The notes under the pieces: generated by a model
Databases searched by the model: none
Told to the model about the DNA's origin: nothing
What the model saw: the letters and a program-made list of their open reading frames with translations, nothing else
Virus record (IMG/VR): IMGVR_UViG_3300042453_004434
Span: 1-64,000 of that record
Direction: 5' to 3' (one strand)
DNA: 64,000 bases
Source: a virus
Made by a program: the position numbers and the translations under genes
Shown here: in pieces, positions 1 through 64,000 of the stretch
How the letters are laid out: each line of letters begins with the position of its first letter
How positions within the stretch are numbered: position 1 is the first letter of the stretch

Positions 1-373
1 ATCCAGATGAACCGTTTACACCAGAACTGCCTGAACTTCCTGAACTACCAGTTGAACCAGAAGATCCTGTGCTACCAGAACTACCAGCAGATCCACTGCT
101 TCCTGAAGATCCATTAATTCCTGAACTGCCCGAAGAACCGTTTTGACCCGATGATCCAGATGAACCGTTTACACCAGAACTGCCTGAACTTCCTGAACTA
201 CCAGTTGAACCAGAAGATCCTGTGCTACCAGAACTACCAGCAGATCCACTGCTTCCTGAAGATCCATTAATTCCTGAACTGCCCGAATAACCGTTTTGAC
301 CCGATGATCCAGATGAACCGTTTACACCAGAACTGCCTGAACTTCCTGAACTACCAGTTGAACCAGAAGATCC
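1..373. repeat. 153-bp (51-codon) tandem repeat inside the GSS protein gene
   Basis: ATCCAGATGAACCGTTTACACCAGAAC recurs at 1, 154 and 307; the copies are near identical. Confidence 0.9.
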
Positions 374-673
374 AGTACTACCAGAACTTCCAGATGATCC
401 TGATGAACCTGATGAACCGCTAGATCCAGAACTTCCAGACGAACCTGAAGAACCAGAACTTCCAGATGAACCACTTGATCCAGATGTGCCGCTACTACCC
501 GAAGATCCAGCTGGTCCTATTTCTTTGCCTGTAACAGATATTGCCGGATTAGGAATTAAATTTATATCAATTTCATTTTCGCAAGTATTAACGTCGCTTT
601 GTAATGAAGAATTAACTACGCTTACATCAATTGTATTTTTGCTGTTTGTGACATTTACATCAATACTTGCCAT
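1..673 (-). CDS. Gly-Ser-Ser (collagen-like G-X-Y) repeat protein, probable virion fibre; partial, runs off the left edge
   Basis: ATG at 673 reads MASIDVNVTNSKNTIDVSVVNS...KEIGPAGSSGSSGTSGSSGSSG; the frame stays open to position 1 with Gly every third residue. Not in the ORF track because the stop is outside the window. Confidence 0.85.
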   Translation of the reverse strand, partial: MASIDVNVTNSKNTIDVSVVNSSLQSDVNTCENEIDINLIPNPAISVTGKEIGPAGSSGSSGTSGSSGSSGSSGSSGSSGSSGSSGSSGSSGSSGSSGSTGSSGSTGSSGSSGSSGVNGSSGSSGQNGYSGSSGINGSSGSSGSAGSSGSTGSSGSTGSSGSSGSSGVNGSSGSSGQNGSSGSSGINGSSGSSGSAGSSGSTGSSGSTGSSGSSGSSGVNGSSG

Positions 674-676
674 ATT

Positions 677-1006
677 TTATAGATGTGTCACATCTGGTAA
701 CACGTTTAATCGAAATTCAAATAATGTTTGATCTTTTATTCCGGTTGAATAAAAATGAACATCACCATATAAATTAATAGGCGGAAATCCTTTTGTTACA
801 CTCGCTGGTATATCAAAATATACTGAACCGCTTTGATATGCTGCATACGCAACAGTTGGAATAAATTGATATAATAAATTTCCATCTGGATGTGCGCGAA
901 TTTGACCGGTACAACTCAAATTACTAAAATCATCAGTTGCAGACGAAAGATTGACTGTTTGTGTGCAAAGATAATCACCTCTAATAACTGATAGTTGAGT
1001 AGCCAT
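677..1006 (-). CDS. hypothetical virion-associated beta-sandwich protein
   Basis: 109-aa ORF in the structural operon, preceded by a GTGTAA motif. Confidence 0.6.
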   Translation of the reverse strand: MATQLSVIRGDYLCTQTVNLSSATDDFSNLSCTGQIRAHPDGNLLYQFIPTVAYAAYQSGSVYFDIPASVTKGFPPINLYGDVHFYSTGIKDQTLFEFRLNVLPDVTHL

Positions 1007-1041
1007 TTTTAATATTTTACACTTGATTTAAAAAAAGAGAC

Positions 1042-1070
1042 AAAAAAACCCCCATCTTGCGATGGAGGTT
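1042..1070 (-). terminator. intrinsic terminator
   Basis: hairpin CCTCCATC-GCAA-GATGGGGG followed by a U-tract on the minus strand. Confidence 0.75.
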
Positions 1071-1087
1071 TAAGAAAAAATATAATA

Positions 1088-1522
1088 TTAAATTTCCTTT
1101 AATATTCGAATTGTTTTTGCGTGTTCGGGATTATTTGGATCTAAATTAAAAGCTGGATTTTGTGTTGTCATTGAAATCGTACCGCGAGAATGCTGTTTAA
1201 ATTGACGCAGTAATTTTTCTTTTAATTCCATTCTTGATCCACTACCAAATATGCCTAACTTCTCACACATATTTTGTAAATCTAGCATTGTCATTTCTGC
1301 TAGTTTCTCCTTGAATACTTCTAAATTAGAAGTGCCAAAGGGATTCATCTTTTTGATGCCTAAAATTTCTTCAAGCTCTTTTACCTTTTGAATATCAGGA
1401 TCATCGTTCTTCTTGCCGTCTGCTAAAATTAAATTATCTAGCTGTGATTTATTTTCAGTAGCTTTAATTTCTGTTGTTGACTCAACCTTCTTTGTTGTAT
1501 TTTTCTTGGTCTTTTTAGCCAT
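1088..1522 (-). CDS. hypothetical protein with a SAP/Rho-N-like helical motif
   Basis: likely start MAKKTKK at 1522, because the longer ORF overlaps a terminator; MTMLDLQNMCEKLGIFGSGSRMELKEKL resembles a SAP-type helix-extension-helix. Confidence 0.6.
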   Translation of the reverse strand: MAKKTKKNTTKKVESTTEIKATENKSQLDNLILADGKKNDDPDIQKVKELEEILGIKKMNPFGTSNLEVFKEKLAEMTMLDLQNMCEKLGIFGSGSRMELKEKLLRQFKQHSRGTISMTTQNPAFNLDPNNPEHAKTIRILKEI

Positions 1523-1556
1523 ATAAGATAATAGTAAAATAATGATATATTTAAAT

Positions 1557-1588
1557 AAAAAAAGAGCCACCCTTTCGGATGGCTCTTT
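1557..1588 (-). terminator. intrinsic terminator after the capsid gene
   Basis: AGAGCCATC-CGAAA-GGGTGGCTCT plus U-tract. Confidence 0.85.
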
Positions 1589-1605
1589 GATTTTTTCTCT
1601 TGAAC

Positions 1606-2796
1606 TTATACAAGGAGACCCACAAGTGCCCTGTTGTCGAGAACCATACGACCCTCTTCCAATGCGCCATAGTAACCAATCTTGCCTTGACGCAATGTAT
1701 ATTGGTCATCAGCGATAAGATTGAATTCTGAACCAGTGTCAGAATCAACAGCGACAGCACGAACGAGAGAATCGCGTGATCTATCGAGACCAACGATAAC
1801 TTGTTCGGTTGTTTGAATAGCTCTAGCAGTACCGCCATTAGCAGGTAAAGCGTAGTTGTCAGCATAGCTTACGCCAGAAGAAACTGTGCTGAAGATTGTG
1901 TTAAACTTCTTACCAACGCCGAATTCGAGAATTTCCATGATGGAAACACCGAAGAATTCAGGAATACCAGCTTGATTGAACATTTGATCACGAATAGCAT
2001 CAGTAGCAGCGATACCATTATTACCGCCAGTTTGATTAGCAGCATAGCCAGCGGCTGTGCCACCTTTAGCTAATGAACCTTGTGTGTTAATGGGGTTATA
2101 AGCCATACCACGAATTTCTTCGATGATTTCGGGTGAAACGATAAGATCTGTTAAACCACGACGAGCACCTGAAGGAGTACCACCAACGAATGAAGCGTTG
2201 ATTCTCTTGATCTTTGTGAATAACTTGTTTAAGTCATTCAAAACAAATCTTCCAGGAGCAGCAGAGCGGAAAACATGATAGTTATCAGCAGCTGTAGCAG
2301 AATTACCAGTGGAAGCATTAGCGAGAGCAGTCATTAGAAGATTAGCAGAAGTTCTTTCTTGCTTGAGCATAACTTCTTGAGCTACGCGAGTGAAAGACTT
2401 GCTAACTACATCTAAACGGCTCTTAGCAGCATACTTCTTATCGAAAGCGACAGAGCTATCCAAGCGATAAGTAGCGATCTTAAGTTCAGAAGCCAAAGGT
2501 TGAACGATATTTTGAGGAAGACCACCAGCTACAGATTGGCTGTAAACTTTGATGTAATCTTCATCGAAGATATCATAATATAGATCCAAAGGAATGGAAG
2601 GATTATCTTCGGCGTTGAATTGAAGACTTGTAAACAAGTTAGAAACAGTAGGAGCATTATTGATAACTTCAGCCAAAACAGGACCAATGAATTCAGCCAA
2701 AGCTACTTGAGCTTCATAGGCTACTTCACGATTCTTGGAAGCTAATGCTTTGATTAGTTCGACTTGTTCGTCTGTTCTCTTTAAAACGATTTTCAT
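1606..2796 (-). CDS. major capsid protein (probable)
   Basis: 396 aa, strongly biased codons, position after terminase-portal-scaffold-decoration, followed by a strong terminator. Confidence 0.75.
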   Translation of the reverse strand: MKIVLKRTDEQVELIKALASKNREVAYEAQVALAEFIGPVLAEVINNAPTVSNLFTSLQFNAEDNPSIPLDLYYDIFDEDYIKVYSQSVAGGLPQNIVQPLASELKIATYRLDSSVAFDKKYAAKSRLDVVSKSFTRVAQEVMLKQERTSANLLMTALANASTGNSATAADNYHVFRSAAPGRFVLNDLNKLFTKIKRINASFVGGTPSGARRGLTDLIVSPEIIEEIRGMAYNPINTQGSLAKGGTAAGYAANQTGGNNGIAATDAIRDQMFNQAGIPEFFGVSIMEILEFGVGKKFNTIFSTVSSGVSYADNYALPANGGTARAIQTTEQVIVGLDRSRDSLVRAVAVDSDTGSEFNLIADDQYTLRQGKIGYYGALEEGRMVLDNRALVGLLV

Positions 2797-2814
2797 ATTA
2801 TGTTAAGTTGGATA

Positions 2815-3486
2815 TTAGACAACGTAAGATGTAACGCAGTCGATTTGAACGAGAGCATATTTTCCTGTTGTGGCACCAGCGAAATAATCGCTCTTACCAT
2901 TTTGGGAAACACGTTGACCAGTAGCTAGAATTCTACCGACGATGCTTGTAGTACCGGTGAGTGGTGATACTGCGGAAGAAGCGAGACCGGAAACCTTACC
3001 AGCGTTTGCGGAAATGATAAGGTGATTATTAACAGTCATGTTAGCATCGACCCAATCGATAGCAGTATCAGCTAGTGTGAAAATACCGCGAGTAGCGACA
3101 GGAACAGCTTGACCAGATAGAACAGATTGAAGTTCAGCTCTCTTAACAGGATTATAGAGAAGCTTTTCACCGTTCTCATCGGTTAGAAGTGTTTGATTGA
3201 GCGTAATACCAAGAACTGGAACACCAGCGGTAGCCGCAGTAAATGTGAGAGGTACAGAAGGATATTGAGCAGCACCCAAGAAAGGATAGTCTGTCTTACC
3301 TAGTACTGTATCGTTAGTAGCATAAGTAATTGGATCTAGATCCAAGTTACCAGCTGATACCTTGACGAATACACCAGCAGAGCCATTACCATTTGTTGAT
3401 GGTGTGGAATCTACTGTGTCGCTTGCGAACAAGTTAATAACATCATGTTCGCTATATTGTCTAAATGGATATAATCTTAGTGACAT
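2815..3486 (-). CDS. head decoration/capsid accessory protein (probable)
   Basis: 223 aa, rich in A/G/T/V, lies between the scaffold and capsid genes. Confidence 0.55.
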   Translation of the reverse strand: MSLRLYPFRQYSEHDVINLFASDTVDSTPSTNGNGSAGVFVKVSAGNLDLDPITYATNDTVLGKTDYPFLGAAQYPSVPLTFTAATAGVPVLGITLNQTLLTDENGEKLLYNPVKRAELQSVLSGQAVPVATRGIFTLADTAIDWVDANMTVNNHLIISANAGKVSGLASSAVSPLTGTTSIVGRILATGQRVSQNGKSDYFAGATTGKYALVQIDCVTSYVV

Positions 3487-3492
3487 ATAGTT

Positions 3493-5088
3493 TTAAAATT
3501 TAACTGTTATATTTTCCTTACTGAAAGCCTTGCTAAGTCTTTCTTTCCAAGAAACCTTCTCTTCAGTCGGCTCAATGCCTTGAGCGGGTATAGCAGCATC
3601 TTCAGGCTTTGCATTAGCTAAAGCGGTTTCGACTTCAACAGTTTTTTCAACTACTTCGCTTGCTACTGTTTTTACTTGTCCCATTCTCTTAGCTAGTTCG
3701 GCTTCGAGGCGGTCTTGGAAAGCTTTTTCTTGATCAGCCTTAAAAGCTTTGCTCTTGTGTCTATAAACTACTGCTAGTTTATCCTTATAAGAAGCAAAAG
3801 CCTCATCGGACTTATCTAAAGCGCTAATTTCTTTAGCGAGAAATTGACGATCTACATCATCAAAATCATATTCAGTATCTAGAACATTCATTCTAGAATT
3901 AAAAAGTTCTTGAGCGGCTTGGGCGCTCATTGTGGTTTCGAGTTCATTCAATCTAGCTAATGAATCAGCTAGCTTCTTGTTGTTCTCTTCAAGATCTTTC
4001 TTGAACTGTTCGGCTTGAGCGACGGCTTCGAGCTTTGCTTTTTCAGCAGAAGCGATCTCAGTTTTGATTTCGTCGTTCTTGAGTTTGATGCTTTCAGCGA
4101 TCTTTGCAGAAATAGAAGCAACAGCTTCTTCACTGAATTTTTCAGATTCTTGCTTTTCAGCGAGAACTGTTTTTAGCGCGGATAATATTTGGTCTAAATC
4201 CATAACTTTATTTTTGGTAATATTTACAGTATTATTTTGATTTTGTGAAAAATTATCTACTATTACTTTTTTAGGTGTATAGATTTGAATTGATTCTACT
4301 ATCTCTAAAACTTCTGCTTCTGTATCTTCTTCGACTTCATTTTCTTCTTCATTATCGATAATAACACCTTGAACATCAGCAGCTGGATTCGTAGTAAATC
4401 CAATGCCTAATGGATAAATTCTGCCAGTTACTAATCTGTAAACTGGAGTACCATCATTTAAAGTACCGGGACCGTCGAAACCTTTTAAGAATTTCTTAAA
4501 TTCTTCTATTTGATTTTGTTTAGTAATTATTTCAGCATTTTTTAAATCCATGCTACCAATTGCAATTGCATATTCATTAAAACCAATTTCCCAACTTGCA
4601 CTAATCTTTTGGTATAATGGAGAATCAGGATTATTAGAATTAACTAATGCATCAGCAAAATCACGGTCAACTGTTTTATAAACAACAGCAGCTAAAGCAA
4701 TATTGAATGGATCTAACTTTCCTTTAACATCGTCTTCAAATAATAATTGATTATCACCATAAGATGAAAAAGCAGAATTAACAATATGACCAACAACTCT
4801 TGTTTTCTTATGTTCGATATTTGTAGGTTTATGGATAAAATATTTCTTAAAAGCAATTGCTGTATCGGTATTAATACCATCGCCGTTTTTATTAAAACGA
4901 TTTACTACAGCAGCGTTAAACGCAGCGCCAACAAGATCAATATTCTTATCTAAGTTAACACTATTAGGAATTAAACTTCTTAAACCATCTAACGAAGCAA
5001 CAGACAACAATGGATTTTGATCAAAATTCAATGAAGCTGTAACAATGTTATCAAATTTAGTTTTATAACGATAAAGATCGCTTGACAT
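3493..5088 (-). CDS. prohead protease/scaffold fusion (probable)
   Basis: N-terminal globular domain (NKNGDG, HKPTNIEH, SASWEIGF) and C-terminal coiled coil; sits between portal and capsid. Confidence 0.7.
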   Translation of the reverse strand: MSSDLYRYKTKFDNIVTASLNFDQNPLLSVASLDGLRSLIPNSVNLDKNIDLVGAAFNAAVVNRFNKNGDGINTDTAIAFKKYFIHKPTNIEHKKTRVVGHIVNSAFSSYGDNQLLFEDDVKGKLDPFNIALAAVVYKTVDRDFADALVNSNNPDSPLYQKISASWEIGFNEYAIAIGSMDLKNAEIITKQNQIEEFKKFLKGFDGPGTLNDGTPVYRLVTGRIYPLGIGFTTNPAADVQGVIIDNEEENEVEEDTEAEVLEIVESIQIYTPKKVIVDNFSQNQNNTVNITKNKVMDLDQILSALKTVLAEKQESEKFSEEAVASISAKIAESIKLKNDEIKTEIASAEKAKLEAVAQAEQFKKDLEENNKKLADSLARLNELETTMSAQAAQELFNSRMNVLDTEYDFDDVDRQFLAKEISALDKSDEAFASYKDKLAVVYRHKSKAFKADQEKAFQDRLEAELAKRMGQVKTVASEVVEKTVEVETALANAKPEDAAIPAQGIEPTEEKVSWKERLSKAFSKENITVKF

Positions 5089-5099
5089 ATAGTATAATA

Positions 5100-7133
5100 T
5101 TACACAGAAAACTTAGTGCTGTGATATAATAAGCTTGCTGAATATGTATCTAATTGATGCTCGGCAGCCATTTCTTGAATAGAATTTAGTATTCCTAGTT
5201 TATCTAATGCAGTAGGATCATTTAATACAGAAGATGCAGTTTTAGGCCAATCTTTGAATTCAGTTCCAGTAATAATTGCTTCGGTAATACCTGTTGCTAA
5301 TTTTTTCTGTTCTGCACTTAATGATTTCTTATTATATTTCTTTTTTAGCCCCGCTTCAATTAGACCGTTAAGTGTTTTTGATTCATCCATGACTTTTGCA
5401 ATAGCATTTTTGGCAAAGACAGCAGCTTTAGCAGTACCCTTTGGACGACCGGCTGTATTGGGTGTTTGATTCTTAATTGGAGCTGGACCAGTTGACATGC
5501 CAGGAATTGGAGGTGGTATCATTGGAACGCCGCCAACAATAGGATTGTAGTAACCTTGTTCTCTTTGTTGAACAAATTTTTGTTGAGCAGCTGCTAATTC
5601 TTCAGAAGTAGGATAAATACCAGTTTCAATAACCTTAATACCTTCTTCTGGTGGCAATATTCCTAATTCCATCATTCTTGTAACAACTCGATTAAATTGA
5701 GTTTCATCTTTAATTGAAACTTCTTCAAATCTCGCAACAGGACATTTACCTTTAAATCCTAAATTCTTAAATATAGCTTCAATTTCTGGTTGCAAAAAAT
5801 CATTTATAAAAGCGTTTCTTGATTCTTTTAATCTTTCGAAAAATACTTGAGCCTTAACAGTAGTATTAGCAAACTTTTCAGAACCAATTAAAATATTTTG
5901 TAAACCTTCTTTAATATCTTCATTAACAATACGATATTTTTCATATCCTAATACTTTATTCATATCAGGAATAACAAACTCAGCTTTTGTTGTATAATCT
6001 GCAACAAGTACACGACCAACAGATTGATTATTTAATAAGCTTTGCATGGCTTTAATGTTTTTATGATTAATGCCACCCTTACTTGGTTCAGTACCTAAAG
6101 TGATTAATAGAATAACATTTTCAATCGTTCTACAAATAGCTTGATCAATTTTTTTCATTTCAAGTTTAAAGTTAATATCATCTAAAACTGGAAAACCAAA
6201 TGGAATAGAAAATGGCTCGTAATCCTGCTTTTTATAAAATGAAGCAATAACATTTGTTGGATCTAGTTGAATCTTCAAACCATCACGCGCCCATTGACCA
6301 TTCTTGATTTTATCTTTTGTTTGATCGTCTAATTGATCAAAAATCATTTTATCATGATCATTCTTTGGAGTCCTTAATCTTTCTAATTCATATTCAGACA
6401 AAATCTTTTGATATAACATCTCTTTCCATGAGCTTGTTCTATTTACAGTAACATAATATGGATTCAATAATGTATAAGAAACAGGTATTTGATTTTTTAC
6501 GTCATAATTACTTGGATAAGGCAATAATGAAACATCTGTTGTATAAGATTGACCATCGTACGTAGCATAAGATTCTAAAATCTTTTGAAAATCATTTATA
6601 TCAAACTTAGCATTTATTTTATAAAAGAAAACATTACCACTTCTGTAATACTCACGAAAAAATTGATCTTTAATTCCCCAAATCTTTATATACTTCATCC
6701 ATTTTGTGAAAAAGTCTCTTGCTTTTTGACTTCCGCCTTCTAGATATATTTCAGCGTTAGCAAACTCAGACATAATATCAACAGCATTTCTAAAAATAGC
6801 TACATTTGCATAAGCTTTCTGACATAATTCAATTGCATCGCGAATATTATAACCATTAATGGAAGTCTCGAAGGGTAATAAACCTTCTCGAATATTGGCA
6901 TAACGATAAATTTTTGGCCCTACATAAGCTAAGTTACGACGAATACCTGTAGGATTATCTGTATTTTGTGATCTTTCGTAAGAAGCTTTAGCATCATGAT
7001 TATAAAAAGGCTCACCAACCAAAGTAGGTTCAGAATAATCTCTAATTAAATCTTCTAATGGAGCCGATTGATCTTCTGTTCCTTTAGAAAATTTGCTCCA
7101 ATATTCTGACTTCTTTGTATATTTACGACTCAT
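5100..7133 (-). CDS. portal protein (probable)
   Basis: likely start MSRKY at 7133; directly downstream of the large terminase; size and Pro-rich C-terminal tail fit a portal. Confidence 0.7.
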   Translation of the reverse strand: MSRKYTKKSEYWSKFSKGTEDQSAPLEDLIRDYSEPTLVGEPFYNHDAKASYERSQNTDNPTGIRRNLAYVGPKIYRYANIREGLLPFETSINGYNIRDAIELCQKAYANVAIFRNAVDIMSEFANAEIYLEGGSQKARDFFTKWMKYIKIWGIKDQFFREYYRSGNVFFYKINAKFDINDFQKILESYATYDGQSYTTDVSLLPYPSNYDVKNQIPVSYTLLNPYYVTVNRTSSWKEMLYQKILSEYELERLRTPKNDHDKMIFDQLDDQTKDKIKNGQWARDGLKIQLDPTNVIASFYKKQDYEPFSIPFGFPVLDDINFKLEMKKIDQAICRTIENVILLITLGTEPSKGGINHKNIKAMQSLLNNQSVGRVLVADYTTKAEFVIPDMNKVLGYEKYRIVNEDIKEGLQNILIGSEKFANTTVKAQVFFERLKESRNAFINDFLQPEIEAIFKNLGFKGKCPVARFEEVSIKDETQFNRVVTRMMELGILPPEEGIKVIETGIYPTSEELAAAQQKFVQQREQGYYNPIVGGVPMIPPPIPGMSTGPAPIKNQTPNTAGRPKGTAKAAVFAKNAIAKVMDESKTLNGLIEAGLKKKYNKKSLSAEQKKLATGITEAIITGTEFKDWPKTASSVLNDPTALDKLGILNSIQEMAAEHQLDTYSASLLYHSTKFSV

Positions 7134-7185
7134 GGTATAAATAGTTACACATTGTAACTTTAAAAGTGACTTTTTAACATTAATT

Positions 7186-9051
7186 TTATCCAATAAATAT
7201 CGGTTCAAAAGTTTCCATTACATTATCGACTTGAGTGTTTTCCATATCGAAATAAATTTTTGCTAACCAATTACCTAATACTAAAGCTGAATAACTATCT
7301 TTTCTAGGTTTATCTGGACCTGTTTTACGTTTTAAGTTTGCTGGTAAATCAAAATTCTGTAAACCTTGAGCAGAAGTAGTAATTTGTATTAGTGCGCATT
7401 CTGTTTTAGTTAACAAAATCATATCAGTTAAATGCTCAACAAAATCGATCATTTTAGCTTCTTCATTTTCTTTTTCTGAATCTAATGAATTTGAAAACTT
7501 CAAATTAGTAATACCAATTCTTCTTTTAGTTTGCGCTCTAAAATTGTCATCAATAGCTCTGCTACCGAAGAAAATACGACGATGATCAAAATTAGCTTGC
7601 AACATCTCATTTGCTAAACGTATCCAAGAAGAAGTCGGCTTTCTTAAAAATACATACTTATATTCTGATTTGTTATACTCCATTTTAGCAGAGAATAAAT
7701 TTTGCGCATATTCTTCGGGGCGCTCGAATTCTGTTGTTATTGGCTTTAAATTAATTTTAGCATCTTTAAAAAGCTCGCTTTCATTACAGGAATTCATAAA
7801 CTGAACGCCACCGTTGTAGTCCATGCATATTGCAACAACGTTAAAGTTTTGAAGTATATATAAAAAGTATTTGATATGGTCTTTTAATGATGAACCAGAT
7901 AAAGCATAAGAGTGGACAAGAGTTGATATTTGTTTTTCTCTATTTATCTTCAATACTTGAATGGCGAAATCGTCAGAAGATTCAGTTTCTGACCAAGAAG
8001 GGTCAACAGAAACTATATATTCATCTTCTGCATGACCCGCTACTTCAATTGACGGCTGTTCACCATCAGGTATAGTACAAAGAGCCATTTTAGAAATTTT
8101 AAAATAACCAGAACTATCATCTGTAAATTGTGCTCCAAATTCTCTTAAAAATTGAGATTCACTCATCGTTGCTTTTGCTTGATTGATCAAATTTTGATCA
8201 TATAATTGTGTCGGCGCACAATCATAAGAAAACTGCATTACACAACGCTTAGTAGTGTCTTTCGTTTTAGGATTAAAAATTAAATTTTCATATTGCTCAT
8301 ACAACTTATATAAATATTCAAATTTAAAAGACGCAGAAGATAATGCAATTAATTTATTATTAGGCCATTGATATCGATCTTCTTCTTTCATCTCGCCTTT
8401 TTCAATCAATTGTGTTTCAAGATTATAAAGCTCTTCTCTTTGTGTTGGGTTTTGCACAACAGACAAGAATGGTACAATAACTTCATTATAAATACGTTCA
8501 GGCATCAATAAAAACTCGTCAATAATAATACGATGAAAACGAAAACCACGAAGCTTTTCACCATCGCCTAATGGCAATGCTCTTATTCTGCTTTTACCGA
8601 TTTCCATCACCCATTCATCGTTACTTTTAGATACATGAGTAATACATTGTTTTAACAAATAAGCTTCTGGTTTTGCGGCAATATCTTCAATCTTTTTAAA
8701 TATCATTTTAGACTGACGAAATGATCTAGACAAAATGCCAGTTTCAATACCTTGATTTAAAATAGCATCTAATACAGCATAAATACCAGTAGTATAAGAC
8801 TTGCTCATACCACGGCTCCAAACTCCCAAAAAATAATCGCTTTCCAACATTCCTTTAATAGCCATATGTTGAAAAGGAAACAATTTAACCCCAGTAATTA
8901 AATCAGTTGAGAATGTAATATTATTTCTTAAGAACTGATAAAATAATAATTTAGCTTCTCTTTCTTCTATGTAACCGTCTTTTTGTAAAAGCTCTTCATT
9001 TGTAATCAAGTAATTCTTTTTTTGTTTCTGGATCCCGGTTTCCCAGCTCAT
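7186..9051 (-). CDS. terL: terminase large subunit
   Basis: LFPFQ adenine motif, Walker A variant SRGMSKS, LRGFRFHRIIIDEF Walker B, SSA motif C, RNase-H-like VDPS and KDSYSAL. Confidence 0.9.
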   Translation of the reverse strand: MSWETGIQKQKKNYLITNEELLQKDGYIEEREAKLLFYQFLRNNITFSTDLITGVKLFPFQHMAIKGMLESDYFLGVWSRGMSKSYTTGIYAVLDAILNQGIETGILSRSFRQSKMIFKKIEDIAAKPEAYLLKQCITHVSKSNDEWVMEIGKSRIRALPLGDGEKLRGFRFHRIIIDEFLLMPERIYNEVIVPFLSVVQNPTQREELYNLETQLIEKGEMKEEDRYQWPNNKLIALSSASFKFEYLYKLYEQYENLIFNPKTKDTTKRCVMQFSYDCAPTQLYDQNLINQAKATMSESQFLREFGAQFTDDSSGYFKISKMALCTIPDGEQPSIEVAGHAEDEYIVSVDPSWSETESSDDFAIQVLKINREKQISTLVHSYALSGSSLKDHIKYFLYILQNFNVVAICMDYNGGVQFMNSCNESELFKDAKINLKPITTEFERPEEYAQNLFSAKMEYNKSEYKYVFLRKPTSSWIRLANEMLQANFDHRRIFFGSRAIDDNFRAQTKRRIGITNLKFSNSLDSEKENEEAKMIDFVEHLTDMILLTKTECALIQITTSAQGLQNFDLPANLKRKTGPDKPRKDSYSALVLGNWLAKIYFDMENTQVDNVMETFEPIFIG

Positions 9052-9952
9052 AATCTAAAAAATATTGTATGTCTACTTGCCATAACTTATTACCATGATA
9101 TAAAAGTTTCGGTATAATATCTAAAGATTTTTCGCGATTGCCTGTAAATATGAATTGAATATGTCTCGCATATTTATGAGTTAAATAACGCATATTATGA
9201 AAAACATATTCTAAACTGGTTCTGCGATTATATTTTTTATGATTGTATTTAATATCATTTATAGTAGATTCGATAACTACAAATAAATAACTATTTAATC
9301 CAACTGCTTTTTCTATCTCTCTTTCAAATCTACTTAGTCCAGAAGCCATTGTACCTAGAAAATCAGATTCACTTTTTCTATCGACAAAAGTATAACTGTA
9401 TGTATTATTTTCTAATAAATAATCGCCAACATATAATTTTTCAATACGCGAATTAGCAAACTCTAATGGCATTTGTTCTCTAGTATCTATTAATATGGTG
9501 GCGTTCTGCAAATCAACATTATTAAAATCTGATATTATATTTTTATTAAATACTGGTTCTTTATTCAATTCTTTGCAAAATGTATTATATGAACCAAAAT
9601 GTTTTTTAATGATATTTATCGGCGGCAAAGCTAATGTTTTAATTTCATTATGGAACGGCGCATATGTATAATTCTTTTCTTTAATACGTTCAGAAATTAT
9701 TTCCAGACATTTAGATTTAATAACTTCTTGGGGTTGAGATTTTTCCCATTGCAAAAATTCATTTAAATCGATAAATTCTGTTTTGAAATAATCTTTTTTA
9801 TTTAAATAAGGTATTTGTCTTTTATAAAATAAAGAATATCTTGGATAATGAGTACAATAATATTCTGCTTGATATATATTATGTTTTTTTAAATGTGCGT
9901 GAAATGATTTATCATTATCAAACTTTTCATTACATATTTTACATTCTGTCAT
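8996..9952 (-). CDS. C2H2 zinc finger plus ERCC4 (XPF/Mus81-type) nuclease domain protein
   Basis: CKIC...HLKKH at the N-terminus; ILIDTREQ, LYVGDY, VDRKSESDF and LFVVIE match the ERCC4 motifs. Confidence 0.75.
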   Translation of the reverse strand: MTECKICNEKFDNDKSFHAHLKKHNIYQAEYYCTHYPRYSLFYKRQIPYLNKKDYFKTEFIDLNEFLQWEKSQPQEVIKSKCLEIISERIKEKNYTYAPFHNEIKTLALPPINIIKKHFGSYNTFCKELNKEPVFNKNIISDFNNVDLQNATILIDTREQMPLEFANSRIEKLYVGDYLLENNTYSYTFVDRKSESDFLGTMASGLSRFEREIEKAVGLNSYLFVVIESTINDIKYNHKKYNRRTSLEYVFHNMRYLTHKYARHIQFIFTGNREKSLDIIPKLLYHGNKLWQVDIQYFLDYELGNRDPETKKELLDYK

Positions 9953-11019
9953 ATAGCATCTTCTTTAGAAATGCCTAAAATTCTAGCTTTCCAAGAAGAC
10001 ATATTTTCAAGTTTATTAGCTTCTTCTTTAATAACTTGTTTTTGCATTTCAGCTATTTTAATCATCATTTTTCTCTCATTTTCATCTTGAAATAATTCTA
10101 CAAGATTAATGATAGAAGCATTTTTTTGTTGATGTTGTTCAACTCTTCTTGAACGTTCGCCGTTAAGCTTTTGAATAGATTTATCAATACGCTGTGCGCA
10201 TTGATTATATTCTTCGCTAATGGTCTTCAGAATTTCAGTTAAACGTATAGTAAGATCTTTTTGATCTTGAGTATCGTTAAACATTTCATTAACTTTATTT
10301 TTCTTAATATCTATTTGCCGCAAATTAATATAATCCATACAAACATTAATATATAAATTAATTTCATCAATTGTTAGATCAGGCTTATCCCATACCGACC
10401 TTACAAATTCTGCCTCAAACAATTCTTTATCTGTGGAACTAGTATAAGAATCATAATTACCAACAAAACGCGGACTAGCTAAATAAGTTAATAACTTATC
10501 CATATATTTTCTGTGCTGCAAAGAAAGTTTCTCTTCACTCAACTCTTGACCGCACCATCTATTTACTTTATTTATAACTGTTTTGATGGAACGGGGTACA
10601 GAATAACGTTCATTAACGCCAGATTCGTTATCCACTAAAAACTCAGGATATTTTTCTTTTACATATTTATGAACAGCGCGATATTCTGGAGTAATAAATA
10701 TATTTAAATTTTGAACTCCTTGAAACTTTTCATTAAATAAAAGTTCTGTAATTTGTTTTGGAGTTATTCCTGTTTTTATATTCTGGTCAATAAACTCATA
10801 TTGAGTAGAACTAAGGATATCAGTTGTTACTGCTTTAGGTTTATCTTTTTTACCTGCAAGAAATCCACTGTTTACTAGATAATCTCTCACTTCTTTTGCT
10901 TCTTTAGATCGACCAGTTAAATCTTGTCGATTATGAAGCATGTTTGCTATTAAAACATAATCATTATATCCTTGTTCAATTTTTTGTGCGATAAATTTAG
11001 TTTGTTCTTCGTTTAACAT
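9949..11019 (-). CDS. hypothetical coiled-coil protein (small terminase candidate by position)
   Basis: 356-aa ORF in the packaging operon. Confidence 0.5.
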   Translation of the reverse strand: MLNEEQTKFIAQKIEQGYNDYVLIANMLHNRQDLTGRSKEAKEVRDYLVNSGFLAGKKDKPKAVTTDILSSTQYEFIDQNIKTGITPKQITELLFNEKFQGVQNLNIFITPEYRAVHKYVKEKYPEFLVDNESGVNERYSVPRSIKTVINKVNRWCGQELSEEKLSLQHRKYMDKLLTYLASPRFVGNYDSYTSSTDKELFEAEFVRSVWDKPDLTIDEINLYINVCMDYINLRQIDIKKNKVNEMFNDTQDQKDLTIRLTEILKTISEEYNQCAQRIDKSIQKLNGERSRRVEQHQQKNASIINLVELFQDENERKMMIKIAEMQKQVIKEEANKLENMSSWKARILGISKEDAI

Positions 11020-11020
11020 A

Positions 11021-11737
11021 TTATTCGTTAAATATATCGTTTTCCCCTAAAAGAAATTGGGCTTTTAAAAACAACATTTTTTTTAAATTTTTTATTTGCT
11101 TATAACCCGCTTTTCTTCCTTTTTCTGAAGTCTTAAATCTAAGTATTTTAGCGACTTGATCGTCAGTTAAATTATCAATAAAAAACATTTTATAAATAAA
11201 AAAATGTTTATCACTAAGATGAGTTTTCATTAGATCATGCAATTTAAATTCAGCATCTAAATAATCATGATCTCTTGTTGATTCAAAAGCAAAATGATAA
11301 TTTTTATGATTTTCCAAACTGACTGTCATTTTTACATCATATGCGCTTTTCTTAACTTTTTCCCATTTAGCATATAATGGACATTCATCACATTGCTTTC
11401 TGCTTTTTGTAAAACCGCAGGAAAATTCATCGCCTGATTCGCCACCAATATTCTGATTAAATGGACAACACAAACATGGACGAGCAAAAGATGTATAATT
11501 ATTACGTATTATATTTTTGATTTGATTAGTAACTATACGATTAATCCAAGGTTCAATAGGTCTAGATTGATCCCATAAATGCCATTTTCTATATATATGC
11601 AATTTAATAATTTGCTCAATATCTTCAAAGTCAAACCAAGTGATTGCTTTTAGCTTCCATTTGTTTCGGCGTTTCTTGATGACTTTATCAATTGTTTCAT
11701 ACATTTCCTCAAATTTTTTTTTATTGCTGCGTTTCAT
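11021..11737 (-). CDS. RNA polymerase sigma-factor-like protein with a Cys-rich insertion
   Basis: region-2-like DFEDIEQ...WDQSRPIEPWINRIVTNQIKN and region-4-like LSDKH...LTDDQVAKIL, with CLCC...C...CDEC between them. Confidence 0.7.
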   Translation of the reverse strand: MKRSNKKKFEEMYETIDKVIKKRRNKWKLKAITWFDFEDIEQIIKLHIYRKWHLWDQSRPIEPWINRIVTNQIKNIIRNNYTSFARPCLCCPFNQNIGGESGDEFSCGFTKSRKQCDECPLYAKWEKVKKSAYDVKMTVSLENHKNYHFAFESTRDHDYLDAEFKLHDLMKTHLSDKHFFIYKMFFIDNLTDDQVAKILRFKTSEKGRKAGYKQIKNLKKMLFLKAQFLLGENDIFNE

Positions 11738-12107
11738 CTATGTCTTTGGGATTTCTAGAAGGCCGACATTCAGATAATGACTGTTTAAGATATTCTTCCC
11801 TAGAAGGTATTTTAAAATCACTATTAAGATTATAATTTATGCGTTCCGAGGAAGGTGGAACGCTTATGATTTCTGAAACAGAATATTTACTTTTTGATTT
11901 TTCTATTTCGTAACTTAATCTATTTGGTTTGACAAATGTAGTTGGCAAACCATCTTCATCGTATTCAGGTGAACGAACTGAAGATTTCTTGATTTGCTGT
12001 TGATTACTATGCAAAGCAGAAGCGCCAATTTGATTACCACAATTGAAACAAAACTTAGCGCCCAAGTTATTTTTAGTACCACAACTGGTACAATAAATAT
12101 TTCCCAT
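11721..12107 (-). CDS. zinc-ribbon protein
   Basis: YCTSCGTKNNLGAKFCFNCG. Confidence 0.75.
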   Translation of the reverse strand: MGNIYCTSCGTKNNLGAKFCFNCGNQIGASALHSNQQQIKKSSVRSPEYDEDGLPTTFVKPNRLSYEIEKSKSKYSVSEIISVPPSSERINYNLNSDFKIPSREEYLKQSLSECRPSRNPKDIDETQQ

Positions 12108-12119
12108 ACACCTATTATA

Positions 12120-12866
12120 TTAGTGTATAGGTGGTTTATCTAATTTCTTTAATGTATGTATAATATATTTCAATATTTCACTTCGCAAAATATCTTCTTC
12201 ATTAAATTCAAAACAAAAAATACCTTTATCACGACTTTCATCATTATTAAAGATATCATATATTTTCATGAAACCTGATTTATTTCCAACATCAGATTGC
12301 ATAGAATCGCCGCAAATAAACATTTTCGTATTTTCACCAATACGTGTTATAGCTGTTATTAATTCTTTAGTTGAAAAGTTTTGACATTCATCAATTAAAA
12401 CAATCATATCTTTCCAAGTTGCACCTCTAAGAAAATTAACAGGTAAAGCTTCAATTAGTTTTTGCTGCTCAAGATATTTTGTTTGATTTAAAGGAATTAA
12501 TTCATCCAATTTATCATATAAAGGTATCATAAATGGATTAAACTTTTCATCAACAGTTCCAGGTAAAGCTCCTAATGCTCTTTCTCCAGATTCAGCTATT
12601 GTACGAATATATTTAATTTCAGAATGTGCTCCAGTATTAAATAAGTGAAGAGCACAATAAACACTAATGAAACTTTTAGCCGATCCTGCGGGTCCATTTA
12701 TAAATATAATTTTTGTATTTTTATCGAATGCCTTTGTTACGATGTTTTTTTGTTTTTCTGTTAACTTGAAATCTTTGATGTTCAATTTTATATGCTTGAA
12801 GAAATTATCTTCTACGCTTTCATCGATTTCGTGTTTGATGTGTTTTTTCTTTTTTTTACTAGACAT
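12120..12866 (-). CDS. phoH: PhoH family ATPase
   Basis: GPAGSAKS, LGALPG, FLRGAT, IDECQN, TRIGENTK, GDSMQSD, EDILRS. Confidence 0.92.
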   Translation of the reverse strand: MSSKKKKKHIKHEIDESVEDNFFKHIKLNIKDFKLTEKQKNIVTKAFDKNTKIIFINGPAGSAKSFISVYCALHLFNTGAHSEIKYIRTIAESGERALGALPGTVDEKFNPFMIPLYDKLDELIPLNQTKYLEQQKLIEALPVNFLRGATWKDMIVLIDECQNFSTKELITAITRIGENTKMFICGDSMQSDVGNKSGFMKIYDIFNNDESRDKGIFCFEFNEEDILRSEILKYIIHTLKKLDKPPIH

Positions 12867-12892
12867 ACTTCAGTAATGTTTACACTATAAAT

Positions 12893-13936
12893 GTGATATT
12901 TCACTGCTTAAGTATACCTTATTCACCAACTTGTAAAGAATATTCATTATGCGCATTTGTTCAAAAAGTTTATAAATTTTGCGATGAAATGACAAAGCGT
13001 GGTCATACTGTATATCATTATGGTCATAAAGATTCTAAAGTCAATTGCACTGAACATATAACTGTTACAGATAATGAAATTTTAAAAAATACATATGGCG
13101 ATCTCAACGCTTGGAAAACAAAAGGTTATGATCAACATGTTAACAATAAAGCTTTTGATATTTTTAATGATAATTGCGTACAAGAAATAAATAAAAGATT
13201 AAAATCTAAGAATGAATTTATTTTAGCATGGTTTGGTTTTGGTCATGAAAAATGTGCTAAAAATTTTTATGATAAAGCCATAGTAGTTGAACCTAGTATT
13301 GGTTATGATAGCATGTTTGCACCGGTTAAAATTTTTGAAACAAAAAGCCAATTACATAAACTCCACGGAAATCAAAACATATTAGTAAATTTCGGAAAAG
13401 AATTTGTTGTATATCCTGGTTTTGATAAAAATGATTTTGAATATAAAGCACAAAAATCTAATACCGCGCTATTTCTTGGAAGAATAATAAAAGAAAAGGG
13501 CGCACGTTTAGTTTATGATATTTATAATCATATTAAGCAAGATATTATTTTTGCAGGTCCTAATATATTAAATTTAAAAGATACAAAATATTGTAAATTT
13601 GTTGGTTTCGTTGAACCAGAACAAAGAAAAAAATTATTGAGTGATGCAAAATGCTTAATCGCTCCTAGTTTATTTATAGAACCATGTAACTGGACTGTAA
13701 TCGAAGCGCAGTTTTCTGGGACACCAACAGTAACAACAGATTTCGGCGGTTTCACAGAAACTGTTGTACAAAATAAAACAGGCTATAGATGTTTTAGTCC
13801 TAAAAATTTAGTTGACGCAATTTTAAACATACAAAATATTTCACCAAATGATTGTTATCTTAATGCAATAAATAAATACACAATTGAAAAACAATGCAAT
13901 GATTATGAAATAGTTTTTAAAAATTTAATTCACTAA
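12893..13936 (+). CDS. glycosyltransferase, GT-B/family 4
   Basis: FLGRIIKEKG; PSLFIEP...VIEAQFSGTP (EX7E motif). Confidence 0.85.
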   Translation: MIFHCLSIPYSPTCKEYSLCAFVQKVYKFCDEMTKRGHTVYHYGHKDSKVNCTEHITVTDNEILKNTYGDLNAWKTKGYDQHVNNKAFDIFNDNCVQEINKRLKSKNEFILAWFGFGHEKCAKNFYDKAIVVEPSIGYDSMFAPVKIFETKSQLHKLHGNQNILVNFGKEFVVYPGFDKNDFEYKAQKSNTALFLGRIIKEKGARLVYDIYNHIKQDIIFAGPNILNLKDTKYCKFVGFVEPEQRKKLLSDAKCLIAPSLFIEPCNWTVIEAQFSGTPTVTTDFGGFTETVVQNKTGYRCFSPKNLVDAILNIQNISPNDCYLNAINKYTIEKQCNDYEIVFKNLIH

Positions 13937-16900
13937 GCCATTAATTATTATTTCATTGTAATAATCTTTTATATCCCAAAATCTTTCTGTTATATCTACT
14001 CCATCTAATGAAAAAAGTTTAAACGTGATATCTTTATCATTTTTCATTCTTTCTAAAGTTTTATAAACTTCATGCCTTGGAAAATAATCGCCAAGGAAAT
14101 GAATTTCTCCTGAAAATTTTCTGACGGATTTCTTGAATAAATTATAATTATCATTCAAAATTAATCTTTCATAAGCTTCAATATCAAATTTTAGAAAATC
14201 AATTTTTTTATTAATTAACGAGATCAAATTTTCAAATGTTATAGATGACACCTTTTGAACAGCGTTTTCATGAAAAATAGATTTAAAATTTTGCACGTCT
14301 AACTTATCAGACAAAAAAGCATTCATTATTATAGGATTATTATCATTTGATAAATTAGAAACAAAATCATTAATGCAATCAACACTCGCATCAATGCCTA
14401 GATAAGTTATATTCTTATTTTTATTTTTAAGATATAAATAACCTTTAGAACATCCTAAATCAACTACAAAATCATTTTCTTCAATTTTTTGATACAGTTC
14501 ATATTGGTTATGCAAAAATATTTCATTGAACACAAAAGAATCAAGATTTTTATAATTCGCTACATCAGCACCATCGTAAATTATACTATCAATTTGTTTT
14601 TTAACATCAGCAAAATATATATTTTTTGAACATTCAAATTGACGATCTGTATTTTGATGTCTTGGGCACCAATTCCAAACCCCTTTGTTAAACTGGTAAT
14701 TAGTATCATTCCAGCAACCATTACATACATTTAAATTAGTAACTCTATACGGAGTATTAAATTCAGTAAAAGCTTTACTGAAACCATTAATCATAATTAC
14801 TTTTTTACCCAAAGCCCAAGCTAACCAACTGATACCAGATCCTAGACCAATATAAAAATCACAATAATTTAAATAATCTAAACAATCATTTAATGTATTT
14901 GTTTTTGGATGTATTACATTATTTAATCCTTTCAAATCCATATAATTCAACGGTTCTTTTTGAATTACAACAACTTGATATCCTTTTTGATTTAAATAGT
15001 CTACAGTTTGCTGCCAACCCTCAGAATTTTGCCAATGCTTAAGAGCAGCAGTTGAAGCTGTTGTTATGCAAACATATTTGCCATCAATTTTTCGAGTAAC
15101 TTTAGATATGTCGATTTTAGGCTTTATTTCTTTATATTCTAAACCTAATATTTCTGCTGCCACCTGCTGTAGATTTTGAGTCCTATTATCTTTTGGTGTA
15201 GAATTTAAATCATTTGAATTAAAATAACCTAATTGATAAGTGGCATAGTAAGATGTATTTATAACTCCGTAATTTTTGAAATTAATTAAAGGATATTCAT
15301 TTGCAAATAATTCTTTATTAGGCGTATAAAAATCAAGAAAACAATCATGCTTTTTTCTAAACTCTTCAACATAAGGCATCCAAGCTATCAAATCACCCAA
15401 AGATGGCGACTCATTAATAATACAAACTCTTTTATATTTTAAATTTATACTATTTTCGTAAACCAATTTTGAATCGCTATTAACCTGAATATACCAATTG
15501 ATATAATATTTAATATTTGGCATGGTCCACATATTATTTGTAATATTAGACTCATAAAGCAATTGATTATTAGTTTGATTAAAAAATTTAACATTATAAT
15601 TTACATTTTCGTTTCCTGATATTTCTAATTTGCAACCATTATTATAATCAAGTTTGAATATGTTACTATGAATTTTATAGTCTATATGCTTAACGTCAGT
15701 GGTTTTATAAATATCAATTAATTGATCTTTCATTTTATTTTCGTTATTATAATAAGATAATAATTGTAAAATTATGTTAGTCCATGATTTTTTATCGATA
15801 TTTTCTTTTATTTTTTCTCGATAAAAATCATAATTAGTAATAACCTCACAAATTGCAGAAACAATATTATCAACATTTCTTTCAATTCTATTTAAACCTA
15901 TTAATTCATTATTTTTTTCAAAAGTAGAAAGAACAGGTAATCCACAAGATAACGCTTCTAACAATGTTAAATTAGGATGACCAGCTTCTAAAATAGATGG
16001 ACTTAAAAATACTGTATGAGATTGGTATAGTTTAATTAAATCATTTTCATTCAAATCATAAATTATATTTAATTTATCATAATTACAATTATAGCGTTCA
16101 AAGAATTTTTTATTATTAGATGGACCAGCTACTGTTATTGGTAAATTCAATATTTGCGCCGCTTCTATAGCATAACTAAAACCCTTTCTGTCTTCAGATG
16201 CATCATGAATAAATCCATTATTTGCGACACATAATAATTTATGATCCTTGAATTTATTATCTACATTTTTAAAAACCTCAGTGTTTACACCATGACTTAA
16301 ATAATTTAAATTTGGTAAATCAAAATATTCCACCAAATATTTTGCCGGAACAAATGATTTAACTGAATATTTTATCGCTTCATAGTTTTCTTTGAAACAA
16401 AAAGAATCTTTTCCATATAAATATGCATGATGATCATGACAAGTAAAATAATATGGTATGTTTCTGCTTTTGGCAAGTAATGCTAAATTAGCCATATGAA
16501 TATGTACAATATCGCCTTCTTTATAAACTAAATCATCTAAATAAACGATTTGCGAATCAAAACCTAATTTTAATAATGATTGATGATATTCCCAAATTAT
16601 TTTCTCTGTAGCGCCCCAACCATTAGGTGGTATAGGTAACATACCAGTATGGATATTTGAAATTTTTATCGCGTCAATTTCTTGATTTTTTAAATAAATA
16701 ATGCATTTATTTATTTCAGTAACAGATTTACAACCGTGAAAAAATTTAACATCATTTTTATCGCTTGGAATAACATGCCACGGACAATTTTTTACAAAAT
16801 GAGGTTTATTTTCAGCCTTATAAAAATCATCTATATCAATAATCGATCCAACATTATAATAACTTAGCGGCAATTGTTTCTTAGCGTTGATCTGCCATAA

Positions 16901-17566
16901 TTTTAAATTTAATATTGTTTCATCATGATATGGAGCATATAAAACATGATTTTCAATTATTCTTTTATCAGCAGCCAATATTTGACAATCCATGAAAAAA
17001 TCTTTACAAGATGTATTGAATAAAAAATAACCACTTTGCACATAATGCATAGATCTATTTTTTATATTCAACATATCCATTGATTCTCTCTCTAAAACAT
17101 CAGCGATAAATGGATCTCCTTTTCCATTCCACATCATATATTCAAAAACCCCTTTAGTTACTAAAGGATAATTTTCTATTTCATTCAAATAAGAAAAAAC
17201 TTCATCAACATTTTTTCTTACAATTGAATCACAATCAATAAAAAATCCCTCCGCTAAACCATTTGATAAAGCATCTAAAACAATGTCAAATTTTTTTACT
17301 AATGCGTGATAAGTATTGACATCTTCGCGATTTACTATTCCTATGTTATTTTTATCTTTGTAATATTTAATAAAATTAGGATTTTCAATGTCGATATTCA
17401 TTTTAACAGCAATAATGTTTGATAGATTTGTGTTTAAATTAAAATTATAAGTATAAACTATTAACTTATAATCAGAAAATAAACCTAATGTTTCAGCTAG
17501 TTTTATAACTAAATCAGCATAGATTTCATTAGCAAAAGTAATATAAGCTCTTTTAGGTAATTTCAT
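13925..17566 (-). CDS. multidomain glycosyltransferase: GT-A-like + GT4 + Aah/TibC-like heptosyltransferase + FkbM-like methyltransferase
   Basis: FIDCD (DXD); IPPNGWGATE and EAGHPNLTLLEALSCG; SLGDLIAW, YIGLGSGISWLAWA and CNGCW...WCPRH...FEC; VVDLGCSKG and FLKFDIE. Confidence 0.85.
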   Translation of the reverse strand: MKLPKRAYITFANEIYADLVIKLAETLGLFSDYKLIVYTYNFNLNTNLSNIIAVKMNIDIENPNFIKYYKDKNNIGIVNREDVNTYHALVKKFDIVLDALSNGLAEGFFIDCDSIVRKNVDEVFSYLNEIENYPLVTKGVFEYMMWNGKGDPFIADVLERESMDMLNIKNRSMHYVQSGYFLFNTSCKDFFMDCQILAADKRIIENHVLYAPYHDETILNLKLWQINAKKQLPLSYYNVGSIIDIDDFYKAENKPHFVKNCPWHVIPSDKNDVKFFHGCKSVTEINKCIIYLKNQEIDAIKISNIHTGMLPIPPNGWGATEKIIWEYHQSLLKLGFDSQIVYLDDLVYKEGDIVHIHMANLALLAKSRNIPYYFTCHDHHAYLYGKDSFCFKENYEAIKYSVKSFVPAKYLVEYFDLPNLNYLSHGVNTEVFKNVDNKFKDHKLLCVANNGFIHDASEDRKGFSYAIEAAQILNLPITVAGPSNNKKFFERYNCNYDKLNIIYDLNENDLIKLYQSHTVFLSPSILEAGHPNLTLLEALSCGLPVLSTFEKNNELIGLNRIERNVDNIVSAICEVITNYDFYREKIKENIDKKSWTNIILQLLSYYNNENKMKDQLIDIYKTTDVKHIDYKIHSNIFKLDYNNGCKLEISGNENVNYNVKFFNQTNNQLLYESNITNNMWTMPNIKYYINWYIQVNSDSKLVYENSINLKYKRVCIINESPSLGDLIAWMPYVEEFRKKHDCFLDFYTPNKELFANEYPLINFKNYGVINTSYYATYQLGYFNSNDLNSTPKDNRTQNLQQVAAEILGLEYKEIKPKIDISKVTRKIDGKYVCITTASTAALKHWQNSEGWQQTVDYLNQKGYQVVVIQKEPLNYMDLKGLNNVIHPKTNTLNDCLDYLNYCDFYIGLGSGISWLAWALGKKVIMINGFSKAFTEFNTPYRVTNLNVCNGCWNDTNYQFNKGVWNWCPRHQNTDRQFECSKNIYFADVKKQIDSIIYDGADVANYKNLDSFVFNEIFLHNQYELYQKIEENDFVVDLGCSKGYLYLKNKNKNITYLGIDASVDCINDFVSNLSNDNNPIIMNAFLSDKLDVQNFKSIFHENAVQKVSSITFENLISLINKKIDFLKFDIEAYERLILNDNYNLFKKSVRKFSGEIHFLGDYFPRHEVYKTLERMKNDKDITFKLFSLDGVDITERFWDIKDYYNEIIINGLVN

Positions 17567-19482
17567 TGAGATTTAAAAGCGTAAAAGAATCCTGTATCAG
17601 ATTTAAAAAAAGGATCATCTTTGTTTATAATAACATATTTTAAATTTTTAAATCTATCAACAATCTTTGAAATATTTTTTGTTAGCGCCCAATGATATTC
17701 AATAATATATTTTTTGCATTTTAATATATTATCATCACTCATATCGTCAATCACATCATATTCAACTCCTTCAATATCCATTTTTATCAAATCAATATTA
17801 TCTACGTTTAAATTTTTAATAAAATCAGACATTTTAACAACATCTACTTCTTCTTCATTCATATTATGATGAGTGTATGGATGAACTTCAGAAATAAAAC
17901 CGCTTATTGTAGAATTATCTTGAACAGATTTAATTTTTGATTTGCCGTTAAAATTGTGAATGGCGATTTTATGAAGTTCAACATTCTTTTTATCTTTGAA
18001 AACGCTATTTAACTGATCAAAAGCTTTTTTAGTAGGCTCAACACAAATAACATTTTTACAATTTTTTTGTAGCATATATAATGAAAATAATCCAACGTTT
18101 GCTCCTATATCAATGACTGTATTTAAATTATTTAAATCACAAAAAGAATAAATATCGTCATAGAACATCTGTTTATAATTTATGTATAAACAATCAAATG
18201 GACTAAACTTTGCATTTAAAACAACTGGCATATAGTTCAAGTCTTTGACTTTAATTTTCTTTTTACCTACATAGTTTTTATTTAAATCGTAAAATTCAAT
18301 CAAAAAAGTGCTGAAAAAACTTTCGGATGTGAAGTCTCTATCGCCATTTGGAACAATAAACCATGATTTAGTTCCAGTAAAATCAACTTCACAATGATAC
18401 ATTGGTATATTTGTAAAATAATCTTTAACAGAAACTAAATATTTAACATTAGGTCCATGATTAGTTAGTTCTAATCTATTTGGAGCATTAAAAACTATAT
18501 CAATCGGCAATTCTTTTGTATAAAAACCTTTTATCATTGATAAATTGTGGTCAAAATTATCAGATAAATATGTTATATTTTTATATTCATCATACATTCC
18601 ACAATATACCGGCAAATTATACATCAAAATAGGCATTCTCCAACCAATCGCTTCTCTTAATACTAAAGGATTTGTTTCTTTATCATGAGCTGTGCCTTTT
18701 GATGTGAAGAGGAATATATCCATAGCATTATAAAATGTGTCAACATCTTTTCTTTCTCCCCACCATTTGCAGTTTGATGGAAAGTCTTTCATCAATGGTT
18801 CCCAATATTCTCTAAAATTATCAGCTTGATTACCGACAAAATGAAACTGCACCGGTTCGTTCAATAGTTCTTTTGCGTACTGAATGATTTCTTTTTGATT
18901 TTTGCGTGAAGTAAATAAACCAACGTTTAAGAAATGTACTTTATTAACATCTAAGCCTAAATTTTTTAAAGCTTCCGTGCGATCTGTTTTTATCTTATAT
19001 TCTATAGGATACAAAACAACATCTGATGGTATATTTAATGGCGCAAACATTTGTTTTTGATATTCGCTTACAAATACAAAACGATCTGGGTAAAAACATT
19101 TATTTTGTATTTCAAAACTACTATCATGAGATGTTTCAATAATCTTATATCGGCGGTTCTTATTGTATATGTTTTTTGCTATATCATGATTACAAAAGTA
19201 CTCTGGCATTTCTTCGAAATGTACAATATCAGGATTGATAGAATTAATATGATTAATCAATTCTGCTTTATTTTCACCAAGTGTTATTAGTTTATTACCT
19301 AATATTTCTTTAATTTGATTTCGTTGTACTACGAGAACACCCCCTGTTATATCAGAATATTCAATACAATATATATCACAATCATTTTTTAGTTCTTGTA
19401 TTTTTTTGAGTAAATATTGTGGACCGCCACCGGTTGACAAGTGCGGAGTAATAAATAATACTTTGAATTGATTATTTGACAT
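17563..19482 (-). CDS. GT4 glycosyltransferase fused to an FkbM family methyltransferase
   Basis: PHLSTGGGPQY, RKNQ, ETNPLVLREA; VIDIGANVG, LIKMDIEGVE. Confidence 0.85.
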   Translation of the reverse strand: MSNNQFKVLFITPHLSTGGGPQYLLKKIQELKNDCDIYCIEYSDITGGVLVVQRNQIKEILGNKLITLGENKAELINHINSINPDIVHFEEMPEYFCNHDIAKNIYNKNRRYKIIETSHDSSFEIQNKCFYPDRFVFVSEYQKQMFAPLNIPSDVVLYPIEYKIKTDRTEALKNLGLDVNKVHFLNVGLFTSRKNQKEIIQYAKELLNEPVQFHFVGNQADNFREYWEPLMKDFPSNCKWWGERKDVDTFYNAMDIFLFTSKGTAHDKETNPLVLREAIGWRMPILMYNLPVYCGMYDEYKNITYLSDNFDHNLSMIKGFYTKELPIDIVFNAPNRLELTNHGPNVKYLVSVKDYFTNIPMYHCEVDFTGTKSWFIVPNGDRDFTSESFFSTFLIEFYDLNKNYVGKKKIKVKDLNYMPVVLNAKFSPFDCLYINYKQMFYDDIYSFCDLNNLNTVIDIGANVGLFSLYMLQKNCKNVICVEPTKKAFDQLNSVFKDKKNVELHKIAIHNFNGKSKIKSVQDNSTISGFISEVHPYTHHNMNEEEVDVVKMSDFIKNLNVDNIDLIKMDIEGVEYDVIDDMSDDNILKCKKYIIEYHWALTKNISKIVDRFKNLKYVIINKDDPFFKSDTGFFYAFKSQ

Positions 19483-19802
19483 TATAGATTAGCTTCCTTT
19501 TTGATAAATTGTTTAATCATTGTAGTGAAAAACTTCTCAAATCCTAGTTTTTTTATGCATTCGCTTATTTTTTTTGATGCAACCATTTTACCCACGATCT
19601 CGCCTTCTATATACTCATATTCTTCTTCACCGCAATCACAGAAAATCTCTGGATTTTCTACTTCCATAACAAGAACTTCGATGCTTGTTATATCTTCTTT
19701 AAAATCTGAGAAGTTGATTTTTGTTTTATAAACGCCTTCTTCGTCTGGTATTGCCGCCATTTTAGTACCGCGACCGTCTTTATATATCAATATATAGTTC
19801 AT
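19482..19802 (-). CDS. hypothetical protein
   Basis: 106-aa ORF whose stop overlaps the next start. Confidence 0.6.
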   Translation of the reverse strand: MNYILIYKDGRGTKMAAIPDEEGVYKTKINFSDFKEDITSIEVLVMEVENPEIFCDCGEEEYEYIEGEIVGKMVASKKISECIKKLGFEKFFTTMIKQFIKKEANL

Positions 19803-19844
19803 TTAATATATACTATTATATGATATACAAATATACTTAACAAC

Positions 19845-20261
19845 TTAATCTTTATGTAATTTTATATATTGTATAGCGTTATCTAGTATAAATAAATCAT
19901 CTTTAAAACAACCTAACCCACGATTACAAGTATGACATATATAACCTCTAAATTTACCTGTTTTACTATCGTGATCTAATACCCACGGACCATTATTTTT
20001 ATTGCCTTCTGAAGCGCATTCTTCAGCATCTCGATGGCATATGAGACATTTATAATTGGGATCAACAGGTGCGGGGTTCTGTGATTTCAACTCTTTTCTT
20101 ATTTTGACTTGTGCTTTTTCACATGTTCTACATTTAGATCTTTTATAATTGCCGCCCGATGCATACGAGAACTCGCACAGGTGCAAAGCACGGTGGCATG
20201 AAGTACACACTTTTAATTCAATAAACGCTTTTACATATATATCTAAAAAATTAAAATTCAC
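19845..20261 (-). CDS. endonuclease VII domain (His-Me finger) protein
   Basis: CLIC...VLDHDSKTGKFRGYICHTCNRGLG; the start codon is uncertain. Confidence 0.85.
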   Translation of the reverse strand: MNFNFLDIYVKAFIELKVCTSCHRALHLCEFSYASGGNYKRSKCRTCEKAQVKIRKELKSQNPAPVDPNYKCLICHRDAEECASEGNKNNGPWVLDHDSKTGKFRGYICHTCNRGLGCFKDDLFILDNAIQYIKLHKD

Positions 20262-20566
20262 TGTAAGTCGGCGGCTATTATATTATTCTACTTTCTTTTT
20301 GCAAGATAAAAAAGCAGGGTTGGAACAAATTGTGTCGTATTTTTTTTGACTTTAACAAAGGAGATAATAGAAAATGTAGATATATATTTTTAAAAAAGGG
20401 GGGAGGGGTATTATATGTATATTTTTATATATATGTTTATATATCATGGGACATATAAATAGAGGAATATAATGAAATGGGACAAAATGGATTAGAGATT
20501 GAGGAAAACCTCCCCCCACCGCAACGCGAAACAAGCAAGTCAAAAAATTTTTGAAAATTGGGGGGG

Positions 20567-20583
20567 TTGGCACGATACTTGCT
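20567..20583 (+). promoter_or_regulatory. sigma54 consensus site (first of many)
   Basis: TTGGCACGATACTTGCT = TGGCAC-N5-TTGC. Confidence 0.7.
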
Positions 20584-20634
20584 CTCGACAGTGTGAACGC
20601 TGTCCAGGTCTGAAAAAAATCTGTGCAGAAGTTG

Positions 20635-20663
20635 TTGACGGATCGGCGTCCGTCCTGTAGGCT
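20635..20663 (+). promoter_or_regulatory. sigma70-type early promoter, repeated with variants before most cassette genes
   Basis: TTGACG-N17-TAGGCT, with the ATG 9 nt after the -10. Confidence 0.8.
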
Positions 20664-20672
20664 ATAGCCACA

Positions 20673-20798
20673 ATGAATCACGACAAGAGCCTCCTCGAAA
20701 AAGTCAACGACACCATCGTTATCTTCACCGTGACGGTCTTCTACTGCATCCCTTTCTTCGGCATGGGCTACGGTATCGGTACCGGAATCTTCGGCTGA
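20673..20798 (+). CDS. 41-aa single-TM peptide, copy 1
   Basis: MNHDKSLLEKVNDTIVIFTVTVFYCIPFFGMGYGIGTGIFG directly after the promoter; three copies. Confidence 0.75.
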   Translation: MNHDKSLLEKVNDTIVIFTVTVFYCIPFFGMGYGIGTGIFG

Positions 20799-20854
20799 AA
20801 CTCTGCACAGAAGTTGTTGACACCCTGAACTCCAACCTGTAAGCTGTAAGCACA

Positions 20855-21073
20855 ATGAAACACGAAATGACAGTGACTCTGAACAACATCCGCGTTGGCG
20901 ACATTATTCCTGCCGGTTCCTTTGGTATGGGATTCGATGACGTGACGGTTACCGAGATCGGTCCTGACGAGGACTATGGAAACACGATGCGGATCGTGGT
21001 TGTCGGCCCGAAGGGTCGGAGCATCTACTGCCGATCCTTCGGCGGTCGAGACATCACCGTGATCCGCAACTGA
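20855..21073 (+). CDS. small early protein (SH3-like beta barrel)
   Basis: own TTGACA-N17-TAAGCT promoter; 72 aa. Confidence 0.75.
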   Translation: MKHEMTVTLNNIRVGDIIPAGSFGMGFDDVTVTEIGPDEDYGNTMRIVVVGPKGRSIYCRSFGGRDITVIRN

Positions 21074-21117
21074 AAAGACCGGTTGACAAGGGTCAAATAC
21101 CTGATACCTTTTGACGC

Positions 21118-21276
21118 ATGAACAACGAATTGCTCGATCCTCAGTCTGAAGTCCAATCGCTCGCCGTTGTCTCAACGGAAGAGCTTCCCGGCTACGCGGA
21201 GTGGCTTGCCGAGTGTGAGGCTCAACTGGATCCCGATTGGATCTCAAGCTGGGCCAAACACTTGGGCGAATACTGA
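21118..21276 (+). CDS. 52-aa acidic peptide, paralog 1
   Basis: MNNELLDPQSEVQSLAVVSTEELPGYAEWLAECEAQLDPDWISSWAKHLGEY after a TTGACA promoter. Confidence 0.7.
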   Translation: MNNELLDPQSEVQSLAVVSTEELPGYAEWLAECEAQLDPDWISSWAKHLGEY

Positions 21277-21381
21277 AAACAATCTTCGTGCCAAGTGAAG
21301 CTTGGCATGAAACTTGTTTCCTGAAAAATCTGCACAGAAGTTGTTGACGGATCGGCGTCCGTCCTGTAGGCTATAGCCACA

Positions 21382-21507
21382 ATGAATCACGACAAGAGCC
21401 TCCTCGAAAAAGTCAGCGACACCATCGTTATCTTCACCGTGACGGTCTTCTACTGCATCCCTTTCTTCGGCATGGGCTACGGTATCGGCACCGGAATCTT
21501 CGGCTGA
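21382..21507 (+). CDS. 41-aa single-TM peptide, copy 2
   Basis: near-identical to 20673..20798 (N12S). Confidence 0.75.
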   Translation: MNHDKSLLEKVSDTIVIFTVTVFYCIPFFGMGYGIGTGIFG

Positions 21508-21563
21508 AACTCTGCACAGAAGTTGTTGACACCCTGAACTCCAACCTGTAAGCTGTAAGCACA

Positions 21564-21740
21564 ATGAATACGGAAAACGAAAACATGATCAAGGTTGACG
21601 GTGACATCGATGGTTGCGACATGATCGACATGCTCGAAGAACAAGACTATCGGAACATGAACTCTTCTGAAGCTTCCCCTTCTTACTTGTGGTGTCACGA
21701 TCAAGAGAAAGGTGAGCAGGAAGGTTTCTTCAAAAACTGA
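21564..21740 (+). CDS. 58-aa acidic peptide
   Basis: MNTENENMIKVDGDIDGCDMIDMLEEQDY...FFKN, behind a promoter identical to that of 20855. Confidence 0.7.
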   Translation: MNTENENMIKVDGDIDGCDMIDMLEEQDYRNMNSSEASPSYLWCHDQEKGEQEGFFKN

Positions 21741-21788
21741 ACGAAACTTGTTGACGGATCGGCATCCCTCCTGTAAGCTGTAGGCACA

Positions 21789-21944
21789 ATGAACAACGAA
21801 CTTCTCGATCCGCAGTCTGAAGTCCAATCGCTCGCCGTTGTCTCAACGGAGGAAATTGAGAGCAACGACAAGTGGTTTGCCGAGTGTGATGCAGAACGAG
21901 ACGAATGGGAGTGGGAAGATCTTCAGCAAATGGCCGAAGACTAA
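21789..21944 (+). CDS. 51-aa acidic peptide, paralog 2
   Basis: first 22 aa identical to the 21118 peptide; divergent, very acidic C-terminus. Confidence 0.7.
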   Translation: MNNELLDPQSEVQSLAVVSTEEIESNDKWFAECDAERDEWEWEDLQQMAED

Positions 21945-21988
21945 GAGCAACTCCCGTGCCAAGTGAAGCTTGGCATGAAACTTGCTGT

Positions 21989-22045
21989 GGGGCCCCTCCT
22001 TCTGTAAGTCCTTGATACTGAGGGACTTACAGAAGCGGAGGTCCC
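21989..22045. repeat. 57-bp palindromic core R1
   Basis: GGGGCCCC...GTAAGTCCTTGATACTGAGGGACTTAC...degenerate right box. Confidence 0.9.
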
Positions 22046-22162
22046 CTAGCAACTATCGTGCCAACACAGATTTTCCAGGCGATTGGCATGAAACTTGTTT
22101 CCTGAAAAATCTGCACAGAAGTTGTTGACGGATCGGCGTCCGTCCTGTAGGCTATAGCCACA

Positions 22163-22288
22163 ATGAATCACGACAAGAGCCTCCTCGAAAAAGTCAGCGA
22201 CACCATCGTTATCTTCACCGTGACGGTCTTCTACTGCATCCCTTTCTTCGGCATGGGCTACGGTATCGGCACCGGAATCTTCGGTTGA
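22163..22288 (+). CDS. 41-aa single-TM peptide, copy 3
   Basis: same peptide as copy 2, same promoter. Confidence 0.75.
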   Translation: MNHDKSLLEKVSDTIVIFTVTVFYCIPFFGMGYGIGTGIFG

Positions 22289-22328
22289 AAATCTCCTAAT
22301 AGCGGATCCTTGGCATGGGTCTTGCTAT

Positions 22329-22385
22329 GGGGCCCCTCCTTGCGTAAGTCCTTGATACTGAGAGACTTACAGAAGGTGGGGCCCC
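22329..22385. repeat. 57-bp palindromic core R2
   Basis: GGGGCCCC-N41-GGGGCCCC. Confidence 0.9.
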
Positions 22386-22547
22386 GTAGCAATCTTCGTG
22401 CCAACTTGATCTTGGCATGACTTCTGCTCCCCCAGCAACCTTCGTGCCAAGAGCTATTGTCCAGGCGATTGGCATGAAACTTGTTTCTAGAAAATCGTAT
22501 ACAGAAGTATTGACCAGGAACGAGCCGCCCTGTAGGCTAGGGCCACA

Positions 22548-22736
22548 ATGAAAACGCAGTACGTCACCTTCACCAACAAGTCTGGCAATCGCCTCACGAT
22601 CCCCACCCGCGTGTCCTTTTCCAAGTCTGGGCAGCCGCTCTCGGCTTACCCTCAAGATTTGAAGGCCGACGATATGTGGCACTACACGATGGCAGTTCAA
22701 TCTCAAATTGGATTTGTTACTGTTCGTTGGGGCTGA
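22548..22736 (+). CDS. small early protein
   Basis: ATG 9 nt after TTGACC-N17-TAGGCT. Confidence 0.7.
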   Translation: MKTQYVTFTNKSGNRLTIPTRVSFSKSGQPLSAYPQDLKADDMWHYTMAVQSQIGFVTVRWG

Positions 22737-22784
22737 TACTTAATTCTCTTTTAATAACAACATAACATAACAATACAACACAAT

Positions 22785-22997
22785 ATGGATAACGGTGTTA
22801 AATATCTTGTAAATGCAGATGACTTTGTTTCAACTCGTATTGCTTTGCAGAATGCGAAATTGAATATTGCAGAATTGATTGCGGTTTATCAATTAACTTC
22901 TCCAAGTTCAAATATCGATTCTCTCATTCGGCAGAAGAATGAATTGGATGCTTTGTTGAATAAACTTGATTATCATAATCTCAACTTGTCTCGTTAA
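22785..22997 (+). CDS. small helical protein, distant paralog of 25309 and 26338
   Basis: CA-rich leader; similar ELxxLLxKxxY C-terminus. Confidence 0.6.
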   Translation: MDNGVKYLVNADDFVSTRIALQNAKLNIAELIAVYQLTSPSSNIDSLIRQKNELDALLNKLDYHNLNLSR

Positions 22998-23173
22998 TAT
23001 ATATATGCATATCAATGTTAATTGCTTTGTTCGTTTTGATAATGAATGGTTTGTTGTTGAACAGATATGTTCAGAATCAATTCGAGTAAGAAATGTGGAT
23101 AATGGATGTTCAAATTGGGCATTTATATATGAAATTGATGAAGTTAAATATGTAAATTGAAATAATATATATA

Positions 23174-23291
23174 TACCAATTTGTATATATATGGTTCAGA
23201 TTTGAATCAATATAGTTCAGATTTGAATGAATATGATTCAAATTTGAATCAATTTGATTCCAATTTGCTCAATTATCGCTCAAATTTGTAA
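23174..23291. repeat. six phased 21-bp AT-rich repeats
   Basis: TTCA(G/A)ATTTGAAT-like units at 23174, 23195, 23216, 23237, 23258 and 23279. Confidence 0.75.
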
Positions 23292-23357
23292 ATAAATAGT
23301 TCAATTAAATAGAAAGCAAGAAACGTGCCAATCTGCACTTGGCATGACTCTTGCTAT

Positions 23358-23414
23358 GGGGCCCCACCTTACGTAAGTCGTTGATACTGAGGGACTTACA
23401 AAAAGAGGGGCCCC
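23358..23414. repeat. 57-bp palindromic core R3
   Basis: GGGGCCCC-N41-GGGGCCCC. Confidence 0.9.
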
Positions 23415-23520
23415 CCAGCAATGTTCGTGCCAAACTCAAAAAACCAGGTGATTTTTTCTGACGAAAATCTGCACAGAAGTTGTTGACGCATCGGCGTCCA
23501 TCCTGTAGGCTGTAGCCACA

Positions 23521-23697
23521 ATGAAACACGAAATGCAAATCAAGATCCTCTGGCACGTTCTCACTCTCAGCAAGCCCGGCTTCCTTTGGAAGTTCGAGTG
23601 CGAAGTCTCCGATGAGACGGAGGCTGAAGAAATCGCCCAGTACATCCGCGACACCACCACGAACGCCGGAGTGAAGGTTGTCGAAGTTTGGGTGTAA
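23521..23697 (+). CDS. 58-aa early protein
   Basis: MKHEMQIKILWHVLTLSKPGFLWKFECEVSDETEAEEIAQYIRD...; own promoter; first five codons shared with 20855. Confidence 0.7.
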   Translation: MKHEMQIKILWHVLTLSKPGFLWKFECEVSDETEAEEIAQYIRDTTTNAGVKVVEVWV

Positions 23698-23738
23698 ATA
23701 CTAGTTGACCATTGCTAATCTCTTGCTAATCTAATCCT

Positions 23739-24116
23739 ATGCGAAAATTACTTGCTATCCTGCTCGTCTCGTTCTCTGTCTCTGCTGCCGATCTCAACGC
23801 CTTTCTCGATGCTGTCGCGAAGGTCGAGAGCAGCAACAATCCGAAGGCCGTCAACAAGAAAGAAAGCGCTTTCGGCCTATACCAAATCCGCCCCGCGTAC
23901 TTCAAAGACTCGGGCGTGAAGGCAAAGCATGGCGACGTTTTCAAGCCTGACGTAGCCAAGAAGGTGGTGCTCGCCTACTTCCAGAAATATGAGCCCACTG
24001 CATTGAAAAACCTTGACTTTGAGACTCTCGCTCGTTGTCACAATGGTGGGTGTGGTTGGCGCAGGAACAAGTCAGCTACCAATGGCTACTGGCAGAAAGT
24101 GAAAAAGAATCTTTGA
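23739..24116 (+). CDS. secreted lysozyme-like protein (i-type/destabilase-like or lytic transglycosylase)
   Basis: signal peptide, AKVESS catalytic Glu, GLYQI, ARCHNGG. Confidence 0.75.
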   Translation: MRKLLAILLVSFSVSAADLNAFLDAVAKVESSNNPKAVNKKESAFGLYQIRPAYFKDSGVKAKHGDVFKPDVAKKVVLAYFQKYEPTALKNLDFETLARCHNGGCGWRRNKSATNGYWQKVKKNL

Positions 24117-24146
24117 CACCCACAAAAAATCTGATACCTTTTTCTT

Positions 24147-24356
24147 ATGTCAGACTTAAAATTGATTGCAAATCTATTGAATAAATATGGGCGCAATTTC
24201 TTTGCTAAGTGTCCCAGATATAAAACGGCAAAATATAAAAATGAATATGTGAGTCTAATCAGTTTCGATACTAATGATTTGTATTTTTATATAGAGAAGA
24301 TTGATAAAAGCAGAGATTGTGTGAAAGTTACTGAATTAAATGATTTTGGATTGTAA
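24147..24356 (+). CDS. hypothetical protein
   Basis: own TTGACA promoter just upstream. Confidence 0.6.
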   Translation: MSDLKLIANLLNKYGRNFFAKCPRYKTAKYKNEYVSLISFDTNDLYFYIEKIDKSRDCVKVTELNDFGL

Positions 24357-24358
24357 AT

Positions 24359-24625
24359 ATGATTGCAACAATTAAACAAAACAAAATAGGCCATTTGCAC
24401 GTTTGGTTTGGCGATGTAAATATCATCGAAGTCAGTAAATACAATTATCTTTCTAATGGTAAAGAAAGTGATTTATATATACAAAACAAAAAAGATATTG
24501 AATGTTTTTTAGATGATATAAATAGTGATGACGCCAAAATGATTTGTGATGGTTATACTGTAAAGACAGAAGTGTTTGATGAATACGCTGAAATGATAAA
24601 TAAAGCAATTTTCGTGCCAACCTAG
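24359..24625 (+). CDS. hypothetical protein; its last codons lie in the R4 flank
   Basis: 88-aa ORF ending in a sigma54-motif repeat (KAIFVPT*). Confidence 0.6.
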   Translation: MIATIKQNKIGHLHVWFGDVNIIEVSKYNYLSNGKESDLYIQNKKDIECFLDDINSDDAKMICDGYTVKTEVFDEYAEMINKAIFVPT

Positions 24626-24645
24626 ACTTGGCATGGGACTTGCTT

Positions 24646-24702
24646 GGGGCCCCTCCTTGCGTAAGTCGTTGATACTGAGGGACTTACAGAAGGTGGGGCC
24701 CC
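24646..24702. repeat. 57-bp palindromic core R4
   Basis: GGGGCCCC-N41-GGGGCCCC. Confidence 0.9.
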
Positions 24703-24861
24703 GTAGCAACTATAGTGCCAACATGATCTTGGCATGATTTTTGCCCCAGCAATCTTCGTGCCAACAGTGATTTTCCAGGCGATTGGCATGAAACTTGTTT
24801 CTGAAAATATCTGTGCAGAAGTATTGACCAGGAACCAGCCTTCCGATAGGCTATAGCCACA

Positions 24862-25083
24862 ATGAAGGCCACAATGAATACAAACAACTATCCGTCAGTT
24901 ACGATCACTTTCTGCGAAACCCAAATCGAAGTTTGGTATCGCGTTTCTCTTTCTAACAATGTTTTCATCATGGAGATGAAACCAGTTGATAATGTTTCAA
25001 TAGAAGATTGGGATTGGATTTGTTCTCGGGCAAAGCATTATGAACAAATCGAAGAGTTGATTGCATTTGAAATTAACAATTAA
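24862..25083 (+). CDS. small early protein, paralog of 26052
   Basis: NNYPSVTITFCETQIEVWYRVSLS shared with 26052. Confidence 0.75.
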   Translation: MKATMNTNNYPSVTITFCETQIEVWYRVSLSNNVFIMEMKPVDNVSIEDWDWICSRAKHYEQIEELIAFEINN

Positions 25084-25097
25084 TAATAATAACACAT

Positions 25098-25250
25098 ATG
25101 GACAACAATATTGAAATTGGATTGGCGCAGATTGAAGTTGAGGAAGTGATTACTGAAGATTCAAATCCGACTTGGCCTGATGACAGCAACAACAACATGG
25201 ATCAATATCTAAGTTTGGAAGCGGCAACTGAAATCATGTTTCCTTTCTAA
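25098..25250 (+). CDS. 50-aa acidic peptide ending in FPF
   Basis: MDNNIEIGLAQIEVEEVITEDSNPTWPDDSNNNMDQYLSLEAATEIMFPF; CA-rich leader. Confidence 0.6.
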   Translation: MDNNIEIGLAQIEVEEVITEDSNPTWPDDSNNNMDQYLSLEAATEIMFPF

Positions 25251-25308
25251 TGTACATTTTACTAATCATCTGCATTGTCATTGTACTAATAAATAAAACA
25301 AACAACAT

Positions 25309-25533
25309 ATGAGTGAACATAAATACGCTTTTAACTATGTAATCGATCCGCGCAAATTGATTAGTTTGCACGTTGCGGTTGAACTTCTAATTGTCAGGCT
25401 GGAAGAGCAGATTAAGAAAGAAGAATTGAGTAATGAGTCTTACTTTTCTAAATATAAACAAGAATTGGAGCAATTACTAATTGATACTGACTATTCCAAT
25501 TTGAAATATGCTAATACGACAAATGTAAACTAA
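25309..25533 (+). CDS. small protein, paralog of 26338
   Basis: MSEHK...LHVA...SKYK.EL.QLL shared with 26338. Confidence 0.75.
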   Translation: MSEHKYAFNYVIDPRKLISLHVAVELLIVRLEEQIKKEELSNESYFSKYKQELEQLLIDTDYSNLKYANTTNVN

Positions 25534-25583
25534 TAACCTGAGCAGGAACCGTGCCAACTGAGGGTTGGCATGGAACTTGCTGT

Positions 25584-25640
25584 GGGGCCCCACCTTGCGT
25601 AAGTCCTTGATACTGAGGGACTTACAGAAGCGGGGGTCCC
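25584..25640. repeat. 57-bp palindromic core R5
   Basis: GGGGCCCC-N41-GGGGTCCC. Confidence 0.9.
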
Positions 25641-25817
25641 CAAAAAAATCAAGAGGTTTTTTTCGGTATTTTCCAGGTACTTGGCATGACTTCTGCTCCC
25701 CCAGCAATCTTCGTGCCAACAGCGATTGTCCAGGCGATTGGCATGAAACTTGTTTCCTGAAAAATCTGTCTGGAAGATGTTGACGGATCGGCGTCCATCA
25801 TGTAGGCTATAGCCACA

Positions 25818-26027
25818 ATGAAGGACGACATGAGTACAGAACACATCAGAGTTACAGACTACGAAATCGACGACGACGGCGCACTATACGTCACCGAGGC
25901 GTTCGACAGCAACGCCAACCGTCTTCTGAACTGGAACGAGATTCGTGATCTCAATGCCAATGTTGAGTTTATGGAAAACTTCAGCGAACAGCGCGTCGCA
26001 TTTTACGACGAAGAATACAACGCCTAA
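25818..26027 (+). CDS. small acidic early protein
   Basis: ATG 9 nt after TTGACG-N17-TAGGCT. Confidence 0.7.
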   Translation: MKDDMSTEHIRVTDYEIDDDGALYVTEAFDSNANRLLNWNEIRDLNANVEFMENFSEQRVAFYDEEYNA

Positions 26028-26051
26028 CAATTAACAATAACAACACACACA

Positions 26052-26270
26052 ATGAATAGAAATAACTATCCTTCAGTAATAATAACTTTCTGCGAAACTG
26101 AGCTTCAAGTTTGGTATCGCGTTTCTCTCTCCAAGGGCATTTGCATCATGGATATGGAAGCTCTTGACAAGAACATCTCCAAAGAAGATTGGAATTGGAT
26201 TTGTTCTGAAATCAAACATCATGAACAGATCGAACAAATAGTGGCTGATATTGTTAATAACGAATACTAA
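26052..26270 (+). CDS. small early protein, paralog of 24862
   Basis: clear sequence similarity to 24862. Confidence 0.75.
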   Translation: MNRNNYPSVIITFCETELQVWYRVSLSKGICIMDMEALDKNISKEDWNWICSEIKHHEQIEQIVADIVNNEY

Positions 26271-26337
26271 TACAATATAAAATTTTTAATTATCCTTTTG
26301 CTTCTTGCTTTTTTAATTCATACTAAATAAACAACAT

Positions 26338-26559
26338 ATGAGCGAACATAAACATTACTATAAATATATAATCAATCCTCCCGAGTTGGTTGCTTTGCAC
26401 GTTGCGGCTGAAATGTTAATTTCTAAACTTGATCAGCAAATAAAAGATCAAGAATTGGATAATAATTCTTTTGCTTCTAAATATAAATCAGAATTGCAAC
26501 AATTGCTAAACAAGACTCACTATTGCAATTTGGAACGCATCAATGCAAATGTAGATTAA
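26338..26559 (+). CDS. small protein, paralog of 25309
   Basis: clear sequence similarity to 25309. Confidence 0.75.
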   Translation: MSEHKHYYKYIINPPELVALHVAAEMLISKLDQQIKDQELDNNSFASKYKSELQQLLNKTHYCNLERINANVD

Positions 26560-26609
26560 TAAACTGAGCAAGACCCGTGCCAACCTGGACTTGGCACGAA
26601 ACTTGCTGT

Positions 26610-26666
26610 GGGGCCCCTCCTTGTGTAAGTCGTTGATAATCAAGGACTTACAAAAAGGGGGGCCCC
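26610..26666. repeat. 57-bp palindromic core R6
   Basis: centre GTAAGTCGTTGATAATCAAGGACTTAC holds two perfect WATCAANNNNTTR sites. Confidence 0.9.
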
Positions 26667-26807
26667 AAAAAAATCAAGAAATTTTTTTCGGTATTTTCCA
26701 GGCGCTTGGCACGGCTTCTGCTCCCCAGCAAGAGTCATGCCAACATCACAAAAAAGAAAAATGCAAAAAAAGCTTGTTGCCTCCCTTGTCAAGCCTAAGA
26801 TACTCGC

Positions 26808-26993
26808 ATGATTCATAACTGGATTCCCCGCAGCCTTCGATGGTCTGCTGACGAACGAAAACAGAAAGAAACGCAAGCTCGAAACGCTCGCGAAAACGCA
26901 AGGAAAATCTGGCTGGAAAAGGAAAAAACCAGGCAGCAAATTGAGCGCGAAATCTTGCAAAAAGTCCTTGCACGTCGGGCGCTCCTCGACTAG
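26808..26993 (+). CDS. small basic helical protein
   Basis: 61-aa ORF with a promoter-like upstream sequence. Confidence 0.55.
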   Translation: MIHNWIPRSLRWSADERKQKETQARNARENARKIWLEKEKTRQQIEREILQKVLARRALLD

Positions 26994-27005
26994 TCTCTTC
27001 TCAAC

Positions 27006-27635
27006 ATGAAACTTGCACAAGCGATTGAATACGTGGGCGGATTTTCCGCTCCCTCAAAAATGCCCTGTCATGGGTTCAGCATCCCGGCGCGGTATTGCAA
27101 AACGGGGCAGAAGCTCCGTGAAGTTGCTGGTAGCATCTGCTCTAAGTGCTACGCTCTGAAGGGACGATACGGTTTCCCGAACGTGCAGAACGCGCTCGAA
27201 AGGCGCTTCGCCAACCTGAAAAACGATCTGTGGGTTCAGGCCATGACGATTGCGATCCGGGGAACCGAGTCAAGCGGTTTCTTCAGGTGGCATGATTCCG
27301 GCGACATCCAAGATGTCGCGCATCTTGACAAAATCGTGCAGGTTGCTCGCAACCTGCCGGAAATCAAGTTCTGGCTGCCGACTCGGGAGTACGGTGTCGT
27401 TTCGGAATGGGTCAAGGCAAATGGTGCGTTGCCTGAAAATCTGACGATCAGGCTTTCGGCTCTGATGTTGGAAGGTCAACCTCCGGTTGGAATCGCCAAC
27501 CGATTGGGTTTGACAACCTCGGGAGTTTCAAAGACGGGTTTCACTTGTCCGTCTTCGGCTCAGGGGAACAAGTGCCTGACTTGTCGGGCCTGTTGGGACA
27601 AGTCCGTCCAAAACGTCAACTACAAAACTCACTGA
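27006..27635 (+). CDS. GP88-like protein (Cys-rich, radical-SAM-like phage family)
   Basis: SKMPC...C...CSKCYA, FRWHDSGD, FWLPTRE, C-terminal CP...CLTCRACWD. Confidence 0.8.
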   Translation: MKLAQAIEYVGGFSAPSKMPCHGFSIPARYCKTGQKLREVAGSICSKCYALKGRYGFPNVQNALERRFANLKNDLWVQAMTIAIRGTESSGFFRWHDSGDIQDVAHLDKIVQVARNLPEIKFWLPTREYGVVSEWVKANGALPENLTIRLSALMLEGQPPVGIANRLGLTTSGVSKTGFTCPSSAQGNKCLTCRACWDKSVQNVNYKTH

Positions 27636-27695
27636 AAAAATGTTGTTTCTGGTCTTGACGGTGGCGTTGCTTCTGGTAATCTGTTCTCAACAAAA

Positions 27696-27881
27696 ATGAA
27701 ATACGAATTGATTGTTGAAACCGAAGCCTGCACGTCTTTCTTTACTTTCCCGCACAATCGCGAAGGTTCAACGGCAGCTTTTGAAAAACTTGGATCCTTC
27801 ATCACAAAGGATGAGTTTAGATCCGCAAAAATCGTGAGCAATCGCGACAATGTGATTTTCGAGTTTCCTTCTAAAAACTAA
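27696..27881 (+). CDS. hypothetical protein
   Basis: own TTGACG-N17-TAATCT promoter. Confidence 0.6.
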   Translation: MKYELIVETEACTSFFTFPHNREGSTAAFEKLGSFITKDEFRSAKIVSNRDNVIFEFPSKN

Positions 27882-27895
27882 ACAAACAACATATC

Positions 27896-28141
27896 ATGCA
27901 CACAATTAAAAAGTACATTGCACCGTTTGAAGTTATCAATTATACTCGCGAAGACGGCAATCAAGCTGTATATAAAGTTTTCCGTCTTTCAAAGCATCTT
28001 TTTCGTAATAAAAAGAAAGACGAAAATAGAATTGTCGGTTTCAAAGCCTGGAAATTGGCAAATACCGGCGCAAATCAAAAAGCAGGTTGGCGCAGTTTTC
28101 GATTTGATCGAATTAATGAAATTGAGCTTGCTTTCTTTTAA
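27896..28141 (+). CDS. WYL-like/SH3-fold small protein
   Basis: INYTREDG...GWRSFRFDRI. Confidence 0.65.
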   Translation: MHTIKKYIAPFEVINYTREDGNQAVYKVFRLSKHLFRNKKKDENRIVGFKAWKLANTGANQKAGWRSFRFDRINEIELAFF

Positions 28142-28329
28142 TATAATTTTGTTGGAAAAAAGACGATAAAGCAATGGCATGGTGTGCAAGGAGATCTTGC
28201 AACGGGATTGTGTTATGGCCTATTGAAACACCATTGCTTTTTTAATTAAAAAAAATTAAAATAAATTAATAAATAAAAATAGCGCGAGCAATTTTCATGC
28301 CAACCGGCACTTGGCACGGCAATTGCTGT

Positions 28330-28386
28330 GGGGCCCCACCTTTTGTAAGTCGTTGATATTCAAGGACTTACGCAAGGAGGGGCCCC
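28330..28386. repeat. 57-bp palindromic core R7
   Basis: GGGGCCCC-N41-GGGGCCCC, followed by an extra IHF-like palindrome. Confidence 0.9.
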
Positions 28387-28569
28387 ATGCGTAAACCCTT
28401 GATAATCAAGGGGTTACAAAAGCTAAAACTCCAGGTTAACGGTAACTATCGAACTATTTATCTATTTATATATCACTATTTAGCTATTTGTATTTAACTA
28501 TTTAGCGATCACTATTTAAGTATTTAAATAAAAAACCCTCAATTTTTTAGATTGAGGGCGATTGTTTAT

Positions 28570-28767
28570 TTATTTAACTGGATTTTTTGTATAACTTACA
28601 TCAATTACTTCTTCAATTATAGTAAAGCTATCTTTTTCAGCATCAAAATCATCATTATGAACTAACCAATTATGAATATCAATAGGATCTAATTTAACAT
28701 CAGATTTGAAATGATACCCAATAGTTGGGCCGTTGCGATATTCAACAATAGCAATTTGTTTGTTCAT
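28570..28767 (-). CDS. hypothetical protein
   Basis: likely start MNKQI at 28767; terminator-like hairpin downstream. Confidence 0.55.
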   Translation of the reverse strand: MNKQIAIVEYRNGPTIGYHFKSDVKLDPIDIHNWLVHNDDFDAEKDSFTIIEEVIDVSYTKNPVK

Positions 28768-28768
28768 A

Positions 28769-29023
28769 TTAGTAGAAGAAGATGCGCGACTCGTCAGGAA
28801 AGGTAACAGGAAGAGTGTCGCGGTCAACACCAAATGTGGTTCCAGGCGTCACATCAGACTTGGACAAATATCCAAATCCTTTGTAATTACCCGTCTGCAT
28901 GAGAAGATCTCCCACGAAATACTGTAGAGCTATTCGCTGATCCGCAAAGTCATTCTTGCTGTTCTGGAAGAATCGGTTTGCTTGTTCTCTGATGTTCTCA
29001 ACTGGAATGGTTTTTCGTTTCAT
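28769..29023 (-). CDS. hypothetical phage protein
   Basis: 84 aa, LMQTGNYKGFGYL. Confidence 0.65.
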   Translation of the reverse strand: MKRKTIPVENIREQANRFFQNSKNDFADQRIALQYFVGDLLMQTGNYKGFGYLSKSDVTPGTTFGVDRDTLPVTFPDESRIFFY

Positions 29024-29177
29024 ACAAATAATTTTTTACCTTGTACCGTCAACGCTGAGACTGAATCTACTGGAACACCGCGCCTTGTAAAGGATTTTTT
29101 ATTGGAATCGTACTCTAAAACGCCCCCATAAAATCCTACAGGAGACTTGACAGTCCAACCGACAACGTATCCGTTGT

Positions 29178-29540
29178 TCAGCGTGACTTGCGTGAGGTGG
29201 AGCGAACCAACTTTTTTGTCTTTTTTCCACTTGCCACCTTCTTCAACTTCGACTTGGTGGTTGTCTTCTTCTTGGTAGCGGAAACGGATTTTTTGCATAG
29301 ATTTTTTGTTTGATTTTCTTCTTGCTTTTTCTTTTTGGCAAACTCGCCGTAGTGATATGCTCGACCGCGAAGTCCTAGCTTTTGCTGATCTTCTGTGATG
29401 AAGCCACGACGAATCTCCCACTTTTTAAAAGCGTCGTCAATCATTTTATATGTGCCATCTGGAAGGTCTAAAGAATAGATGCCATCCATGCTGACATCAT
29501 ATCTGTTTGTAATACGCGATTTAAATTGACTATCACTCAT
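29178..29540 (-). CDS. basic protein with a Lys-rich histone-H1-like tail
   Basis: likely start MSDSQ; C-terminus KKSVSATKKKTTTKSKLKKVASGKKTKK. Confidence 0.55.
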   Translation of the reverse strand: MSDSQFKSRITNRYDVSMDGIYSLDLPDGTYKMIDDAFKKWEIRRGFITEDQQKLGLRGRAYHYGEFAKKKKQEENQTKNLCKKSVSATKKKTTTKSKLKKVASGKKTKKLVRSTSRKSR

Positions 29541-29675
29541 TGTATGTAAATCCCTTGTAGAAAAAATAAATACCAATACAAATTAATAAACAAAGCAAAA
29601 ACATTATCTACTTATTCTTTTGTTGATAGATTGTGATTAATAATGCGCAAACAATAATAAACAATAAATACATAA

Positions 29676-29867
29676 TTAAACAGGAGGAAGAACTTGCTCA
29701 AACTCTATTGCGCGTCCACTCAGATCACGAATGAGTTCACGGGACACAGTATCAAGAGTCTTGCGCCCAGTCAACTGAATAAATATGGCTTCCTGCGCTT
29801 TGTCGATGAACTTCTCGCGGGGAACACCATAGATGTGCTGAACATAGTACTTAATTTTAGTCTGCAT
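29676..29867 (-). CDS. hypothetical protein
   Basis: 63-aa ORF with a CA-rich leader. Confidence 0.6.
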   Translation of the reverse strand: MQTKIKYYVQHIYGVPREKFIDKAQEAIFIQLTGRKTLDTVSRELIRDLSGRAIEFEQVLPPV

Positions 29868-29947
29868 TTTTATTCCTTTTGTATTGTTTTTTACTTGGTA
29901 TTGTTTTTGTTGGAGGCGGAAGAGGCTTTCTAATTTTCTTAAATATC

Positions 29948-30454
29948 TCAGATTGTGATGGCAACTTTTTCATTTAATTTATCCCAAATAATGTATTGCT
30001 TACAATACTTGCAATAGTAATTTCTTTTACCAGATTGAATTGCGTTATGCTTGTATGTAGTTAGATAAATCTTTTTATCGCACTTGCAAGAATAAACATG
30101 ATCTGTTTTTACTTCAAAGTCGTGGCAACGAGTTGCCGATTGGCCGATAACTTGCATAACTTTCTTCCATTCGGCACCATGTGAAGAAATGAACATACCA
30201 TAAACTTGTCGCGAAATTAAATGTGCAGCTTCGTGACCCGGAGTATCATCAATAAATGCTTGTCCATTCTGAATTAAAAGAACATTGTTCAATCGAATTA
30301 GATTATGATGGTAATAAGCAACACCAGCACGGCGACCGCCCAAATTAAACTCAACAGTAGGAAATGGAAACTTTGCATTATAAACTGATTCGCAAATTGA
30401 ATATACGTTTTGTATTCTAACTAAGCAAGCGTTTTGTAATTCAGTTACATTCAT
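29948..30454 (-). CDS. SprT-like zinc metalloprotease
   Basis: RRAGVAY, HEAAH, HGAEWK, YSCKC...CKYC; likely start MNVTE. Confidence 0.9.
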   Translation of the reverse strand: MNVTELQNACLVRIQNVYSICESVYNAKFPFPTVEFNLGGRRAGVAYYHHNLIRLNNVLLIQNGQAFIDDTPGHEAAHLISRQVYGMFISSHGAEWKKVMQVIGQSATRCHDFEVKTDHVYSCKCDKKIYLTTYKHNAIQSGKRNYYCKYCKQYIIWDKLNEKVAITI

Positions 30455-30611
30455 CGCAATCAAAGTATCACCTTGTACTGCAAGGCACAAGGGATTTTTG
30501 TCGCCTGAACAACTTTTTTTTGAGGCACTTGGCACGAAACTTGTTGTTGACAACCTGGAGTTTCTTCAGAGAGAAACCAACGTAAGTCGTTGTCTTTCAA
30601 CGACTTGCGTT

Positions 30612-30668
30612 GGGGCCCCTCTTTGCGTAAGTCGTTGATATTCAAGGACTTACAAAAGGTGGGGCCCC
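30612..30668. repeat. 57-bp palindromic core R8
   Basis: GGGGCCCC-N41-GGGGCCCC, preceded by an extra palindrome. Confidence 0.9.
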
Positions 30669-30892
30669 AAAAAAATCAAGAGATTTTTTTTGGTATTCTC
30701 CAGGTAGTTGGCACGGTTTATGCTCCCAGCAATGGGAATGCCAAATCATAGTTGGCATGAAAATTGATTTCTTGACCAGGATTTTTTTTGGTGAAGCAAA
30801 AATATCTGAGAAAAGTTGTTGTAGCCGCATAGGAAATCGTACACACTGTACCCGCAGTTCGATTCAACAACTAACCAAAAGGAAAACACAGT

Positions 30893-31924
30893 ATGCCAGC
30901 AAACATTGAAAATCGTGACGTTCAGGCCGGACTTGAGATGGCTTGGCACGGTATGACCAAGATCGTTCCCGTCATCAACTTCGCTGACGCCTTTCCATTT
31001 GAAATTGAAAAGCGTCAACTGGTTGACAGCGAGGACGGCACCCCAATCGAAGGAGAGTATTACTTTCGCAGCACTGACGACAAGAAGAAGATCGGCAAGA
31101 CCCTTCCTGATTCTTATGTCGCAATCTCAAACGCTCGTTTTTGGGAAATCGTGCAGAACGCGGTTGGTGGCACTGGCGCCGTCATCGAATCCGCTGGAAC
31201 GGTTTTCGACCGTTGCCGCCGATTCGTGACTGTCAAACTCCAGACCGATCTTGATACGTTCAAGGTGGGTGATCGTGAGTTCAAGAATCGATTCTCCCTG
31301 CTGGACAGCATCGACCAGAGCACGAATCTGTACGGCGTGAACAGCAGCACCTGCGTCGTCTGCTCGAATACCTTCGCGATGGCGATGGGCGACAGGTCCG
31401 GCGAGTTCCGTTTCAAGCTGCGGCACTCGAAGAATCTTGTGCCCAAGATCGAGAACATGGAGAAGGCCATCGATCAGTTCATCGGTGTCACCGCCCAGTT
31501 CCAGCAGGCGATGAAGATCGCGAATGAGATCCCGGTCAAGCTGGATCAGGCTCGTCCGCTCTTTGCTGGTTGGATCGCTGAAGAGACCAATGGGCTATCC
31601 ACTCGTTCATTCAACACTGTCGGGCGTTTGACCGAGTTGTTCACTCGGGGTGCTGGAAATCGCGGCGAGACCCTGCTCGACGCTTTCAGCGCGGTGACTG
31701 ACTTCTATTCGCACGAATCGAGCGGCGGTCAGGATCAACCGGGGTTCCGAATGAAGCAGACCATCTCCAGCGACTTTGGCGCAGCGTCCAAGCGAAAGCA
31801 GGACTTCTTCGGCCAGATCTTCGACGTGGATAAGGAAGTGACGTTCAATCGGGATCGGTTCACCAATCTGGTCAGCAACGGTCGCAACCTCATCAGCGCG
31901 ATGGAAGCGGTTACCGCGAACTGA
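30893..31924 (+). CDS. DUF932 (phage/plasmid TIGR03299-like) protein
   Basis: AWHG, Y..ISN, IESAG, VVCSNT, RHS, AVTDFYSH; GC-rich codons. Confidence 0.8.
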   Translation: MPANIENRDVQAGLEMAWHGMTKIVPVINFADAFPFEIEKRQLVDSEDGTPIEGEYYFRSTDDKKKIGKTLPDSYVAISNARFWEIVQNAVGGTGAVIESAGTVFDRCRRFVTVKLQTDLDTFKVGDREFKNRFSLLDSIDQSTNLYGVNSSTCVVCSNTFAMAMGDRSGEFRFKLRHSKNLVPKIENMEKAIDQFIGVTAQFQQAMKIANEIPVKLDQARPLFAGWIAEETNGLSTRSFNTVGRLTELFTRGAGNRGETLLDAFSAVTDFYSHESSGGQDQPGFRMKQTISSDFGAASKRKQDFFGQIFDVDKEVTFNRDRFTNLVSNGRNLISAMEAVTAN

Positions 31925-31938
31925 ACCAGTCAAGCAAG

Positions 31939-31967
31939 AATCCTCCCGCAAGGGAGGATTTTTTTTT
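31939..31967 (+). terminator. intrinsic terminator
   Basis: AATCCTCCC-GCAA-GGGAGGATT plus T-tract. Confidence 0.9.
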
Positions 31968-32054
31968 GCGGTTGGCACGTCTTTTACGCTTGACAACCTG
32001 GAGATGCTCCTGGGAAAACCCAACGTAAGTCGTTGTCTTCCAACGAGTTACGTT

Positions 32055-32111
32055 GGGGCCCCTCCTTACGTAAGTCGTTGATATTCAAGGACTTACAAAA
32101 GGTGGGGCCCC
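32055..32111. repeat. 57-bp palindromic core R9
   Basis: GGGGCCCC-N41-GGGGCCCC with extra palindromes on both sides. Confidence 0.9.
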
Positions 32112-32409
32112 ATCGTAAGTCCTTGATAATCAAGGGTTTACAAAAGCACTTTTTCAATTTTATCGATAAAGTGACATTATAAGTCAAACTACTTTTTAAT
32201 ATATATATAGTTTATATTTATACTTATTTAATACTTATTTGTTTATTTATTACTAGCTTATATAGTTATATTTGTATATATGTTATTTGACTATGTATTA
32301 TTTGCCTATATATAGATCAGTTATTTGGAAAAAAATCATTCAGCTATAAAAGAAAAAACCTACCAGGTTTTACCCTGATAGGTTTCACACACGGTTTTTA
32401 GTTGATTAT

Positions 32410-32685
32410 TTATCGACGAGGCTTACGATATTCAATACGTCCAGAACGAGCGAATACAATATTATCTGTATTTACAGTTCTATTTGCCTCGGCATTAACA
32501 TCATAAAAGCGAACACTCTTATTTGTTGCATTCATGATTCGCGCACAATATGTGCTATTTGTCTTGCCCTTGTTCACCACTAGCGTTGTAAAACGGCCAG
32601 CTGTCCTATTTAGTGTTTCAGATAGTGTCATATTTGACGCGCTTACTATATAGGATATTTGACTATTTGTCAACATGTTTTTCAC
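32410..32685 (-). CDS. small SH3/WYL-like protein
   Basis: GRFTTLVV...RFYDVNAEANRTVN; terminator hairpin downstream. Confidence 0.55.
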   Translation of the reverse strand: MKNMLTNSQISYIVSASNMTLSETLNRTAGRFTTLVVNKGKTNSTYCARIMNATNKSVRFYDVNAEANRTVNTDNIVFARSGRIEYRKPRR

Positions 32686-33102
32686 ATATTATCAACAATA
32701 GCGCAATAATCATTATCAATATTATATACATGTATTATATATAGTGTTTATTCTATTTATTCCGCATATGCTAACACCATTCAGCCATCATGTCAAGCGC
32801 CCGACCTGGCGGCTGTATTATTTTCTATTCTGTTTTTATTTATATTAAATACAAAAAATACCAATATATATGTTTTATATTATATATATGGTATACTATA
32901 TTCTAGCTATTATATATACTCTTATTTGTTATTTAATCGCTCACTATTTAGTATTTGTAGCAGTAAATAGATAATAAAAAGCATATCCAATAATAAATAA
33001 ACCAATTCCAACTGGCGCGAGCATTAAACCAATTAATAAAATAAAAGTAAAAATGCCCATATGATATATTGATTCCATATATATTTGTATATTTAAAAGT
33101 AG

Positions 33103-33426
33103 TTATTTAGCCTTTTTTCGTTCAGCTTTGTCTTTATTTGCGGCGGCCTCATTTATCATTCTATCTAATCTTTTATATGCATCTTGTTTAGTTAGACAAG
33201 TGTAACCGTGCAGCCCCCAACTATTATTAGATGGATAAAATTCACTCGGCGCTATTTTATTACCAGCTATTATTATTCCATTATGAGATTGTATTCTAAT
33301 AGCCTCATAATGTTTCTTATTTATATTATTACTATAACATCTTTCATATATAGCATACATATCTTCTCTATGTATTTGCTTATATTTGAACCCGGCGCTT
33401 TCAAATTCTTTATCTAGTTTTTTCAT
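33103..33426 (-). CDS. hypothetical phage protein
   Basis: GFKYKQI...EFYPSNNSWG. Confidence 0.65.
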   Translation of the reverse strand: MKKLDKEFESAGFKYKQIHREDMYAIYERCYSNNINKKHYEAIRIQSHNGIIIAGNKIAPSEFYPSNNSWGLHGYTCLTKQDAYKRLDRMINEAAANKDKAERKKAK

Positions 33427-33528
33427 ATATATATCTTATATATAGTATATATATACAATAATACAAAATACCCCTAATGTCAACAAAACAAACCAAAAAC
33501 AATTAAAACCAAACAAAAACAAACAAAA

Positions 33529-33798
33529 TCAATTGTTTCGATTTATATCATTCATATCTTCTTTTTCTAGCTGCATTTCGGCAGTAGCAAGCAAAGTTTG
33601 CTTGATACCAAGCGCCACACCATTCACATAATTAAAATAAGAAATCAATACCAAATTTATTAAAAAAGCCCAATAAATAAAGGTATTTGGATGTATATGA
33701 GCACTATACAATATATACAAACATACAAAGAAATGAAACAATACACCATATTTATGTATATAGTAATTAAAATTATTATTTAGTTTATTATTTAACAT
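33529..33798 (-). CDS. membrane protein
   Basis: two hydrophobic segments. Confidence 0.5.
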   Translation of the reverse strand: MLNNKLNNNFNYYIHKYGVLFHFFVCLYILYSAHIHPNTFIYWAFLINLVLISYFNYVNGVALGIKQTLLATAEMQLEKEDMNDINRNN

Positions 33799-34101
33799 AT
33801 TATTTATAAAGCAGAAGCTCGCAGATACGTTTTTATCTGTATACCTATATTTCCTATCTTATTATCTATATATTCTATATTATTATACTATATATATTTA
33901 ACCTATAATAAGGAAGAATAAAGACATATTTGGAAAAATGTACAAAAACATACAAAAACAAGGGGTTTTTGATGTATTTGGGGGATTTTAGTTAGCTATT
34001 TTGGGGGTATAAATTAGCCTATAAATGCATCATCTTATTTGATACATATTTGGTACTATATTTATCATATATACATATATAATATCTATCATATAGCATA
34101 A

Positions 34102-34117
34102 TGTTCCACGTGGAACA
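34102..34117. promoter_or_regulatory. parS: parS-type ParB binding site
   Basis: perfect palindrome TGTTCCACGTGGAACA in non-coding AT-rich DNA. Confidence 0.8.
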
Positions 34118-34233
34118 AAATAGACATAATTTATCTTATTTGGTACAAGTTAGAACATAATTAGCACATAAAAGCTATACAAAATATGAATAACAAACAC
34201 TTTGCGCCCGACTTATTAACAATTTTACAAGTA

Positions 34234-34479
34234 TTAATAAGGATATAACTCTATTTTATTACCAAGCATTTGTTCTAGTATAGAGAATATATCTGTATTA
34301 TATTTATGTAATATAATATCTAGCTTGGCATATAGGGTTTTGTTATAACAACCAATGCAATGCATTGCTGGGGTATTAATTAGATCTGAAATTTCTGGAC
34401 CAATGTGTACAAATTTATCTTTATTATCAAATATGATTTTGAGTATCTGCTTTTTAGCAAGTACTATGGGTTTATTCAT
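34234..34479 (-). CDS. hypothetical protein
   Basis: 81 aa, CxxC; overlaps the upstream stop. Confidence 0.55.
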   Translation of the reverse strand: MNKPIVLAKKQILKIIFDNKDKFVHIGPEISDLINTPAMHCIGCYNKTLYAKLDIILHKYNTDIFSILEQMLGNKIELYPY

Positions 34480-34811
34480 AGTTGCTTGTATAGCACATAA
34501 CCAGCAAATGCAAGTAGGAAAACGCTATAACCGCCAATCAAACCAGTCAATAAAGAAACCCAGAATATAAAACAGAATGGGCAGCTAAGTAGTTTGGCGA
34601 CAAAATTATTGTTTGTTTTAAGCCATACATTGAAATCTATATTTACTGTTTCAGTATATTGTTTATATGCTTTAATAAATGGAAGATAGGTAAAAGGCTT
34701 CCACTTTAGTAGGTATTCATAAACAGCATTAGTTTGTATCCAAACATAAGCTATGTATGCGATTGTAACGGCTGGAACTACATGATTAATAAGATAAAAT
34801 AAGTCGTACAT
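34476..34811 (-). CDS. membrane protein with LLSCPFC motif (DUF1360-like)
   Basis: KLLSCPFCFIFW between TM segments. Confidence 0.6.
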   Translation of the reverse strand: MYDLFYLINHVVPAVTIAYIAYVWIQTNAVYEYLLKWKPFTYLPFIKAYKQYTETVNIDFNVWLKTNNNFVAKLLSCPFCFIFWVSLLTGLIGGYSVFLLAFAGYVLYKQL

Positions 34812-34833
34812 GTATATATATTATATGTACAAC

Positions 34834-35097
34834 TTAAATATTATCCATCTCTTCTATTAAATCTTTAAAATAGTAAAATATATTATTCTGAAGTGTTTTA
34901 GGCTTATTAGATATTAATGTATATACGTTTCTAGAAATTATAGGATTATAACTTATACGAATCATCTTTGCATTACGCAAATACGGTTGAACTGGAATAG
35001 GCTCTAATTTAAACAAATCATCTGATATCTTCTCATATCCTTTTTTAAGAAGGATTTTAGTTTGATTATTACTAAAAACAGGCTTATCAGTATTCAT
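34834..35097 (-). CDS. hypothetical protein
   Basis: 87-aa ORF in operon. Confidence 0.5.
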   Translation of the reverse strand: MNTDKPVFSNNQTKILLKKGYEKISDDLFKLEPIPVQPYLRNAKMIRISYNPIISRNVYTLISNKPKTLQNNIFYYFKDLIEEMDNI

Positions 35098-35102
35098 ATA
35101 AT

Positions 35103-35651
35103 TTAATTTTCTTGATCTTCTAGTTGTTCGTCATCGTAAATACCATAATCTTTACGCATATTAATACCTTCTTCGCTATCCCAAACTGGTTCATTCTTAA
35201 CCAAGAATTGACCATTTATGATCTTATAATACCCAATAAAGCAATTACCCTCTTCATAAAACTCCAAACCAAACTCAATATTTGGATATTTCTTGCTAGC
35301 TGCAATCAACCATTCAGTTGGTTGGCCCCATGCAGTATCAAAATTGATTTGTGCAGTTATTCCATCTTCAGCGATATACCAATCCTCAATACAAGTAGCG
35401 TTCCATTTAGTACCCCAATTTAAAATAGACCAATCATACCAATCACAAGCACCATATTTAGCAATCAGTTCTTTGCTTTTTTCAGACTCAATATTAAGAT
35501 TTGGCGCTCTTGTTCCAACTAACTCTTCAGGCATTGGAACCGAACCATTAAAATCTAGATATTGTTCATCTTTCTTATTCTGTTCTATAAAAGAAAGAAT
35601 ATCAGACTTAGTTCCAGATATATCTAAGCTATTAAAACAATAATTAGGCAT
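35103..35651 (-). CDS. DUF1281/YubB ferredoxin-like protein
   Basis: MPNYC.N, LDF...PMPEEL, WYDW...NWGTKW, FDTAW. Confidence 0.8.
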   Translation of the reverse strand: MPNYCFNSLDISGTKSDILSFIEQNKKDEQYLDFNGSVPMPEELVGTRAPNLNIESEKSKELIAKYGACDWYDWSILNWGTKWNATCIEDWYIAEDGITAQINFDTAWGQPTEWLIAASKKYPNIEFGLEFYEEGNCFIGYYKIINGQFLVKNEPVWDSEEGINMRKDYGIYDDEQLEDQEN

Positions 35652-35665
35652 ATATTTTATATCAA

Positions 35666-35851
35666 TTATTTTTTCTTCAACAACTTATTAACAATTTTAC
35701 TTCGCTCTTCAAAAGAAAAAGAAGCTAGATTTTGTGGCGGAATCTGGTCCATCTTCATTCTTTTCCAGATTTGATTATAAACACACCAAAAACTAACAGT
35801 TCCATCCTTGTGGAACGTTAGCTCTTGATCAGACTTGATCAGCGGTTGCAT
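35666..35851 (-). CDS. hypothetical protein
   Basis: likely start MQPLI directly after a TTGACA-N17-AATGAT promoter. Confidence 0.55.
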   Translation of the reverse strand: MQPLIKSDQELTFHKDGTVSFWCVYNQIWKRMKMDQIPPQNLASFSFEERSKIVNKLLKKK

Positions 35852-36443
35852 GGTTGACATCATTGCATGGTAGCTTGAACCTGTCAAGAGGTTTATCAAC
35901 AACGTTGTAATAATCTTTATAAGGACTATTTTTGATCAGATTATTTCTAAATTCAAGCACTTCTTTTAAATCTTTTGATGTAAAACGAGATTTTTCGTAT
36001 TTTAATTGTATTGTGCAATCAAAAAAACCTCCTTTTTCATTATAAAAGATATATTTATATCCAGTATTTGATTTATTTATCTTAGAGTTGATATTATTAA
36101 TAGTTCTATCAACAAGCCGCAAATTGTTTGGATTATTATTATTTCTATTACAATCAATGTGATCTATCAATTCATTACCAAAATCAGTAGTTTTATGATA
36201 TAAAGCATAAACGATGCGATGACACCGATATGTTTTATAATTTATCATCACACAATAATAATCACTGCTATTTTTTGTTTTGATTTGTTTATCTCTTGTT
36301 CTAGAGTTAGACATCATCATATCTAGATCAGATTTAAAATGATCTCGCGGTCTTGGTTTCCATCTTAAATAAGATGGCGATGTCGCATCTAATTCAAAAC
36401 ATTCTTCTAAATACTTTAATGATGGTAATTGTGATATTTGCAT
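35829..36443 (-). CDS. HNH homing endonuclease with an AP2-like C-terminus
   Basis: HRIVY...IDHIDCNRNNNNPNNLRLV...N; NTGYKYI. Confidence 0.9.
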   Translation of the reverse strand: MQISQLPSLKYLEECFELDATSPSYLRWKPRPRDHFKSDLDMMMSNSRTRDKQIKTKNSSDYYCVMINYKTYRCHRIVYALYHKTTDFGNELIDHIDCNRNNNNPNNLRLVDRTINNINSKINKSNTGYKYIFYNEKGGFFDCTIQLKYEKSRFTSKDLKEVLEFRNNLIKNSPYKDYYNVVDKPLDRFKLPCNDVNHATADQV

Positions 36444-36496
36444 AAAATTAATAAATCATAAAATCTAAATATGATAGCTAAGTGTAATTACTGTTA

Positions 36497-36544
36497 ATGA
36501 AAGTTCGCGCACTTTTTATTAGTGATTGTCATCTTCTCATGTGA
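36497..36544 (+). pseudogene. N-terminal relic of a metallophosphoesterase gene
   Basis: MKVRALFISDCHLLM*, matching motif I (SDxHL) of the intact gene downstream; preceded by GTGTAA. Confidence 0.6.
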
Positions 36545-36652
36545 AGAAAATTCACGGATATTCTGTTTTTGAATTCACGAATATCGAAAATAGATTAAAA
36601 TTTTGTCAATCTTTAGAAAAAACTTTTAACATTGGTTTAGCAAGAAAATCAG

Positions 36653-37417
36653 ATGTCTATCAAAAATATAAAATCTCAAGAAATGAAAAACAAATACAAA
36701 AGATTAATCGTAAGCGATTTACATCTAGGATCACAACATAGTAGAAGCGATCTATTTTTGCAATTGTTAAAAAATATTGAGGTCGATGAAATAATTCTTA
36801 ATGGAGATATTATTGATGTTGTAGCTTTAAATAATAAAAAATTTAAAAATTGGCCGAAAGAACATTCTGTAGTTATTCAAAAACTATTGAGATTTATTCG
36901 TCATGGCGGAAAAATTATTTGGATCAGAGGTAATCACGAACTTAATTTAATTGATAGTTTTTTAAATGAAGAAATATCGGGTATTTATTTTTGCGAAGAA
37001 TATGTAATCGATAATTCTATTCTCATTCATCATGGAGATAAATTAGACTTTTTAGTTAAAGGAAAGTTTCAAAAATTATCTGAAATAGGAGCAATAGGAT
37101 ATGAAACGTTATTGAATTTTAATTATTATTTTCGCAAAATATTTTTTAAATTAAATCCTACTTTTTCATTAAGCTCATTTGTTAAATCTAATTTAAAAAA
37201 AGTAATGCAGTACATTACTTCTTTTGAAACATTAGCTGCCGAAGATGCTAAGTTAAAAGGATTTCAAACTGTTATTTTAGGACATATTCATCAACATTGC
37301 GATAAAACAATAAATGAAATTAGATATTTAAATTCAGGATGCTGGATGGATGATTCTGATCCTCATTATATAGTTCAGCATTTAAATGATCAATTAGAAT
37401 TAAAAAAATATAACTAA
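36653..37417 (+). CDS. calcineurin-like metallophosphoesterase (LpxH-like)
   Basis: SDLHLG, NGDIID, RGNHE, HHGD, GHIH, NSGCW. Confidence 0.88.
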   Translation: MSIKNIKSQEMKNKYKRLIVSDLHLGSQHSRSDLFLQLLKNIEVDEIILNGDIIDVVALNNKKFKNWPKEHSVVIQKLLRFIRHGGKIIWIRGNHELNLIDSFLNEEISGIYFCEEYVIDNSILIHHGDKLDFLVKGKFQKLSEIGAIGYETLLNFNYYFRKIFFKLNPTFSLSSFVKSNLKKVMQYITSFETLAAEDAKLKGFQTVILGHIHQHCDKTINEIRYLNSGCWMDDSDPHYIVQHLNDQLELKKYN

Positions 37418-37424
37418 TCAAACT

Positions 37425-38438
37425 ATGAAAGTATTATTCGGCGTTCAAAGTGAAGGAAATGGACATATGGTCCAAGCATTATCCATTAAAGACTATTTAA
37501 AAACAAGGAACTATGAAATTGGCCCCGCATTTGTCGCTAAAAAGAAAAAAGGTTTAGCATCATTTTTCACTGATGAATTTGAAACAGTAGAATATGAAGG
37601 TTTTGATTTTGTATTTGGCGATAATGGCAAAGTAGTTATATGGAAAACAATATTAAAAAATATATATGAACTTCCTAAGTTTGTTTATTCCTTTTATAAA
37701 ATATATAAAACAATTAAACAACAAAAGCCAGATATCATTGTTAATTTTTATGAGCCACTCGTTGGTTTATCTGCTTTATTGTTTCCTGAGATCAAATATA
37801 TAAGTTTTGGACATCAATATGCAATGACATTAGATATGTATCCTAAAATCGAAGGATTTTATATACAAAAAATGTTCTTGACATTGATTAATTATATAAC
37901 TAGTATTCGCGCCCAAAAAGTTGCTTTAAGCTATTATGAATTTAATGATGATAAAGTAATTGCTTGTCCACCAATTCTAAGAAAAGAAACTTATATCAAA
38001 TCAGAAGACAAACAAGATTTTGTTCTTGTTTATTTAATGAATGAAGATATGTTGCCTGATTTGATTGATGAAGCAATTAGAAATCCAGATATTAAATTAG
38101 AATGCTTTACTAAATTAACTAAAGAATTTATTTGTCCCAGAAATTTAAAAGTTTATAATTTAAATGGTAAATTATTTCAAGAAAAGATGAAAGTATGTAA
38201 AGCGGTTATTTGTAGCGGCGGTTTTGAAACAAGTTCAGAAGCTATATTGCATAACAAACCATTATTAATGATTCCTTTACCAAATCATTTCGAGCAATAC
38301 GCAAATTGTAATGACGCTGAAACTCACGGATTCGGCGCTTTCAGTAAAAAATTATATTTATCTTTAATACCAAAAAACCAAGTAAACAATGATACTTGGT
38401 TTAATAAATATAAAGATGTATTAGATAATTTATTCTAA
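37425..38438 (+). CDS. GT-B glycosyltransferase (MJ1255/GT28-like)
   Basis: GVQSEGNGH, NFYEP, PPILR, SGGFET..EA, FEQYAN. Confidence 0.85.
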   Translation: MKVLFGVQSEGNGHMVQALSIKDYLKTRNYEIGPAFVAKKKKGLASFFTDEFETVEYEGFDFVFGDNGKVVIWKTILKNIYELPKFVYSFYKIYKTIKQQKPDIIVNFYEPLVGLSALLFPEIKYISFGHQYAMTLDMYPKIEGFYIQKMFLTLINYITSIRAQKVALSYYEFNDDKVIACPPILRKETYIKSEDKQDFVLVYLMNEDMLPDLIDEAIRNPDIKLECFTKLTKEFICPRNLKVYNLNGKLFQEKMKVCKAVICSGGFETSSEAILHNKPLLMIPLPNHFEQYANCNDAETHGFGAFSKKLYLSLIPKNQVNNDTWFNKYKDVLDNLF

Positions 38439-38914
38439 TCCCAGAAAGTCTCAAAGTTTTCAGCAAACCAGACAAGAGCTTTCTTTTTTCTAATCTCTAA
38501 TTCTTGTGCTTTTTTATTATATTCATCCCACTTTTTCTTACAACTAGGCTCTGTAATAAACTCTATTTGAGAAACATCTTCTTCTTTTTTAATTAGTTTT
38601 AATTCGCCGCAATCAGGAATAGGATTATATTTCTCGTCATCTAGTATATAATCATACGCCCAAATGATTTCATCAATCTGATTTAGCCAATCATTTTCGG
38701 TCATTTCTGCTGGATGACCCATGCGTTGCATGTTTCTGAAATAACGTAGCTTTTTTAAATTATGTCTAGCAATTACTCGAAAAACATTCCAACATTCTTC
38801 ATCACTAGAACCATATCTTAGTTTTTGATATGTGCTAATAATTTTTCTGCGAATATGATAATATTGATCTTCAATTATTTCTGCTATATATCCGTAAATG
38901 TATTTAATATCCAT
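38435..38914 (-). CDS. hypothetical phage protein
   Basis: likely start MDIKY; W...IDEIIWAY...FAENFETFWD. Confidence 0.65.
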   Translation of the reverse strand: MDIKYIYGYIAEIIEDQYYHIRRKIISTYQKLRYGSSDEECWNVFRVIARHNLKKLRYFRNMQRMGHPAEMTENDWLNQIDEIIWAYDYILDDEKYNPIPDCGELKLIKKEEDVSQIEFITEPSCKKKWDEYNKKAQELEIRKKKALVWFAENFETFWD

Positions 38915-38915
38915 A

Positions 38916-39152
38916 TTAATAATCTGTTTGACGTGAAGCTGAGATGCCGAAGCCAAGAATGGCGAACATGAACATCCAATGATCGTGAGTATAGCGAAAA
39001 TCAAATGTCGTGTCAAACGAAATATTTACTCCCTTATAATAAGATTGCGAAAAGTCATCAAAGAAATAAACTCTTTTAATGACCGGCAACATTAAAGATA
39101 TTTGAAAACAATTATAAGGATTGTCTTTTTCTTGCCATCTGTATAGTTGCAT
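38916..39152 (-). CDS. hypothetical protein
   Basis: 78-aa ORF abutting the downstream gene. Confidence 0.5.
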   Translation of the reverse strand: MQLYRWQEKDNPYNCFQISLMLPVIKRVYFFDDFSQSYYKGVNISFDTTFDFRYTHDHWMFMFAILGFGISASRQTDY

Positions 39153-40000
39153 AATCTAGAAGAAATTAATCAAGCATGGCTTGAACTATTTTGTTTTTCT
39201 AATGCGGCGAGTTTAAGTTTGAGTTCTTGATTTTCGAGCAGTAATTGTTCATACTTTACTCGAATTAATCTTACAAGCTCTATTATGTCTATTTCATTCA
39301 TGTATATAATTGGCTATTATTTCACCAAATACTTTTTTAATTTGTTTCTTCGCGCCTTTTAATGAAGAGTCAGTGATTGTAATATATATTTTTTTATTAC
39401 GCCCACGTTCAATATTATCAATGCTGAAATAGTATCTTTTCACAGAGATATCTTATTGAACTGCTTTTTTTACTCATATTTGTTGTCTGCGAGCATTCAT
39501 CTCAAGCAGTCTTTGATATTGATATTCAATCAGCTCGGCAGGAGTAAGAATATCGCCTCCAATGCTGAACCGTGAATAATCACTGCTGCTTTGAATCAAC
39601 ACAGCTTCTTCAAGAGTCAATTTACGATTTTCTTCTTCAGCAGACATTAAAGCCTTGAATGCTAGCTTGTTCTTGGATGGTTGTCGTTTCATTGGCGCAA
39701 TATTTTAGTGTTATAGAGAAGTGAATTTTTTAACTGTCTGCCTGAGATCTTAGAGGATTTCCGAGGGGAGTCAAGCAAAATGTTGTAAGTCAATATAATT
39801 TATATAAGATTTTGCCACACTTTTTGCAGCTCCAAGCCTTATTTCTGCCTGCATCGTATAGAAATGAATCACAATCGTCAAGCGAAGAATGCTGACACCT
39901 GCGAGTTTCCCAAAACCACCACTTAAGCCATTTAAAAAAAGACATTTTGTTTTTTAATTTCAGTAAATGCACCTACTTCACCGCGCACTAAAAACAGTCT

Positions 40001-40591
40001 TTAACTATTTTGCTCAATTTCCTTCTCGGGTTTTCTAGGTTTTGTTACTCTGATAGTTACGCATTCAAACGAAGGAATAACTTCAGTTCTTTCTCCAGAA
40101 GGAAGATTAAGTTTTAAAAAATCAATGTAATTCCACATACCATCAAAGTCCTTTGTAGCAAAAAATTTATTTACTTTCTTTGATTGCTTTTTATCAAGAT
40201 GATAGTCTATATAGTTTTTAAACCCTACAACTTCAGGTAAAGGCTCATCACTTGCTTTTAATGGACCATGAAAATCAACTGTATAACCATAATAACCATC
40301 ATTATTTTTAACAGCTAATACTTCTTCAAAAGTTTTTTTAATCTCATATGCTATGCGGCCATCACCAATTTGTGGTGCGTTAAAACCATAACTTGAACCG
40401 CGACTTGCAATTTCAGGCATTACAATAGATTTAATAAGTGCGCCAATAGCATCAACTTGTTGGCGATCTATTTTAAAATCATACGCATAATCTAATGCAA
40501 TATCAACCTGTCCAGTCTTTAAACGAAAATAAGTTTCAAGTGCGGCATTAATTACTCGCAAATGATTGTCAGTTAATTTGACTGTATTCAT
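40001..40591 (-). CDS. hypothetical protein
   Basis: 196-aa ORF in operon. Confidence 0.65.
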   Translation of the reverse strand: MNTVKLTDNHLRVINAALETYFRLKTGQVDIALDYAYDFKIDRQQVDAIGALIKSIVMPEIASRGSSYGFNAPQIGDGRIAYEIKKTFEEVLAVKNNDGYYGYTVDFHGPLKASDEPLPEVVGFKNYIDYHLDKKQSKKVNKFFATKDFDGMWNYIDFLKLNLPSGERTEVIPSFECVTIRVTKPRKPEKEIEQNS

Positions 40592-40594
40592 TAT

Positions 40595-40903
40595 TTACTT
40601 ATCCTCCTTAATTTTGTCCCACTGTTCGCACGATCTTTTGTCATTACACCAAACTCTCATCTCATCTCCAACCTCTTCCAGCCGCTTGATGCGTTGCCTC
40701 AGTCTGAGGTTTTCCTCGTCAAGTAGTTGTTGTTGTCGAATGATGGAATTTGTTTCGTTAAGTTCTATTTCTAATTGTTTAGCAAATTTAGCATCAACAA
40801 CGCATTTATCTTCATCTACTTTTACAATTGGACGACAAACCCAATGATGATAAACATTTTGTATGTGATCCAATTCTTCATCTGTTCTTGGCGTTTCACT
40901 CAT
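40595..40903 (-). CDS. hypothetical phage protein (TPRTD...FAKQLE type)
   Basis: MSETPRTD...VDAKFAKQLE followed by a coiled coil. Confidence 0.6.
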   Translation of the reverse strand: MSETPRTDEELDHIQNVYHHWVCRPIVKVDEDKCVVDAKFAKQLEIELNETNSIIRQQQLLDEENLRLRQRIKRLEEVGDEMRVWCNDKRSCEQWDKIKEDK

Positions 40904-41234
40904 ACTTATAAAGTATTCTAGCGTTAGTAAAATCTGATTTTTTAATCAAAATATTATCATTTATATTGATAAATTCGCTATCTTTATTATTTAAATTAAT
41001 ATGTATAGCTTTAATTGCGTCAGTATATTCTTTAGTTTTTTCTTCTCTTAGTTTAATAAATACTGAATGATTATCATGTGTTATTTCATAACTGTTTGAA
41101 TATATCATGACTGATTTACGAGTTATATATTCTACTTCTAATATGATTTTTACATAATGCGTTTTTGGAGTAGATAATTGCTTCTGTTCTTTTTTAAGAA
41201 TTTTATTAAGAATTAGATTTATCATATTGAACAT
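40896..41234 (-). CDS. hypothetical protein
   Basis: 112-aa ORF overlapping its neighbours. Confidence 0.5.
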   Translation of the reverse strand: MFNMINLILNKILKKEQKQLSTPKTHYVKIILEVEYITRKSVMIYSNSYEITHDNHSVFIKLREEKTKEYTDAIKAIHINLNNKDSEFININDNILIKKSDFTNARILYKYE

Positions 41235-41538
41235 CTAACGGATAAGAAGAATTACCATTTAAACCAAGAAAGCCATCAGTTTTTATATTCAAAGGTTGAT
41301 TAAATTTTATCTCATTCTTTGAATGCATAATTGTCATGCGATCAATCTTGTTATTTGTTTCGCCGATTGTTAAATTACCAGCTTCATTAACAGTTAAAGT
41401 AAAAGATTCGCCTGTACTGTTTGTTAATACAAGTGAATTGGCGGTTATTTGTTTTGGTTTTGGCGGTTCAGTATTTGCTAATATTTTGCCGCCAAATATA
41501 CTACCAACTAGAGTTGCTAAAAAAGATTTTCTATTCAT
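41206..41538 (-). CDS. protein with a Tat-like signal peptide
   Basis: MNRKSFLATLVGSIFGG. Confidence 0.55.
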   Translation of the reverse strand: MNRKSFLATLVGSIFGGKILANTEPPKPKQITANSLVLTNSTGESFTLTVNEAGNLTIGETNNKIDRMTIMHSKNEIKFNQPLNIKTDGFLGLNGNSSYPLDVQYDKSNS

Positions 41539-42998
41539 ATTATTCTTCGATTACTTCTGCATCAAGTAAATCTTTTTGTATAATATAAGGTAATGAAATG
41601 TATTGAGTGCAACCTTTATAAGAGTTGTTAGCTTCTTTAACCCATTCATCACATTCTTTTTTAGAATCAAAACAAATGGTCATCATTTTTCCAGAAGCAT
41701 ATCCATATTGACTATGCGGAGACCAACGAAGTTTTTTGAATTTAATAGTAGTCATATTGGTTTGTTATTTTGTATAATGTATTCTATTTGTACAATTACC
41801 TTTATGAGTTAATGAGAAACCTCTTCCACCAAAGGTTTTGATATATTGGCAATTATCTATTGTAACTACTTTTCCATCATTTGTAATAATGTAAGTAGTT
41901 AGAAATCCAATTATAAATGTTAAAATTAAATAAAATATAGCGTTTGATTGTTTATTCATATTATCCTCTATTTATTAAACCTGCTACTTCCAAATACCGA
42001 TAAGCGTATGTGCTATTTTTATCATTTTCTTCTTTTAGTTTAAGAAATCGCTTACGAAGATTGTAGTATTTCAGCGGGAAAGTCAATATTTTCTTTACAT
42101 TTTTTACAGACCACACGATTATCAAATGTCAAGAAACTATTTGTTAGAGTTTCCCAATTCATAATTAACGAATTACATTCATCACAACTCTCCAAAAGAG
42201 GCTCACCCTCAATCTGTTGTTGATTCCAAACATTCATCGTGGATATATATTATTATCGTTTAGTTCCGTTTATATTAATCCTAATAATCTTATTATTCCG
42301 AGCAACAAACAAAGCATTCGTACCATGATTTATCTCATCCTTCTCCCAAGCCTTGAGTTTGAGTCCCTTGAGAGTATCAGCATAACGGATGTCAGGACCA
42401 AATAATGATTTTGGGTTGCCTAGGAGCATATACTTTCCGCTATCAATTTTCATCGTAAAAACATTCTACAGGTTTTTGGTGGGAAGTCAAAATCTTTTTT
42501 AATCTTTTCCCAAAATGCGAAACTCATAACCTTCAGTACCAAAAATATCGCTAAATTCCATCTGAGTTTCATCTAACAATCTTTCAAATTTATCCCAAGT
42601 AAGGTCGATAACTTCTTTATTTTGTTTATCACTAAGATTATTAACCCATTCAGTAAAATTATTTAAAGCATCAACAAGGTTTTCTTTGTTGTATTTATAT
42701 TTCATTTACTCTTACAGTTTAACTGCTTTTTTGGGATTTGAAAAAATCATGACTGTAGCCTATCTTTATTAGCTCTTTACCCATTTCCTGTTCACTCATC
42801 TGTAGACGTGAACGTTTTAGATTACTCATAGGATAACCGATAGTTGAAATTGCTTCTAAACTCATTCCATTAGGTATAGGCTCTAAACTAAGCACATCAA
42901 AGGTAATAGTAGTTTTGTAAAATCCACGGGTGTTCATAATTATTTATTTAATTTACTCTTTCAGTTTACTAGCTTTTTTGGGGAAGCCAAGCAGTCTT

Positions 42999-43412
42999 TT
43001 ATTTGTTCAATTTCATTGTCACTAGATCTTGAGTTTTACGCTTAAATTCATTTTCTGTATATTTACGGCCATTTAGATACCAACCCTTAACACCATAAAC
43101 AAATTCCATAGCAGGCCCATCAGTACGATGTAAATTATCATTTATAAACCACTCCTTAGAGCCATCAGCATATTCACAAGCAGGTCCATCCTTACGATGT
43201 AGTTTATCATTCAAGTACCACCTCTTAGTGCCATTAGCAAGTTCTACAGCAGGTCCATCAGCACGATGACGATCTCCATTAAAATACCAATACTTAGAAC
43301 CGTCGGCAAATTCCATAGCAGGCCCATCCTCGCGATGTAACTTACCATTCAAATACCAATACTTAGTACCACTATAATCAGTTTGAACTTTATATGTCTT
43401 CATAATTTTCAT
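42999..43412 (-). CDS. 23-aa repeat protein (WYLNGKLHREDGPA repeats)
   Basis: four full repeats plus a partial one. Confidence 0.85.
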   Translation of the reverse strand: MKIMKTYKVQTDYSGTKYWYLNGKLHREDGPAMEFADGSKYWYFNGDRHRADGPAVELANGTKRWYLNDKLHRKDGPACEYADGSKEWFINDNLHRTDGPAMEFVYGVKGWYLNGRKYTENEFKRKTQDLVTMKLNK

Positions 43413-43634
43413 TTAATTTACTCTTTTAGTCTATCAGCTTTTTTGGAGAAGTCAACAACTTTTTTAGTTAGAGTCACGCAAATCACACATTGCACAATCC
43501 ACATCACGAAGAAAGCTTTCACTTTCAAGTTCCGTAAAATAAAACAAGACTGAATATATAAAAGTAACAATAATAATGATGGCGTTCATCGTGACAATAG
43601 TCTGCCTCAGAGGTTCAAAAAAGTCAACAATTTT

Positions 43635-44102
43635 TTATTTGGAAAGATATAACTTGCGAAGTTCTTCATCATCAATAAAATTAAAATCATTGCTGCGAGC
43701 TAGGCTGACATGATGAGTTTTAATCCAGCCTTTTTTATTACGCCCAACATCTTCTGTTTTACCAGTAGTTTCACAAGTAAAACTGCTACTATATTCGACA
43801 AAACTTACAACAGCAGAAATATGTTCATCACCACCGGTAAAATAATATCTTAATGTGCCAAACTTTTCTTTAATCTGTAAAGCTTTAACTTGGGGCACTA
43901 TTTTATATTGATCTGGATATTTAACTGCCCATTCATTATTTTGATCAATATATTTTTGAATGTATTGGCTAAGTCTAACTAGAATTAGAAACCAACCATC
44001 ATCACATTCAAAATGAAACAGATTAAATGGCGTATTTTCGCCAGTATCTGTATAAATCTTAGGAAAAATTTTGATTAGATATTGTTGGCGTTCTGGGGTC
44101 AT
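43635..44102 (-). CDS. hypothetical phage protein
   Basis: ECDDGW...QIKEKFGTLRYY...CETTG. Confidence 0.7.
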   Translation of the reverse strand: MTPERQQYLIKIFPKIYTDTGENTPFNLFHFECDDGWFLILVRLSQYIQKYIDQNNEWAVKYPDQYKIVPQVKALQIKEKFGTLRYYFTGGDEHISAVVSFVEYSSSFTCETTGKTEDVGRNKKGWIKTHHVSLARSNDFNFIDDEELRKLYLSK

Positions 44103-44443
44103 ATAATTGATTTTATTTTATTCTGAAATGCGCTACCTTCATCTTTCCAGTAAATATTTGAAATACCTCGTTTATCTGCTACAAATTGAGACACGCCATC
44201 CCATTGTTTTTCTTTATACAATTCATACAATTTTGGTAATTCATCATAAGCAACAGACTCAGTATCCGAAGCAGGAACAAAATAATCATTTATCAAAACA
44301 TACAATCCCAAACACTCTTTTTGAGTGCATCTATCAATTGCCGTGGTTACAAACAATACACCTTCATCCAATAAATAAGCAGCCATACTTTCTGGATCTG
44401 GCAGCTTTTTACCATTGATATCATAATAATATGTGCGGTTCAT
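44099..44443 (-). CDS. hypothetical protein
   Basis: 114-aa ORF in operon. Confidence 0.6.
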   Translation of the reverse strand: MNRTYYYDINGKKLPDPESMAAYLLDEGVLFVTTAIDRCTQKECLGLYVLINDYFVPASDTESVAYDELPKLYELYKEKQWDGVSQFVADKRGISNIYWKDEGSAFQNKIKSII

Positions 44444-44911
44444 ATTATTTCTTTAATTTACTTTCAACTGGCTTCATACCCAACAAAATTCGTGCTTGAT
44501 CGCGCACTTCAGCAGTTACAGCGTGACCATATTCATCAGGATTCAACAATGATTTTACAAATGATTTGTATTTTTGTAATTCATTTATCTCTTTTTCCAT
44601 GTAGTAGTTTTGATTATTTAAACTTACTAAATCTTTTGCAAAAGATTGAACACTTTCAATTAGCTTTTCGGCGCTGAATTGTATTTCTTTATTGTTCATA
44701 TTCATGCATCATACTAAAAAAATCATGCTTGTCAAGCCATCTAACAGCAGATTTATCAATTATACCAATATCACCATTTTTATCTGTTACTACAAAACCA
44801 GTAACAACATATTTTTTATCTTCAATTAATTCGGCGGTTTTTTTGGCTGTCAACTCTTTTTTAAATTTAGAGTCGCGAAGTATAGATAGTAGTTCAGATT
44901 CAATCATATTA

Positions 44912-45295
44912 TTATTTATATTTACCAATTGTTTTTAGAAATGCTTCTGCACGTTGGCGAGCAGTTGCATTTATAATCTTAAATCTTTCTTCAATAGTCA
45001 TTATTGTCCAACCATCTGTTTTGCAAATGTTTTCTAAATTATCTATATAATCTGAACAATTATTTTCTTTAAAGGATATCTTGACTGCTTTATTTATTGC
45101 ATTTAAATCATTACAATAATCAGATATAATTTCATACTCTTTGCTGTCAACATCTGATTCTTGATGTATTCCAACCCATACTTGAGACGGTCCATCAATA
45201 TACGGGTCTGTTCCAAATGGTTGATAATCCTGTTCTCGGATCTTTCTCCACCCACAATATTCAGCAATCTCAATATTGATTTCTTCATCAGTCAT
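44912..45295 (-). CDS. phage ABA-sandwich-like protein, copy 2
   Basis: likely start MTDEEIN; IAEY..W, DYCNDLNA, TARQRAEAFLKTIGK. Confidence 0.65.
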   Translation of the reverse strand: MTDEEINIEIAEYCGWRKIREQDYQPFGTDPYIDGPSQVWVGIHQESDVDSKEYEIISDYCNDLNAINKAVKISFKENNCSDYIDNLENICKTDGWTIMTIEERFKIINATARQRAEAFLKTIGKYK

Positions 45296-45296
45296 A

Positions 45297-45596
45297 TCAA
45301 TCTTTCCATTTTCCAATAGTTTTAAGAAAAGTTTGTGCTCTTTGTTTAGCGGTAGAATGCCATGCCCATGATGTTGTTTCTTTTTGTAAAGCGGCTTCAT
45401 ACGCGCAAGCATCCCAATTATTCGTTGTAAACAAAATCTTTTCTGCTTCGCGCATTGCATTCAAATCATTACAATAATCAGGCGGAATATCCCATCCTTC
45501 AAATGGCTTACCAGTCATGTCTCTTGGAATGATTGCTGGTTTCCATTGAATATATTCAGCAATAATTTTATTGATTTCTGAATCAGTCATGATCAC
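45297..45596 (-). CDS. phage ABA-sandwich-like protein, copy 1
   Basis: MTDSEIN, PDYCNDLNAM, TAKQRAQTFLKTIGK. Confidence 0.65.
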   Translation of the reverse strand: MIMTDSEINKIIAEYIQWKPAIIPRDMTGKPFEGWDIPPDYCNDLNAMREAEKILFTTNNWDACAYEAALQKETTSWAWHSTAKQRAQTFLKTIGKWKD

Positions 45597-45825
45597 TTTC
45601 CAATGTCTTGTTGGATCTTAATATCCCACTCTCTGTTGAGTTTGTCAAGTTTATTTGCAATTTCTCTTAAAGTATTTGAAGTCCAAGCTCCATTAATACT
45701 TTCATCCATCCAAAAATAAAAATAACCATCAACATCTCGTTCTATACTTGCAATACTAACATTGTTTTTGGTTCGTACTTCAACTTTATAATCTTTTACT
45801 TTTTTATACTTAAATGAACTCATAG

Positions 45826-46251
45826 TTATTTACTTTTAAATTGACAATCATCAATAATATCATCACAAATTAAACACTCACCATTAGCATCTAACTTGCA
45901 GGGTACATTAAAAATATTACCAATAATTTTAATGTCTTTTTTAGGGATATGTCCAAGTATTACGCTATGATATTTATATTCATTATCAATAATATATACG
46001 CCATTATGCATATCGACACAACCAACAAAGCTGATATATTTTACAATATCACCTTCGTAAATGTCTTTTCCATTCTTATCTTTTAATCCTGTATATTGTT
46101 GGATTACATAATCATCGCCACCGCTACCATTTTGTAGATTATGGAAGCGTCCATTTAAATCAATGATAAAGTGTTGTTGATTGTCATTATGAGGATAAAT
46201 GAATTGTAATCTCATTTTATCCCAAACTCTAAATTTAAATCGGTTATTCAT
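45826..46251 (-). CDS. YopX family protein
   Basis: KFRVWD, QQYTGLKDKNGKDIYEGDIV, IIGNIF. Confidence 0.9.
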   Translation of the reverse strand: MNNRFKFRVWDKMRLQFIYPHNDNQQHFIIDLNGRFHNLQNGSGGDDYVIQQYTGLKDKNGKDIYEGDIVKYISFVGCVDMHNGVYIIDNEYKYHSVILGHIPKKDIKIIGNIFNVPCKLDANGECLICDDIIDDCQFKSK

Positions 46252-46653
46252 ATTAGTTTAGTTCAAAATTATCATCTTTGAATATATCAAAGAATTCATC
46301 TATTGTATAATCATCGTGGCAACATGGGTAGTCACCGGGACAGCTAAAATTTATATATTTGTCACCCATTGTAAACCATCCAATTCTATTGTTTGTAATA
46401 AGCGTTTTCTTTTGTTTTAACATTTCTACTGCTTCAGTGACATTCATATTATTTTCTAACTTTTTTAATGATGGGGATGAAAATGTATCCCATAATAAAC
46501 GCAAGAATCACAATAGGAAAGAAAAAAACATATTCTAATATGCGATATATTTCTTTTGTTTTGTGATCGTTATGAGGATTATATTCCATTCTTAGTAAGA
46601 ACACAACATTGAGAACGATCCATACAATCAATATTGTTGACAAAATTAACATA

Positions 46654-47013
46654 TTACTTTAATAGTTCACTATGTTCAAAAATATTACCAACAATGACGG
46701 ACTCAAATGCTAAATCACAATTTAGATTGTCATAATCTTGGTTTCGTCCTTTCCGTTTCCATTGAAAGATATAACCACCGTGGTCAGCTTCATATAAGAC
46801 TTGTCCAATTACATCACCACCGACATCATAATGAATTTTTAAGATATCACCCTCGTAAATAGGGTTATCATTGCTATCAGTTAAGCCAGTGTATTGTTGA
46901 GCTATCCAATCGCATGAAGATGGATGTCCAAATTGTTCTCCCACTTGATAAATTTGAGTATCAAATCGTTTAATGGTGAAATCCCACACTCTAAATTTAA
47001 TTGGTCTGTTCAT
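46654..47013 (-). CDS. YopX family protein
   Basis: KFRVWD, QQYTGLTD...IYEGDIL, VGNIFEHSELL. Confidence 0.9.
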   Translation of the reverse strand: MNRPIKFRVWDFTIKRFDTQIYQVGEQFGHPSSCDWIAQQYTGLTDSNDNPIYEGDILKIHYDVGGDVIGQVLYEADHGGYIFQWKRKGRNQDYDNLNCDLAFESVIVGNIFEHSELLK

Positions 47014-47321
47014 AATTTTTTATATTCAACTCCGTAATTTCCTCTATCTAGAGAATCTTTTATACATTCATCAAGAAACTTCGTTAAATGACTATTACCC
47101 AATTCATCTTCACGAATAATGCTATTAACAATACAATAACAGAAATCTTTGGGATTGTCAATCGTCAATTTATATTTTATTCCGCTTAAATCATCTATTT
47201 CTTTCATTACCCCACCATTTTCTTCTTTTGCACAAAAAACTAGGGTATCTATTCCAATAGAAATATTTAATATTCCATCCTCTGTAATTTCAACTCTTAG
47301 TGGCAAATCTTTGTTTTTCAT
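47010..47321 (-). CDS. hypothetical protein
   Basis: 103-aa ORF in operon. Confidence 0.55.
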   Translation of the reverse strand: MKNKDLPLRVEITEDGILNISIGIDTLVFCAKEENGGVMKEIDDLSGIKYKLTIDNPKDFCYCIVNSIIREDELGNSHLTKFLDECIKDSLDRGNYGVEYKKL

Positions 47322-47341
47322 TTTTAAAGCGGTTATTCATA

Positions 47342-47698
47342 TTACTTTAATAATTCTTTGTTCTCAAATATATTACCAACAACTTCCAGATGCTTAAATC
47401 TATTTAGATATGGCGTTTGATTAACTAATTGTTCTCCAGAATTAGATTGAAAAATAAACCCAAGTTTGTCATCACTCCATTTGGCAATAAAATCCATATT
47501 GTCATAACTAGAATTTTGATTATATTGAACAATGTCCCCCTCAAATATTAGATTACCATTCTTATCTTTTAAACCTGTATATTGTTGAATATGTTTACTG
47601 GCTAAAAATACTTCTAGCGGCAAAACATTTAATACTTTTTGGGCAAAGAATTTATTATTTACTTCATCCCAAACCCTGAATTTAAAGCGATCACTCAT
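47342..47698 (-). CDS. YopX family protein
   Basis: KFRVWD, QQYTGLKDKNG..IFEGDIV, VGNIFENKELL. Confidence 0.9.
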   Translation of the reverse strand: MSDRFKFRVWDEVNNKFFAQKVLNVLPLEVFLASKHIQQYTGLKDKNGNLIFEGDIVQYNQNSSYDNMDFIAKWSDDKLGFIFQSNSGEQLVNQTPYLNRFKHLEVVGNIFENKELLK

Positions 47699-48173
47699 AT
47701 TAATGATTTAAAAATTCAGCAAGTTCTTTTTGCTTTTCCTTATTTAAAACGATCAAATCATTCCAAGGATTACCATATCTAAGAATCTGCCAACACCATT
47801 TGATTCGTTCTATAAATGACAGCTTTCTGCCATTTAATCCGCGCTCAAATAATGCAATATAAACTTCTTCTTCGTCATCAAATCTTTCAACAACAAGACC
47901 ATGACTATGACAGTCGCACATTATAAATTTTTGATCTTTATTCATTTTAGAACCATCTAAAAATTCCAAATACGTCAATTACAAAGAACGAAAAATTACT
48001 AGCAAAGAGCGGCCAATCTTTTCTAATATACATTAAATAAGATAACCATCCTCTGCCAACACACAAAATTGGAAACGCCCATTTTGTTTCAGGAATATTT
48101 AATGCAAGTAAACTAGCACCTATCATTAACAATATTACAGATGCCCAGTCTTGCCATTTTTTGTTATTATTGT

Positions 48174-48530
48174 TCATTTAATTAATTGAGGATGTTCTAA
48201 TATATTACCGAATTTTTCTAATTCAATCCACGGATAATCCATTGAAGCGGAAATTTCATTACAAATAAACTCATTCAATGCAAGATTGTCAACATAAAAA
48301 CATCCATAAGTAAAATTAACAATGCCCAATTTCATTCCATATTTTAATACATCGCCTTCATAAATCTTCTCACCATTTACATCGGTCAAACCACTAAATT
48401 GTTGTACAATGTGTGTTTTACGATTAAAATAAGTAGATAAACCGGCAACACCTTCACATCCGTAAAGTGCGCCGGTCATTACATATTTTTGAGCTTGTTT
48501 ATCCCAGATTCGGAATATATAATTACTCAT
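48174..48530 (-). CDS. YopX family protein
   Basis: FRIWD, QQFSGLTDVNGEKIYEGDVL, GNILEHPQLI. Confidence 0.88.
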   Translation of the reverse strand: MSNYIFRIWDKQAQKYVMTGALYGCEGVAGLSTYFNRKTHIVQQFSGLTDVNGEKIYEGDVLKYGMKLGIVNFTYGCFYVDNLALNEFICNEISASMDYPWIELEKFGNILEHPQLIK

Positions 48531-48747
48531 GTATATTTATACCATAACTATTTAAATAAACATACAAAGACTCGCGAACCTTCTCTAAAGCATCGTCAGC
48601 ATTCTTAAAATCGTGGCCGTGCTTTATCCAATTTCTAAGCTCATTGTCGAAATCAGAAACGGCGCTCCGCATATCAGTTGCCTTACAGGCAGCATCAAAA
48701 AGCGATTGATCTTCTGGTAAATTGTACTCTAATTTTGCTTTCATATT

Positions 48748-49113
48748 TTATTCATTAACAGGATTAGTATTATAATTACCAATTATTGTATAATCTTGCT
48801 GAGTAAATTGCATATAACCACCGCGAATCTCAGCAACATAATATCCAAAGTGATCATAAACAACTCGTCCTCGAACCATTTTCAAACCTAATTTATATTC
48901 AACGTAGTCATTAACATAAATATCTTCATTATTTATAGACTTATATCCAGTACAATATTCTACAATATAGTCATCTTCATTTGTATTTGTAAATGACTCA
49001 TAATAATCACTGTCGCCAATAATTAGTTTACCATTATTTGTAATGGCTTGTACATAACTATTATCTAAATACTTATTTTTTTTCTTATCCCAGACTCTGA
49101 ATTTACTTTTCAT
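48748..49113 (-). CDS. YopX family protein
   Basis: KFRVWD, TGYKSINNEDIYVNDYV, IIGN. Confidence 0.85.
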   Translation of the reverse strand: MKSKFRVWDKKKNKYLDNSYVQAITNNGKLIIGDSDYYESFTNTNEDDYIVEYCTGYKSINNEDIYVNDYVEYKLGLKMVRGRVVYDHFGYYVAEIRGGYMQFTQQDYTIIGNYNTNPVNE

Positions 49114-49118
49114 AAAAT

Positions 49119-49147
49119 AAAAACCCTTACTATTTTATTAGCAAGGG
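49119..49147 (-). terminator. intrinsic terminator
   Basis: CCCTTGCTA...TAGTAAGGG plus U-tract. Confidence 0.7.
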
Positions 49148-49269
49148 TAAGAAATTAAAAGGCAGCGATTTTATTTGATTACGCCGCAGGCAGATGTCTA
49201 ACTAGCAAGATACCTAAATGCCGTCAATTTGCCTCTTATTTTACTTTTAATATCTTAAAAATCAATTGT

Positions 49270-49941
49270 TTAATTTTTCAGATGCACCTTCAGTTGCTCA
49301 CCGATGTAGTGAGTATATGCTGGAGGTATAGCCTCTGTCAACTCCCAACCTCTGCCAGCCCAAGGCATTTCCATGACTTTGCGCCACACGTCAATCGAAC
49401 CCTTGCGCCGAGACTTTCCAGTAACACTCATGTCGCGATAATCTATATTATTCTGTTCAGCATATTTTTTAGTGAAGCCTCGTTTTGCTTTTGCTTGTGG
49501 CTGCTTGACTGGAAAATTTGTTTCAAAATATCTTTTACGTTCAATCGGCAGATCAAACATAAATCCAGTCAAATAAAACGGCTCAATTAAATCATTCTTT
49601 GCGCCAACAACGTTTTCAATAATATAATATTTACCAGTTTCGATCAAGACTTTTCTAACTGGTTCAATCAGTTTAGGAGTTTGCTTGCCTTGAGAATAAT
49701 GAACATAAACTGAATCATCTTTTGTTGCTTTGCTATAACCTTGACAAGGTGGCGAGGCATGTATTACATCAAATTGAGACAAGAAATCTTTATCTTGTAA
49801 TACTTCAATTACATCATTTTTAATGAATGTAAAAGGATAATTAGGCTGATCTTTTATATCAACACCAGTAACATCAAAACCAGCTTTATTATAACCCATG
49901 CCAGCGCCGCCAGCACAACAAAATAGATCAAGCAATTTCAT
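49270..49941 (-). CDS. short C5-cytosine DNA methyltransferase
   Basis: LLDLFCCAGG, ASPPCQ, IENV, RKR, EAIPP. Confidence 0.85.
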   Translation of the reverse strand: MKLLDLFCCAGGAGMGYNKAGFDVTGVDIKDQPNYPFTFIKNDVIEVLQDKDFLSQFDVIHASPPCQGYSKATKDDSVYVHYSQGKQTPKLIEPVRKVLIETGKYYIIENVVGAKNDLIEPFYLTGFMFDLPIERKRYFETNFPVKQPQAKAKRGFTKKYAEQNNIDYRDMSVTGKSRRKGSIDVWRKVMEMPWAGRGWELTEAIPPAYTHYIGEQLKVHLKN

Positions 49942-49949
49942 TATATTAA

Positions 49950-50393
49950 TTACCAGCTAGATCGGTAATAGAATGACGCATCTTTATAATCAGGATTCAT
50001 CAAAATACTAGATATTACATCAATAGTATATTCAAGATCTCGCGTATAATAATCGTCATATTCTGTGGATCCAAAGAAGAAGCCAGATTGTGTAGGCAAA
50101 TTATTTTCAGGCTTTAATTTATTGTTTTTAATATCAATACAAAGATCTACAAGTTTTTCTAGTTGATCTCGCGATACAAAAGCTTTGCGACAATCATCAA
50201 CACCATCTTGAACATTCTTTACAAACCAAGAATGAATAGCATTAGCTTTTCGCCAATAAGCTACATTATGATTAACGTCTATCCAAGAAGCACTTCGATC
50301 AGGTTTGATACGCAAAGTATCAACTACTTTCTGATAGTTGGCATCTCTTTTATCAACGCTAACAGTCACACTCAAATAAGAATCAAGTCCCAT
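49950..50393 (-). CDS. hypothetical phage protein
   Basis: MGLD.YL, YWRKANAIHSWF, LPTQSGFFFGS..YD, YYRSSW; own promoter. Confidence 0.75.
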   Translation of the reverse strand: MGLDSYLSVTVSVDKRDANYQKVVDTLRIKPDRSASWIDVNHNVAYWRKANAIHSWFVKNVQDGVDDCRKAFVSRDQLEKLVDLCIDIKNNKLKPENNLPTQSGFFFGSTEYDDYYTRDLEYTIDVISSILMNPDYKDASFYYRSSW

Positions 50394-51381
50394 AATTTTT
50401 TATTGTTGTGGGTACAGTATAGAGCAAAAACTTCACTTGTCAAGCGGTATTAATTACCGCCCAGATATTGGCCGACTTCCCAATCTTCTAGATGAAATTT
50501 AACGAACTGATACATATCATTATGTTCGTTATTTTTTGCAACTAGATAGGAAAGACTGTACTCGTTATGCAAATCTTTGTAGATAGTAATCATGATCATG
50601 CTGGAATAGCTTGCAGTGCTTTCAGCTTCTCGTCAAGCAATTTGATTTGATTAGAGTCTTGCGCGTCTACAACTTCAAAAACCATTTTAATTAATTCATC
50701 ACTGACGTTCCAAACATTTTTAGTTGCATTCTTGTCAATGAATTCGTGAACAATAAACATTTGTTCTTTATTAAGCATAATGTATATAGTATTTAGTTGA
50801 TACAAACAGCAGTCACAAAACCATCATATTTAACATCATTAATCTCTCGTTCTTCGCGATTGTAGTAAATTACTTCTGGTTCGCGCAACACTTCGTTGAA
50901 ACTATTTCCTTCTTCATCTGACGAATAAATAACAATTGCATCTGGATTATTTTTTGCAATCTGTTGTAGTTTTTTAATATACGTCTGGATTTTCATCTGA
51001 ATCTTTGTAGGATTTTACTGCTTCATCAGACTCTAGATTGTCCATGCAGTCCTGCAAACTTATCACTGCGCTCTCCATGTTGTCAAGAAACTCTTCACTC
51101 ATCGTATCGGTTTGAAAACCTCCAGCGTGTTCAATATCTTCCTTGATAGAATCAAGACTTGAGATGATATTGTCAAGTCTCTTTTTAAAAGAACTATAAT
51201 TACTGCTTGTCATTTTTTATTGTAGACTTAAGTTGTTCTAACTGTTCTAAAGCTGCGTCTCTTTCTTTGCGTAGTTGAACTATTTGTTCGCGATATTTAA
51301 ACATGATACGCTTGTACTCTTCAATTTGCAAATTCAAAAGCTCAACTTCTTCAACTGTTTTAATATTTCCGAAATCGTAAT

Positions 51382-51624
51382 TCATTTATTTTTAATCAAA
51401 CCAAAATCATCAATACGATTATTCCAATCATTATATAGTTCAGCTTTTGTAGCATTAACTTCTATCTCAACTCGTTTAGGAGAAGAAGTTGTATAGCTGA
51501 CTTTAGCATAATCGAAACCGCCATCTATGGCAACTTCGCCACAATTACACCATCGCATATCGTGACGTGCGCGGCTGAAAACGATATCGCCGCAAGAAGG
51601 GCATTGAATAGCATTAATTTTCAT
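51382..51624 (-). CDS. zinc-binding phage protein
   Basis: likely start MKINA; CPSC...SRARHD...CNCG...IDGG. Confidence 0.7.
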   Translation of the reverse strand: MKINAIQCPSCGDIVFSRARHDMRWCNCGEVAIDGGFDYAKVSYTTSSPKRVEIEVNATKAELYNDWNNRIDDFGLIKNK

Positions 51625-51729
51625 GTTCGTCATCTTTGTCGAACAAAACAGTAATCGCAACAGCAACAAGAAGCAAGAAAATACTCAGCCAAATTATGAA
51701 ATGTATTATATTAATGATATTTATAAAAA

Positions 51730-52236
51730 TTAATTTTTTTGATAAATCCCAACAGAATCTTCCCATCCTCCATCTTTATCTATATAACTCTCAATTAATT
51801 TTATATTAAAATTATTTTTTAATCCCCATTTTTCTAAAGATTTCCAACTATCGGAATAAAATCTCCAATTATCAATTGGATAAGCATGATATGGACCATT
51901 TGATGGTGCATTTATATAAATAAAACCATTTGTTTTTATTAGTCTGCACATTTCTAAAAAAGTAAGCCAAAAGAATTCATCATGTTCAAAACACGAAGAT
52001 GATACAATTACATCAAAAAAATTATTTTTAAATGGAACGTTTTCATTTTTGCAAGCTATATTAACATTTGGTCCATCAAACATATCTATACCAATATATT
52101 TATGTTTTTGAAAAATAGGTTTTAATGTGCCATTGACATCATAAGATCCAAAATCCAAAATAAACGATTCTGAATTTAAATTATTACAGTATTTTTCATA
52201 AAATTTTTTTGCGTTGTTATAAGCTGAAGTATGCAT
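51730..52236 (-). CDS. class I SAM-dependent methyltransferase
   Basis: ILDFGSYDVNG, FDVIVSSSCFEHD, PYHAYP.D.WRF. Confidence 0.85.
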   Translation of the reverse strand: MHTSAYNNAKKFYEKYCNNLNSESFILDFGSYDVNGTLKPIFQKHKYIGIDMFDGPNVNIACKNENVPFKNNFFDVIVSSSCFEHDEFFWLTFLEMCRLIKTNGFIYINAPSNGPYHAYPIDNWRFYSDSWKSLEKWGLKNNFNIKLIESYIDKDGGWEDSVGIYQKN

Positions 52237-52702
52237 TTTTTAATTAAAAATATATTTTTTTAAAAAAGTGTTTTATATGAAACATTAATCTGTATAACGT
52301 TTCTTATGTGACATCTAAAATATAATCAGGAATTTGACCCGCAAACCAAAAAAAATCTTCTTGAAAAGAATAATGAAATGTAGCATTTAATGCAGGATTA
52401 AATGCAACAAGAACATCGCGATTCTTAATTCGTTTAAGTTTACCGCGAAATTCTATATGTGGATATTTTTTTCTTATCTCTTCTGGAACGTGAATGTTCA
52501 ATTTTATTGAATTTCTTCCAGTTGCTTGATTACATTATATATTGCATCTTCTAGTTCAATAACACGCTTGTCAAGCATTTTTAATCTATCCGCCGCTTCA
52601 GCTATTGCAGCATTTGCAACACCATCTTCTGATTGTATTTCTTTAGATAGTATTTGTAATGCTTTAATTAATGTAGCTGTAGATGATTTCATAAAAGAAA
52701 AA

Positions 52703-52777
52703 TGGCTCCTCCCCTTGGACTCGAACCAAGAACAACGAAATTAACAGTTTCGGACTCCACCATTGAGCTAGAGAGGA
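52703..52777 (-). tRNA. tRNA-Asn(GTT)
   Basis: cloverleaf, anticodon loop CT-GTT-AA, TTCGA T-loop, encoded CCA. Confidence 0.9.
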
Positions 52778-52785
52778 ATTAAAAT

Positions 52786-52868
52786 TGGCGCACCAAGCAG
52801 GGCTCGAACCTGCATTTTCAGCTCCATTTACGATTACAGAGGTAGAAGCTCTGCTCGGCTATTGGTGC
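52786..52868 (-). ncRNA. non-canonical tRNA-like RNA with an Arg(TCT)-like loop
   Basis: acceptor GCACCAA/TTGGTGC + G + CCA, canonical T-arm, hairpin CAGAG-CTTCTAC-CTCTG, no normal D-arm before it. Confidence 0.7.
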
Positions 52869-53133
52869 ATTAATCTTGCTAAAAGTGCCTTTCTCGTTTA
52901 TTTAAAAACTTACAGGACAGAGGCATGAGCCTCTTTTTCCTCCTAGCAAGAAATATTAGGTTCATACGGTGTATTGGTTATTTTCCGATCCGCAGTGTCC
53001 ATCCCCTAAACCAATAGGTGACACCTTTCATTAGCGGTTGAACCTAAAAATTATTATAAAAGAACTAAATGCCCATTTTTTGCTCAGTGTAAAGCGACTC
53101 AAATCAAGATCGCTTGGGCGCACTGTATGTTTT

Positions 53134-53221
53134 TTGCAGATCACGTCGCTGAGTTGTCTGGTGCCCAGAATTTCCAGCGCCCCAAACTACGGTCAATTAC
53201 CGACTCCCGTCATTGCTGCAA
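53134..53221 (-). ncRNA. unidentified structured RNA, short copy A
   Basis: closed by TTGCAG/CTGCAA; helices covary with copy B. Confidence 0.75.
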
Positions 53222-53224
53222 AAA

Positions 53225-53415
53225 TTGCAGATCAGGTTGTTCAGTGCTTAATGTGTTCCCAATCAGATATCGACATACTTTAGCTCGGATGATTCGAAAA
53301 GCATCATCTACTTTACGCTAATTAAATGTCCTGATTTCTACCAGATTCTTTCCGAGAGGCTTTTCACTGGCTACCTTAAGCTACGTCTTAGTGACGACTG
53401 CCCTCATTGCTGCAA
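53225..53415 (-). ncRNA. unidentified structured RNA, long copy B
   Basis: same five-helix core as copy A plus a large apical domain. Confidence 0.75.
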
Positions 53416-53539
53416 AATTTATTATGATTTAGGTAGCTACTCCCAAATCATAATTTTCCTCAAATACCGTCCGTAATAGAAATCCAAATCTATTATCATG
53501 TGTTCGCTTTTGGAAGCCGGATGTATTTTTTGGAAAAAT

Positions 53540-53625
53540 TGGTGCCGCTAGACAGGGTCGAACTGTCACGCCATTTCTGGCAGCAGATTTTAAGTCTGCT
53601 GTGTCTGCCATTCCACCATAGCGGC
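53540..53625 (-). tRNA. tRNA-Leu(TAA)
   Basis: cloverleaf with long variable arm, loop CT-TAA-AA, CCA. Confidence 0.92.
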
Positions 53626-53643
53626 ATTTAAAAGAACGTACAT

Positions 53644-53672
53644 ATCCTACTATTGGATACGCCCTTTGTCAA
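53644..53672 (-). promoter_or_regulatory. sigma70-type promoter for the Leu tRNA/ncRNA block
   Basis: TTGACA-N17-TAGGAT followed by boxA-like GTTCTTTT. Confidence 0.75.
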
Positions 53673-53681
53673 GGAAAAATT

Positions 53682-53756
53682 TGGTGCATCTGGCGCGACT
53701 CTCACGCGCAACCTAACCCTTATAAAGAGTTTGCTCTGAAATTGAGCTACAGATGC
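53682..53756 (-). tRNA. tRNA-Ile(TAT)
   Basis: AACTC-TT-TAT-AA-GGGTT anticodon arm, atypical T-loop TGAGAGT, CCA. Confidence 0.85.
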
Positions 53757-53857
53757 ATTTAAAGAACACGAACAATCTACTCTGAAAACTTGCTCTTGTC
53801 AACATCAAAAGATTTGAATTTCACATTTCGAATCTTATCATGTATATAATATATATT

Positions 53858-54532
53858 ATGTTATTAATTTCTATAGATCAAATTTCTAATTATAAATCAA
53901 TGGATCTTTTAGATGTTAAATGCGATTCTTGTCAAAAAATTTTTAAAAGAAGACAAGCTCAAATAAAAAGCGATCTTAAATTAAAGAATCAAACAAAACA
54001 TTATTGTTCGAATAAATGCCAAGGTATTAAACAAATTACAAAAATTAAAGTTGAATGCAAGCAATGCGGAAGTGAATTTTTCAAAGTAGCAGGAGAACAT
54101 CGAAGGCATCCAAATTCTTTTTGTAACAGATCATGCGCCGCAACATACAACAACACTCATAAAACTCATGGTTGTAGAAGATCTAAATTTGAAATTTATT
54201 TATCTGAAATTTTACCAAATCGTTATCCTGATTTAGAATTTCATTTTAATAGAATTGATACTATTAATTCTGAGTTAGATATTTATATTCCTGATTTGAA
54301 ATTAGCTTTTGAATTAAATGGTATTTTTCATTATGAACCTATTTATGGTAAAGAAAAACTTTTAAGAACACAAAATAATGATCAAAGAAAATTTCAAGCT
54401 TGTTTAGAACGGAATATAGAATTATGCATTATTGATGTATCTAGTATTTCTTATTTCAAACCAGACAGAGTTCAAAAATTTGTAGATATAATAACAAATA
54501 TTATTGATTCAAAATGTAAAAGAACAGAATAA
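53858..54532 (+). CDS. putative free-standing homing endonuclease (Zn-finger repeats + PD-(D/E)XK/Vsr-like domain)
   Basis: two CxxC...CxxxC repeats, then SKFE, ELDIYIPDLKLAFELNGIFHY; antisense to the tRNA cluster. Confidence 0.75.
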   Translation: MLLISIDQISNYKSMDLLDVKCDSCQKIFKRRQAQIKSDLKLKNQTKHYCSNKCQGIKQITKIKVECKQCGSEFFKVAGEHRRHPNSFCNRSCAATYNNTHKTHGCRRSKFEIYLSEILPNRYPDLEFHFNRIDTINSELDIYIPDLKLAFELNGIFHYEPIYGKEKLLRTQNNDQRKFQACLERNIELCIIDVSSISYFKPDRVQKFVDIITNIIDSKCKRTE

Positions 54533-54534
54533 AA

Positions 54535-54806
54535 TGGGGGGCCTTGAAGGATTTGAACCTTCACTCAACGAATTCGGATTTGTGAATATTTCTATTCTCT
54601 CTGGACTTTACCACTTCCATAGTATTTCTACTTTAGGAACGCGCCGTCAAGTCTCTACACCTTCTGTATTTCTACAGCTTGGCTCGGTATTGCCTACTAT
54701 TTGTAGTTTAGGTTTCACCGACTTTGACGCGATTCAATATAGAATTTCTTCTATAAGGCACTTTTATTAAATGAGTTCGCTGCTTTAACCATTAAGCTAA
54801 AGGCCC
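54535..54806 (-). tRNA. intron-containing tRNA with CAT anticodon (Ile2-type)
   Basis: exons 54806-54771 and 54574-54535 join into a cloverleaf GCGAA-CT-CAT|AA-TTCGT; acceptor GGGCCTT/AAGGCCC. Confidence 0.88.
54575..54770 (-). ncRNA. group I intron (Azoarcus tRNA-Ile-like, IC3), 196 nt, no ORF
   Basis: 5' exon ends in U and intron ends in G; GTGCCTT, GTCAAA.TCGG.GAAACCTAA, GGCAA..CCGAGCCAAG, GAAGGTGTAGAGACT.GACGG and AGTCCAG occur in the Azoarcus order. Confidence 0.92.
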
Positions 54807-54833
54807 GTAATTATAAAAAGAACAAAAATAAAT

Positions 54834-54907
54834 TGGTAGGACCGGAGGGTAACGCTCCCTCTTCTATGGTTTAAAAGACCATTGCATCACTTTAATGCTT
54901 CGATCCC
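54834..54907 (-). tRNA. tRNA-Lys(TTT)
   Basis: ATGGT-CT-TTT-AA-ACCAT; atypical T-loop AGCGTTA; CCA. Confidence 0.85.
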
Positions 54908-54966
54908 ATTTTAAAGAACTTCAATACTCTATCTTAGAATATTGCCTCTGTCAAGAGAGAAAAATT

Positions 54967-55043
54967 TGGGAGCAGGTGCTGGATTTGCACCAGCGATCTT
55001 CACGTTATGAGCGTGACGAGATAGACTACTTCTCCAACCTGCT
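54967..55043 (-). tRNA. tRNA-Met(CAT)
   Basis: TCACG-CT-CAT-AA-CGTGA; T-loop TGCAAAT; CCA. Confidence 0.85.
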
Positions 55044-55109
55044 ACTAACTCACTTTCAACGCACTAACTCTACATCAAACACACACACTTGTCAAGCGAT
55101 TTTTTGAAG

Positions 55110-55184
55110 TGGAGCCTCCTTCCGGGCTTGCGCCGAACTCTGAGGTTTACAAAACCCCTGCATCGCTGCCTATGCTTAGGAGGC
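55110..55184 (-). tRNA. tRNA-Thr(TGT)
   Basis: GGGGT-TT-TGT-AA-ACCTC; atypical T-loop CGCAAGC; CCA. Confidence 0.82.
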
Positions 55185-55190
55185 CACTAA

Positions 55191-55490
55191 CTAAAAATTC
55201 TCACCCTTACCAACAATATTAATACTATTTATATCTACTTTATAGTATTTTGCAACTCTTTTCTTAAAATTATTACACACTTTTTTAACATGATGCGGAA
55301 TTACCGCATTGGTTTTCGTGGCGAAACGACTAACTGCAATATTAAAACCACGTAGCTTATCAAAGCGATCACCAGCTTTTACATTGGTATACGACCAACT
55401 AATAATTGGATAATCATTTGTTGATTTATCAGCAATCAAAACACCACGCAGCTTATTCTTTTTTGGATCGTGAATATATTGAACAATCAT
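55191..55490 (-). CDS. hypothetical phage protein
   Basis: WS.....DRFDK..G..IA..R pattern. Confidence 0.6.
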   Translation of the reverse strand: MIVQYIHDPKKNKLRGVLIADKSTNDYPIISWSYTNVKAGDRFDKLRGFNIAVSRFATKTNAVIPHHVKKVCNNFKKRVAKYYKVDINSINIVGKGENF

Positions 55491-55527
55491 ATAATAAAAG
55501 AGATCATGAATTTAGTGTAACTATAAT

Positions 55528-56160
55528 ATGAATATGGAAACTCGTCAATGTAAAAAGTGCAAATCTTTCAAAAATTTAACTGAAGAATTTTGGATGTTAA
55601 GAAAATCTAGATTTGGATATAAATGTAGAAAATGCGAAAACCAAGATTGTAAAAACTATCATTTTAAAAATCACGATAAAATATTAAAAAGATTAAAAGA
55701 TTATAAAAATAATCATCAAAAAGAAATTCAAGATTATCGAGATAAAAATAAATTAAAAATGAAAGAATATAGATTAAAAAATAAACAATATTTTCGAGAA
55801 TATTTTAAGAATAGACAAAGAAAAAAAAGATTAGATCCTATTTACAAATTACATAGTAATATATCTAGAGGTATCAATCATCACTTAAAAGGAGCTTGTA
55901 TAAAAAAGAATAAAAGTTGGTTAAAATATGTTGATTTTACTTTAGAACAATTAAAACTACATTTAGAATCTAAATTTTCAGATGGAATGAATTGGGAAAA
56001 TTATGGCAAATGGCATATAGACCATATAAAACCCAAATCATTGTTTAAAATAAATAGCCCAGAAAGTATTGAATTTAAAAAATGTTGGTCACTTGATAAT
56101 TTACAACCTCTCTGGGCTATTGATAATATATTAAAAAGTAACAATTATACCGAAAATTGA
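55528..56160 (+). CDS. HNH endonuclease
   Basis: GMNWENYGKWHIDHIKP...NLQPLWAIDNILKSN; N-terminal CxxC pairs. Confidence 0.88.
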   Translation: MNMETRQCKKCKSFKNLTEEFWMLRKSRFGYKCRKCENQDCKNYHFKNHDKILKRLKDYKNNHQKEIQDYRDKNKLKMKEYRLKNKQYFREYFKNRQRKKRLDPIYKLHSNISRGINHHLKGACIKKNKSWLKYVDFTLEQLKLHLESKFSDGMNWENYGKWHIDHIKPKSLFKINSPESIEFKKCWSLDNLQPLWAIDNILKSNNYTEN

Positions 56161-57074
56161 TGATTGGTTAAAAGATTACAACCTTTAGACGTGATCTGTC
56201 GTAAACCATCAATATGGATTAAGTTTTTCTTGATCAAATATAATTCAAAATCTTTTTGAATCGCGCTTCTCGACAAACCTGTTTTTGCAGCCAAAGCAGA
56301 CAATGAACAATGTCCATTTTGACGCAAAATATTTAGTATCTGCCACTCAATCCGGTTCAAACCGTGAGGTAGTATTCCGAGAATATATACCAACTTCTTA
56401 GCGTCGTCAAGCGTAAACTTCTTGACATTGTAATTTTTACAATACAATGCTACTTCCTTGGCCCGGAGAACGCATGACCGTGCATTACCCCTTGAAGTAT
56501 CAGCCAGCATTGCAAGCGCATCATTATCAATTTCAATCTGAGGAAGATTCAACTTAAAAATATGCTCTAATTCATTATTAGAATAATCAGCAAATTCTAT
56601 TGTAGTTAATCTATCTCTCAGTGGCAGAAAGATCTTATCTGATTCAGTAGTTGCAAACAATATATTTATTTTTGTAAAATCAAAAACAAAAAGATTGTCG
56701 CCGTGATTATAATGCTTAATATTTCCTGCTTCTGTATTTAGAATTGTAAGAAAAGCAAATACTAGATTTTCAGGAAGACAGTGACATTCATCAAAAAACA
56801 GCACAACTTCTTTATCTTGAACATGATTAATAAAAATCTGCTCAAAGAAATGTGCAGAAGATTTGATGCTTGAACTGTTAATCTCAAGTAATGGCTTTTT
56901 CTGTCCATTGCTATCCAGCAGCGATTTCGAGAAAGCACGAACAAAATTCGTCTTGCCCAAACCGCGAGCACCGATAAAGTTGAGAAACGGTACGGTGCGA
57001 GAAGTTGCGTAAGCTGACGCATAGAACGCCAGCTTACGCTTTACTTCCACTTGACCCACTAGTGAATCAAACAT
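56145..57074 (-). CDS. ruvB: RuvB-like Holliday junction branch-migration ATPase
   Basis: FDSLVGQ, GARGLGKT, FFDECH, ATTE, PLRDR, SRGNAR, C-terminal winged helix ending RQITSKG. Confidence 0.85.
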   Translation of the reverse strand: MFDSLVGQVEVKRKLAFYASAYATSRTVPFLNFIGARGLGKTNFVRAFSKSLLDSNGQKKPLLEINSSSIKSSAHFFEQIFINHVQDKEVVLFFDECHCLPENLVFAFLTILNTEAGNIKHYNHGDNLFVFDFTKINILFATTESDKIFLPLRDRLTTIEFADYSNNELEHIFKLNLPQIEIDNDALAMLADTSRGNARSCVLRAKEVALYCKNYNVKKFTLDDAKKLVYILGILPHGLNRIEWQILNILRQNGHCSLSALAAKTGLSRSAIQKDFELYLIKKNLIHIDGLRQITSKGCNLLTNHQFSV

Positions 57075-57076
57075 GA

Positions 57077-57322
57077 TCAGCTAATGACAAACTCGACCTT
57101 AGAGTTCTCTTCTAGCTGCTGCTTGATGTTCTCAGGAAGCTCATCGACTTCCTTGTTAGTCTCAACGTCAACGACGTTGAACTTTGCAAGCCACGTCCTG
57201 CCGACCTGAATCTCAGTAGCAGGATTGGTGCCAATCTTTGAGAGAAGATCTCCCAAAGTGATGTTTACGGTTGAGGTTGCGCCCTTGGGGCGTCCACGCA
57301 GTTTCTTCTCAGTGTTCAGCAT
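57077..57322 (-). CDS. AT-hook DNA-binding protein
   Basis: RGRPKG; own TTGACA promoter. Confidence 0.65.
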   Translation of the reverse strand: MLNTEKKLRGRPKGATSTVNITLGDLLSKIGTNPATEIQVGRTWLAKFNVVDVETNKEVDELPENIKQQLEENSKVEFVIS

Positions 57323-57552
57323 ACGGTGATCAGAGTATCAGGTTTTTAAGGTTTGTCAACAGGTAAAAATCTTCAAAAAACGGCCTAAAATCGCGATTTT
57401 GCTACTTTTGGGGAAAAAGAAGCCTCACTTTCAAAACACAGGTGATGAACGCGCTATGAGGCTTTACTGGAACTTTTGAAAAAAAGTTGGACCAGTTTTA
57501 TTTTGCGCTATATATATTTACACTTATAAATAATAATAAAGAGAATATATTT

Positions 57553-57720
57553 TTAAATATCTTGATTCTCTTGTTCTATGTCATCATCTTCTGCACCAAA
57601 ATTATCTAATTCATCTGCATAATCTTCATAGCAAAAAGCACAAATGATTTTTTTGCCTACCTTTTGGAAATCATCGTTCTCAGTGTCTATAAATTCTTCA
57701 CAGTATAAACATTTTTTCAT
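57553..57720 (-). CDS. 55-aa Zn-ribbon acidic protein
   Basis: MKKCLYC...ICAFCYEDYADELDNFGAEDDDIEQENQDI; below the ORF-track cutoff. Confidence 0.6.
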   Translation of the reverse strand: MKKCLYCEEFIDTENDDFQKVGKKIICAFCYEDYADELDNFGAEDDDIEQENQDI

Positions 57721-57871
57721 ATTTAATAATTAAAAATACATTTAGTATTTATAAATGTGAAATATTATACTGTTGTTTATTAGAAAATCTATATATTTGT
57801 AAGTACATCGTTCACTATTGAGCTTTAATTTTTGTATTTATATATTAATATAGTGTATATTTTTTATATAT

Positions 57872-58231
57872 ATGAGCGATATCAGTTATACATGGAGAGT
57901 AGGCGCAATGGATTGTTATCCCGATTTCAGTGGATATGTTGATTATGTTTTTACAGTCCATTGGGATTGTTTGTCATACTACTCTGGAGTAAGCGGCGGT
58001 CCTTTTAATGGCAGAGTTTATTCTTGTACTTCAGTGCCACTAAATACAGGAGAGTTTATTCCTTATGCCAATCTAACTGAGAATCAAGTACTTACTTGGG
58101 TTTGGGACACAATTGGACAAGATCAAAAAAATGCATTTGAAAGCGGTGCAGGTCAACAGATTTTAAATCAAATCACTCCTCCTGTTGTTCAACCTCCGCT
58201 TCCTTGGCTTTCTACGGGCACACCTTCTTGA
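57872..58231 (+). CDS. probable tail-fibre-associated late protein
   Basis: YTW...VHW...FIPYANLTENQVLTWV...LPW pattern; GTGTA motif upstream. Confidence 0.65.
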   Translation: MSDISYTWRVGAMDCYPDFSGYVDYVFTVHWDCLSYYSGVSGGPFNGRVYSCTSVPLNTGEFIPYANLTENQVLTWVWDTIGQDQKNAFESGAGQQILNQITPPVVQPPLPWLSTGTPS

Positions 58232-58498
58232 AGGTTCCGCCATCAAAGTACTATAAATCAATTTACCTAAATTAGCAGCAAATTTTCTAGCTTTCCATTC
58301 AGGCAAATCATATAGATGAGCATGAAAAACCTCTTCTATAAGAACGTTAAGCTTTCTTCTTTTTAGTAGCTGCGGATCTACAATGATTTGTGGTCGTTCT
58401 GTATCTGGACTATCGCACAAACCTTCCACAGCACGACTAAACTTTGGTATTGCGAATATTAATTCATATTCTATATCTTCGAAGTTTTTAAATTTCAT
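58163..58498 (-). CDS. zincin-like protein with a variant EExxH motif
   Basis: GLCD...I.VDP.L...VLIEEVFHA. Confidence 0.55.
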   Translation of the reverse strand: MKFKNFEDIEYELIFAIPKFSRAVEGLCDSPDTERPQIIVDPQLLKRRKLNVLIEEVFHAHLYDLPEWKARKFAANLGKLIYSTLMAEPSRRCARRKPRKRRLNNRRSDLI

Positions 58499-59085
58499 AA
58501 TGATATTTTATTTTCTAATTTTAATATCAATGAAGGTATTTTACTACTAATATTATATACCTTTCTAAATATATATCTTACTGCTTTATTATATGGCGCG
58601 TAAATATATTTATATTTTTTAGTCTGCCGAAACTCGTAATCTTTACGCAGTTTTTCGTTAAAAATCTTATCTTTTTCTTTTCTTTTTTGATTAGGAGTGG
58701 CTTCGAAATTTAACAATCTGATATTTTTTACAGCTCCTTTATCAAATTGTATTTCATAAGAGATGAAATAATCAAAGTCTTTGCTATTATCATGATCAAT
58801 ATAATCATACATTTCTATTGTACCATGAAAATAATCAGGCTCAAACCAAGATTTTTTAGTTGTTATTTTACCACATTGTTCTAAAAAACTTTTTGCATTA
58901 GCGTTACCTGCTACATATTCAGTTTCTCGATGTTCCGCCCATAAAACACCATCTTCTCGGATTTCATAATATCCAAGAGAACAATCTAAATCTTTAGTTT
59001 GAAAATATTCAGAACCAGAATATCCTTTAGGATCATCTGGCATAGGAAGTGAATATTTACATTTAATAGTATCGTAAAGACCCAT
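58495..59085 (-). CDS. hypothetical phage protein
   Basis: MGLYD...FQTKDLD...F..G. Confidence 0.65.
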   Translation of the reverse strand: MGLYDTIKCKYSLPMPDDPKGYSGSEYFQTKDLDCSLGYYEIREDGVLWAEHRETEYVAGNANAKSFLEQCGKITTKKSWFEPDYFHGTIEMYDYIDHDNSKDFDYFISYEIQFDKGAVKNIRLLNFEATPNQKRKEKDKIFNEKLRKDYEFRQTKKYKYIYAPYNKAVRYIFRKVYNISSKIPSLILKLENKISL

Positions 59086-59090
59086 AATTA

Positions 59091-59774
59091 TTAATCGTTT
59101 CTATACTCTTGAGGATCGAAATAACGCTCGTATATATTACCTGCATAACTCATATCAGCATTAGCCCAGCTATGAGGAATAGATGTTATTAAAGATTCTA
59201 AATCTGAATGATTGTTTAATTGTTTAACATCTGGTAATTTATTAATATGACTTGATCTTGCCCACCAAAAATTTCCTGGATATATTGTTTTAATTTCACT
59301 GGTATTTGGATACGAAAATTCTCCGCGCATCACGCCAAAAACATCATGATTATTCAACGATAAAACAGATGATTCCCATTTTTCTATATTGAAATAATTC
59401 AACATTTCACGCCATGATTTAATATTTCTGCGAACTCTATCACAATGAACAATTGATGTAACTCCTTTTGCGTGATAATATAAGACAAATGCGTTTTCAT
59501 AAGATTTACAAATTTCTTGTAGCAGTATGATAGTGTTTTTTTCACCATCGTTATATGGATGCACAATAATATTTATTTTATTTTTAGTATCAAGCTTCTT
59601 AATTAAATCAATGAATTTATAAATTTGAAACATATCTGAACTATATGCACAATAATATATTTTATGTGAAACATCGTATAAACCTTTGCTTAAAAGTAAA
59701 TTCAATTGGTCTTGCACAATATCAAACCAATCATTAACCAAATAATTATGAGCAAATACTAAAATCTCATTCAT
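59091..59774 (-). CDS. glycosyltransferase-like protein
   Basis: VLYYHAKGV...WR...YPGNFWWA. Confidence 0.5.
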   Translation of the reverse strand: MNEILVFAHNYLVNDWFDIVQDQLNLLLSKGLYDVSHKIYYCAYSSDMFQIYKFIDLIKKLDTKNKINIIVHPYNDGEKNTIILLQEICKSYENAFVLYYHAKGVTSIVHCDRVRRNIKSWREMLNYFNIEKWESSVLSLNNHDVFGVMRGEFSYPNTSEIKTIYPGNFWWARSSHINKLPDVKQLNNHSDLESLITSIPHSWANADMSYAGNIYERYFDPQEYRND

Positions 59775-59998
59775 TAATTTCCTTTATTTTTATACTCTTG
59801 AACATCGTACAAGAAATTTTTAAAAGCTTTAAAATCTTCCTTATCAGCATCATTCATGTCATGAGTATCAGTTGTCTTTAGATAATCAAGAAGAATAGAA
59901 GTATAATAAGAAGGAATAATAATATTCTTTCCGTCATACTTCAAATCATCAGACTTAACAGGATATGGCCGATTATAAAATAGATCTTTGTTCATATA

Positions 59999-60403
59999 TT
60001 AAATATTAGAGATTTCTCCTTTAGAATTTGAGTAGTAAATTTTTTTAATTGAAAATTGTTTTATCAGATGCGAGCAACCATTACAAGGCTTACTATTATT
60101 CAATTTTCCCTCACCGTCAACTCTTAAAACAACAATTTCGTGATCAGATAAATCTTCCTCGTTCGCCTTCAGTATTACATCTAGCTCCGCATGAGTATTT
60201 ACAGTTATCTTTTCACCAGTAGCGCCAATGTATGGATATTTTTCGCTATTTGGATTTGTTTTTGGTTTATTCCAACCAATTTTAACTATTCTGTTTTTCT
60301 TTACTAAAAAAGCAACATGAGACGCTCGTAATCCATTTTTACGCATACTCGGGCACATAGCGTGAGCTATATTAACAGCTTTTTTTAAAACCTTTTTCTT
60401 CAT
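59999..60403 (-). CDS. cytidine/dCMP deaminase-like protein
   Basis: HAE...SKPCNGC. Confidence 0.85.
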   Translation of the reverse strand: MKKKVLKKAVNIAHAMCPSMRKNGLRASHVAFLVKKNRIVKIGWNKPKTNPNSEKYPYIGATGEKITVNTHAELDVILKANEEDLSDHEIVVLRVDGEGKLNNSKPCNGCSHLIKQFSIKKIYYSNSKGEISNI

Positions 60404-61108
60404 AACCGCTCATTTAAAATAGAAGAAGCAGTTGTTTTTATGTCATTACCATCAAAAGTTGAAAATTGTGGCAGCTTTTTACCTCGAACATAATAATGTC
60501 CTGTTGGACCTTTGCAATATTCAGTTGAACCAAATTTATTATAAAATTCTTCAGCTAATCTATTTAAAGAACAGCCTTCTTTTAATAGGTTTTTTACGAA
60601 ATTAGCCATTTGAAAGTTCATAATATTATATAATAAATATTAAATTATAAGAGTCAAATACGATTTGTTGTATATTTGTAACAATATCGTTCACTATTCG
60701 ACTCTTTTGCAGGTTAGAATATAGTATGTTCTGCGAGTACTGTCAAGAAGAATATACAATAAAAAAATCATACATCGCAAAAAACTGTGGTTGCGACGAT
60801 GATTTTAGATTTTTAAGTTTTGATTTCTGGTATCTAGATGTTTTTAAGATATATCCAGATTTTGTTTAAGACGCCCAATCTTCTAAATAACCTTGATCTG
60901 GTATCTTGCTATAAATTTCTTTATGTTTTGATTTGTTTATACCTTTACAACGACAAAACTGCATAGAATGCATACCGGGTCCGATAAGTTGGCCGTCCCA
61001 ATCTATACAAAAATGCCAGCCATCATTAAATTCTTTATCAGTTATTTCTACATCTTTTTCTGACATTAATTCATTATAGCGTTGATCAGTCATGGTGTAA
61101 TAAAATTT

Positions 61109-61309
61109 ATGAATAACGAATCTAATATAGGTGGAGTATCAGTAAGAGCGATAATTGTATTTACACTAATAGTTATTTTTTCGACCACAGTTTTTTTAGA
61201 AATTAAAAATGACGCTTTAAATAGTTTAGTTATGGCTGCTGTTGGTTGGTATTTCGGTCAAAAGTCTGTTGATTCTGATGTAAAAGACGATGATTTTATT
61301 TCAAAATAA
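61109..61309 (+). CDS. small two-TM membrane protein (holin-like)
   Basis: likely start MNNES after GTGTAA; two hydrophobic helices, GWYFG. Confidence 0.55.
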   Translation: MNNESNIGGVSVRAIIVFTLIVIFSTTVFLEIKNDALNSLVMAAVGWYFGQKSVDSDVKDDDFISK

Positions 61310-61506
61310 GCGTTTTATATATTTTACCTTCATCACCTGTATAATAAGCGCGATAATTAGTGCCATATAGATTATAATCAATATAAGTATTCGTTAATCT
61401 GATTAGTTTATAGTGAGGCGGCAAATTGTTCAAAGCATCTTCAAAATGATATCTTAAAAAAACAAGGCAACCGGAACAAAGAAAAGGTATAAACAATAAT
61501 AAAATC

Positions 61507-61884
61507 TTATGCATATTGTTTATAACTTTCTAATAAGCTAATAATATTTTTTGCACCAATTGGATTTAAAGAATGCACAGTATAATCTGGTACTTTTAAA
61601 TTATTTTTTATGCAATATTCAATCAACCATTTCGCACAATCATAGCCAGTTTTTTCTGTATATTTGGAATAGTCTGTTTCACTATTGCAAAGATTTTTAT
61701 AATGCTCAAAACTTAAATCGTGATCAAATGAAATAAAATTTGGTAAATAACCTTTCAACTCTATAAGTACTTTAAAATTATTATAATCACGAACTACAGT
61801 CCAATGCAAATCAGGTATGGAAGTCCATTTCACGTCTTTTGGAAAACGCTCGTCATCTAAAAAAATATAATAAGGTTTACTCAT
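61507..61884 (-). CDS. cyclic-phosphate processing receiver domain protein
   Basis: FLDDER, ISFDHDL, TGYDCAKWL, HSLNPIG. Confidence 0.8.
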   Translation of the reverse strand: MSKPYYIFLDDERFPKDVKWTSIPDLHWTVVRDYNNFKVLIELKGYLPNFISFDHDLSFEHYKNLCNSETDYSKYTEKTGYDCAKWLIEYCIKNNLKVPDYTVHSLNPIGAKNIISLLESYKQYA

Positions 61885-62268
61885 TTTTTTCTTAGTATTT
61901 TATCGTTTTCAGAAGCTTTTTTCTTTGCAAGTATACAACCTTCATTTATTAAAGCATATTTATCATTAACAATATGAACTAAATCGCCAACTTGCATATT
62001 TTCTTTTTCTTTTAGGCGATAATACTTTTTCTCTTCCTTTTCAGAGACTACGATTATATTTACTGGCGAATTATCCATTTTTTGTCTTTTTGATTTTTTC
62101 TTCTAAATAAACTACATATTTGCAACTGCCTCCTTCATAAATACAATGATCCATTTTTTCTACACGAAAAACACGCAAACCAGATTTACCATAATCATTT
62201 AGTAAGTTTTGCAGTTCATCAAAATCTTTTGCCAAATGAATTTTAATAGTATATTTATATTTGCTCAT

Positions 62269-62916
62269 TTATAATAATATTTTCTTTTCGTGTTTGACAA
62301 TTACTTCTGGATGGACCCAAACATCGAGATTCAATTCTTTAACTAAATGACAAAAAGCGACATCTTCCATTGTAAACTCAGTCACATTGCCAAACTTTTT
62401 CCATATTGGTCTAAACCACGGATATTTTAGTTTTTCAAAAACATTATTTTTTATCAGCATAAAACCAAATCCTGTATAGTCAACAATAAAAGGTTTATTT
62501 TGGTTTTTTAAATGTTCCGGCGTTAAGAATTCAAATCTACCAGTTTCTTCAAAAGTTTTTTCGTTCCAATCTTGAACTGTAGCAAACTGTTGACCATTTT
62601 GCATAAAATACAATCCAGACGCGATTTCTTTTTTGAGATTATATAGTTTAATAAAATCATTTGGATGAAAAATAATGTCGCTATCTATCCATAGCATGTA
62701 ATCATAATTGACTTTGCCTTGCCAAGGTTTTTGATTTTCTCCTTTAGTGCTATCGCCGCCAAGACACATATTTCTAACATAATATATATTACATTCATAT
62801 CTACGAGATATGATAGCATTAATGTTATTGATGGAGCACCAATTATAAAACTGCAAAAAACTATCAAGAAAAGCACCCGAAAAATTATTTCCGGGTAGGC
62901 AGATAACTAGGTTCAC
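62269..62916 (-). CDS. GT-A (family 2-like) glycosyltransferase
   Basis: WIDSDI, TGFGFMLI, EDVAFC, H. Confidence 0.8.
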   Translation of the reverse strand: MNLVICLPGNNFSGAFLDSFLQFYNWCSINNINAIISRRYECNIYYVRNMCLGGDSTKGENQKPWQGKVNYDYMLWIDSDIIFHPNDFIKLYNLKKEIASGLYFMQNGQQFATVQDWNEKTFEETGRFEFLTPEHLKNQNKPFIVDYTGFGFMLIKNNVFEKLKYPWFRPIWKKFGNVTEFTMEDVAFCHLVKELNLDVWVHPEVIVKHEKKILL

Positions 62917-63658
62917 GATTAAAAATTATAGATTGTTGATGATAATTTCCTTCATATCCCTTCCAGCCATAATGTGTAAGCTCGCATGTTGTATCTACAT
63001 AAAGTTTACCGCCAATGCTTCTATATAGATCACAAAACCCATAATCTTCAGCTTCATATTTTTTTGTTTGGCTATTTATTTTACATGGAAATAAATCATA
63101 AAAAGTATCACCATAACTTGCATAACCGTCAATATCATTTTTGTAACTAATATCTGGACGCTTTTTAATTATATCTAATAAAGCTTTCTTTTTGATAAGC
63201 ATGAAACCAGTTGCTGCATAATTAACTTCTTCAACTTGTTGTGGCTCTTTCTTTAAATTAATCTCTGTAGCAAAATCTGTACATAATTGATTATAATTGT
63301 CAGGAAGAATCGGGCCATTTAGTAAAACAAGTTTACTTAATTTTTCAGCACTGATATATTTTTTAGGATATAAACCAGATATAACATCTTTATTTCTATT
63401 AATTAAAGAAAAAAAGCTTTTTGGCTCAAAAGAAATATCTGTATCTATAAACATCATATAATCGCAATCCATTTTATTAACGAAATTCGCGGCTGCGGCG
63501 TTTCTCGCTCTTGCGATTAAACTATCAAAATAAATACAGTCTAAACTGAATGATATGTTTTTCTTTTGCGCCTCAAATATCAATCTCATTATACTAAACA
63601 TATAATGAGACAATACAGTATGATTATAGCAAATAACTGGTAGATAAATCTTCATCAC
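62885..63658 (-). CDS. GT-A (family 2-like) glycosyltransferase
   Basis: SLIARARN, FIDTDI, ATGFMLI, EDYGFC, LTHYG. Confidence 0.8.
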   Translation of the reverse strand: MMKIYLPVICYNHTVLSHYMFSIMRLIFEAQKKNISFSLDCIYFDSLIARARNAAAANFVNKMDCDYMMFIDTDISFEPKSFFSLINRNKDVISGLYPKKYISAEKLSKLVLLNGPILPDNYNQLCTDFATEINLKKEPQQVEEVNYAATGFMLIKKKALLDIIKKRPDISYKNDIDGYASYGDTFYDLFPCKINSQTKKYEAEDYGFCDLYRSIGGKLYVDTTCELTHYGWKGYEGNYHQQSIIFNREPSYLPTRK

Positions 63659-63909
63659 TCATCAATCTTATGTAAAAAAGCTGGTGTGCTTTCACCCATC
63701 CAAACACAAGCTTGATTAAATTCATGAAAATCTACAGCTTCATGATAAGTCATACCTTGTTTCATTAATTTAGTAATTACTTTTTCGTAATTATAAATAA
63801 TAAATGGAGTTTGATTAACTCGCGTTACAATGCCTTCGATACAGTCATCATAACCATCCATTGTCAATAATTCAGAACCGTATGATTCTTTTACTTCTTG
63901 TATTGTCAT
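63655..63909 (-). CDS. hypothetical phage protein
   Basis: DGYDDCIEG...GMTYHEAVDF...WMGESTP. Confidence 0.65.
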   Translation of the reverse strand: MTIQEVKESYGSELLTMDGYDDCIEGIVTRVNQTPFIIYNYEKVITKLMKQGMTYHEAVDFHEFNQACVWMGESTPAFLHKIDE

Positions 63910-64000
63910 TTAAAAAACAATTCATTCAAATTCAAATCCAACTCAAAGCTTCGCTAATAACAGGAAACTCTTTAATAAATATATTTTTAATACCAACTGC

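Follow-up and report, generated by a model that had tools for sequence, protein, structure and literature searches.

Repeated sigma-54-type sites at gene cassette boundaries of an uncultured lake phage

Sigma-54-type sites and the boundary module

The 64-kb stretch of DNA analysed here (the window), from an uncultured lake phage, carries a cluster of sequences resembling the recognition site of bacterial sigma-54. Exact matches to TGGCAYNNNNNTTGC number 23, against a mean of 0.29 in 100 dinucleotide-preserving shuffles of the window, none of which attained 23 (maximum 3). The original prediction had listed these TGGCAY-N5-TTGC sites, and all 23 are present (9 on the plus strand, 14 on the minus), although its minus-strand coordinates are 1 base low for 13 of 14 sites (21947 being exact). 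They are confined to nt 20568–30743, with none in the remaining ~52 kb. When one mismatch is allowed, 17 further sites appear, 14 of them within nt 21279–31987 and three beyond the island (39813, 45885, 57219). The island spans ~12 kb (about 20.5–32.2 kb), is composed of small gene cassettes, and is richer in G+C than the phage (29% G+C). The 23 sites do not represent 23 independent events: a small number of module types, present in paralogous copies, account for them.

The sites form parts of one repeated boundary module. Its first site points back into the gene before the module, and a forward-facing site follows exactly 24 nt later. After this dyad come a very stable 57-nt hairpin with an IHF-consensus core and a site facing back into the hairpin. 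Four modules have an additional, closely spaced face-to-face pair, and most carry a weakened, co-directional one-mismatch site (TTGT for TTGC) 26 nt before the TTGAC box. The module ends with the cassette's own TTGAC-N17-TAnnnT element, 9 nt before the ATG. The back-to-back and face-to-face pairing described earlier is real: in each of the eight back-to-back pairs of the window the two sites start exactly 24 nt apart, and the gap in face-to-face pairs is either 62–63 nt, with the 57-nt hairpin between, or 4–7 nt.

The island opens with a lone exact plus-strand site (nt 20568–20582), which has the orientation of the first cassette, precedes the TTGAC box of that cassette by 52 nt and is kept in relatives L001, L002 and L003. 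It is followed by a back-to-back dyad without a hairpin (nt 21279–21317), in which both sites have the TTGT mismatch (minus, 21279–21293; plus, 21303–21317). A full module occupies nt 21947–22098, with a minus site (21947–21961), a plus site (21971–21985), the hairpin (21989–22046), a second minus site (22049–22063) and a one-mismatch plus site (22084–22098). The next (nt 22311–22484) has a plus site (22311–22325), hairpin (22329–22385), minus site (22389–22403), a short face-to-face pair (22413–22427, one mismatch, with 22435–22449) and a one-mismatch plus site (22470–22484). At nt 23316–23432, a dyad (minus, 23316–23330; plus, 23340–23354) precedes the hairpin (23358–23414) and a minus site (23418–23432). 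The module at nt 24605–24798 comprises a dyad (minus, 24605–24619; plus, 24629–24643), of which the minus site overlaps the final codons of the ORF at 24359–24625, the hairpin (24646–24702), a minus site (24706–24720), a face-to-face pair separated by 4 nt (24730–24744 with 24749–24763) and a one-mismatch plus site (24784–24798).

In the module at nt 25542–25753 (family D13), the dyad (minus, 25542–25556, one mismatch; plus, 25566–25580) and hairpin (25584–25641) are followed by an A-run/T-run hairpin, a face-to-face pair (25682–25696, one mismatch, with 25704–25718) and a one-mismatch plus site (25739–25753). That at nt 26568–26742 has a dyad (minus, 26568–26582; plus, 26592–26606), hairpin (26610–26666) and face-to-face pair (26707–26721, one mismatch, with 26728–26742). 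The module closing the rightward block (nt 28288–28422) has a dyad (minus, 28288–28302; plus, 28312–28326), the hairpin (28330–28386) and a second hairpin (about 28388–28422) with twin IHF-consensus sites. Between the leftward block and the DUF932 gene lies a module (nt 30530–30767, family D11) with a one-mismatch plus site (30530–30544), two hairpins (about 30578–30610, and 30612–30668), a one-mismatch plus site (30709–30723) facing an exact minus site (30729–30743), and a further one-mismatch plus site (30753–30767). The terminal module (nt 31973–32145, also family D11) has a one-mismatch plus site (31973–31987), a hairpin, the hairpin at 32055–32111, and a further hairpin with IHF-consensus sites at 32116 and 32128.

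The recurrent hairpin has the form GGGGCCCC...GGGGCCCC (57–58 nt) and occurs nine times in the window, starting at nt 21989, 22329, 23358, 24646, 25584, 26610, 28330, 30612 and 32055. All nine copies contain an IHF-consensus match read on the minus strand, and most are without a T-run. Folding energies are -30 to -40 kcal/mol, with z-scores of -7.4 and -8.4 for two copies. By arithmetic on the coordinates, the IHF-type centre lies ~82–93 nt upstream of the predicted starts of the outward-facing sites, which is a usual geometry for sigma-54 promoters.

Cassette genes and exchange at the modules

The rightward array (nt 20673–28141, plus strand) consists of small cassette genes encoding 41–209 aa, among them genes for an SLT-domain protein (23739–24116) and a GP88-family protein (27006–27635). 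The leftward block (nt 28570–30553, minus strand) includes a gene for a SprT-like protein (29948–30553), and the DUF932 gene (30893–31924, plus strand) is situated between the last two modules. The cassette element TTGAC-N17-TA(G/A)GCT is exemplified at nt 20635–20663 (plus strand), ending 9 nt before the ATG, and other copies start at 20817, 21344, 21526, 21751, 22125, 22510, 23483, 24824 and 25780. It corresponds to repeat family D3 (8 copies), and plus-strand pattern matches number 14. This element probably acts as a promoter, with leaderless mRNA. The earlier claim that adjacent genes have their own sigma-70 promoters is supported in form by the repeated element, but a generic sigma-70 scan shows no enrichment (26 found, 22.6 expected) because the -10 hexamer of the cassette element is non-consensus.

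In synteny comparisons with relatives, 9 of 28 block ends lie not more than 6 nt from a module edge, compared to 2.5 expected. The blocks of L001 and L002 stop at nt 21316, at the edge of the dyad at 21279–21317, and that of L004 stops at 26567, next to the module at 26568–26742. Relatives exchange cassettes at the modules. The 12-kb island is best explained as an array of early-type gene cassettes split by a repeated, recombining boundary module; such a cassette boundary, made of these sites and resembling the PeSL (promoter-early stem-loop) type, is absent from the original prediction.

Sequence and conservation of the sites

The extended sigma-54 consensus is Y-TGGCAC-G-r-NNN-TTGC-W. At positions that were not part of the search, the window sites have T before TGGCA in 23/23 cases, G after it in 21/23, a purine next in 21/23, and T after TTGC in 22/23. 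Among 130 unique palindromes from other viral contigs, Y is found in 110, R in 86 and 94, and W in 111 and 105. These counts support a match to the sigma-54 recognition sequence that includes the flanking positions, which the original prediction had ignored. Of the 23 sites, 18 have a counterpart in relatives; in these, changes between related phages amount to 2/180 in the core, 9/72 in the spacer and 42/684 in the flanks. This supports purifying selection at the -24/-12 positions, and the earlier observation of a variable N5 between conserved -24 and -12 elements is correct.

Complementarity between the spacers of paired sites is at chance level (149/520; 35/85 when the conserved G is counted). 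Across phages the spacing varies from 5 to 9 nt in the dyad and from 3 to 9 nt in face-to-face pairs, and direct (non-inverted) runs of 3–5 sites occur. Since orientation and spacing differ among phages and direct runs exist, the evidence supports sites that act as independent asymmetric units, neither hairpin arms nor a fixed dyad.

Distribution in other phages and bacteria

A similar layout is present in many unrelated phages. Searches recovered the back-to-back dyad from 29 viral stretches, whereas 596 Gb of bacterial genomes yielded just 4 stretches with it; face-to-face pairs occur in at least 120 viral stretches. All four dyad-holding MAGs encode rpoN, and on one bacterial contig the dyad separates divergent genes and lies 2.4 kb from rpoN. 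Contigs bearing the 16–17-nt asymmetric motif span 0.30–0.68 in G+C, and the phages concerned use unrelated terminases (Terminase_6N, Terminase_3) and unrelated modes of replication. In other loci, orientation relative to genes is near random (28 head-on, 34 co-directional; 142 toward, 114 away). IHF-consensus matches up to 150 nt from the sites are in 4-fold excess in 147 other loci (26, compared to 1 in the reversed control). A literature search found no description of such sigma-54-type site arrays in phages.

An absence of enhancer-binding ATPases from the window had been predicted, and this holds for the ORFs and proteins scanned, i.e. 70 non-island ORFs (best 25 of 37 families) and selected proteins; the scan covers the window of a genome that extends more than 45 kb beyond it. 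The sole AAA+ protein found (nt 56145–57074, minus strand) was rejected as an activator, being a RuvB-like AAA protein with a winged helix and no GAFTGA motif. No activator gene was detected at E≤0.001 in 38 site-bearing viral records, sub-threshold matches aside, and searches of 5 and 39 records for a phage-encoded sigma-54 DNA-binding domain gave 0/5 and 0/39 above cut-off. BLASTP, at a sensitivity that remote homologues could escape, found no protein family common to more than 8 of 14 site-bearing genomes, a result in favour of recognition of the sites by a conserved host factor; the most widely shared families were DNA polymerase A, TerL, SNF2 helicase and portal. WhiB was found in 0/43 site-bearing records, a set distinct from the whole genome of the window phage, and to our knowledge Actinobacteria are without sigma-54. 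One auxiliary gene has its nearest bacterial cluster in Pseudomonadota, a weak lead to the host.

Possible functions of the sites

The leading reading, held tentatively on sequence comparisons (probability roughly 0.4), is that sigma-54 polymerase of the host docks at these sites in an inactive state, and that they serve as a boundary or decoy. Host sigma-54 RNA polymerase would bind the sites and IHF would bend the hairpin DNA. The polymerase would mostly sit in an inactive closed complex, because most sites point into the hairpin or the end of the preceding gene, close pairs would be mutually exclusive, the genes carry predicted promoters of their own, and a search of the window revealed no activator gene. 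The module might thereby form a nucleoprotein boundary between cassettes, and 23–40 sites per genome, multiplied by many genome copies, could drain the small sigma-54 pool of the host. Some outward-facing sites may additionally fire under an active host activator. The abstract of PMC4591121 describes sigma-54 holoenzyme binding DNA in a transcriptionally inactive state. The docking reading is favoured by the site excess, consensus flanks, selection, chance-level spacer pairing and IHF enrichment, and likewise by the virus-specific layout, the absence of a phage activator or sigma-54 domain in the records searched, near-random orientation and cassette swapping at modules. Against it, a decoy would also trap core polymerase required by the phage's own promoters, the outward-facing sites have canonical promoter geometry (IHF centre at about -82 to -93), and the sites are missing from three cultured relatives of one array-bearing contig.

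It is possible, if rather unlikely, that the sites function as sigma-54 promoters that depend on an activator. Each boundary would then fire in both directions with the help of enhancer-binding proteins of the host: outward-facing sites would transcribe the next cassette, in tandem with the sigma-70-type promoter, and produce antisense RNA over the previous one, and inward-facing sites would yield short hairpin RNAs. The complete consensus match agrees with this, as does the bacterial contig with the dyad near rpoN. Real promoters are also fitted by the IHF geometry of the outward-facing sites and by the position of face-to-face pairs in other viruses, where, among 45 that are clearly intergenic, 20 lie between divergent genes; in complete genomes such as G039, G026 and G032, clusters occur at the strand-switch point. 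The original interpretation is supported in part, by the consensus match, selection, the behaviour of the sites as independent units and the lack of an activator among the window proteins scanned, but its statement that the sites are not positioned as gene promoters was too strong: the site at 20568 and the TTGT copies are co-directional with genes, and the outward-facing sites have the IHF geometry. Most exact sites nevertheless aim at the hairpin or the 3' end of the preceding gene, which speaks against promoter function. Further points against it are that no activator gene was found in the window or, at E≤0.001, in 38 site-bearing viral records, that the gene-proximal copy has lost the -12 GC, and that the cassettes have predicted promoters of their own, as G039 cassettes likewise do. 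Face-to-face sites 3–7 nt apart could probably not both hold polymerase, and the dense arrays of other phages, with 8–14 sites in 200–700 bp, surpass any promoter need.

Less probable still is recognition of the sites by a phage-encoded protein, or by some host protein that is not sigma-54, the likeness to the sigma-54 consensus being coincidence or mimicry; candidate roles are a 'stoperator'-type repressor, a cassette recombinase, and a terminase or replication protein. The virus-specific layout and the recombination at modules would suit such a binder, as would the large terminase gene located within 2.5 kb of 31 of 88 dense arrays in other phages, an array situated within 150 bp of the end of a protein-primed podovirus-like contig, and GP88-family genes near arrays in six loci as well as in the window island. 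However, the same motif, degenerate flanks included, recurs across the wide G+C range, terminases and replication modes given above, no protein family common to more than 8 of 14 genomes emerged from the BLASTP comparison, and the varying dyad and face-to-face spacings do not suit one dimeric binder.

It is very doubtful that no sequence-specific protein is involved and that the inverted repeats matter only as DNA cruciforms, as RNA hairpins (terminators, processing or stability elements) or as recombination homology. The hairpin forms a very stable structure, folding is also seen in dyads and close pairs (z of -4.2 and -4.8), and modules are recombination junctions. Nevertheless, four spacer positions are unpaired, with complementarity at chance, the flanking motif is invariant, and a purine at the same motif position in both half-sites gives a mismatch in any hairpin. 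Direct runs of the motif exist, and homology alone would not fix 11–12 positions while the spacer drifts.

A packaging or replication signal (a cos/pac-like terminase site or an origin, analogous to lambda cosB) is scarcely credible in the window. Other phages with complete genomes have a single cluster of sites each, which often lies at an end of the contig, the terminase proximity of 31/88 arrays makes a packaging-related role possible in those phages, and the L018 array contains two DnaA-box matches. The window sites, by contrast, are scattered across 12 kb at 11 different boundaries, with TerL (nt 7186–9051) 11 kb away. The 5.2-fold DnaA-box enrichment near arrays is matched by a reversed control (4.1-fold), and one recognition site would not be common to unrelated terminases.

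Comparison with known systems

Bacterial enhancer-dependent sigma-54 (RpoN) promoters with IHF include glnAp2, nifH and pspA. The window sites share their -24/-12 sequence and flanking preferences, with an IHF-type site nearby, and one bacterial contig has a true divergent pair with this dyad. They differ in that the search revealed neither an activator gene nor a recognisable enhancer, the majority do not precede genes, pairs would be mutually exclusive, arrays are dense, and the dyad is almost absent from bacteria. In cluster A mycobacteriophages, stoperators are recognised by a repressor that the phage itself encodes, and they are oriented with transcription. They too are many short asymmetric sites in intergenic gaps, thought to affect passing polymerases and not to be promoters; the window sites, however, occur in both orientations and have no known phage binder. 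Lambda cosB has several asymmetric R sites and IHF sites. The mixed orientation around an IHF bend is similar, and arrays of other phages often lie beside terminase genes, but the window sites are dispersed, far from the terminase gene, and their motif is common to phages with unrelated terminases.

Non-productive and intragenic sigma-54 sites of E. coli, as presented in the abstract of Bonocora et al. 2015 (PMC4591121), are similar in that the holoenzyme would be bound inactive at sites that are not classical promoters; those are single and chromosomal, whereas the window sites are clustered, paired and phage-borne. PeSL cassettes of T4-type phages consist, according to the abstract of Arbiol et al. 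2010 (PMC2839356), only of a sigma-70-like promoter and a terminator stem-loop. In both systems, short cassettes recur between the genes of a plastic region rich in small, dispensable genes, with a stem-loop and a strong early-type promoter per unit, and in both the copies recombine and shuffle genes among related phages. The window stem-loop differs in having an IHF-consensus core, mostly no T-run, and 2–6 flanking sigma-54-type sites, and the window cassette promoter in its non-consensus -10 hexamer, 9 nt from the ATG. By analogy, the module appears comparable in role to the PeSL cassettes of T4-type phages.

A cassette island with repeated boundaries

The window has a G+C content of 25–35% over most of its length, rising to 37–47% between 20 and 32 kb, where an island of small gene cassettes is found (about 20.5–32.2 kb). 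The large terminase gene (TerL) lies at nt 7186–9051, four to five tRNA genes are found at 52.7–55.0 kb, and glycosyltransferases are numerous. A search of the window against Rfam returned tRNAs only, all of them outside the island. Neither the island nor one copy of the repeated boundary between its cassettes (the module) gave a DNA match among 50,697 phage records, and the identity of TerL to cultured phages reaches about 26% at most, so this phage has no close cultured relative. The island was present in at least 21 lake-water DNA sequencing runs, and no RNA run carrying it was among the matches listed. In a protein atlas, the bacterial cluster closest to one auxiliary gene is from Pseudomonadota, a weak lead to the host.

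Sigma-54-type sites

The site TGGCAYNNNNNTTGC occurs 23 times in the window, against a shuffled expectation of 0.29 (none of 100 shuffles reached 23), and all 23 exact copies fall within nt 20568–30743. Allowing one mismatch adds 17 more, 14 of them at nt 21279–31987. Both the exact and the near-exact copies announced in the original prediction are thus present, 13 of its 14 minus-strand coordinates being one base low. The sites carry GG at -24 and GC at -12, a fixed distance apart (TGGCAC-N5-TTGC). The extended sigma-54 consensus, with a pyrimidine before TGGCA, a G and then a purine after it, and A or T after TTGC, is also matched: TGGCA is preceded by T in 23 of 23 sites, TGGCAY is followed by G in 21 and then by a purine in 21, and T follows TTGC in 22, while the four middle spacer positions vary freely. 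The same trend at the extended positions is repeated in 130 palindromes of other viruses. Judged by sequence, the window sites are perfect sigma-54 promoter cores, and the likeness reaches past the letters that were searched for.

Counterparts of 18 of the 23 sites are found in relatives about 90% identical to the window (loci L001–L004, on related viral contigs). Among these 18, changes affect 2 of 180 core positions (ten per site) and 1 of 54 extended positions (three per site), compared with 9 of 72 spacer positions (four per site) and 42 of 684 flanking positions, so that selection holds the core, in line with the earlier proposal.

Anatomy of the module

The sites are components of a composite repeat, the full form of which begins after the stop codon of a unit's last gene. 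First comes a minus-strand site pointing back into the preceding gene, followed exactly 24 nt on by a plus-strand site, the two making up a back-to-back pair or dyad (8 of 8 dyads have this distance). Next is a hairpin of 57–58 nt with GGGGCCCC on both sides, and then a minus-strand site aimed at the hairpin. Four modules continue with a close, face-to-face pair of sites (4–7 nt between the TTGC and GCAA elements), and most carry a plus-strand copy in which TTGT replaces TTGC. A conserved element, TTGAC-N17-TA(G/A)GCT, lies 26 nt further on and ends 9 nt before the next ATG. There are 11 boundaries in total, nine of which have the hairpin. It folds at -30 to -40 kcal/mol (two copies have z-scores of -7.4 and -8.4), and most copies have no T-run. 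All nine hairpin copies match the IHF consensus WATCAANNNNTTR, of which there are 14 matches in the island against 12 in the other, far more A+T-rich, 52 kb.

A near-identical gene for a 41-aa hydrophobic peptide is present in three copies (nt 20673–20798, 21382–21507 and 22163–22288), each lying in a 245-nt repeat (family D2; 98% and 80% identity) and preceded by the same promoter element. Short A+T-rich tandem repeats are found directly before two modules (nt 23179–23304 and 28447–28525), one a 21-nt unit repeated five times, the other an irregular 8/14-nt periodic repeat of the TATTTA type.

As the TTGAC-N17-TA(G/A)GCT element is conserved before the cassette genes, every cassette has its own putative promoter element. 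A generic sigma-70 scan of the island was not enriched (26 matches vs 22.6 expected) because the -10 hexamer is non-consensus, and the case for cassette promoters rests for that reason on the conserved repeat. The sigma-70 promoters originally predicted for these genes are therefore recognisable as a conserved element, but not by a generic scan. Its conservation and position imply cassette promoters and, probably, leaderless or nearly leaderless mRNAs. The promoter family D3 (nt 20635–25808), which ends 9 nt before the ATG, has no Shine-Dalgarno sequence; the A+T-rich genes of the island have AACA-rich leaders instead of this family.

Distribution among viruses

The layout of these sites is a wide and virus-specific phenomenon. 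The dyad pattern was found in 29 IMG/VR stretches, three of them relatives of the window and the rest ranging from 0.30 to 0.67 in G+C, but 596 Gb of bacterial and archaeal genomes yielded only four such stretches, each on a short MAG contig. One of these four, at nt 5631–5668 of a Vulcanimicrobiota MAG contig (L033), is situated between two divergent bacterial genes with rpoN 2.4 kb away (sigma-54 DNA-binding domain, nt 8022–8480), and has the appearance of a normal pair of divergent bacterial sigma-54 promoters. The face-to-face pattern was found in at least 120 viral stretches, and 88 of 147 site-bearing loci have four or more sites within 700 bp. Among 13 near-complete viral genomes, 11 have their sites in one cluster of 2–14 and two have one or more outliers, while a reversed-pattern control over the same 13 gave one match in all. 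Several of these clusters sit where gene direction switches, and the cluster of one complete genome (G039) lies upstream of a strong sigma-70 promoter. The IHF consensus is 4-fold enriched within 150 nt of sites in other loci (26 near vs 90 far; reversed control, 1 near vs 34 far).

Some individual loci deserve description. A small contig (L017, nt 1–220) has five sigma-54-type sites in its terminal 150 bp and encodes a protein-primed DNA polymerase that shares 69% identity with the enzyme of Pectobacterium phage DU_PP_III (Astrithrvirus). Of three related genomes from cultured members of this genus, none has an exact site and one has a single one-mismatch site, so the array is not a feature of the whole group. 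In L018, two adjacent DnaA-box matches (nt 4125–4145) lie inside an 11-site array. A general link to DnaA boxes was dismissed, as their enrichment near arrays was matched by the reversed control, and such words may reflect base composition. The island encodes a cysteine-rich protein of the GP88 family (PF17338; nt 27006–27635), and proteins of this family occur within 2.5 kb of arrays in six other loci (including L016, L074, L082, L095 and L105). Two contigs related to the window (L007 and L009) stop directly behind the first dyad, their last 60 bases passing into a long run of C, which may reflect a break in assembly at the repeat or a physical end of the DNA.

Two possible readings: inactive docking or promoters

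The reading we prefer, with a probability of roughly 40%, is that the sites would be places where host sigma-54 polymerase docks without being activated, serving as a boundary, a decoy or both. Most exact sites aim at the hairpin or at the 3' end of the preceding gene, the arrays reach 14 sites, which is beyond any promoter need, and the members of close pairs would exclude each other. Each cassette, in addition, has a promoter element of its own. The sites point in nearly random directions with respect to genes (28 head-on vs 34 co-directional; 142 toward vs 114 away), although these counts come from crude ORF calls that are unreliable in G+C-rich loci, where 62 of 117 pairs fall 'inside' a called ORF.

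No phage activator was found either. The window proteins scanned include no Sigma54_activat/GAFTGA activator, as the original prediction had stated, and at E ≤ 0.001 the Sigma54_activat model matched none of 38 viral records with such sites, of which 13 have a completeness of 90% or more. One of five further large records gave a single sub-threshold stretch (E 0.0095); the model also matches ordinary AAA+ proteins, with hits in all 14 control genomes, archaea included. A single P-loop AAA+ protein was seen among those of the window (309 aa; nt 56145–57074, minus strand). It combines an ATPase with a DNA-binding domain, being a RuvB-like AAA+ domain with a C-terminal winged helix; having no GAFTGA motif, it is not a classical sigma-54 activator.

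Working sigma-54 promoters are a possible but rather doubtful explanation. The IHF-type hairpin is centred about 82–93 nt upstream of the predicted starts of the outward-facing sites, which would suit real promoters, as would the divergent genes that flank 20 of the 45 pairs in other viruses that are clearly intergenic. In the window, the site at nt 20568 and the one-mismatch TTGT copies are upstream of genes and co-oriented with them, which also speaks for promoters; they are the only ones so placed. The activator that such promoters need was found neither in the window proteins scanned nor, at E ≤ 0.001, in the 38 viral records. The original prediction, that the sites are not positioned as gene promoters, holds for the majority of exact sites, which face the hairpin or the end of the preceding gene, but not for site 20568 and the TTGT copies. 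More generally, it is supported in part: it was right about sigma-54 sequence identity and non-classical placement, while its sponge and insulator roles are still hypothetical, and it missed the context of cassette boundaries.

Which factor reads the sites

Site-bearing phages have unrelated terminases and, in one case, protein-primed replication. Given this diversity, a binder supplied by each phage is not expected to keep one recognition sequence, whereas a conserved host factor would do so, and sigma-54 is the known factor whose site has exactly this asymmetric form in two parts. Two weak tests agree with this: rpoN is present in 4 of 4 MAGs with the dyad, and WhiB, a frequent actinophage marker, was found in none of 43 site-bearing viral records. 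To our knowledge Actinobacteria have no sigma-54, and with an actinobacterial host the sigma-54 reading would fail.

That a binder other than sigma-54 reads the sites is unlikely. A single motif spans phages as dissimilar as those just described, and no protein family was common to more than 8 of 14 genomes (13 complete site-bearing genomes and the window) at BLASTP sensitivity, the most shared being DNA polymerase A, TerL, SNF2 helicase and portal. A phage-encoded sigma-54 DNA-binding domain was likewise not found above the cut-off in sets of five and 39 viral records; one sub-threshold match (E 0.0028) lay in a frame with two stops.

Still less probable is a role in structure or recombination only. 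If the sites were hairpin arms, their spacers should pair. Inverted sites do fold (z of -4.2 for a dyad and -4.8 for a close pair), leaving the spacer as a 4x4 internal loop, but on other viral contigs the spacers of 130 unique palindromes of the face-to-face type are complementary at chance level (149 of 520 positions). In the window, N5 complementarity is 35 of 85, about one position in five of these being a conserved G/C. These figures led us to reject the hairpin-arm reading. In the first two spacer columns of the 130 palindromes complementarity falls short of chance, since a purine is preferred there in each half-site. Runs of three to five copies of the motif in one direction are found as well, and spacing across phages varies (5–9 nt in dyads, 3–9 nt in face-to-face pairs). 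Chance complementarity, direct runs and variable spacing together indicate that the unit is one asymmetric protein site in two parts; it is neither a stem nor a dyad of fixed form for a dimer to bind.

A packaging or origin signal is very improbable for the window, and a cos/pac terminase array or origin was rejected, because the sites are dispersed over 11 boundaries and 12 kb and lie 11 kb or more from TerL; in other phages, TerL is within 2.5 kb of 31 of 88 dense arrays and many arrays are at contig ends, and a packaging or replication role is possible there.

Implications for phage-host interaction

Among bacterial sigma factors, sigma-54 alone combines tight binding to DNA with silence until an ATPase activates it. 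Its use by phages is, as far as we know, almost unstudied, and no description of sigma-54 site arrays in phages was found in the part of the literature covered by full-text searches. Should host sigma-54 polymerase bind these sites, one option is that phages take over the host by means of DNA decoys, with no protein of their own required. In the other, phages of many kinds would have their early regions coupled to the enhancer-binding proteins of the host and, through these, to its physiology. Both options would be novel. A broader version of the docking reading, which we hold to be doubtful, is that many unrelated phages carry such arrays as a protein-free, DNA-encoded weapon or handle. During replication these would soak up scarce host sigma-54, with IHF shaping the complex, and silence programmes of stress response, repair, motility or defence; in the present phage they would also be insulators between exchangeable early-gene cassettes. 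The motif could, moreover, serve as a marker of host range, since it should be absent from phages whose hosts are bacteria without rpoN.

Cassette exchange and comparison with known systems

Three viral contigs (carrying loci L001–L004) are about 89–93% identical to the window and differ from it in cassette order and copy number. Nine of 28 unique ends of synteny blocks in the island fall within 6 nt of where a site or hairpin begins or ends, whereas 2.5 would be expected (binomial P about 5e-4), although two pairs of ends are near-duplicates and the independent count is nearer 7.

In integron arrays an IntI integrase lies alongside, the cassettes lack promoters, and the attC sites have GTTRRRY as their core. 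An array of this kind was rejected for the window, where no integrase family was found among the proteins scanned, the cassettes have their own promoter element, and the repeat has no GTTRRRY core.

A closer likeness is to the promoter-early stem-loop cassettes (PeSLs) of T4-type phages, for which gene shuffling by recombination between cassette copies is described (PMC2839356). To that extent the two are alike: in the window, too, a cassette recurs between the small genes of a plastic region (repeat families D1–D8, D11 and D13), and cassette order and number are shuffled among its relatives, with block ends at module edges. The strong early sigma-70-like promoter of the PeSL may have a counterpart in the conserved TTGAC-N17-TA(G/A)GCT element, where the generic scan is not enriched (26 vs 22.6), and the terminating stem-loop may have one in the very stable hairpin, most copies of which are without a T-run. 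The module would work like a PeSL, so that regulatory cassettes of this mobile kind would also exist in an uncultured phage of lakes that has no close cultured relative.

Follow-up and report, generated by a model that had tools for sequence, protein, structure and literature searches.

Hairpin cores, sigma-54-type boxes and promoter-like units in a gene cassette array of an uncultured lake phage

The sequence analysed here, referred to as the window, comprises 64 kb (positions 1-64,000) of IMG/VR record IMGVR_UViG_3300042453_004434, derived from an uncultured lake phage. It contains nine cores, R1 to R9, all of them intergenic and all exactly 57 bp long, found at each of the nine starts proposed in a first-pass annotation of the same DNA. 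The intervals between cores hold 1 to about 7 small ORFs, in line with the one to about six genes given there. A relative that is 90-95% identical, G002, has 11 cores to the window's 9.

Nine hairpin cores and their sigma-54-type boxes

The nine cores are the following.

21989..22045, +, R1, right GC box degenerate; word match
22329..22385, +, R2, exact pattern match; RNA fold computed
23358..23414, +, R3, exact pattern match
24646..24702, +, R4, exact pattern; same sequence as two G002 cores
25584..25640, +, R5, right GC box GGGGTCCC; word match
26610..26666, +, R6, exact pattern; sole core with two IHF-type matches
28330..28386, +, R7, exact pattern; between convergent gene blocks
30612..30668, +, R8, exact pattern; between divergent genes
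32055..32111, +, R9, exact pattern; no sigma-54 box nearby

The annotated spacing, GGGGCCCC-N41-GGGGCCCC with a degenerate right box in R1 and R5 (GAGGTCCC and GGGGTCCC, respectively), was recovered exactly in seven of the nine cores, with 0 matches in 100 shuffles (0 expected); all 16 GGGGCCCC words of the window lie within the nine elements (0.05 expected). Since GGGGCCCC is its own reverse complement, two copies form both a direct and an inverted repeat, and the "palindrome" is thus partly automatic. The elements themselves are real, and two details of their first description required correction: the right half claimed for all of them, CAAGGACTTAC, occurs in R6-R9 only, whereas R1-R5 read CTGAG(G/A)GACTTAC, so that their apical part is non-palindromic; the second correction, of the twin IHF-like sites, is given below.

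Within about 10 kb (20.5-30.8 kb) lie 35 sigma-54-type boxes, against one elsewhere in the window. They match the sigma-54 recognition pattern. T precedes TGGCA in 35/35 boxes, G follows TGGCAY in 33/35, and TTGC or TTGT stands at fixed spacing, whereas the spacer between these recognition elements varies freely; spacers of paired boxes show no complementarity beyond that of the conserved positions (41 of 95). The boxes are listed below, pairs before single boxes.

21278..21318, unstranded, back-to-back box pair (41 nt) without a core; G002 has a core directly after it
21946..21986, unstranded, back-to-back pair left of R1; right-hand box directed at the core from 2 nt away
22388..22428, unstranded, back-to-back pair right of R2; left-hand box directed at the core from 2 nt away
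23315..23355, unstranded, back-to-back pair left of R3
24604..24644, unstranded, back-to-back pair left of R4; overlaps the 3' end of ORF 24359-24625
24705..24745, unstranded, back-to-back pair right of R4
25541..25581, unstranded, back-to-back pair left of R5
26567..26607, unstranded, back-to-back pair left of R6; outer edge is the right junction of a replaced cassette
28287..28327, unstranded, back-to-back pair left of R7
30728..30768, unstranded, back-to-back pair 59 nt right of R8
20568..20583, +, lone sigma-54-type box marking the array's left edge
22048..22063, -, single box right of R1, facing the core at 2 nt
22084..22099, +, box pointing at genes, with TTGTT at -12; 41 nt ahead of the TTGAC of the next promoter unit
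22311..22326, +, single box left of R2, facing the core at 2 nt
22434..22449, -, lone box, 48 nt to the right of R2
22470..22485, +, box pointing at genes, 40 nt ahead of promoter unit
23417..23432, -, single box right of R3, facing the core at 2 nt
24748..24763, -, lone box, 45 nt to the right of R4
24784..24799, +, box pointing at genes, 40 nt ahead of promoter unit
25682..25697, +, weaker box to the right of R5, with CTGC at -12
25703..25718, -, lone box, 62 nt to the right of R5
25739..25754, +, box pointing at genes, 41 nt ahead of promoter unit
26707..26722, +, weaker box to the right of R6, with CTGC
26727..26742, -, lone box, 60 nt to the right of R6
30530..30545, +, lone box, 66 nt to the left of R8

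Most boxes point at a hairpin rather than at genes. Of the 11 boxes adjacent to a core, 10 lie 2 nt from it and the remaining one, left of R4, lies 1 nt away. R1-R4 carry inward-facing boxes at both ends, which extend the dyad to about 93 bp (about 95 bp had been estimated); R5-R7 have the left box only, at 2 nt, and R8 and R9 have no adjacent box.

Promoter-like units and cassette rearrangement

Ten 41-nt promoter-like units, each running from TTGAC to ATG and fused to a start codon, precede the cassette genes.

20635..20675, +, unit of gene A; no Shine-Dalgarno; repeat family D3
20817..20857, +, unit of gene B
21344..21384, +, unit of gene A copy 2
21526..21566, +, unit of gene D
21751..21791, +, unit of gene C'
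22125..22165, +, unit after R1, gene A copy 3
22510..22550, +, unit after R2, genes E, F, G
23483..23523, +, unit after R3, genes H, I, J, K
24824..24864, +, unit after R4, genes L, M, N
25780..25820, +, unit after R5, genes O, L', N'; marks where the replaced cassette joins on the left

Cores and promoter-like units alternate: from R1 to R6 there are five successive gene units (A; E-F-G; H-I-J-K; L-M-N; O-L'-N'), each opening, 69-140 nt past a core, with a single promoter-like unit and closing at the next core. The full module reads stop codon, back-to-back boxes, 57-nt hairpin, further boxes, and 41-nt promoter-like unit with its start codon. Gene A is present three times in the window, and C, L and N twice each. 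The cassette genes are ORFans: none of 10 small proteins passed a Pfam family's own cut-off, and the one weak match below cut-off was to DUF7454.

Comparison with relatives bears out the view that this is a cassette array whose content changes at repeated modules. Gene order is A B C core X A core X D A core C' core E... in G002 and A B C (box pair) A D C' R1 A R2 E... in the window, with cassettes duplicated, reordered or replaced. Collinearity breaks at window position 21316, the end of a sigma-54 box, and again on either side of a replaced cassette, at 25831, on a promoter unit's start codon, and at 26567, on the outer edge of the R6 box pair. Contig L062 lacks J and K, with its junction at 24609, the edge of the R4 box pair, and contig L035 lacks O, its promoter unit being joined to L'. 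As to the suggested check of whether content changes exactly at the cores, breaks fall at module edges, no fixed position within the core is used, and some indels involve no core. The cores themselves are mosaic: syntenic cores of G002 and the window differ at 0-10 of 57 positions, and in 5 of 8 syntenic pairs the G002 core is closer to another window core. The G002 core at the R5 position, for instance, differs from R5 at 10 of 57 bases and is identical to R6, and at the R8 position only the inner hairpin has been exchanged.

Folding, IHF-type matches and the wider hairpin family

The hairpin fold is strong on both strands (z -6.4 to -8.4), with RNA folding energies of -37.7 (+) and -35.5 (-) kcal/mol for R2 (z -7.4 and -6.4) and of -40.5 (+) and -36.8 (-) kcal/mol for R6. 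Together with five related contigs, which contributed 21 more sites, all of exactly 57 bp, the window provided an alignment of 30 sites and 19 distinct sequences. Among these 19, core positions 9/49 are never complementary (TT 10, AA 6, TG 2, AG 1), and mismatches are retained at 14/44, 15/43 and 23/35. No Rfam family was recognised, the best match within a core scoring 27.8 bits, where the gathering score is 90.

The IHF-type motif WATCAANNNNTTR occurs on the minus strand once in every core, with a second match in R6 only; the twin sites described for each element thus exist in R6 and not in the other eight. Of 26 matches in the window (12.75 expected), 14 lie inside hairpins of this type, including two in each of the accessory hairpins beside R7 and R9. 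The match is a by-product of the conserved hairpin sequence; the motif is kept in only 152 of 290 family members.

The search of other contigs that the annotation had suggested yielded, besides the 57-mer in the five related contigs, a widespread 27-nt hairpin, GTAAGTC-N13-GACTTAC, present in at least 118 IMG/VR and at least 120 metagenome stretches, usually in the order hairpin, GC-rich linker, hairpin. The 57-mer is a nested, lineage-specific form of this unit. Accessory copies and A/T motifs adjoin the cores of the window.

28391..28417, +, accessory 27-nt hairpin after R7, forming with it the order usual in the family: hairpin, GC box, hairpin
30582..30608, +, accessory 27-nt hairpin ending 3 nt before R8
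32025..32051, +, accessory 27-nt hairpin ending 3 nt before R9
32115..32141, +, accessory 27-nt hairpin after R9
25642..25663, +, A7-N8-T7 motif immediately following R5; repeat family D14
26667..26688, +, A7-N8-T7 motif abutting the 3' side of R6
30669..30691, +, A7-N8-T8 motif abutting the 3' side of R8

Partner hairpins on the same contigs carry GC 66, CG 38, GG 25 and CC 20 times among 191 at positions 5/23, and a compensated stem, GTAACTC...GAGTTAC, occurs 18 times. A sigma-54 box lies within 60 nt of only 46 of 274 family sites. In other lineages it stands about 14-20 nt ahead of the first hairpin, and when the G/G mismatch is used to orient 95 intergenic sites, 23 have the box upstream and 7 have it downstream.

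Interpretation of the modules

Promoter-early stem-loops (PeSLs) of T4-like phages combine a stem-loop, often a G-run, a loop and a C-run, with an early promoter, lie upstream of ORFans in hyperplastic regions and adjoin indels between close relatives; the two reports further describe demonstrated terminator and promoter activity, mini-circles, and a variant on a different promoter class, the PmSL (Arbiol 2010, Comeau 2014; PMC2839356, PMC4122927). We consider it somewhat probable that composite boundary modules split a hyperplastic early region into small transcription units, with the nine elements as their stem-loops, and that they represent a PeSL variant. Both systems place a stem-loop and an early promoter between ORFan cassettes and show modular shuffling, while the window modules add sigma-54 boxes and a conserved GTAAGTC hairpin. 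These two additions were not found in the literature searched, as the first-pass annotation had supposed for the composite element as a whole, but the layout is that of the published PeSL concept. PeSLs come from T4-like phages, whereas T4-like kinship of this phage is not supported by its TerL, which matched the Terminase_6N model only and is 22-26% identical to Bacillus and Clostridium phages.

Several observations count against the boundary-module reading. The -10 hexamer of the promoter-like units (TAGGCT or TAAGCT) agrees with TATAAT at only three of six positions, and the sigma-70 scan consequently made no promoter call; the T-run of an intrinsic terminator is absent from all nine cores, none of which was called terminator-like; indels Y, Z1-Z2 and J fall at ordinary gene boundaries that have no core. 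Selection at the RNA level is unsupported, since the 19 distinct 57-mers contain no compensatory pair changes, and their wobble pairs favour neither strand (18 cells for +, 25 for -). In the wider family, polarity is independent of neighbouring gene direction, and conservation of the stem GTAAGTC...GACTTAC over hundreds of otherwise unrelated contigs, needless for a generic terminator, suggests sequence-specific recognition. Stem conservation over such different contigs and the unbiased wobble pairs also favour a possible, though rather doubtful, alternative in which the module acts as duplex DNA: its boxes would dock host sigma-54 RNA polymerase and regulate, block or sequester transcription complexes, while the GTAAGTC palindrome and GGGGCCCC boxes would serve a conserved protein, of phage or host, as operators or enhancers, and the hairpin need not form. 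The crowding of the boxes, their retained recognition positions around free, non-complementary spacers, their fixed distance from the core and the self-palindromic GGGGCCCC, typical of dimer sites, all agree with it. However, the mismatches kept at positions such as 9/49 are meaningful for a folded strand and not for a duplex, one dimeric protein would not read both the common and the compensated partner stems, most family sites have no box nearby, and Sigma54_activat and Sigma54_DBD were not found in five related records, which are only 17-48% complete.

At sigma-54 promoters transcription usually begins about 12 nt downstream of the box's GC, which here predicts a start at core position 9 and a transcript opening with the inner hairpin. 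Small hairpin RNA genes read from the inward boxes, with the hairpin itself as product, for example a decoy or antisense regulator, would also fit the box positions in other lineages and the upstream excess of 23 to 7, but are improbable: GGGGCCCC, a sequence difficult to melt, would occupy promoter bases -8 to -1, a terminator downstream is lacking, R8, R9 and most family sites lack an adjacent box, and both an Rfam family and compensatory changes are absent. Less probable still is that the cores serve a dedicated recombinase for cassette excision and insertion, either integron-like or an HUH or tyrosine enzyme that reads hairpins and is encoded elsewhere in the genome. Single-strand recombinases read features of imperfect hairpins such as unpaired positions, and the cassette-like layout, the fixed unpaired positions and polar G/G mismatch, the mosaic cores and the restriction of the window to 64 kb of a larger genome are compatible with such an enzyme. 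Yet no integrase, resolvase or Y1/HUH family matched any of 34 of the 36 window ORFs of at least 150 aa (the two left out are antisense ORFs inside the array), as the first-pass annotation had noted; junctions fall in sigma-54 boxes and at module edges, where homology ends, rather than at one core point; exchanges also occur within the core and at core-distant promoter units; cassettes carry their own promoter-like units; and homologous recombination accounts for all of these observations. The cassette array of the earlier interpretation is supported; its integron-like site-specific recombination is not. That the cores are architectural or replication sites bent by IHF is the most improbable reading: an IHF-core match is present in each and iteron-like tandem repeats adjoin R3 and R7, but the match belongs to the conserved stem and is lost from nearly half of the family, nine origins within 10 kb are implausible, and the sites track cassette boundaries one-to-one.

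Under the preferred boundary-module reading, the RNA hairpin (about -36 to -40 kcal/mol) would end, attenuate or 3'-protect the upstream transcript, giving the modules a putative terminator or insulator activity, and the next promoter unit would restart transcription downstream. Because the modules are long, near-identical and partly palindromic, they would lend themselves to general homologous recombination and gene conversion between copies, so that shuffling probably relies on host recombination and not on a dedicated enzyme. Recombination between module copies would delete, duplicate, replace and possibly invert the intervening cassettes, each of which would move with its own signals.

The 57-bp core and its fold

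The nine 57-bp elements that the first-pass annotation had located in the early gene array, with starts at 21989, 22329, 23358, 24646, 25584, 26610, 28330, 30612 and 32055 (the cores R1-R9), were recovered by a pattern count over the window and its shuffled versions. The exact arrangement GGGGCCCC-N41-GGGGCCCC is present in seven of the nine cores and gave no match in 100 shuffles, R1 and R5 having the degenerate right box already described for them; the cores also account for all 16 GGGGCCCC words in the 64 kb, against 0.05 expected. The word GGGGCCCC is self-complementary, and some of the "palindrome" follows from this alone. The fixed length held throughout the window and five related contigs, with 57 bp in 30 of 30 sites (19 distinct sequences). 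Two further details proved to apply to some cores only: the right half CAAGGACTTAC is found in R6-R9 and not in R1-R5, where the apical part is asymmetric, and twin IHF-like sites are confined to R6, the IHF-core pattern WATCAANNNNTTR occurring in all nine cores, twice in R6 and once in each of the other eight. In a wider family of 27-nt hairpins, GTAAGTC-N13-GACTTAC, this pattern is retained at 152 of 290 sites. Extra hairpins of this family accompany R7, R8 and R9, and an A7-N8-T7 motif lies directly 3' of R5, R6 and R8.

Both strands of the core fold strongly (-35.5 to -40.5 kcal/mol, z -6.4 to -8.4). Some folded form, be it of RNA or of extruded DNA, is favored by positions 9/49, which are never complementary (TT in 10, AA in 6, TG in 2 and AG in 1 of 19 sequences), by the retained mismatches 14/44, 15/43 and 23/35, and by the compensated stems of partner hairpins in the same contigs (positions 5/23: GC 66, CG 38, GG 25 and CC 20 of 191). 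Counting against a proven RNA structure, the 19 distinct 57-mers of the lineage have no compensatory changes, and their wobble and A-C cells (18 versus 25, few and non-independent) reveal no strand preference; at pair 9/19 of family sites oriented by sigma-54-type boxes the counts were 8 versus 2, again few and non-independent. Conservation of the stem across lineages suggests that its sequence is read by sequence-specific recognition, which argues against a generic terminator. No intrinsic terminator (GC-rich hairpin followed by a T-run) was called at any of the nine cores, whose 3' tails read CTAGC, GTAGC, CCAGC, A7..., ATGCG and ATCGT. When the cores were compared with Rfam, none came near a gathering score, the best match being mir-2574 with 27.8 bits against a threshold of 90. 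The weak Rfam matches, to a microRNA precursor model on R6 and to a Bacteroides sRNA model at 28530-28612, were set aside as reflecting shape or chance.

Promoter-like units, sigma-54-type boxes and the hairpin family

The core is only the middle part of a larger module, which also includes sigma-54-type boxes and a promoter-like unit. There are ten such units, all borne by cassettes and each measuring exactly 41 nt from TTGAC to ATG; R1-R5 are each followed by one within 69-140 nt, and R6-R9 lack them. Their -35 element (TTGAC) is good, and their -10 element (TAGGCT or TAAGCT) matches the sigma-70 consensus at three of six positions and was not called by the promoter scan. The units contain no Shine-Dalgarno sequence, the ATG standing 9 nt past the -10 element. 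Around sites of the hairpin family, TTGACW hexamers within 150 nt were directed outward 146 times and inward 109 times in 520 flanks, a weak trend only. Iteron-like tandem repeats were also observed in AT-rich DNA, one beside R3 (23178-23304; 21-nt unit, ~6 copies) and one beside R7 (28452-28526; 22-nt unit, ~2.5 copies); a regulator or an initiator could bind these arrays.

Thirty-five boxes of the form TTGGCAYGR-N3-TTGCT are concentrated within 20568-30768, with one weak match elsewhere in the window. They resemble sigma-54 (RpoN) promoters in carrying the GG (-24) and GC (-12) of the sigma-54 consensus at exact spacing. TTGGCA is invariant (35/35), the G at the next-but-one position is found in 33 and the C after TTG in 27; recognition positions are thus kept, and the spacer between the two recognition elements is variable. 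Usual sigma-54 promoters stand upstream of genes, whereas most of these boxes face the palindrome or stand back-to-back and are not positioned to drive a gene. Eleven boxes point at a core from 1-2 nt away, at the left end of R1-R7 (2 nt; 1 nt at R4) and at the right end of R1-R4 (2 nt), and the back-to-back partners of these face away. For the eleven, the region to be melted is GGGGCCCC itself, an 8-bp block 2 nt from the box. Only five boxes (21303, 22084, 22470, 24784 and 25739) face a gene, 40-41 nt before a promoter-like unit, and these carry TTGTT at -12. The ten back-to-back pairs each span exactly 41 nt; that they might be hairpins was ruled out because their spacers are non-complementary beyond the conserved box positions.

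Strict boxes are likewise abundant in the fetched loci, with 176 in 1.63 Mb against ~0.8 expected (the loci overlapping in part) and at least two in 30 of 257 partly overlapping loci. Neither Sigma54_activat nor Sigma54_DBD was found in five related records, each 17-48% complete, and a phage-encoded sigma-54, an activator gene and an upstream activator site were likewise not found, the protein search covering these five fragmentary relatives. The AAA+ protein of the window (56145-57074, minus strand, 309 aa) has a C-terminal winged helix and matches RuvB_C, HTH_24 and clamp-loader PHROGs. Judged by these family matches it is not a sigma-54 activator, no GAFTGA-type loop was seen in its translation, and it may be an initiator or loader.

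Stretches with the inner hairpin, GTAAGTC-N-TTGA-N8-GACTTAC, number at least 118 in IMG/VR and at least 120 in metagenomes. Among the matches listed the usual order is hairpin, GC-rich linker of ~21 nt, hairpin, as in R7 and R9 with their accessory hairpins; in the lineage form (the window and the related contigs G002-G004, L062 and L079) the GC-rich part consists of two GGGGCCCC boxes flanking one hairpin. Of 274 distinct family sites, 112 are mismatched at positions 8/20 by G/G (or C/C); with these oriented G/G, the GC-rich linker is found 3' of the hairpin, which makes the element polar. Compared with this polarity, gene directions on the two sides were mixed, being opposite/opposite at 26 sites, same/opposite at 15, same/same at 14 and opposite/same at 8, with one side missing at 32, as judged from crude ORF calls of at least 70 aa. 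A sigma-54 box lies within 60 nt of only 46 of the 274 sites. The pattern GGGGCCCC-N7-GTAAGTC retrieved 14 IMG/VR stretches, six of them from the lineage (four contigs) and one, L015, that looks distantly similar; the other seven (L007-L010 and L012-L014) were discarded as chance matches.

The hairpin pattern also retrieved 112 stretches from 596 Gb of bacterial genomes, which were rejected as being mostly ordinary hairpins, private repeats of single genomes and phage-like contigs binned into MAGs; no host was inferred from them, and they gave no evidence of a shared bacterial factor. Private multi-copy repeats with a GTAAGTC...GACTTAC stem were seen in a Latescibacterota MAG (L266-L367, where a C-run follows the hairpin), Treponema, Verrucomicrobiae and Planctomycetaceae, and several single bacterial copies directly adjoin tRNA genes. 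These bacterial repeats are probably unrelated hairpins picked by the pattern.

The array and its cassettes in related phages

All copies lie in an array at 20.4-32.2 kb with 37-47% GC and small ORFs, and the window outside it is AT-rich (~26-35% GC). Ten small array proteins were compared with Pfam and none passed the cut-off of a family, the single weak match falling below it; the larger array genes are SLT-like, GP88, SprT-like and DUF932. Of the 58 GGCC sites in the window, 34 fall within the array. Besides the genes below, the window holds many glycosyltransferases, PhoH and four tRNAs.

Selected genes of the window
7186-9051, large terminase (TerL), Terminase_6N, E 8.9e-07
8996-9952, minus strand, ERCC4-type nuclease with N-terminal zinc finger
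11021-11737, minus strand, sigma-70 region 2 protein, 238 aa, E 6.6e-05, 23.1 bits, just below the cut-off of 24
35829-36443, minus strand, HNH endonuclease
49270-49941, minus strand, C-5 cytosine methyltransferase, fragment-like ORF of 223 aa, first 115 model positions matched

The sigma-70 region 2 protein probably acts as a phage sigma factor in the expression of later genes. The best phage relatives of TerL are from Bacillus and Clostridium phages, at 22-26% identity. No GenBank phage record matched the array or single modules at the DNA level, so that neither a cultured relative nor a host was found, and the glycosyltransferase used for the host search (37425-38438) had no relative in the genome collection. 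Among the 24 sequencing runs listed as carrying the phage, 21 are lake-water DNA runs with at least 70% of the sampled words and none is an RNA run. The reported lack of a recombinase in the window was upheld: among the 36 ORFs of 150 aa or longer, 34 were scanned and matched no integrase family, a Y1 transposase was likewise not found, and no nuclease families other than the ERCC4-type and HNH proteins were seen.

The contig G002 (the relative) is 90-95% identical to the window, is collinear with it across 19.0-34.0 kb and has 11 cores compared with nine. With cassette genes denoted by letters and their further copies by primes, the left side of the array reads A B C core X A core X D A core C' core E in the relative and A B C (box pair) A D C' R1 A R2 E in the window, the left 2 kb being rearranged. 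The two cease to be collinear at 21316, where a sigma-54 box ends; from there the relative runs into a core and the window into a promoter leader. Between 25831 (the start codon of a promoter unit) and 26567 (the edge of R6's box pair), O-L'-N' in the window is replaced by Q-N''-N''' in the relative. Contig L062 lacks J and K, its junction at 24609 being the edge of R4's box pair, and L035 lacks O, so that the promoter unit is fused to L'. Other indels coincide with plain boundaries between genes instead of cores: J alone is missing from L079, and Y and Z1-Z2 are further cases in the relative. On the suggested check of whether gene content changes exactly at cores, the junctions at 21316, 24609, 25831 and 26567 fall at module edges, and J, Y and Z1-Z2 are exceptions.

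The cores themselves are mosaic. At matching positions, those of the window and the relative differ at 0-10 of 57 bases, and in five of eight pairs the relative's core is closer to a different core of the window (the one at the R5 position, for instance, equals R6); at the R8 position the difference is confined to the inner hairpin. Together with the module-edge junctions, this is the pattern expected of homologous recombination and gene conversion among repeats, not of cutting at a fixed site.

Several further features of the cassettes were observed. Gene A, a 41-aa hydrophobic, Gly-rich ORF, is present in three near-identical copies (20673-20798, 21382-21507 and 22163-22288), each with its own promoter-like unit, and the relative also has three copies, at other positions; its product resembles a small membrane peptide, and its copy number seems to be in play. 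The interval 28570-30454, between R7 and R8, is the sole minus-strand gene block of the array and has the same orientation in the relative; as the cores are palindromic, recombination between R7 and R8 could invert it. Gene K (24359-24625) encodes 88 aa in the window and 82 aa in the relative; its ORF enters the outward-facing box of R4's left pair, so that the last six codons are module sequence.

Known systems and the reading of the module

The cassette idea of the first-pass annotation, a system with IHF-bent or hairpin recombination sites in an integron-like layout, was right in outline, and its mechanism is most likely a known one rather than an integron-like one. As with integron attC sites, imperfect palindromes of similar length with fixed unpaired bases separate small cassettes. 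Membership fails, however, on the lack of an integrase in the window, on cassettes that carry their own promoter units and on the lack of a fixed junction: there is no intI, attI or common promoter, the core ends are GGGGCCCC and not attC core sites, and junctions fall at module edges and at varying places inside cores, at no fixed nucleotide. REP/BIME elements of enterobacteria are imperfect extragenic palindromes that recur at the 3' ends of transcription units. Roles in recombination, in attenuation and in protecting mRNA 3' ends have been ascribed to them, and some forms (RIP/RIB) bind IHF at a site between inverted copies. They are, however, chromosomal and linked to RAYT transposases, and the cores differ from them in their unrelated sequence, in the lack of a Y1 transposase in the window and in an IHF match that is not family-wide. 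Between the early genes of phage T7 lie RNase III processing hairpins of ~50-60 nt with internal loops, which leave a protective 3' stem on the upstream message. No promoter boxes flank these, whereas they do flank the cores, and the sequences are unrelated.

The layout of the module, by analogy, matches that of the PeSLs (promoter-early stem-loop cassettes) of T4-like phages, in which a stem-loop (often a G-run, loop and C-run) and an early promoter lie upstream of ORFans in hyperplastic regions, beside indels that distinguish close relatives (Arbiol et al. 2010, PMC2839356; Comeau et al. 2014, PMC4122927). According to these papers, PeSLs have terminator and promoter activity, mini-circles have been demonstrated, and a variant, PmSL, is built on another promoter class. 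The likeness extends to a stable intergenic stem-loop with an early promoter immediately before the following gene (R1-R5), to ~100 bp of conserved sequence in many copies within a hyperplastic ORFan region, and to a position beside insertions, deletions and replacements, with shuffling thought to occur by recombination between copies. There are also differences. PeSL stems vary by phage pair, whereas here a compound hairpin has a fixed length of 57 nt and its inner 27 nt are conserved in hundreds of unrelated uncultured-phage contigs; sigma-54-type boxes flank and aim at the stem-loop; the start codon abuts the promoter unit with no Shine-Dalgarno sequence; and the -10 element is poor rather than near the sigma-70 consensus. 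The PeSLs are from T4-like phages, and the TerL of this uncultured phage gave no assignment to that group, its best phage relatives being in Bacillus and Clostridium phages.

The composite had not been recognised as described. Its layout is that of the published PeSLs; the sigma-54-type boxes and the conserved hairpin were not found described in the literature searched. Among the main texts searched on sigma-54 in phages and on the hairpin sequence, no description of the module was found. The sole precedent found for sigma-54 use by a phage was Pseudomonas phage YuA, reported to use sigma-70- and sigma-54-like promoters (PMC10914365, citing Ceyssens 2008), and the topic appears almost unstudied. 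Most likely, then, repeated regulatory modules insulate the units and recombine by homology, and the unexplained, interesting part is the dense array of oriented sigma-54-type boxes together with the conserved hairpin sequence.

The boldest reading that the data allow, and one we consider improbable, is that the modules are traps or roadblocks for host sigma-54 RNA polymerase. Holoenzyme would bind on both sides of the structured palindrome and at the back-to-back pairs; with a box 2 nt from the 8-bp GGGGCCCC block, it would be held in a closed complex that cannot open. Thirty-five such sites, multiplied by replication, would form protein roadblocks insulating neighbouring early cassettes without T-run terminators. 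In addition or instead, the array might soak up sigma-54 and blunt host sigma-54-dependent stress responses. Sigma-54 is tied to the phage-shock and RNA-repair operons. The same repeats would then supply homology for cassette shuffling.

If the PeSL-like reading holds, the PeSL principle, by which the same regulatory repeats wire the early genes and provide the seams for their shuffling, reaches far beyond cultured T4-like coliphages and vibriophages, into large uncultured lake and marine phages that share one hairpin unit across hundreds of contigs. Exchangeable ORFan cassettes, whose genes probably serve host takeover or anti-defence, are delimited by the modules, which could help to locate such cassettes in metagenomes. 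The sigma-54-type boxes, mostly aimed at a palindrome rather than at genes, are the unexpected part; the identity of their reader would reveal either a new phage strategy for exploiting or inactivating a host transcription route, or an insulator of a new type.

What the first reader, a model, noticed from the sequence alone, without database searches (positions are those of the whole stretch)
53134..53415. Two tandem copies of an unrecognised structured RNA with helix-by-helix covariation
Seen on the minus strand, copy A (88 nt) versus copy B (191 nt). P1 is TTGCAG/CTGCAA in both, then a CA bulge. P2 is ATGACG/CGTGAT versus ATGAGG/CCTGAT, with a conserved G.G mismatch, then a 1x5 internal loop. 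P3 is GAGT/ACTC versus CAGT/ACTG. P4 is the hairpin CGGT-5nt-ACCG versus CGTC-5nt-GACG, then a TA linker. P5 is GTTTGG/CCAGAC versus GCTTAA/TTAAGC. The apical domain is small in A and about 125 nt with two branches in B. Compensatory changes in four helices indicate selection on structure. Inference: a modular RNA with a conserved protein-binding base and variable cargo (Y-RNA-like logic, a sponge or a guide), co-transcribed with tRNAs.
Basis: partly seen in the sequence, partly recalled or inferred. Interest (0 to 1): 0.8.

Follow-up and report, generated by a model that had tools for sequence, protein, structure and literature searches.

The report
New small RNA in phage tRNA clusters
Two neighbouring copies of a previously undescribed, tightly folded small RNA sit among the tRNA genes of an uncultured lake-water phage; relatives carry it too and it shows up in RNA libraries, but what it does is still unknown.

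Summary

- **No known family.** Nothing in Rfam 15 matches, even at E<=10.
- **A real family.** I found 69 matches, 63 of them distinct, in uncultured phage and metagenome contigs. 97.3% of pair cells are standard pairs, and 14 of 33 pairs change on both sides. 0 of 500 shuffles reach that; slid controls give 1-5 pairs.
- **Strand.** 12% of paired cells are G-U, so the fold exists only on the tRNA-sense strand.
- **Context.** The RNA occupies a tRNA-like slot. It lies after tRNA-Leu(UAA), often 3 nt after the CCA, and before tRNA-Arg(UCU). A conserved pseudoknot, "D", almost always follows it.
- **Copy number.** It varies from 0 to 2. Payloads are inserted at the P5 tip.
- **Expression.** Contigs from four freshwater metatranscriptome runs cover it.

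It is not a Y RNA, a tRNA, or a homologue of T4 RNA C/D. My best reading is a stable RNA processed out of the tRNA precursor, whose near-invariant basal rod is a recognition platform. That function is inferred, not shown. Other first-stage notes of this scan flagged this same stretch.

The parts
53225..53415 (-). Copy B: long form (191 nt). It has the same P1-P5 base as copy A, plus a branched payload of about 125 nt inserted at the P5 tip.
   Evidence: Sequence; MFE fold; covariance-model hit of 63.7 bits, E 7.5e-14. Long-form relatives keep 48 predicted pairs, 6 with changes on both sides. An RNA-library contig from X17 covers 53205-53478.
53134..53221 (-). Copy A: minimal form (88 nt). P1, CA bulge, P2 with G.G, 1x5 loop, P3, a three-way junction with the P4 hairpin, and P5 plus apical stem.
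   Evidence: Sequence; MFE fold; covariance-model hit of 98.7 bits. RNA-library contigs from X15, X16 and X19 cover it whole.
53071..53126 (-). Element D: a conserved pseudoknot-like hairpin 8 nt downstream of copy A. It has an outer stem, an inner hairpin, an A-rich linker, and a 3' tail complementary to the internal loop.
   Evidence: It follows the RNA in 26 of 27 real D-bearing viral contigs. 67 of 78 distinct downstream stretches fit my descriptor, and most of the other 11 are D variants or B copies followed by an A copy. The inner-stem pair varies U-A 48, C-G 17, U-G 2. The pseudoknot pairing itself never varies on its 5' side, so it is inferred and not shown by covariation.
53540..53625 (-). 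tRNA-Leu(UAA). In relatives this is the usual gene immediately upstream of the RNA.
   Evidence: ARAGORN and Rfam. It is the nearest upstream same-strand tRNA in 48 of the 55 contexts that have a tRNA within 400 nt. In 26 of those 55 the gap is 3 nt.
53644..53672 (-). Promoter-like site (TTGACA, 17 nt, TAGGAT) upstream of tRNA-Leu. It is the likely start of the transcript that carries both copies.
   Evidence: Consensus scan. Four such sites lie upstream of tRNA genes on the minus strand, and none lies between 53644 and 52868. A consensus match is not proof of function.

Best explanation
The two copies belong to a new family of small, independently folding RNAs. They are carried as cassettes in the tRNA arrays of uncultured freshwater phages.

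Shown:
- The fold is real, strand-specific and under selection.
- It sits where a tRNA would sit, between tRNA-Leu(UAA) and tRNA-Arg(UCU), and the D pseudoknot follows it.
- The basal rod is almost invariant in sequence. It consists of P1, a CA bulge, P2 with a G.G mismatch, a 1x5 loop and P3.
- P4, P5 and the tip vary freely and accept insertions.
- Sequence from this stretch is present in RNA libraries.

Inferred:
- The RNA is transcribed from the tRNA-Leu promoter as part of a polycistronic precursor.
- The host's tRNA-processing nucleases release it at the short A/U-rich linkers, and it accumulates as a stable RNA, alone or still joined to D.
- The 12-bp P1/P2 stack, with its continuous 3' strand and conserved irregularities, is the recognition surface for a protein. 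So the RNA acts in trans as a small RNP, scaffold or decoy during infection. The distal arm is a tolerated or cargo-bearing position.
- Which protein binds it, and to what end, is unknown.
For: - Structure and selection: (97.3% paired; 14 of 33 pairs changed on both sides; 0 of 500 shuffles).
- Strand: 239 of 2003 paired cells are G-U or U-G, which would be mismatches on the other strand.
- Sequence invariance beyond pairing: columns 6-12, 14, 17 and 18, and their 3' partners, are identical in 63 of 63 sequences. These include the unpaired C7, A8 and G11. Part of this is ascertainment, as noted under evidence against.
- tRNA-slot position.
- No promoter-like site between the tRNA-Leu promoter and the copies.
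- Modularity: 0 copies in L059, 1 copy in 79 contexts and 2 copies in 4, out of 83 contexts. Payload variants: L298, L297, L248 and the long forms.
- RNA libraries: contigs of 233 nt (depth 30.8), 244 nt (45.2), 199 nt and 274 nt lie on 53072-53478, in four runs from four studies. Those runs hold only 14-17% of the sampled words of the 1.2-kb stretch.
Against: - No partner protein was found. 40 ORFs scanned with Pfam and 20 with PHROGs showed no RNA-binding family. A presence/absence comparison of flanking genes gave no consistent co-occurring gene.
- The fold energies are not better than shuffles.
- RNA-library contigs run across the B/A and A/D joints. Unprocessed precursor exists, or the units are not separated at all.
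- Contigs cannot show RNA ends, strand or level, and DNA can be present in RNA libraries.
- The near-invariance of P1/P2 is partly ascertainment. Every retrieval pattern fixed part of the 5' or 3' strand of the base, or of D.
- L059 lacks the RNA in an otherwise similar phage, so it is dispensable.
Confidence: 0.4

Rival explanations
1. A cis-acting processing or stability module. The rod-shaped fold, together with the D pseudoknot, acts only within the precursor. It would direct or block ribonucleases so that tRNA-Leu and tRNA-Arg mature correctly, or it would protect 3' ends, and would have no life of its own afterwards.
For: - It starts 3 nt after the tRNA-Leu CCA in 26 contexts, and it precedes tRNA-Arg in 33 of the 37 contexts that have a downstream tRNA.
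- It is always on the tRNA strand.
- It is tightly linked to D.
- RNA-library contigs span the joints between units.
- A long interrupted helix is the usual shape of double-strand-specific nuclease sites. That point is recalled knowledge, not tested here.
Against: - Sequence invariance of unpaired and mismatched positions is more than a spacer or nuclease site usually needs.
- Two different copies in tandem, and conserved payloads of 30-125 nt, are hard to explain for a mere processing signal.
- tRNA-Leu and tRNA-Arg occur without it in L059 and L067.
Confidence: 0.25
2. A catalytic or ligand-binding RNA, that is, a new self-cleaving ribozyme or an orphan aptamer. Its core would be the three-way junction and the conserved internal loops.
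For: Conservation is concentrated in the junction, bulge, mismatch and internal loop, while the peripheral stems vary and accept insertions. That is the usual pattern for ribozymes and aptamers. The copies are in tandem. The phage encodes a protein with a cyclic-phosphate-processing receiver domain (PF20274, E 1e-19), and self-cleavage produces such ends (passages in PMC9503650).
Against: - No match to any ribozyme or riboswitch family in Rfam at E<=10.
- Junction linkers are only 0, 2 and 1 nt.
- No downstream gene for a riboswitch to control.
- RNA-library contigs run uninterrupted through copy A and D.
- For D, the catalytic cytosine of the HDV-like fold (a recalled feature) is missing. 28 of 67 linkers contain no C at all.
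Confidence: 0.1
3. A self-assembling RNA-only particle. It would be a small counterpart of ROOL and GOLLD, the large phage RNAs found near tRNA islands that form multimeric cages.
For: It shares their genomic habitat: phage, tRNA island, unknown function (passages in bioRxiv 10.1101/2024.12.08.627333 and PMC5737381). The fold is a rigid rod plus a junction. Some P4 loops contain short palindromes (sequences).
Against: It is 5 to 9 times smaller than those RNAs. The palindromic loops are not conserved across variants. It does not match the Rfam ROOL or GOLLD models.
Confidence: 0.05
4. Not an RNA gene at all, but a DNA-level repeat. It would be a small mobile element with terminal inverted repeats, or a recombination cassette.
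For: The ends are inverted repeats (P1/P2). Copy number varies from 0 to 2, and the sequence upstream of the cassette differs between phages.
Against: - 12% of pairs are G-U, which pair only on one strand.
- Compensatory changes reach deep into internal hairpins.
- It is present in RNA libraries that hold only a small part of the surrounding 1.2 kb.
- No target-site duplication is visible at the empty site in L059.
- It was never found on the strand opposite to the tRNAs.
Confidence: 0.03

Closest known systems
Phage T4 RNA C and RNA D (species 1 and species 2 RNAs)
   Same: They are two adjacent small stable RNAs (139 and 119 nt) inside a phage tRNA cluster, on the tRNA strand, next to tRNA-Arg (annotation of NC_000866). 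Their biological role is still unknown (passages in PMC3014915 and PMC9697503).
   Different: I found no sequence or structural likeness. The covariance model finds nothing in the T4 region at E<=1. T4 RNA C ends in a tRNA-like T arm, which this RNA lacks. The T4 RNAs show no shared base with a variable payload.
Bacterial and phage Y RNAs (YrlA/YrlB) that bind Ro60 (Rsr)
   Same: The ends pair into a long stem with conserved irregularities. The rest of the molecule is a variable module. Size is about 100 nt. Some are phage-encoded (abstract and passages of PMC4201824).
   Different: - The Ro-binding motif GNCGAAN0-1G occurs in 0 of 63 sequences.
- There is no tRNA-like domain.
- No Ro60 hit appeared among the 40 ORFs scanned with Pfam.
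- There is no Rfam hit.
ROOL and GOLLD RNAs
   Same: They are phage or prophage structured RNAs of unknown function that often lie near tRNA islands and may be co-transcribed with tRNAs (passages in PMC5737381 and bioRxiv 10.1101/2024.12.08.627333).
   Different: According to the same passages, many GOLLD members exceed 800 nt, both RNAs have multiple pseudoknots, and both form multimeric cages. This RNA is 88-195 nt with one three-way junction. It does not match their Rfam models.
Candidate structured RNAs catalogued from IMG/VR (Fremin et al. 2023, PMC10690425)
   Same: That work ran a covariation-based search of the same viral contig collection and reports 8495 candidates, some tRNA-like (abstract and passages).
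   Different: I could not tell whether this motif is among them. The main text describes nothing like it.

Membership tests
Any Rfam 15 family | Covariance-model score at or above the family's gathering score | tested here: not met
   At gathering thresholds the whole window gives only tRNAs. At E<=10 over 52600-55200, nothing overlaps 53134-53415 on the minus strand.
Y RNA (YrlA type) | Ro-binding motif GNCGAAN0-1G in the 5' strand of the terminal stem (PMC4201824) | tested here: not met
   Regex over 63 distinct family members gave 0 of 63.
Y RNA (YrlA type) | Encoded next to a Ro60 (rsr) gene | tested here: inconclusive
   No Ro60 hit among the 40 ORFs scanned with Pfam. Not every ORF was scanned, and the window is only part of the genome.
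Y RNA (YrlA type) | Internal tRNA-like domain (T and D arms) | tested here: not met
   The Rfam tRNA model and ARAGORN give no hit on the element. A T-loop-like string occurs in 6 of 63 sequences, which I place, by eye and not from that call's output, in the P4 loop of one subtype.
T4 RNA C / RNA D | Homology in sequence or fold | tested here: not met
   Model R1 finds nothing in T4 66000-76000 at E<=1. The folds of RNA C and RNA D differ from this one.
T4 RNA C / RNA D | Context: tandem small RNAs in a phage tRNA cluster beside tRNA-Arg, on the same strand | tested here: met
   T4 annotation. Here tRNA-Arg(UCU) is the nearest downstream tRNA in 33 of 37 contexts.
tRNA or tRNA pseudogene | Cloverleaf recognised by tRNA models | tested here: not met
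   Searches give no tRNA call over 53134-53415.
HDV-like ribozyme (considered for element D only) | Catalytic cytosine in the linker before the last pseudoknot strand (feature recalled, not from a call) | tested here: not met
   28 of 67 D variants have a linker with no C at all. The inner stem is about 6 bp with a loop of about 12 nt, whereas the P3 stem I recall for that fold is short.
ROOL / GOLLD | Match to the family model; size of hundreds of nucleotides with multiple pseudoknots | tested here: not met
   No Rfam hit. Lengths here are 65-195 nt.

The most novel reading that the evidence does not exclude
The RNA is a minihelix-type tRNA surrogate. Its 6+6-bp P1/P2 stack has a continuous 12-nt 3' strand and a 2-nt exit bulge, which imitates the acceptor/T-arm stack of a tRNA. 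That would explain why it can sit 3 nt after a tRNA and be cut out by the tRNA-processing machinery. Once released, it would act as a decoy or sponge for a tRNA-directed host factor, for example a defence nuclease or sensor that attacks tRNAs, and the payloads would tune the target. It would be an RNA-based counter-defence carried in the phage's tRNA array.
Probability: 0.12. Interest if true: 0.85.

Novelty: new variant of a known kind. Interest (0 to 1): 0.6.

Why it matters
Phage tRNA clusters are known to carry extra stable RNAs whose purpose remains unexplained. T4 RNA C and D have been in that state for decades, and ROOL and GOLLD more recently.

This family is small (about 90 nt) and strongly supported by covariation. 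It is modular and present in environmental RNA libraries. It has a sharply defined conserved surface: a CA bulge, a G.G mismatch and a 1x5 loop. That makes it a tractable handle on the question of what non-tRNA RNAs in phage tRNA arrays do.

If it proves to be a protein decoy or a tRNA surrogate, it would add an RNA-based layer to phage-host conflict. If it is only a processing module, it still shows how phages punctuate polycistronic tRNA transcripts.

Tried and rejected
- **blastn against deposited phage genomes.** The 351-nt region gave no match.
- **Nearest held virus record.** G001 is a 16-kb fragment and has no match to the tRNA cluster.
- **Closest cultured relative.** tblastn with the terminase gave under 27% identity, so no host could be inferred.
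- **Distant homologues.**
  - Model R1 over 80 clamp-loader loci (1.3 Mb) found the RNA only in the window's near relative (L049, clamp loader 96% identical) and in 9 of the loci with about 63-64% identical clamp loaders (L050, L051, L052, L053, L055, L057, L060, L062, L064, L065 and L066 matched). L054, L056, L058, L059, L061, L063 and L067-L069 gave no match, and neither did the loci at 47-58%.
  - With filters off on four of the more distant loci, only scattered weak hits appeared (best 20.1 bits, in a 66% G+C stretch). I read them as chance.
- **P1-free gapped pattern.** In viral contigs it gave no new P1 variant, and its one new locus, L192, is a coding-region chance match.
- **Genome collection scan.**
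  - 35 stretches were found and 3 are real.
  - Those 3 lie on contigs of 712 nt, 2.9 kb and 11 kb, filed under a Paceibacterota MAG, a Flavobacterium MAG and a Gammaproteobacteria assembly.
  - I take them for phage fragments and draw no host from them.
- **Partner gene.**
  - The Pfam and PHROGs scans found methyltransferases, YopX, PhoH, a sigma-like protein, glycosyltransferases, endonucleases and a cyclic-phosphate receiver domain. None is an evident RNA-binding partner.
  - A tblastn matrix of L051 ORFs, over 10 loci with the RNA and 2 without, found no gene that tracks the RNA.
- **K-turn reading of the 1x5 loop.** I rejected it by inspection. It needs a register shift that the G-C/C-G covariation at pair 13 contradicts.
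- **Loop-loop pairing and guide role.** I saw no conserved loop-loop pairing between the RNA and D (sequences). I saw no evidence for a guide or antisense role, because the loops are not conserved.
- **RNA libraries: parts without cover.**
  - The rest of 52700-53900 is uncovered, apart from a 35-nt tRNA-Leu piece whose flanks differ from the window.
  - Three contigs from three studies stop at 53315 with no loose end.
  - I treat that only as a weak hint. It could be a branch point between strains in the assembly graph.
- **Supplementary tables of PMC10690425.** I could not see them, and they may list this motif.

Full report
**What is there**

The window comes from an uncultured phage. It encodes a large terminase (7186-9051) and a clamp-loader-like ATPase (56145-57074). 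G+C is about 30% over most of its length, and it has no close cultured relative. Lake-water metagenome runs hold the stretch.

On the minus strand, between about 52700 and 55050, lies a tRNA cluster.
- Copy B: 53415..53225, 191 nt.
- Copy A: 53221..53134, 88 nt, three bases after B.

I confirmed all the listed helices base by base: P1, CA bulge, P2 with G.G, 1x5 loop, P3, P4 hairpin, TA linker, P5. The minimum-free-energy folds of each copy alone reproduce them. The energies are ordinary (z = -1.48 and -0.27), so folding energy is not the evidence.

**Not a known family**

Rfam 15 gives only tRNAs in the window at gathering thresholds. At E<=10 over 52600-55200, nothing overlaps the element. 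blastn against deposited phage genomes finds nothing.

**A family with relatives**

- An exact pattern from the 5' strand found 48 stretches in IMG/VR, and 18 carry the element.
- Many of these lie in contigs that also encode a clamp loader about 63% identical to the window's.
- A looser pattern, followed by a covariance model (R1), added more divergent members.
- A scan of species-representative genomes gave three more on short contigs. One has P1 changed from C-G to U-A.
- In all, R1 aligned 69 matches, 63 of them distinct.

**Covariation**

RNAalifold on a MAFFT alignment of 12 short members, made without the model, predicts the same six helices. 8 of 33 pairs change on both sides.

Results on the 63 distinct sequences:

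| Measure | Result |
|---|---|
| Pair cells that are standard pairs | 97.3% of 2003 |
| Pairs with changes on both sides | 14 of 33 (122 cells) |
| Shuffles reaching these values | 0 of 500 |
| Controls slid by 1-3 columns | 1-5 such pairs, 29-36% pairing |

This alignment is fitted to the model and the sequences are related. The figures are therefore strong support, not a probability.

Every helix has at least one pair with changes on both sides. The four long forms keep 48 predicted pairs, 6 with changes on both sides, including the distal hairpins of the payload. 239 of 2003 paired cells are G-U or U-G, so the fold exists only on the tRNA-sense strand.

**What is conserved**

- The basal rod is almost invariant in sequence, including the unpaired C7, A8 and G11 (63 of 63).
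- The 1x5 loop reads R on the 5' side. By my reading of the variants, the 3' side reads A-R-N-R-A.
- P4, P5 and the tip vary. Lengths run mostly 88-97 nt, with forms of 123 and 188-195 nt that carry different insertions at the P5 tip.
- A caveat: every retrieval pattern fixed part of the base or of the neighbouring hairpin, so some of this invariance is ascertainment.

**Context**

I examined 83 distinct contexts:
- The nearest upstream same-strand tRNA is tRNA-Leu(UAA) in 48 of the 55 contexts that have one within 400 nt.
- In 26 of those 55 the gap is 3 nt after the encoded CCA. I read that as comparable with the 5-6-nt tRNA-to-tRNA spacers computed from the coordinates of these arrays.
- The nearest downstream tRNA is tRNA-Arg(UCU) in 33 of 37.
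- No opposite-strand tRNA was flagged.
- 79 contexts hold one copy and 4 hold two.
- One related phage, L059, has none. Its upstream element joins the downstream hairpin directly.

In the window, four promoter-like sites (TTGACA, 17 nt, TAGnnT) precede tRNA genes. None lies between the tRNA-Leu site and 52868. The copies are therefore most simply read as part of the tRNA-Leu transcript.

**The partner element D**

A conserved hairpin, D, lies 7-14 nt downstream of the RNA (53126-53071 in the window). Its internal loop is complementary to its own 3' tail across an A-rich linker.
- Of 27 real D-bearing viral contigs, 26 have the RNA just upstream.
- 67 of 78 distinct downstream stretches fit my descriptor. 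Most of the other 11 are D variants or B copies followed by an A copy and then D.
- One inner-stem pair covaries: U-A 48, C-G 17, U-G 2, and by my reading of the variants outside the descriptor, G-C.
- The pseudoknot pairing itself is invariant on its 5' side, so it remains a prediction.
- I considered an HDV-like ribozyme because the topology is similar (recalled). I rejected it because 28 of 67 linkers contain no cytosine.

**Expression**

Six freshwater metatranscriptome runs hold 14-17% of the sampled words of 52700-53900. I laid four of them, from four studies:

| Run | Contig length | Depth | Window range |
|---|---|---|---|
| X15 | 233 nt | 30.8 | 53083-53315 |
| X16 | 244 nt | 45.2 | 53072-53315 |
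| X19 | 199 nt | 3.22 | 53117-53315 |
| X17 | 274 nt | 3.58 | 53205-53478 |

- Together these cover copy A, copy B and D, with at most one differing letter per contig.
- Further contigs show a B-like copy followed in tandem by a different subtype.
- Contigs cannot give ends, strand or level, and DNA can be present in such libraries.
- The small share of words held argues against wholesale DNA carry-over.
- The contigs run across the joints between units, so precursor exists.

**Comparison with known RNAs**

- **T4 RNA C and D.** These are the closest analogy. They are two adjacent stable RNAs beside tRNA-Arg with unknown role. The model finds nothing in T4 and the folds differ.
- **Y RNAs.** They share the logic of a conserved terminal stem plus a variable module. 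Their defining motif is absent (0 of 63), there is no tRNA-like domain, and no Ro60 hit appeared among the 40 ORFs scanned with Pfam.
- **ROOL and GOLLD.** They share the habitat near tRNA islands but are far larger and do not match.
- **The 2023 IMG/VR catalogue of candidate RNAs**.

**How it most likely works**

Shown: a selected, strand-specific fold in a tRNA slot, modular, and present in RNA libraries.

Inferred:
- Transcription from the tRNA-Leu promoter.
- Release by host tRNA-processing nucleases at the A/U-rich linkers.
- Accumulation as a stable RNA, alone or with D.
- The invariant rod serving as a recognition platform for a protein, while the distal arm tolerates or carries payloads.

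I put this at 0.4. The main rival, at 0.25, is a purely cis-acting processing or stability module. A ribozyme or aptamer (0.1), an RNA-only assembly (0.05) and a DNA-level repeat (0.03) are less likely, for the reasons given under the rivals.

The boldest reading the data allow is a minihelix-type tRNA surrogate that acts as a decoy for a tRNA-directed host factor (0.12).

**Verdict**

This is a real, new, well-supported small RNA family. Its distribution looks narrow: uncultured phages, with lake-water runs holding the window's own stretch. Its function is open, and its novelty is moderate to high. Other first-stage notes of this scan flagged the same stretch.

Noticed in passing
window 53071-53126 (-): Element D. 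It is a conserved hairpin whose internal loop can pair with its own 3' tail across an A-rich linker, which would make an H-type pseudoknot. It almost always follows the RNA. It has no Rfam match.
   Followed up: partly
window about 53420-53530 (-); L059 13700-13830: Another conserved structured element lies upstream of copy B. Two of its hairpins show compensatory differences between the window and L059. It is present in L059 even though the main RNA is absent there.
   Followed up: no
window about 52950-53047 (-): A further self-contained fold is closed by GGTTCA/TGAACC. I did not test that.
   Followed up: no
window 52789-52868 (-) and 54837-54907 (-): Rfam's tRNA model scores these two stretches at 34.2 and 43.2 bits, but ARAGORN does not call them. 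They may be non-canonical tRNAs.
   Followed up: no
window 55095-55067, 54954-54926, 53802-53774, 53672-53644 (-): Four near-identical promoter-like cassettes (TTGACA, 17 nt, TAGnnT) each sit before a tRNA, and each is followed by a conserved GTTCTTTAAAT-like leader. From memory, the leader resembles the boxA antitermination element of rRNA operons. I did not test that.
   Followed up: partly
L040 590-900; L059 13400-13680: In two relatives the tRNA at the tRNA-Leu position carries an insertion of about 250 nt that looks like a group I intron. The window's tRNA-Leu is uninterrupted.
   Followed up: no
window 20001-32000: This 12-kb block has 41-45% G+C against 27-33% elsewhere. It has only a few ORFs of 200 aa or more (209, 201 and 343 aa) and many short overlapping ORFs with TTG starts. 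It could be a different origin, a different coding regime or an assembly join.
   Followed up: no
window 61507-61884 (-); 36653-37417 (+): One protein has a cyclic-phosphate-processing receiver domain (PF20274, E 1e-19), and another is a calcineurin-like phosphoesterase. According to PMC9503650, such domains occur in phage RNA-repair gene sets. I saw no RNA ligase among the ORFs scanned.
   Followed up: partly
window 45826-49113 (-): Five paralogous YopX-domain proteins lie in a row: 45826-46251, 46654-47013, 47342-47698, 48174-48530 and 48748-49113.
   Followed up: no
L082, L085, L110, L117, L118 (about 8100-9100): More distant phages, with clamp loaders about 50% identical, encode a tmRNA 1-2 kb upstream of the clamp-loader gene.
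   Followed up: no
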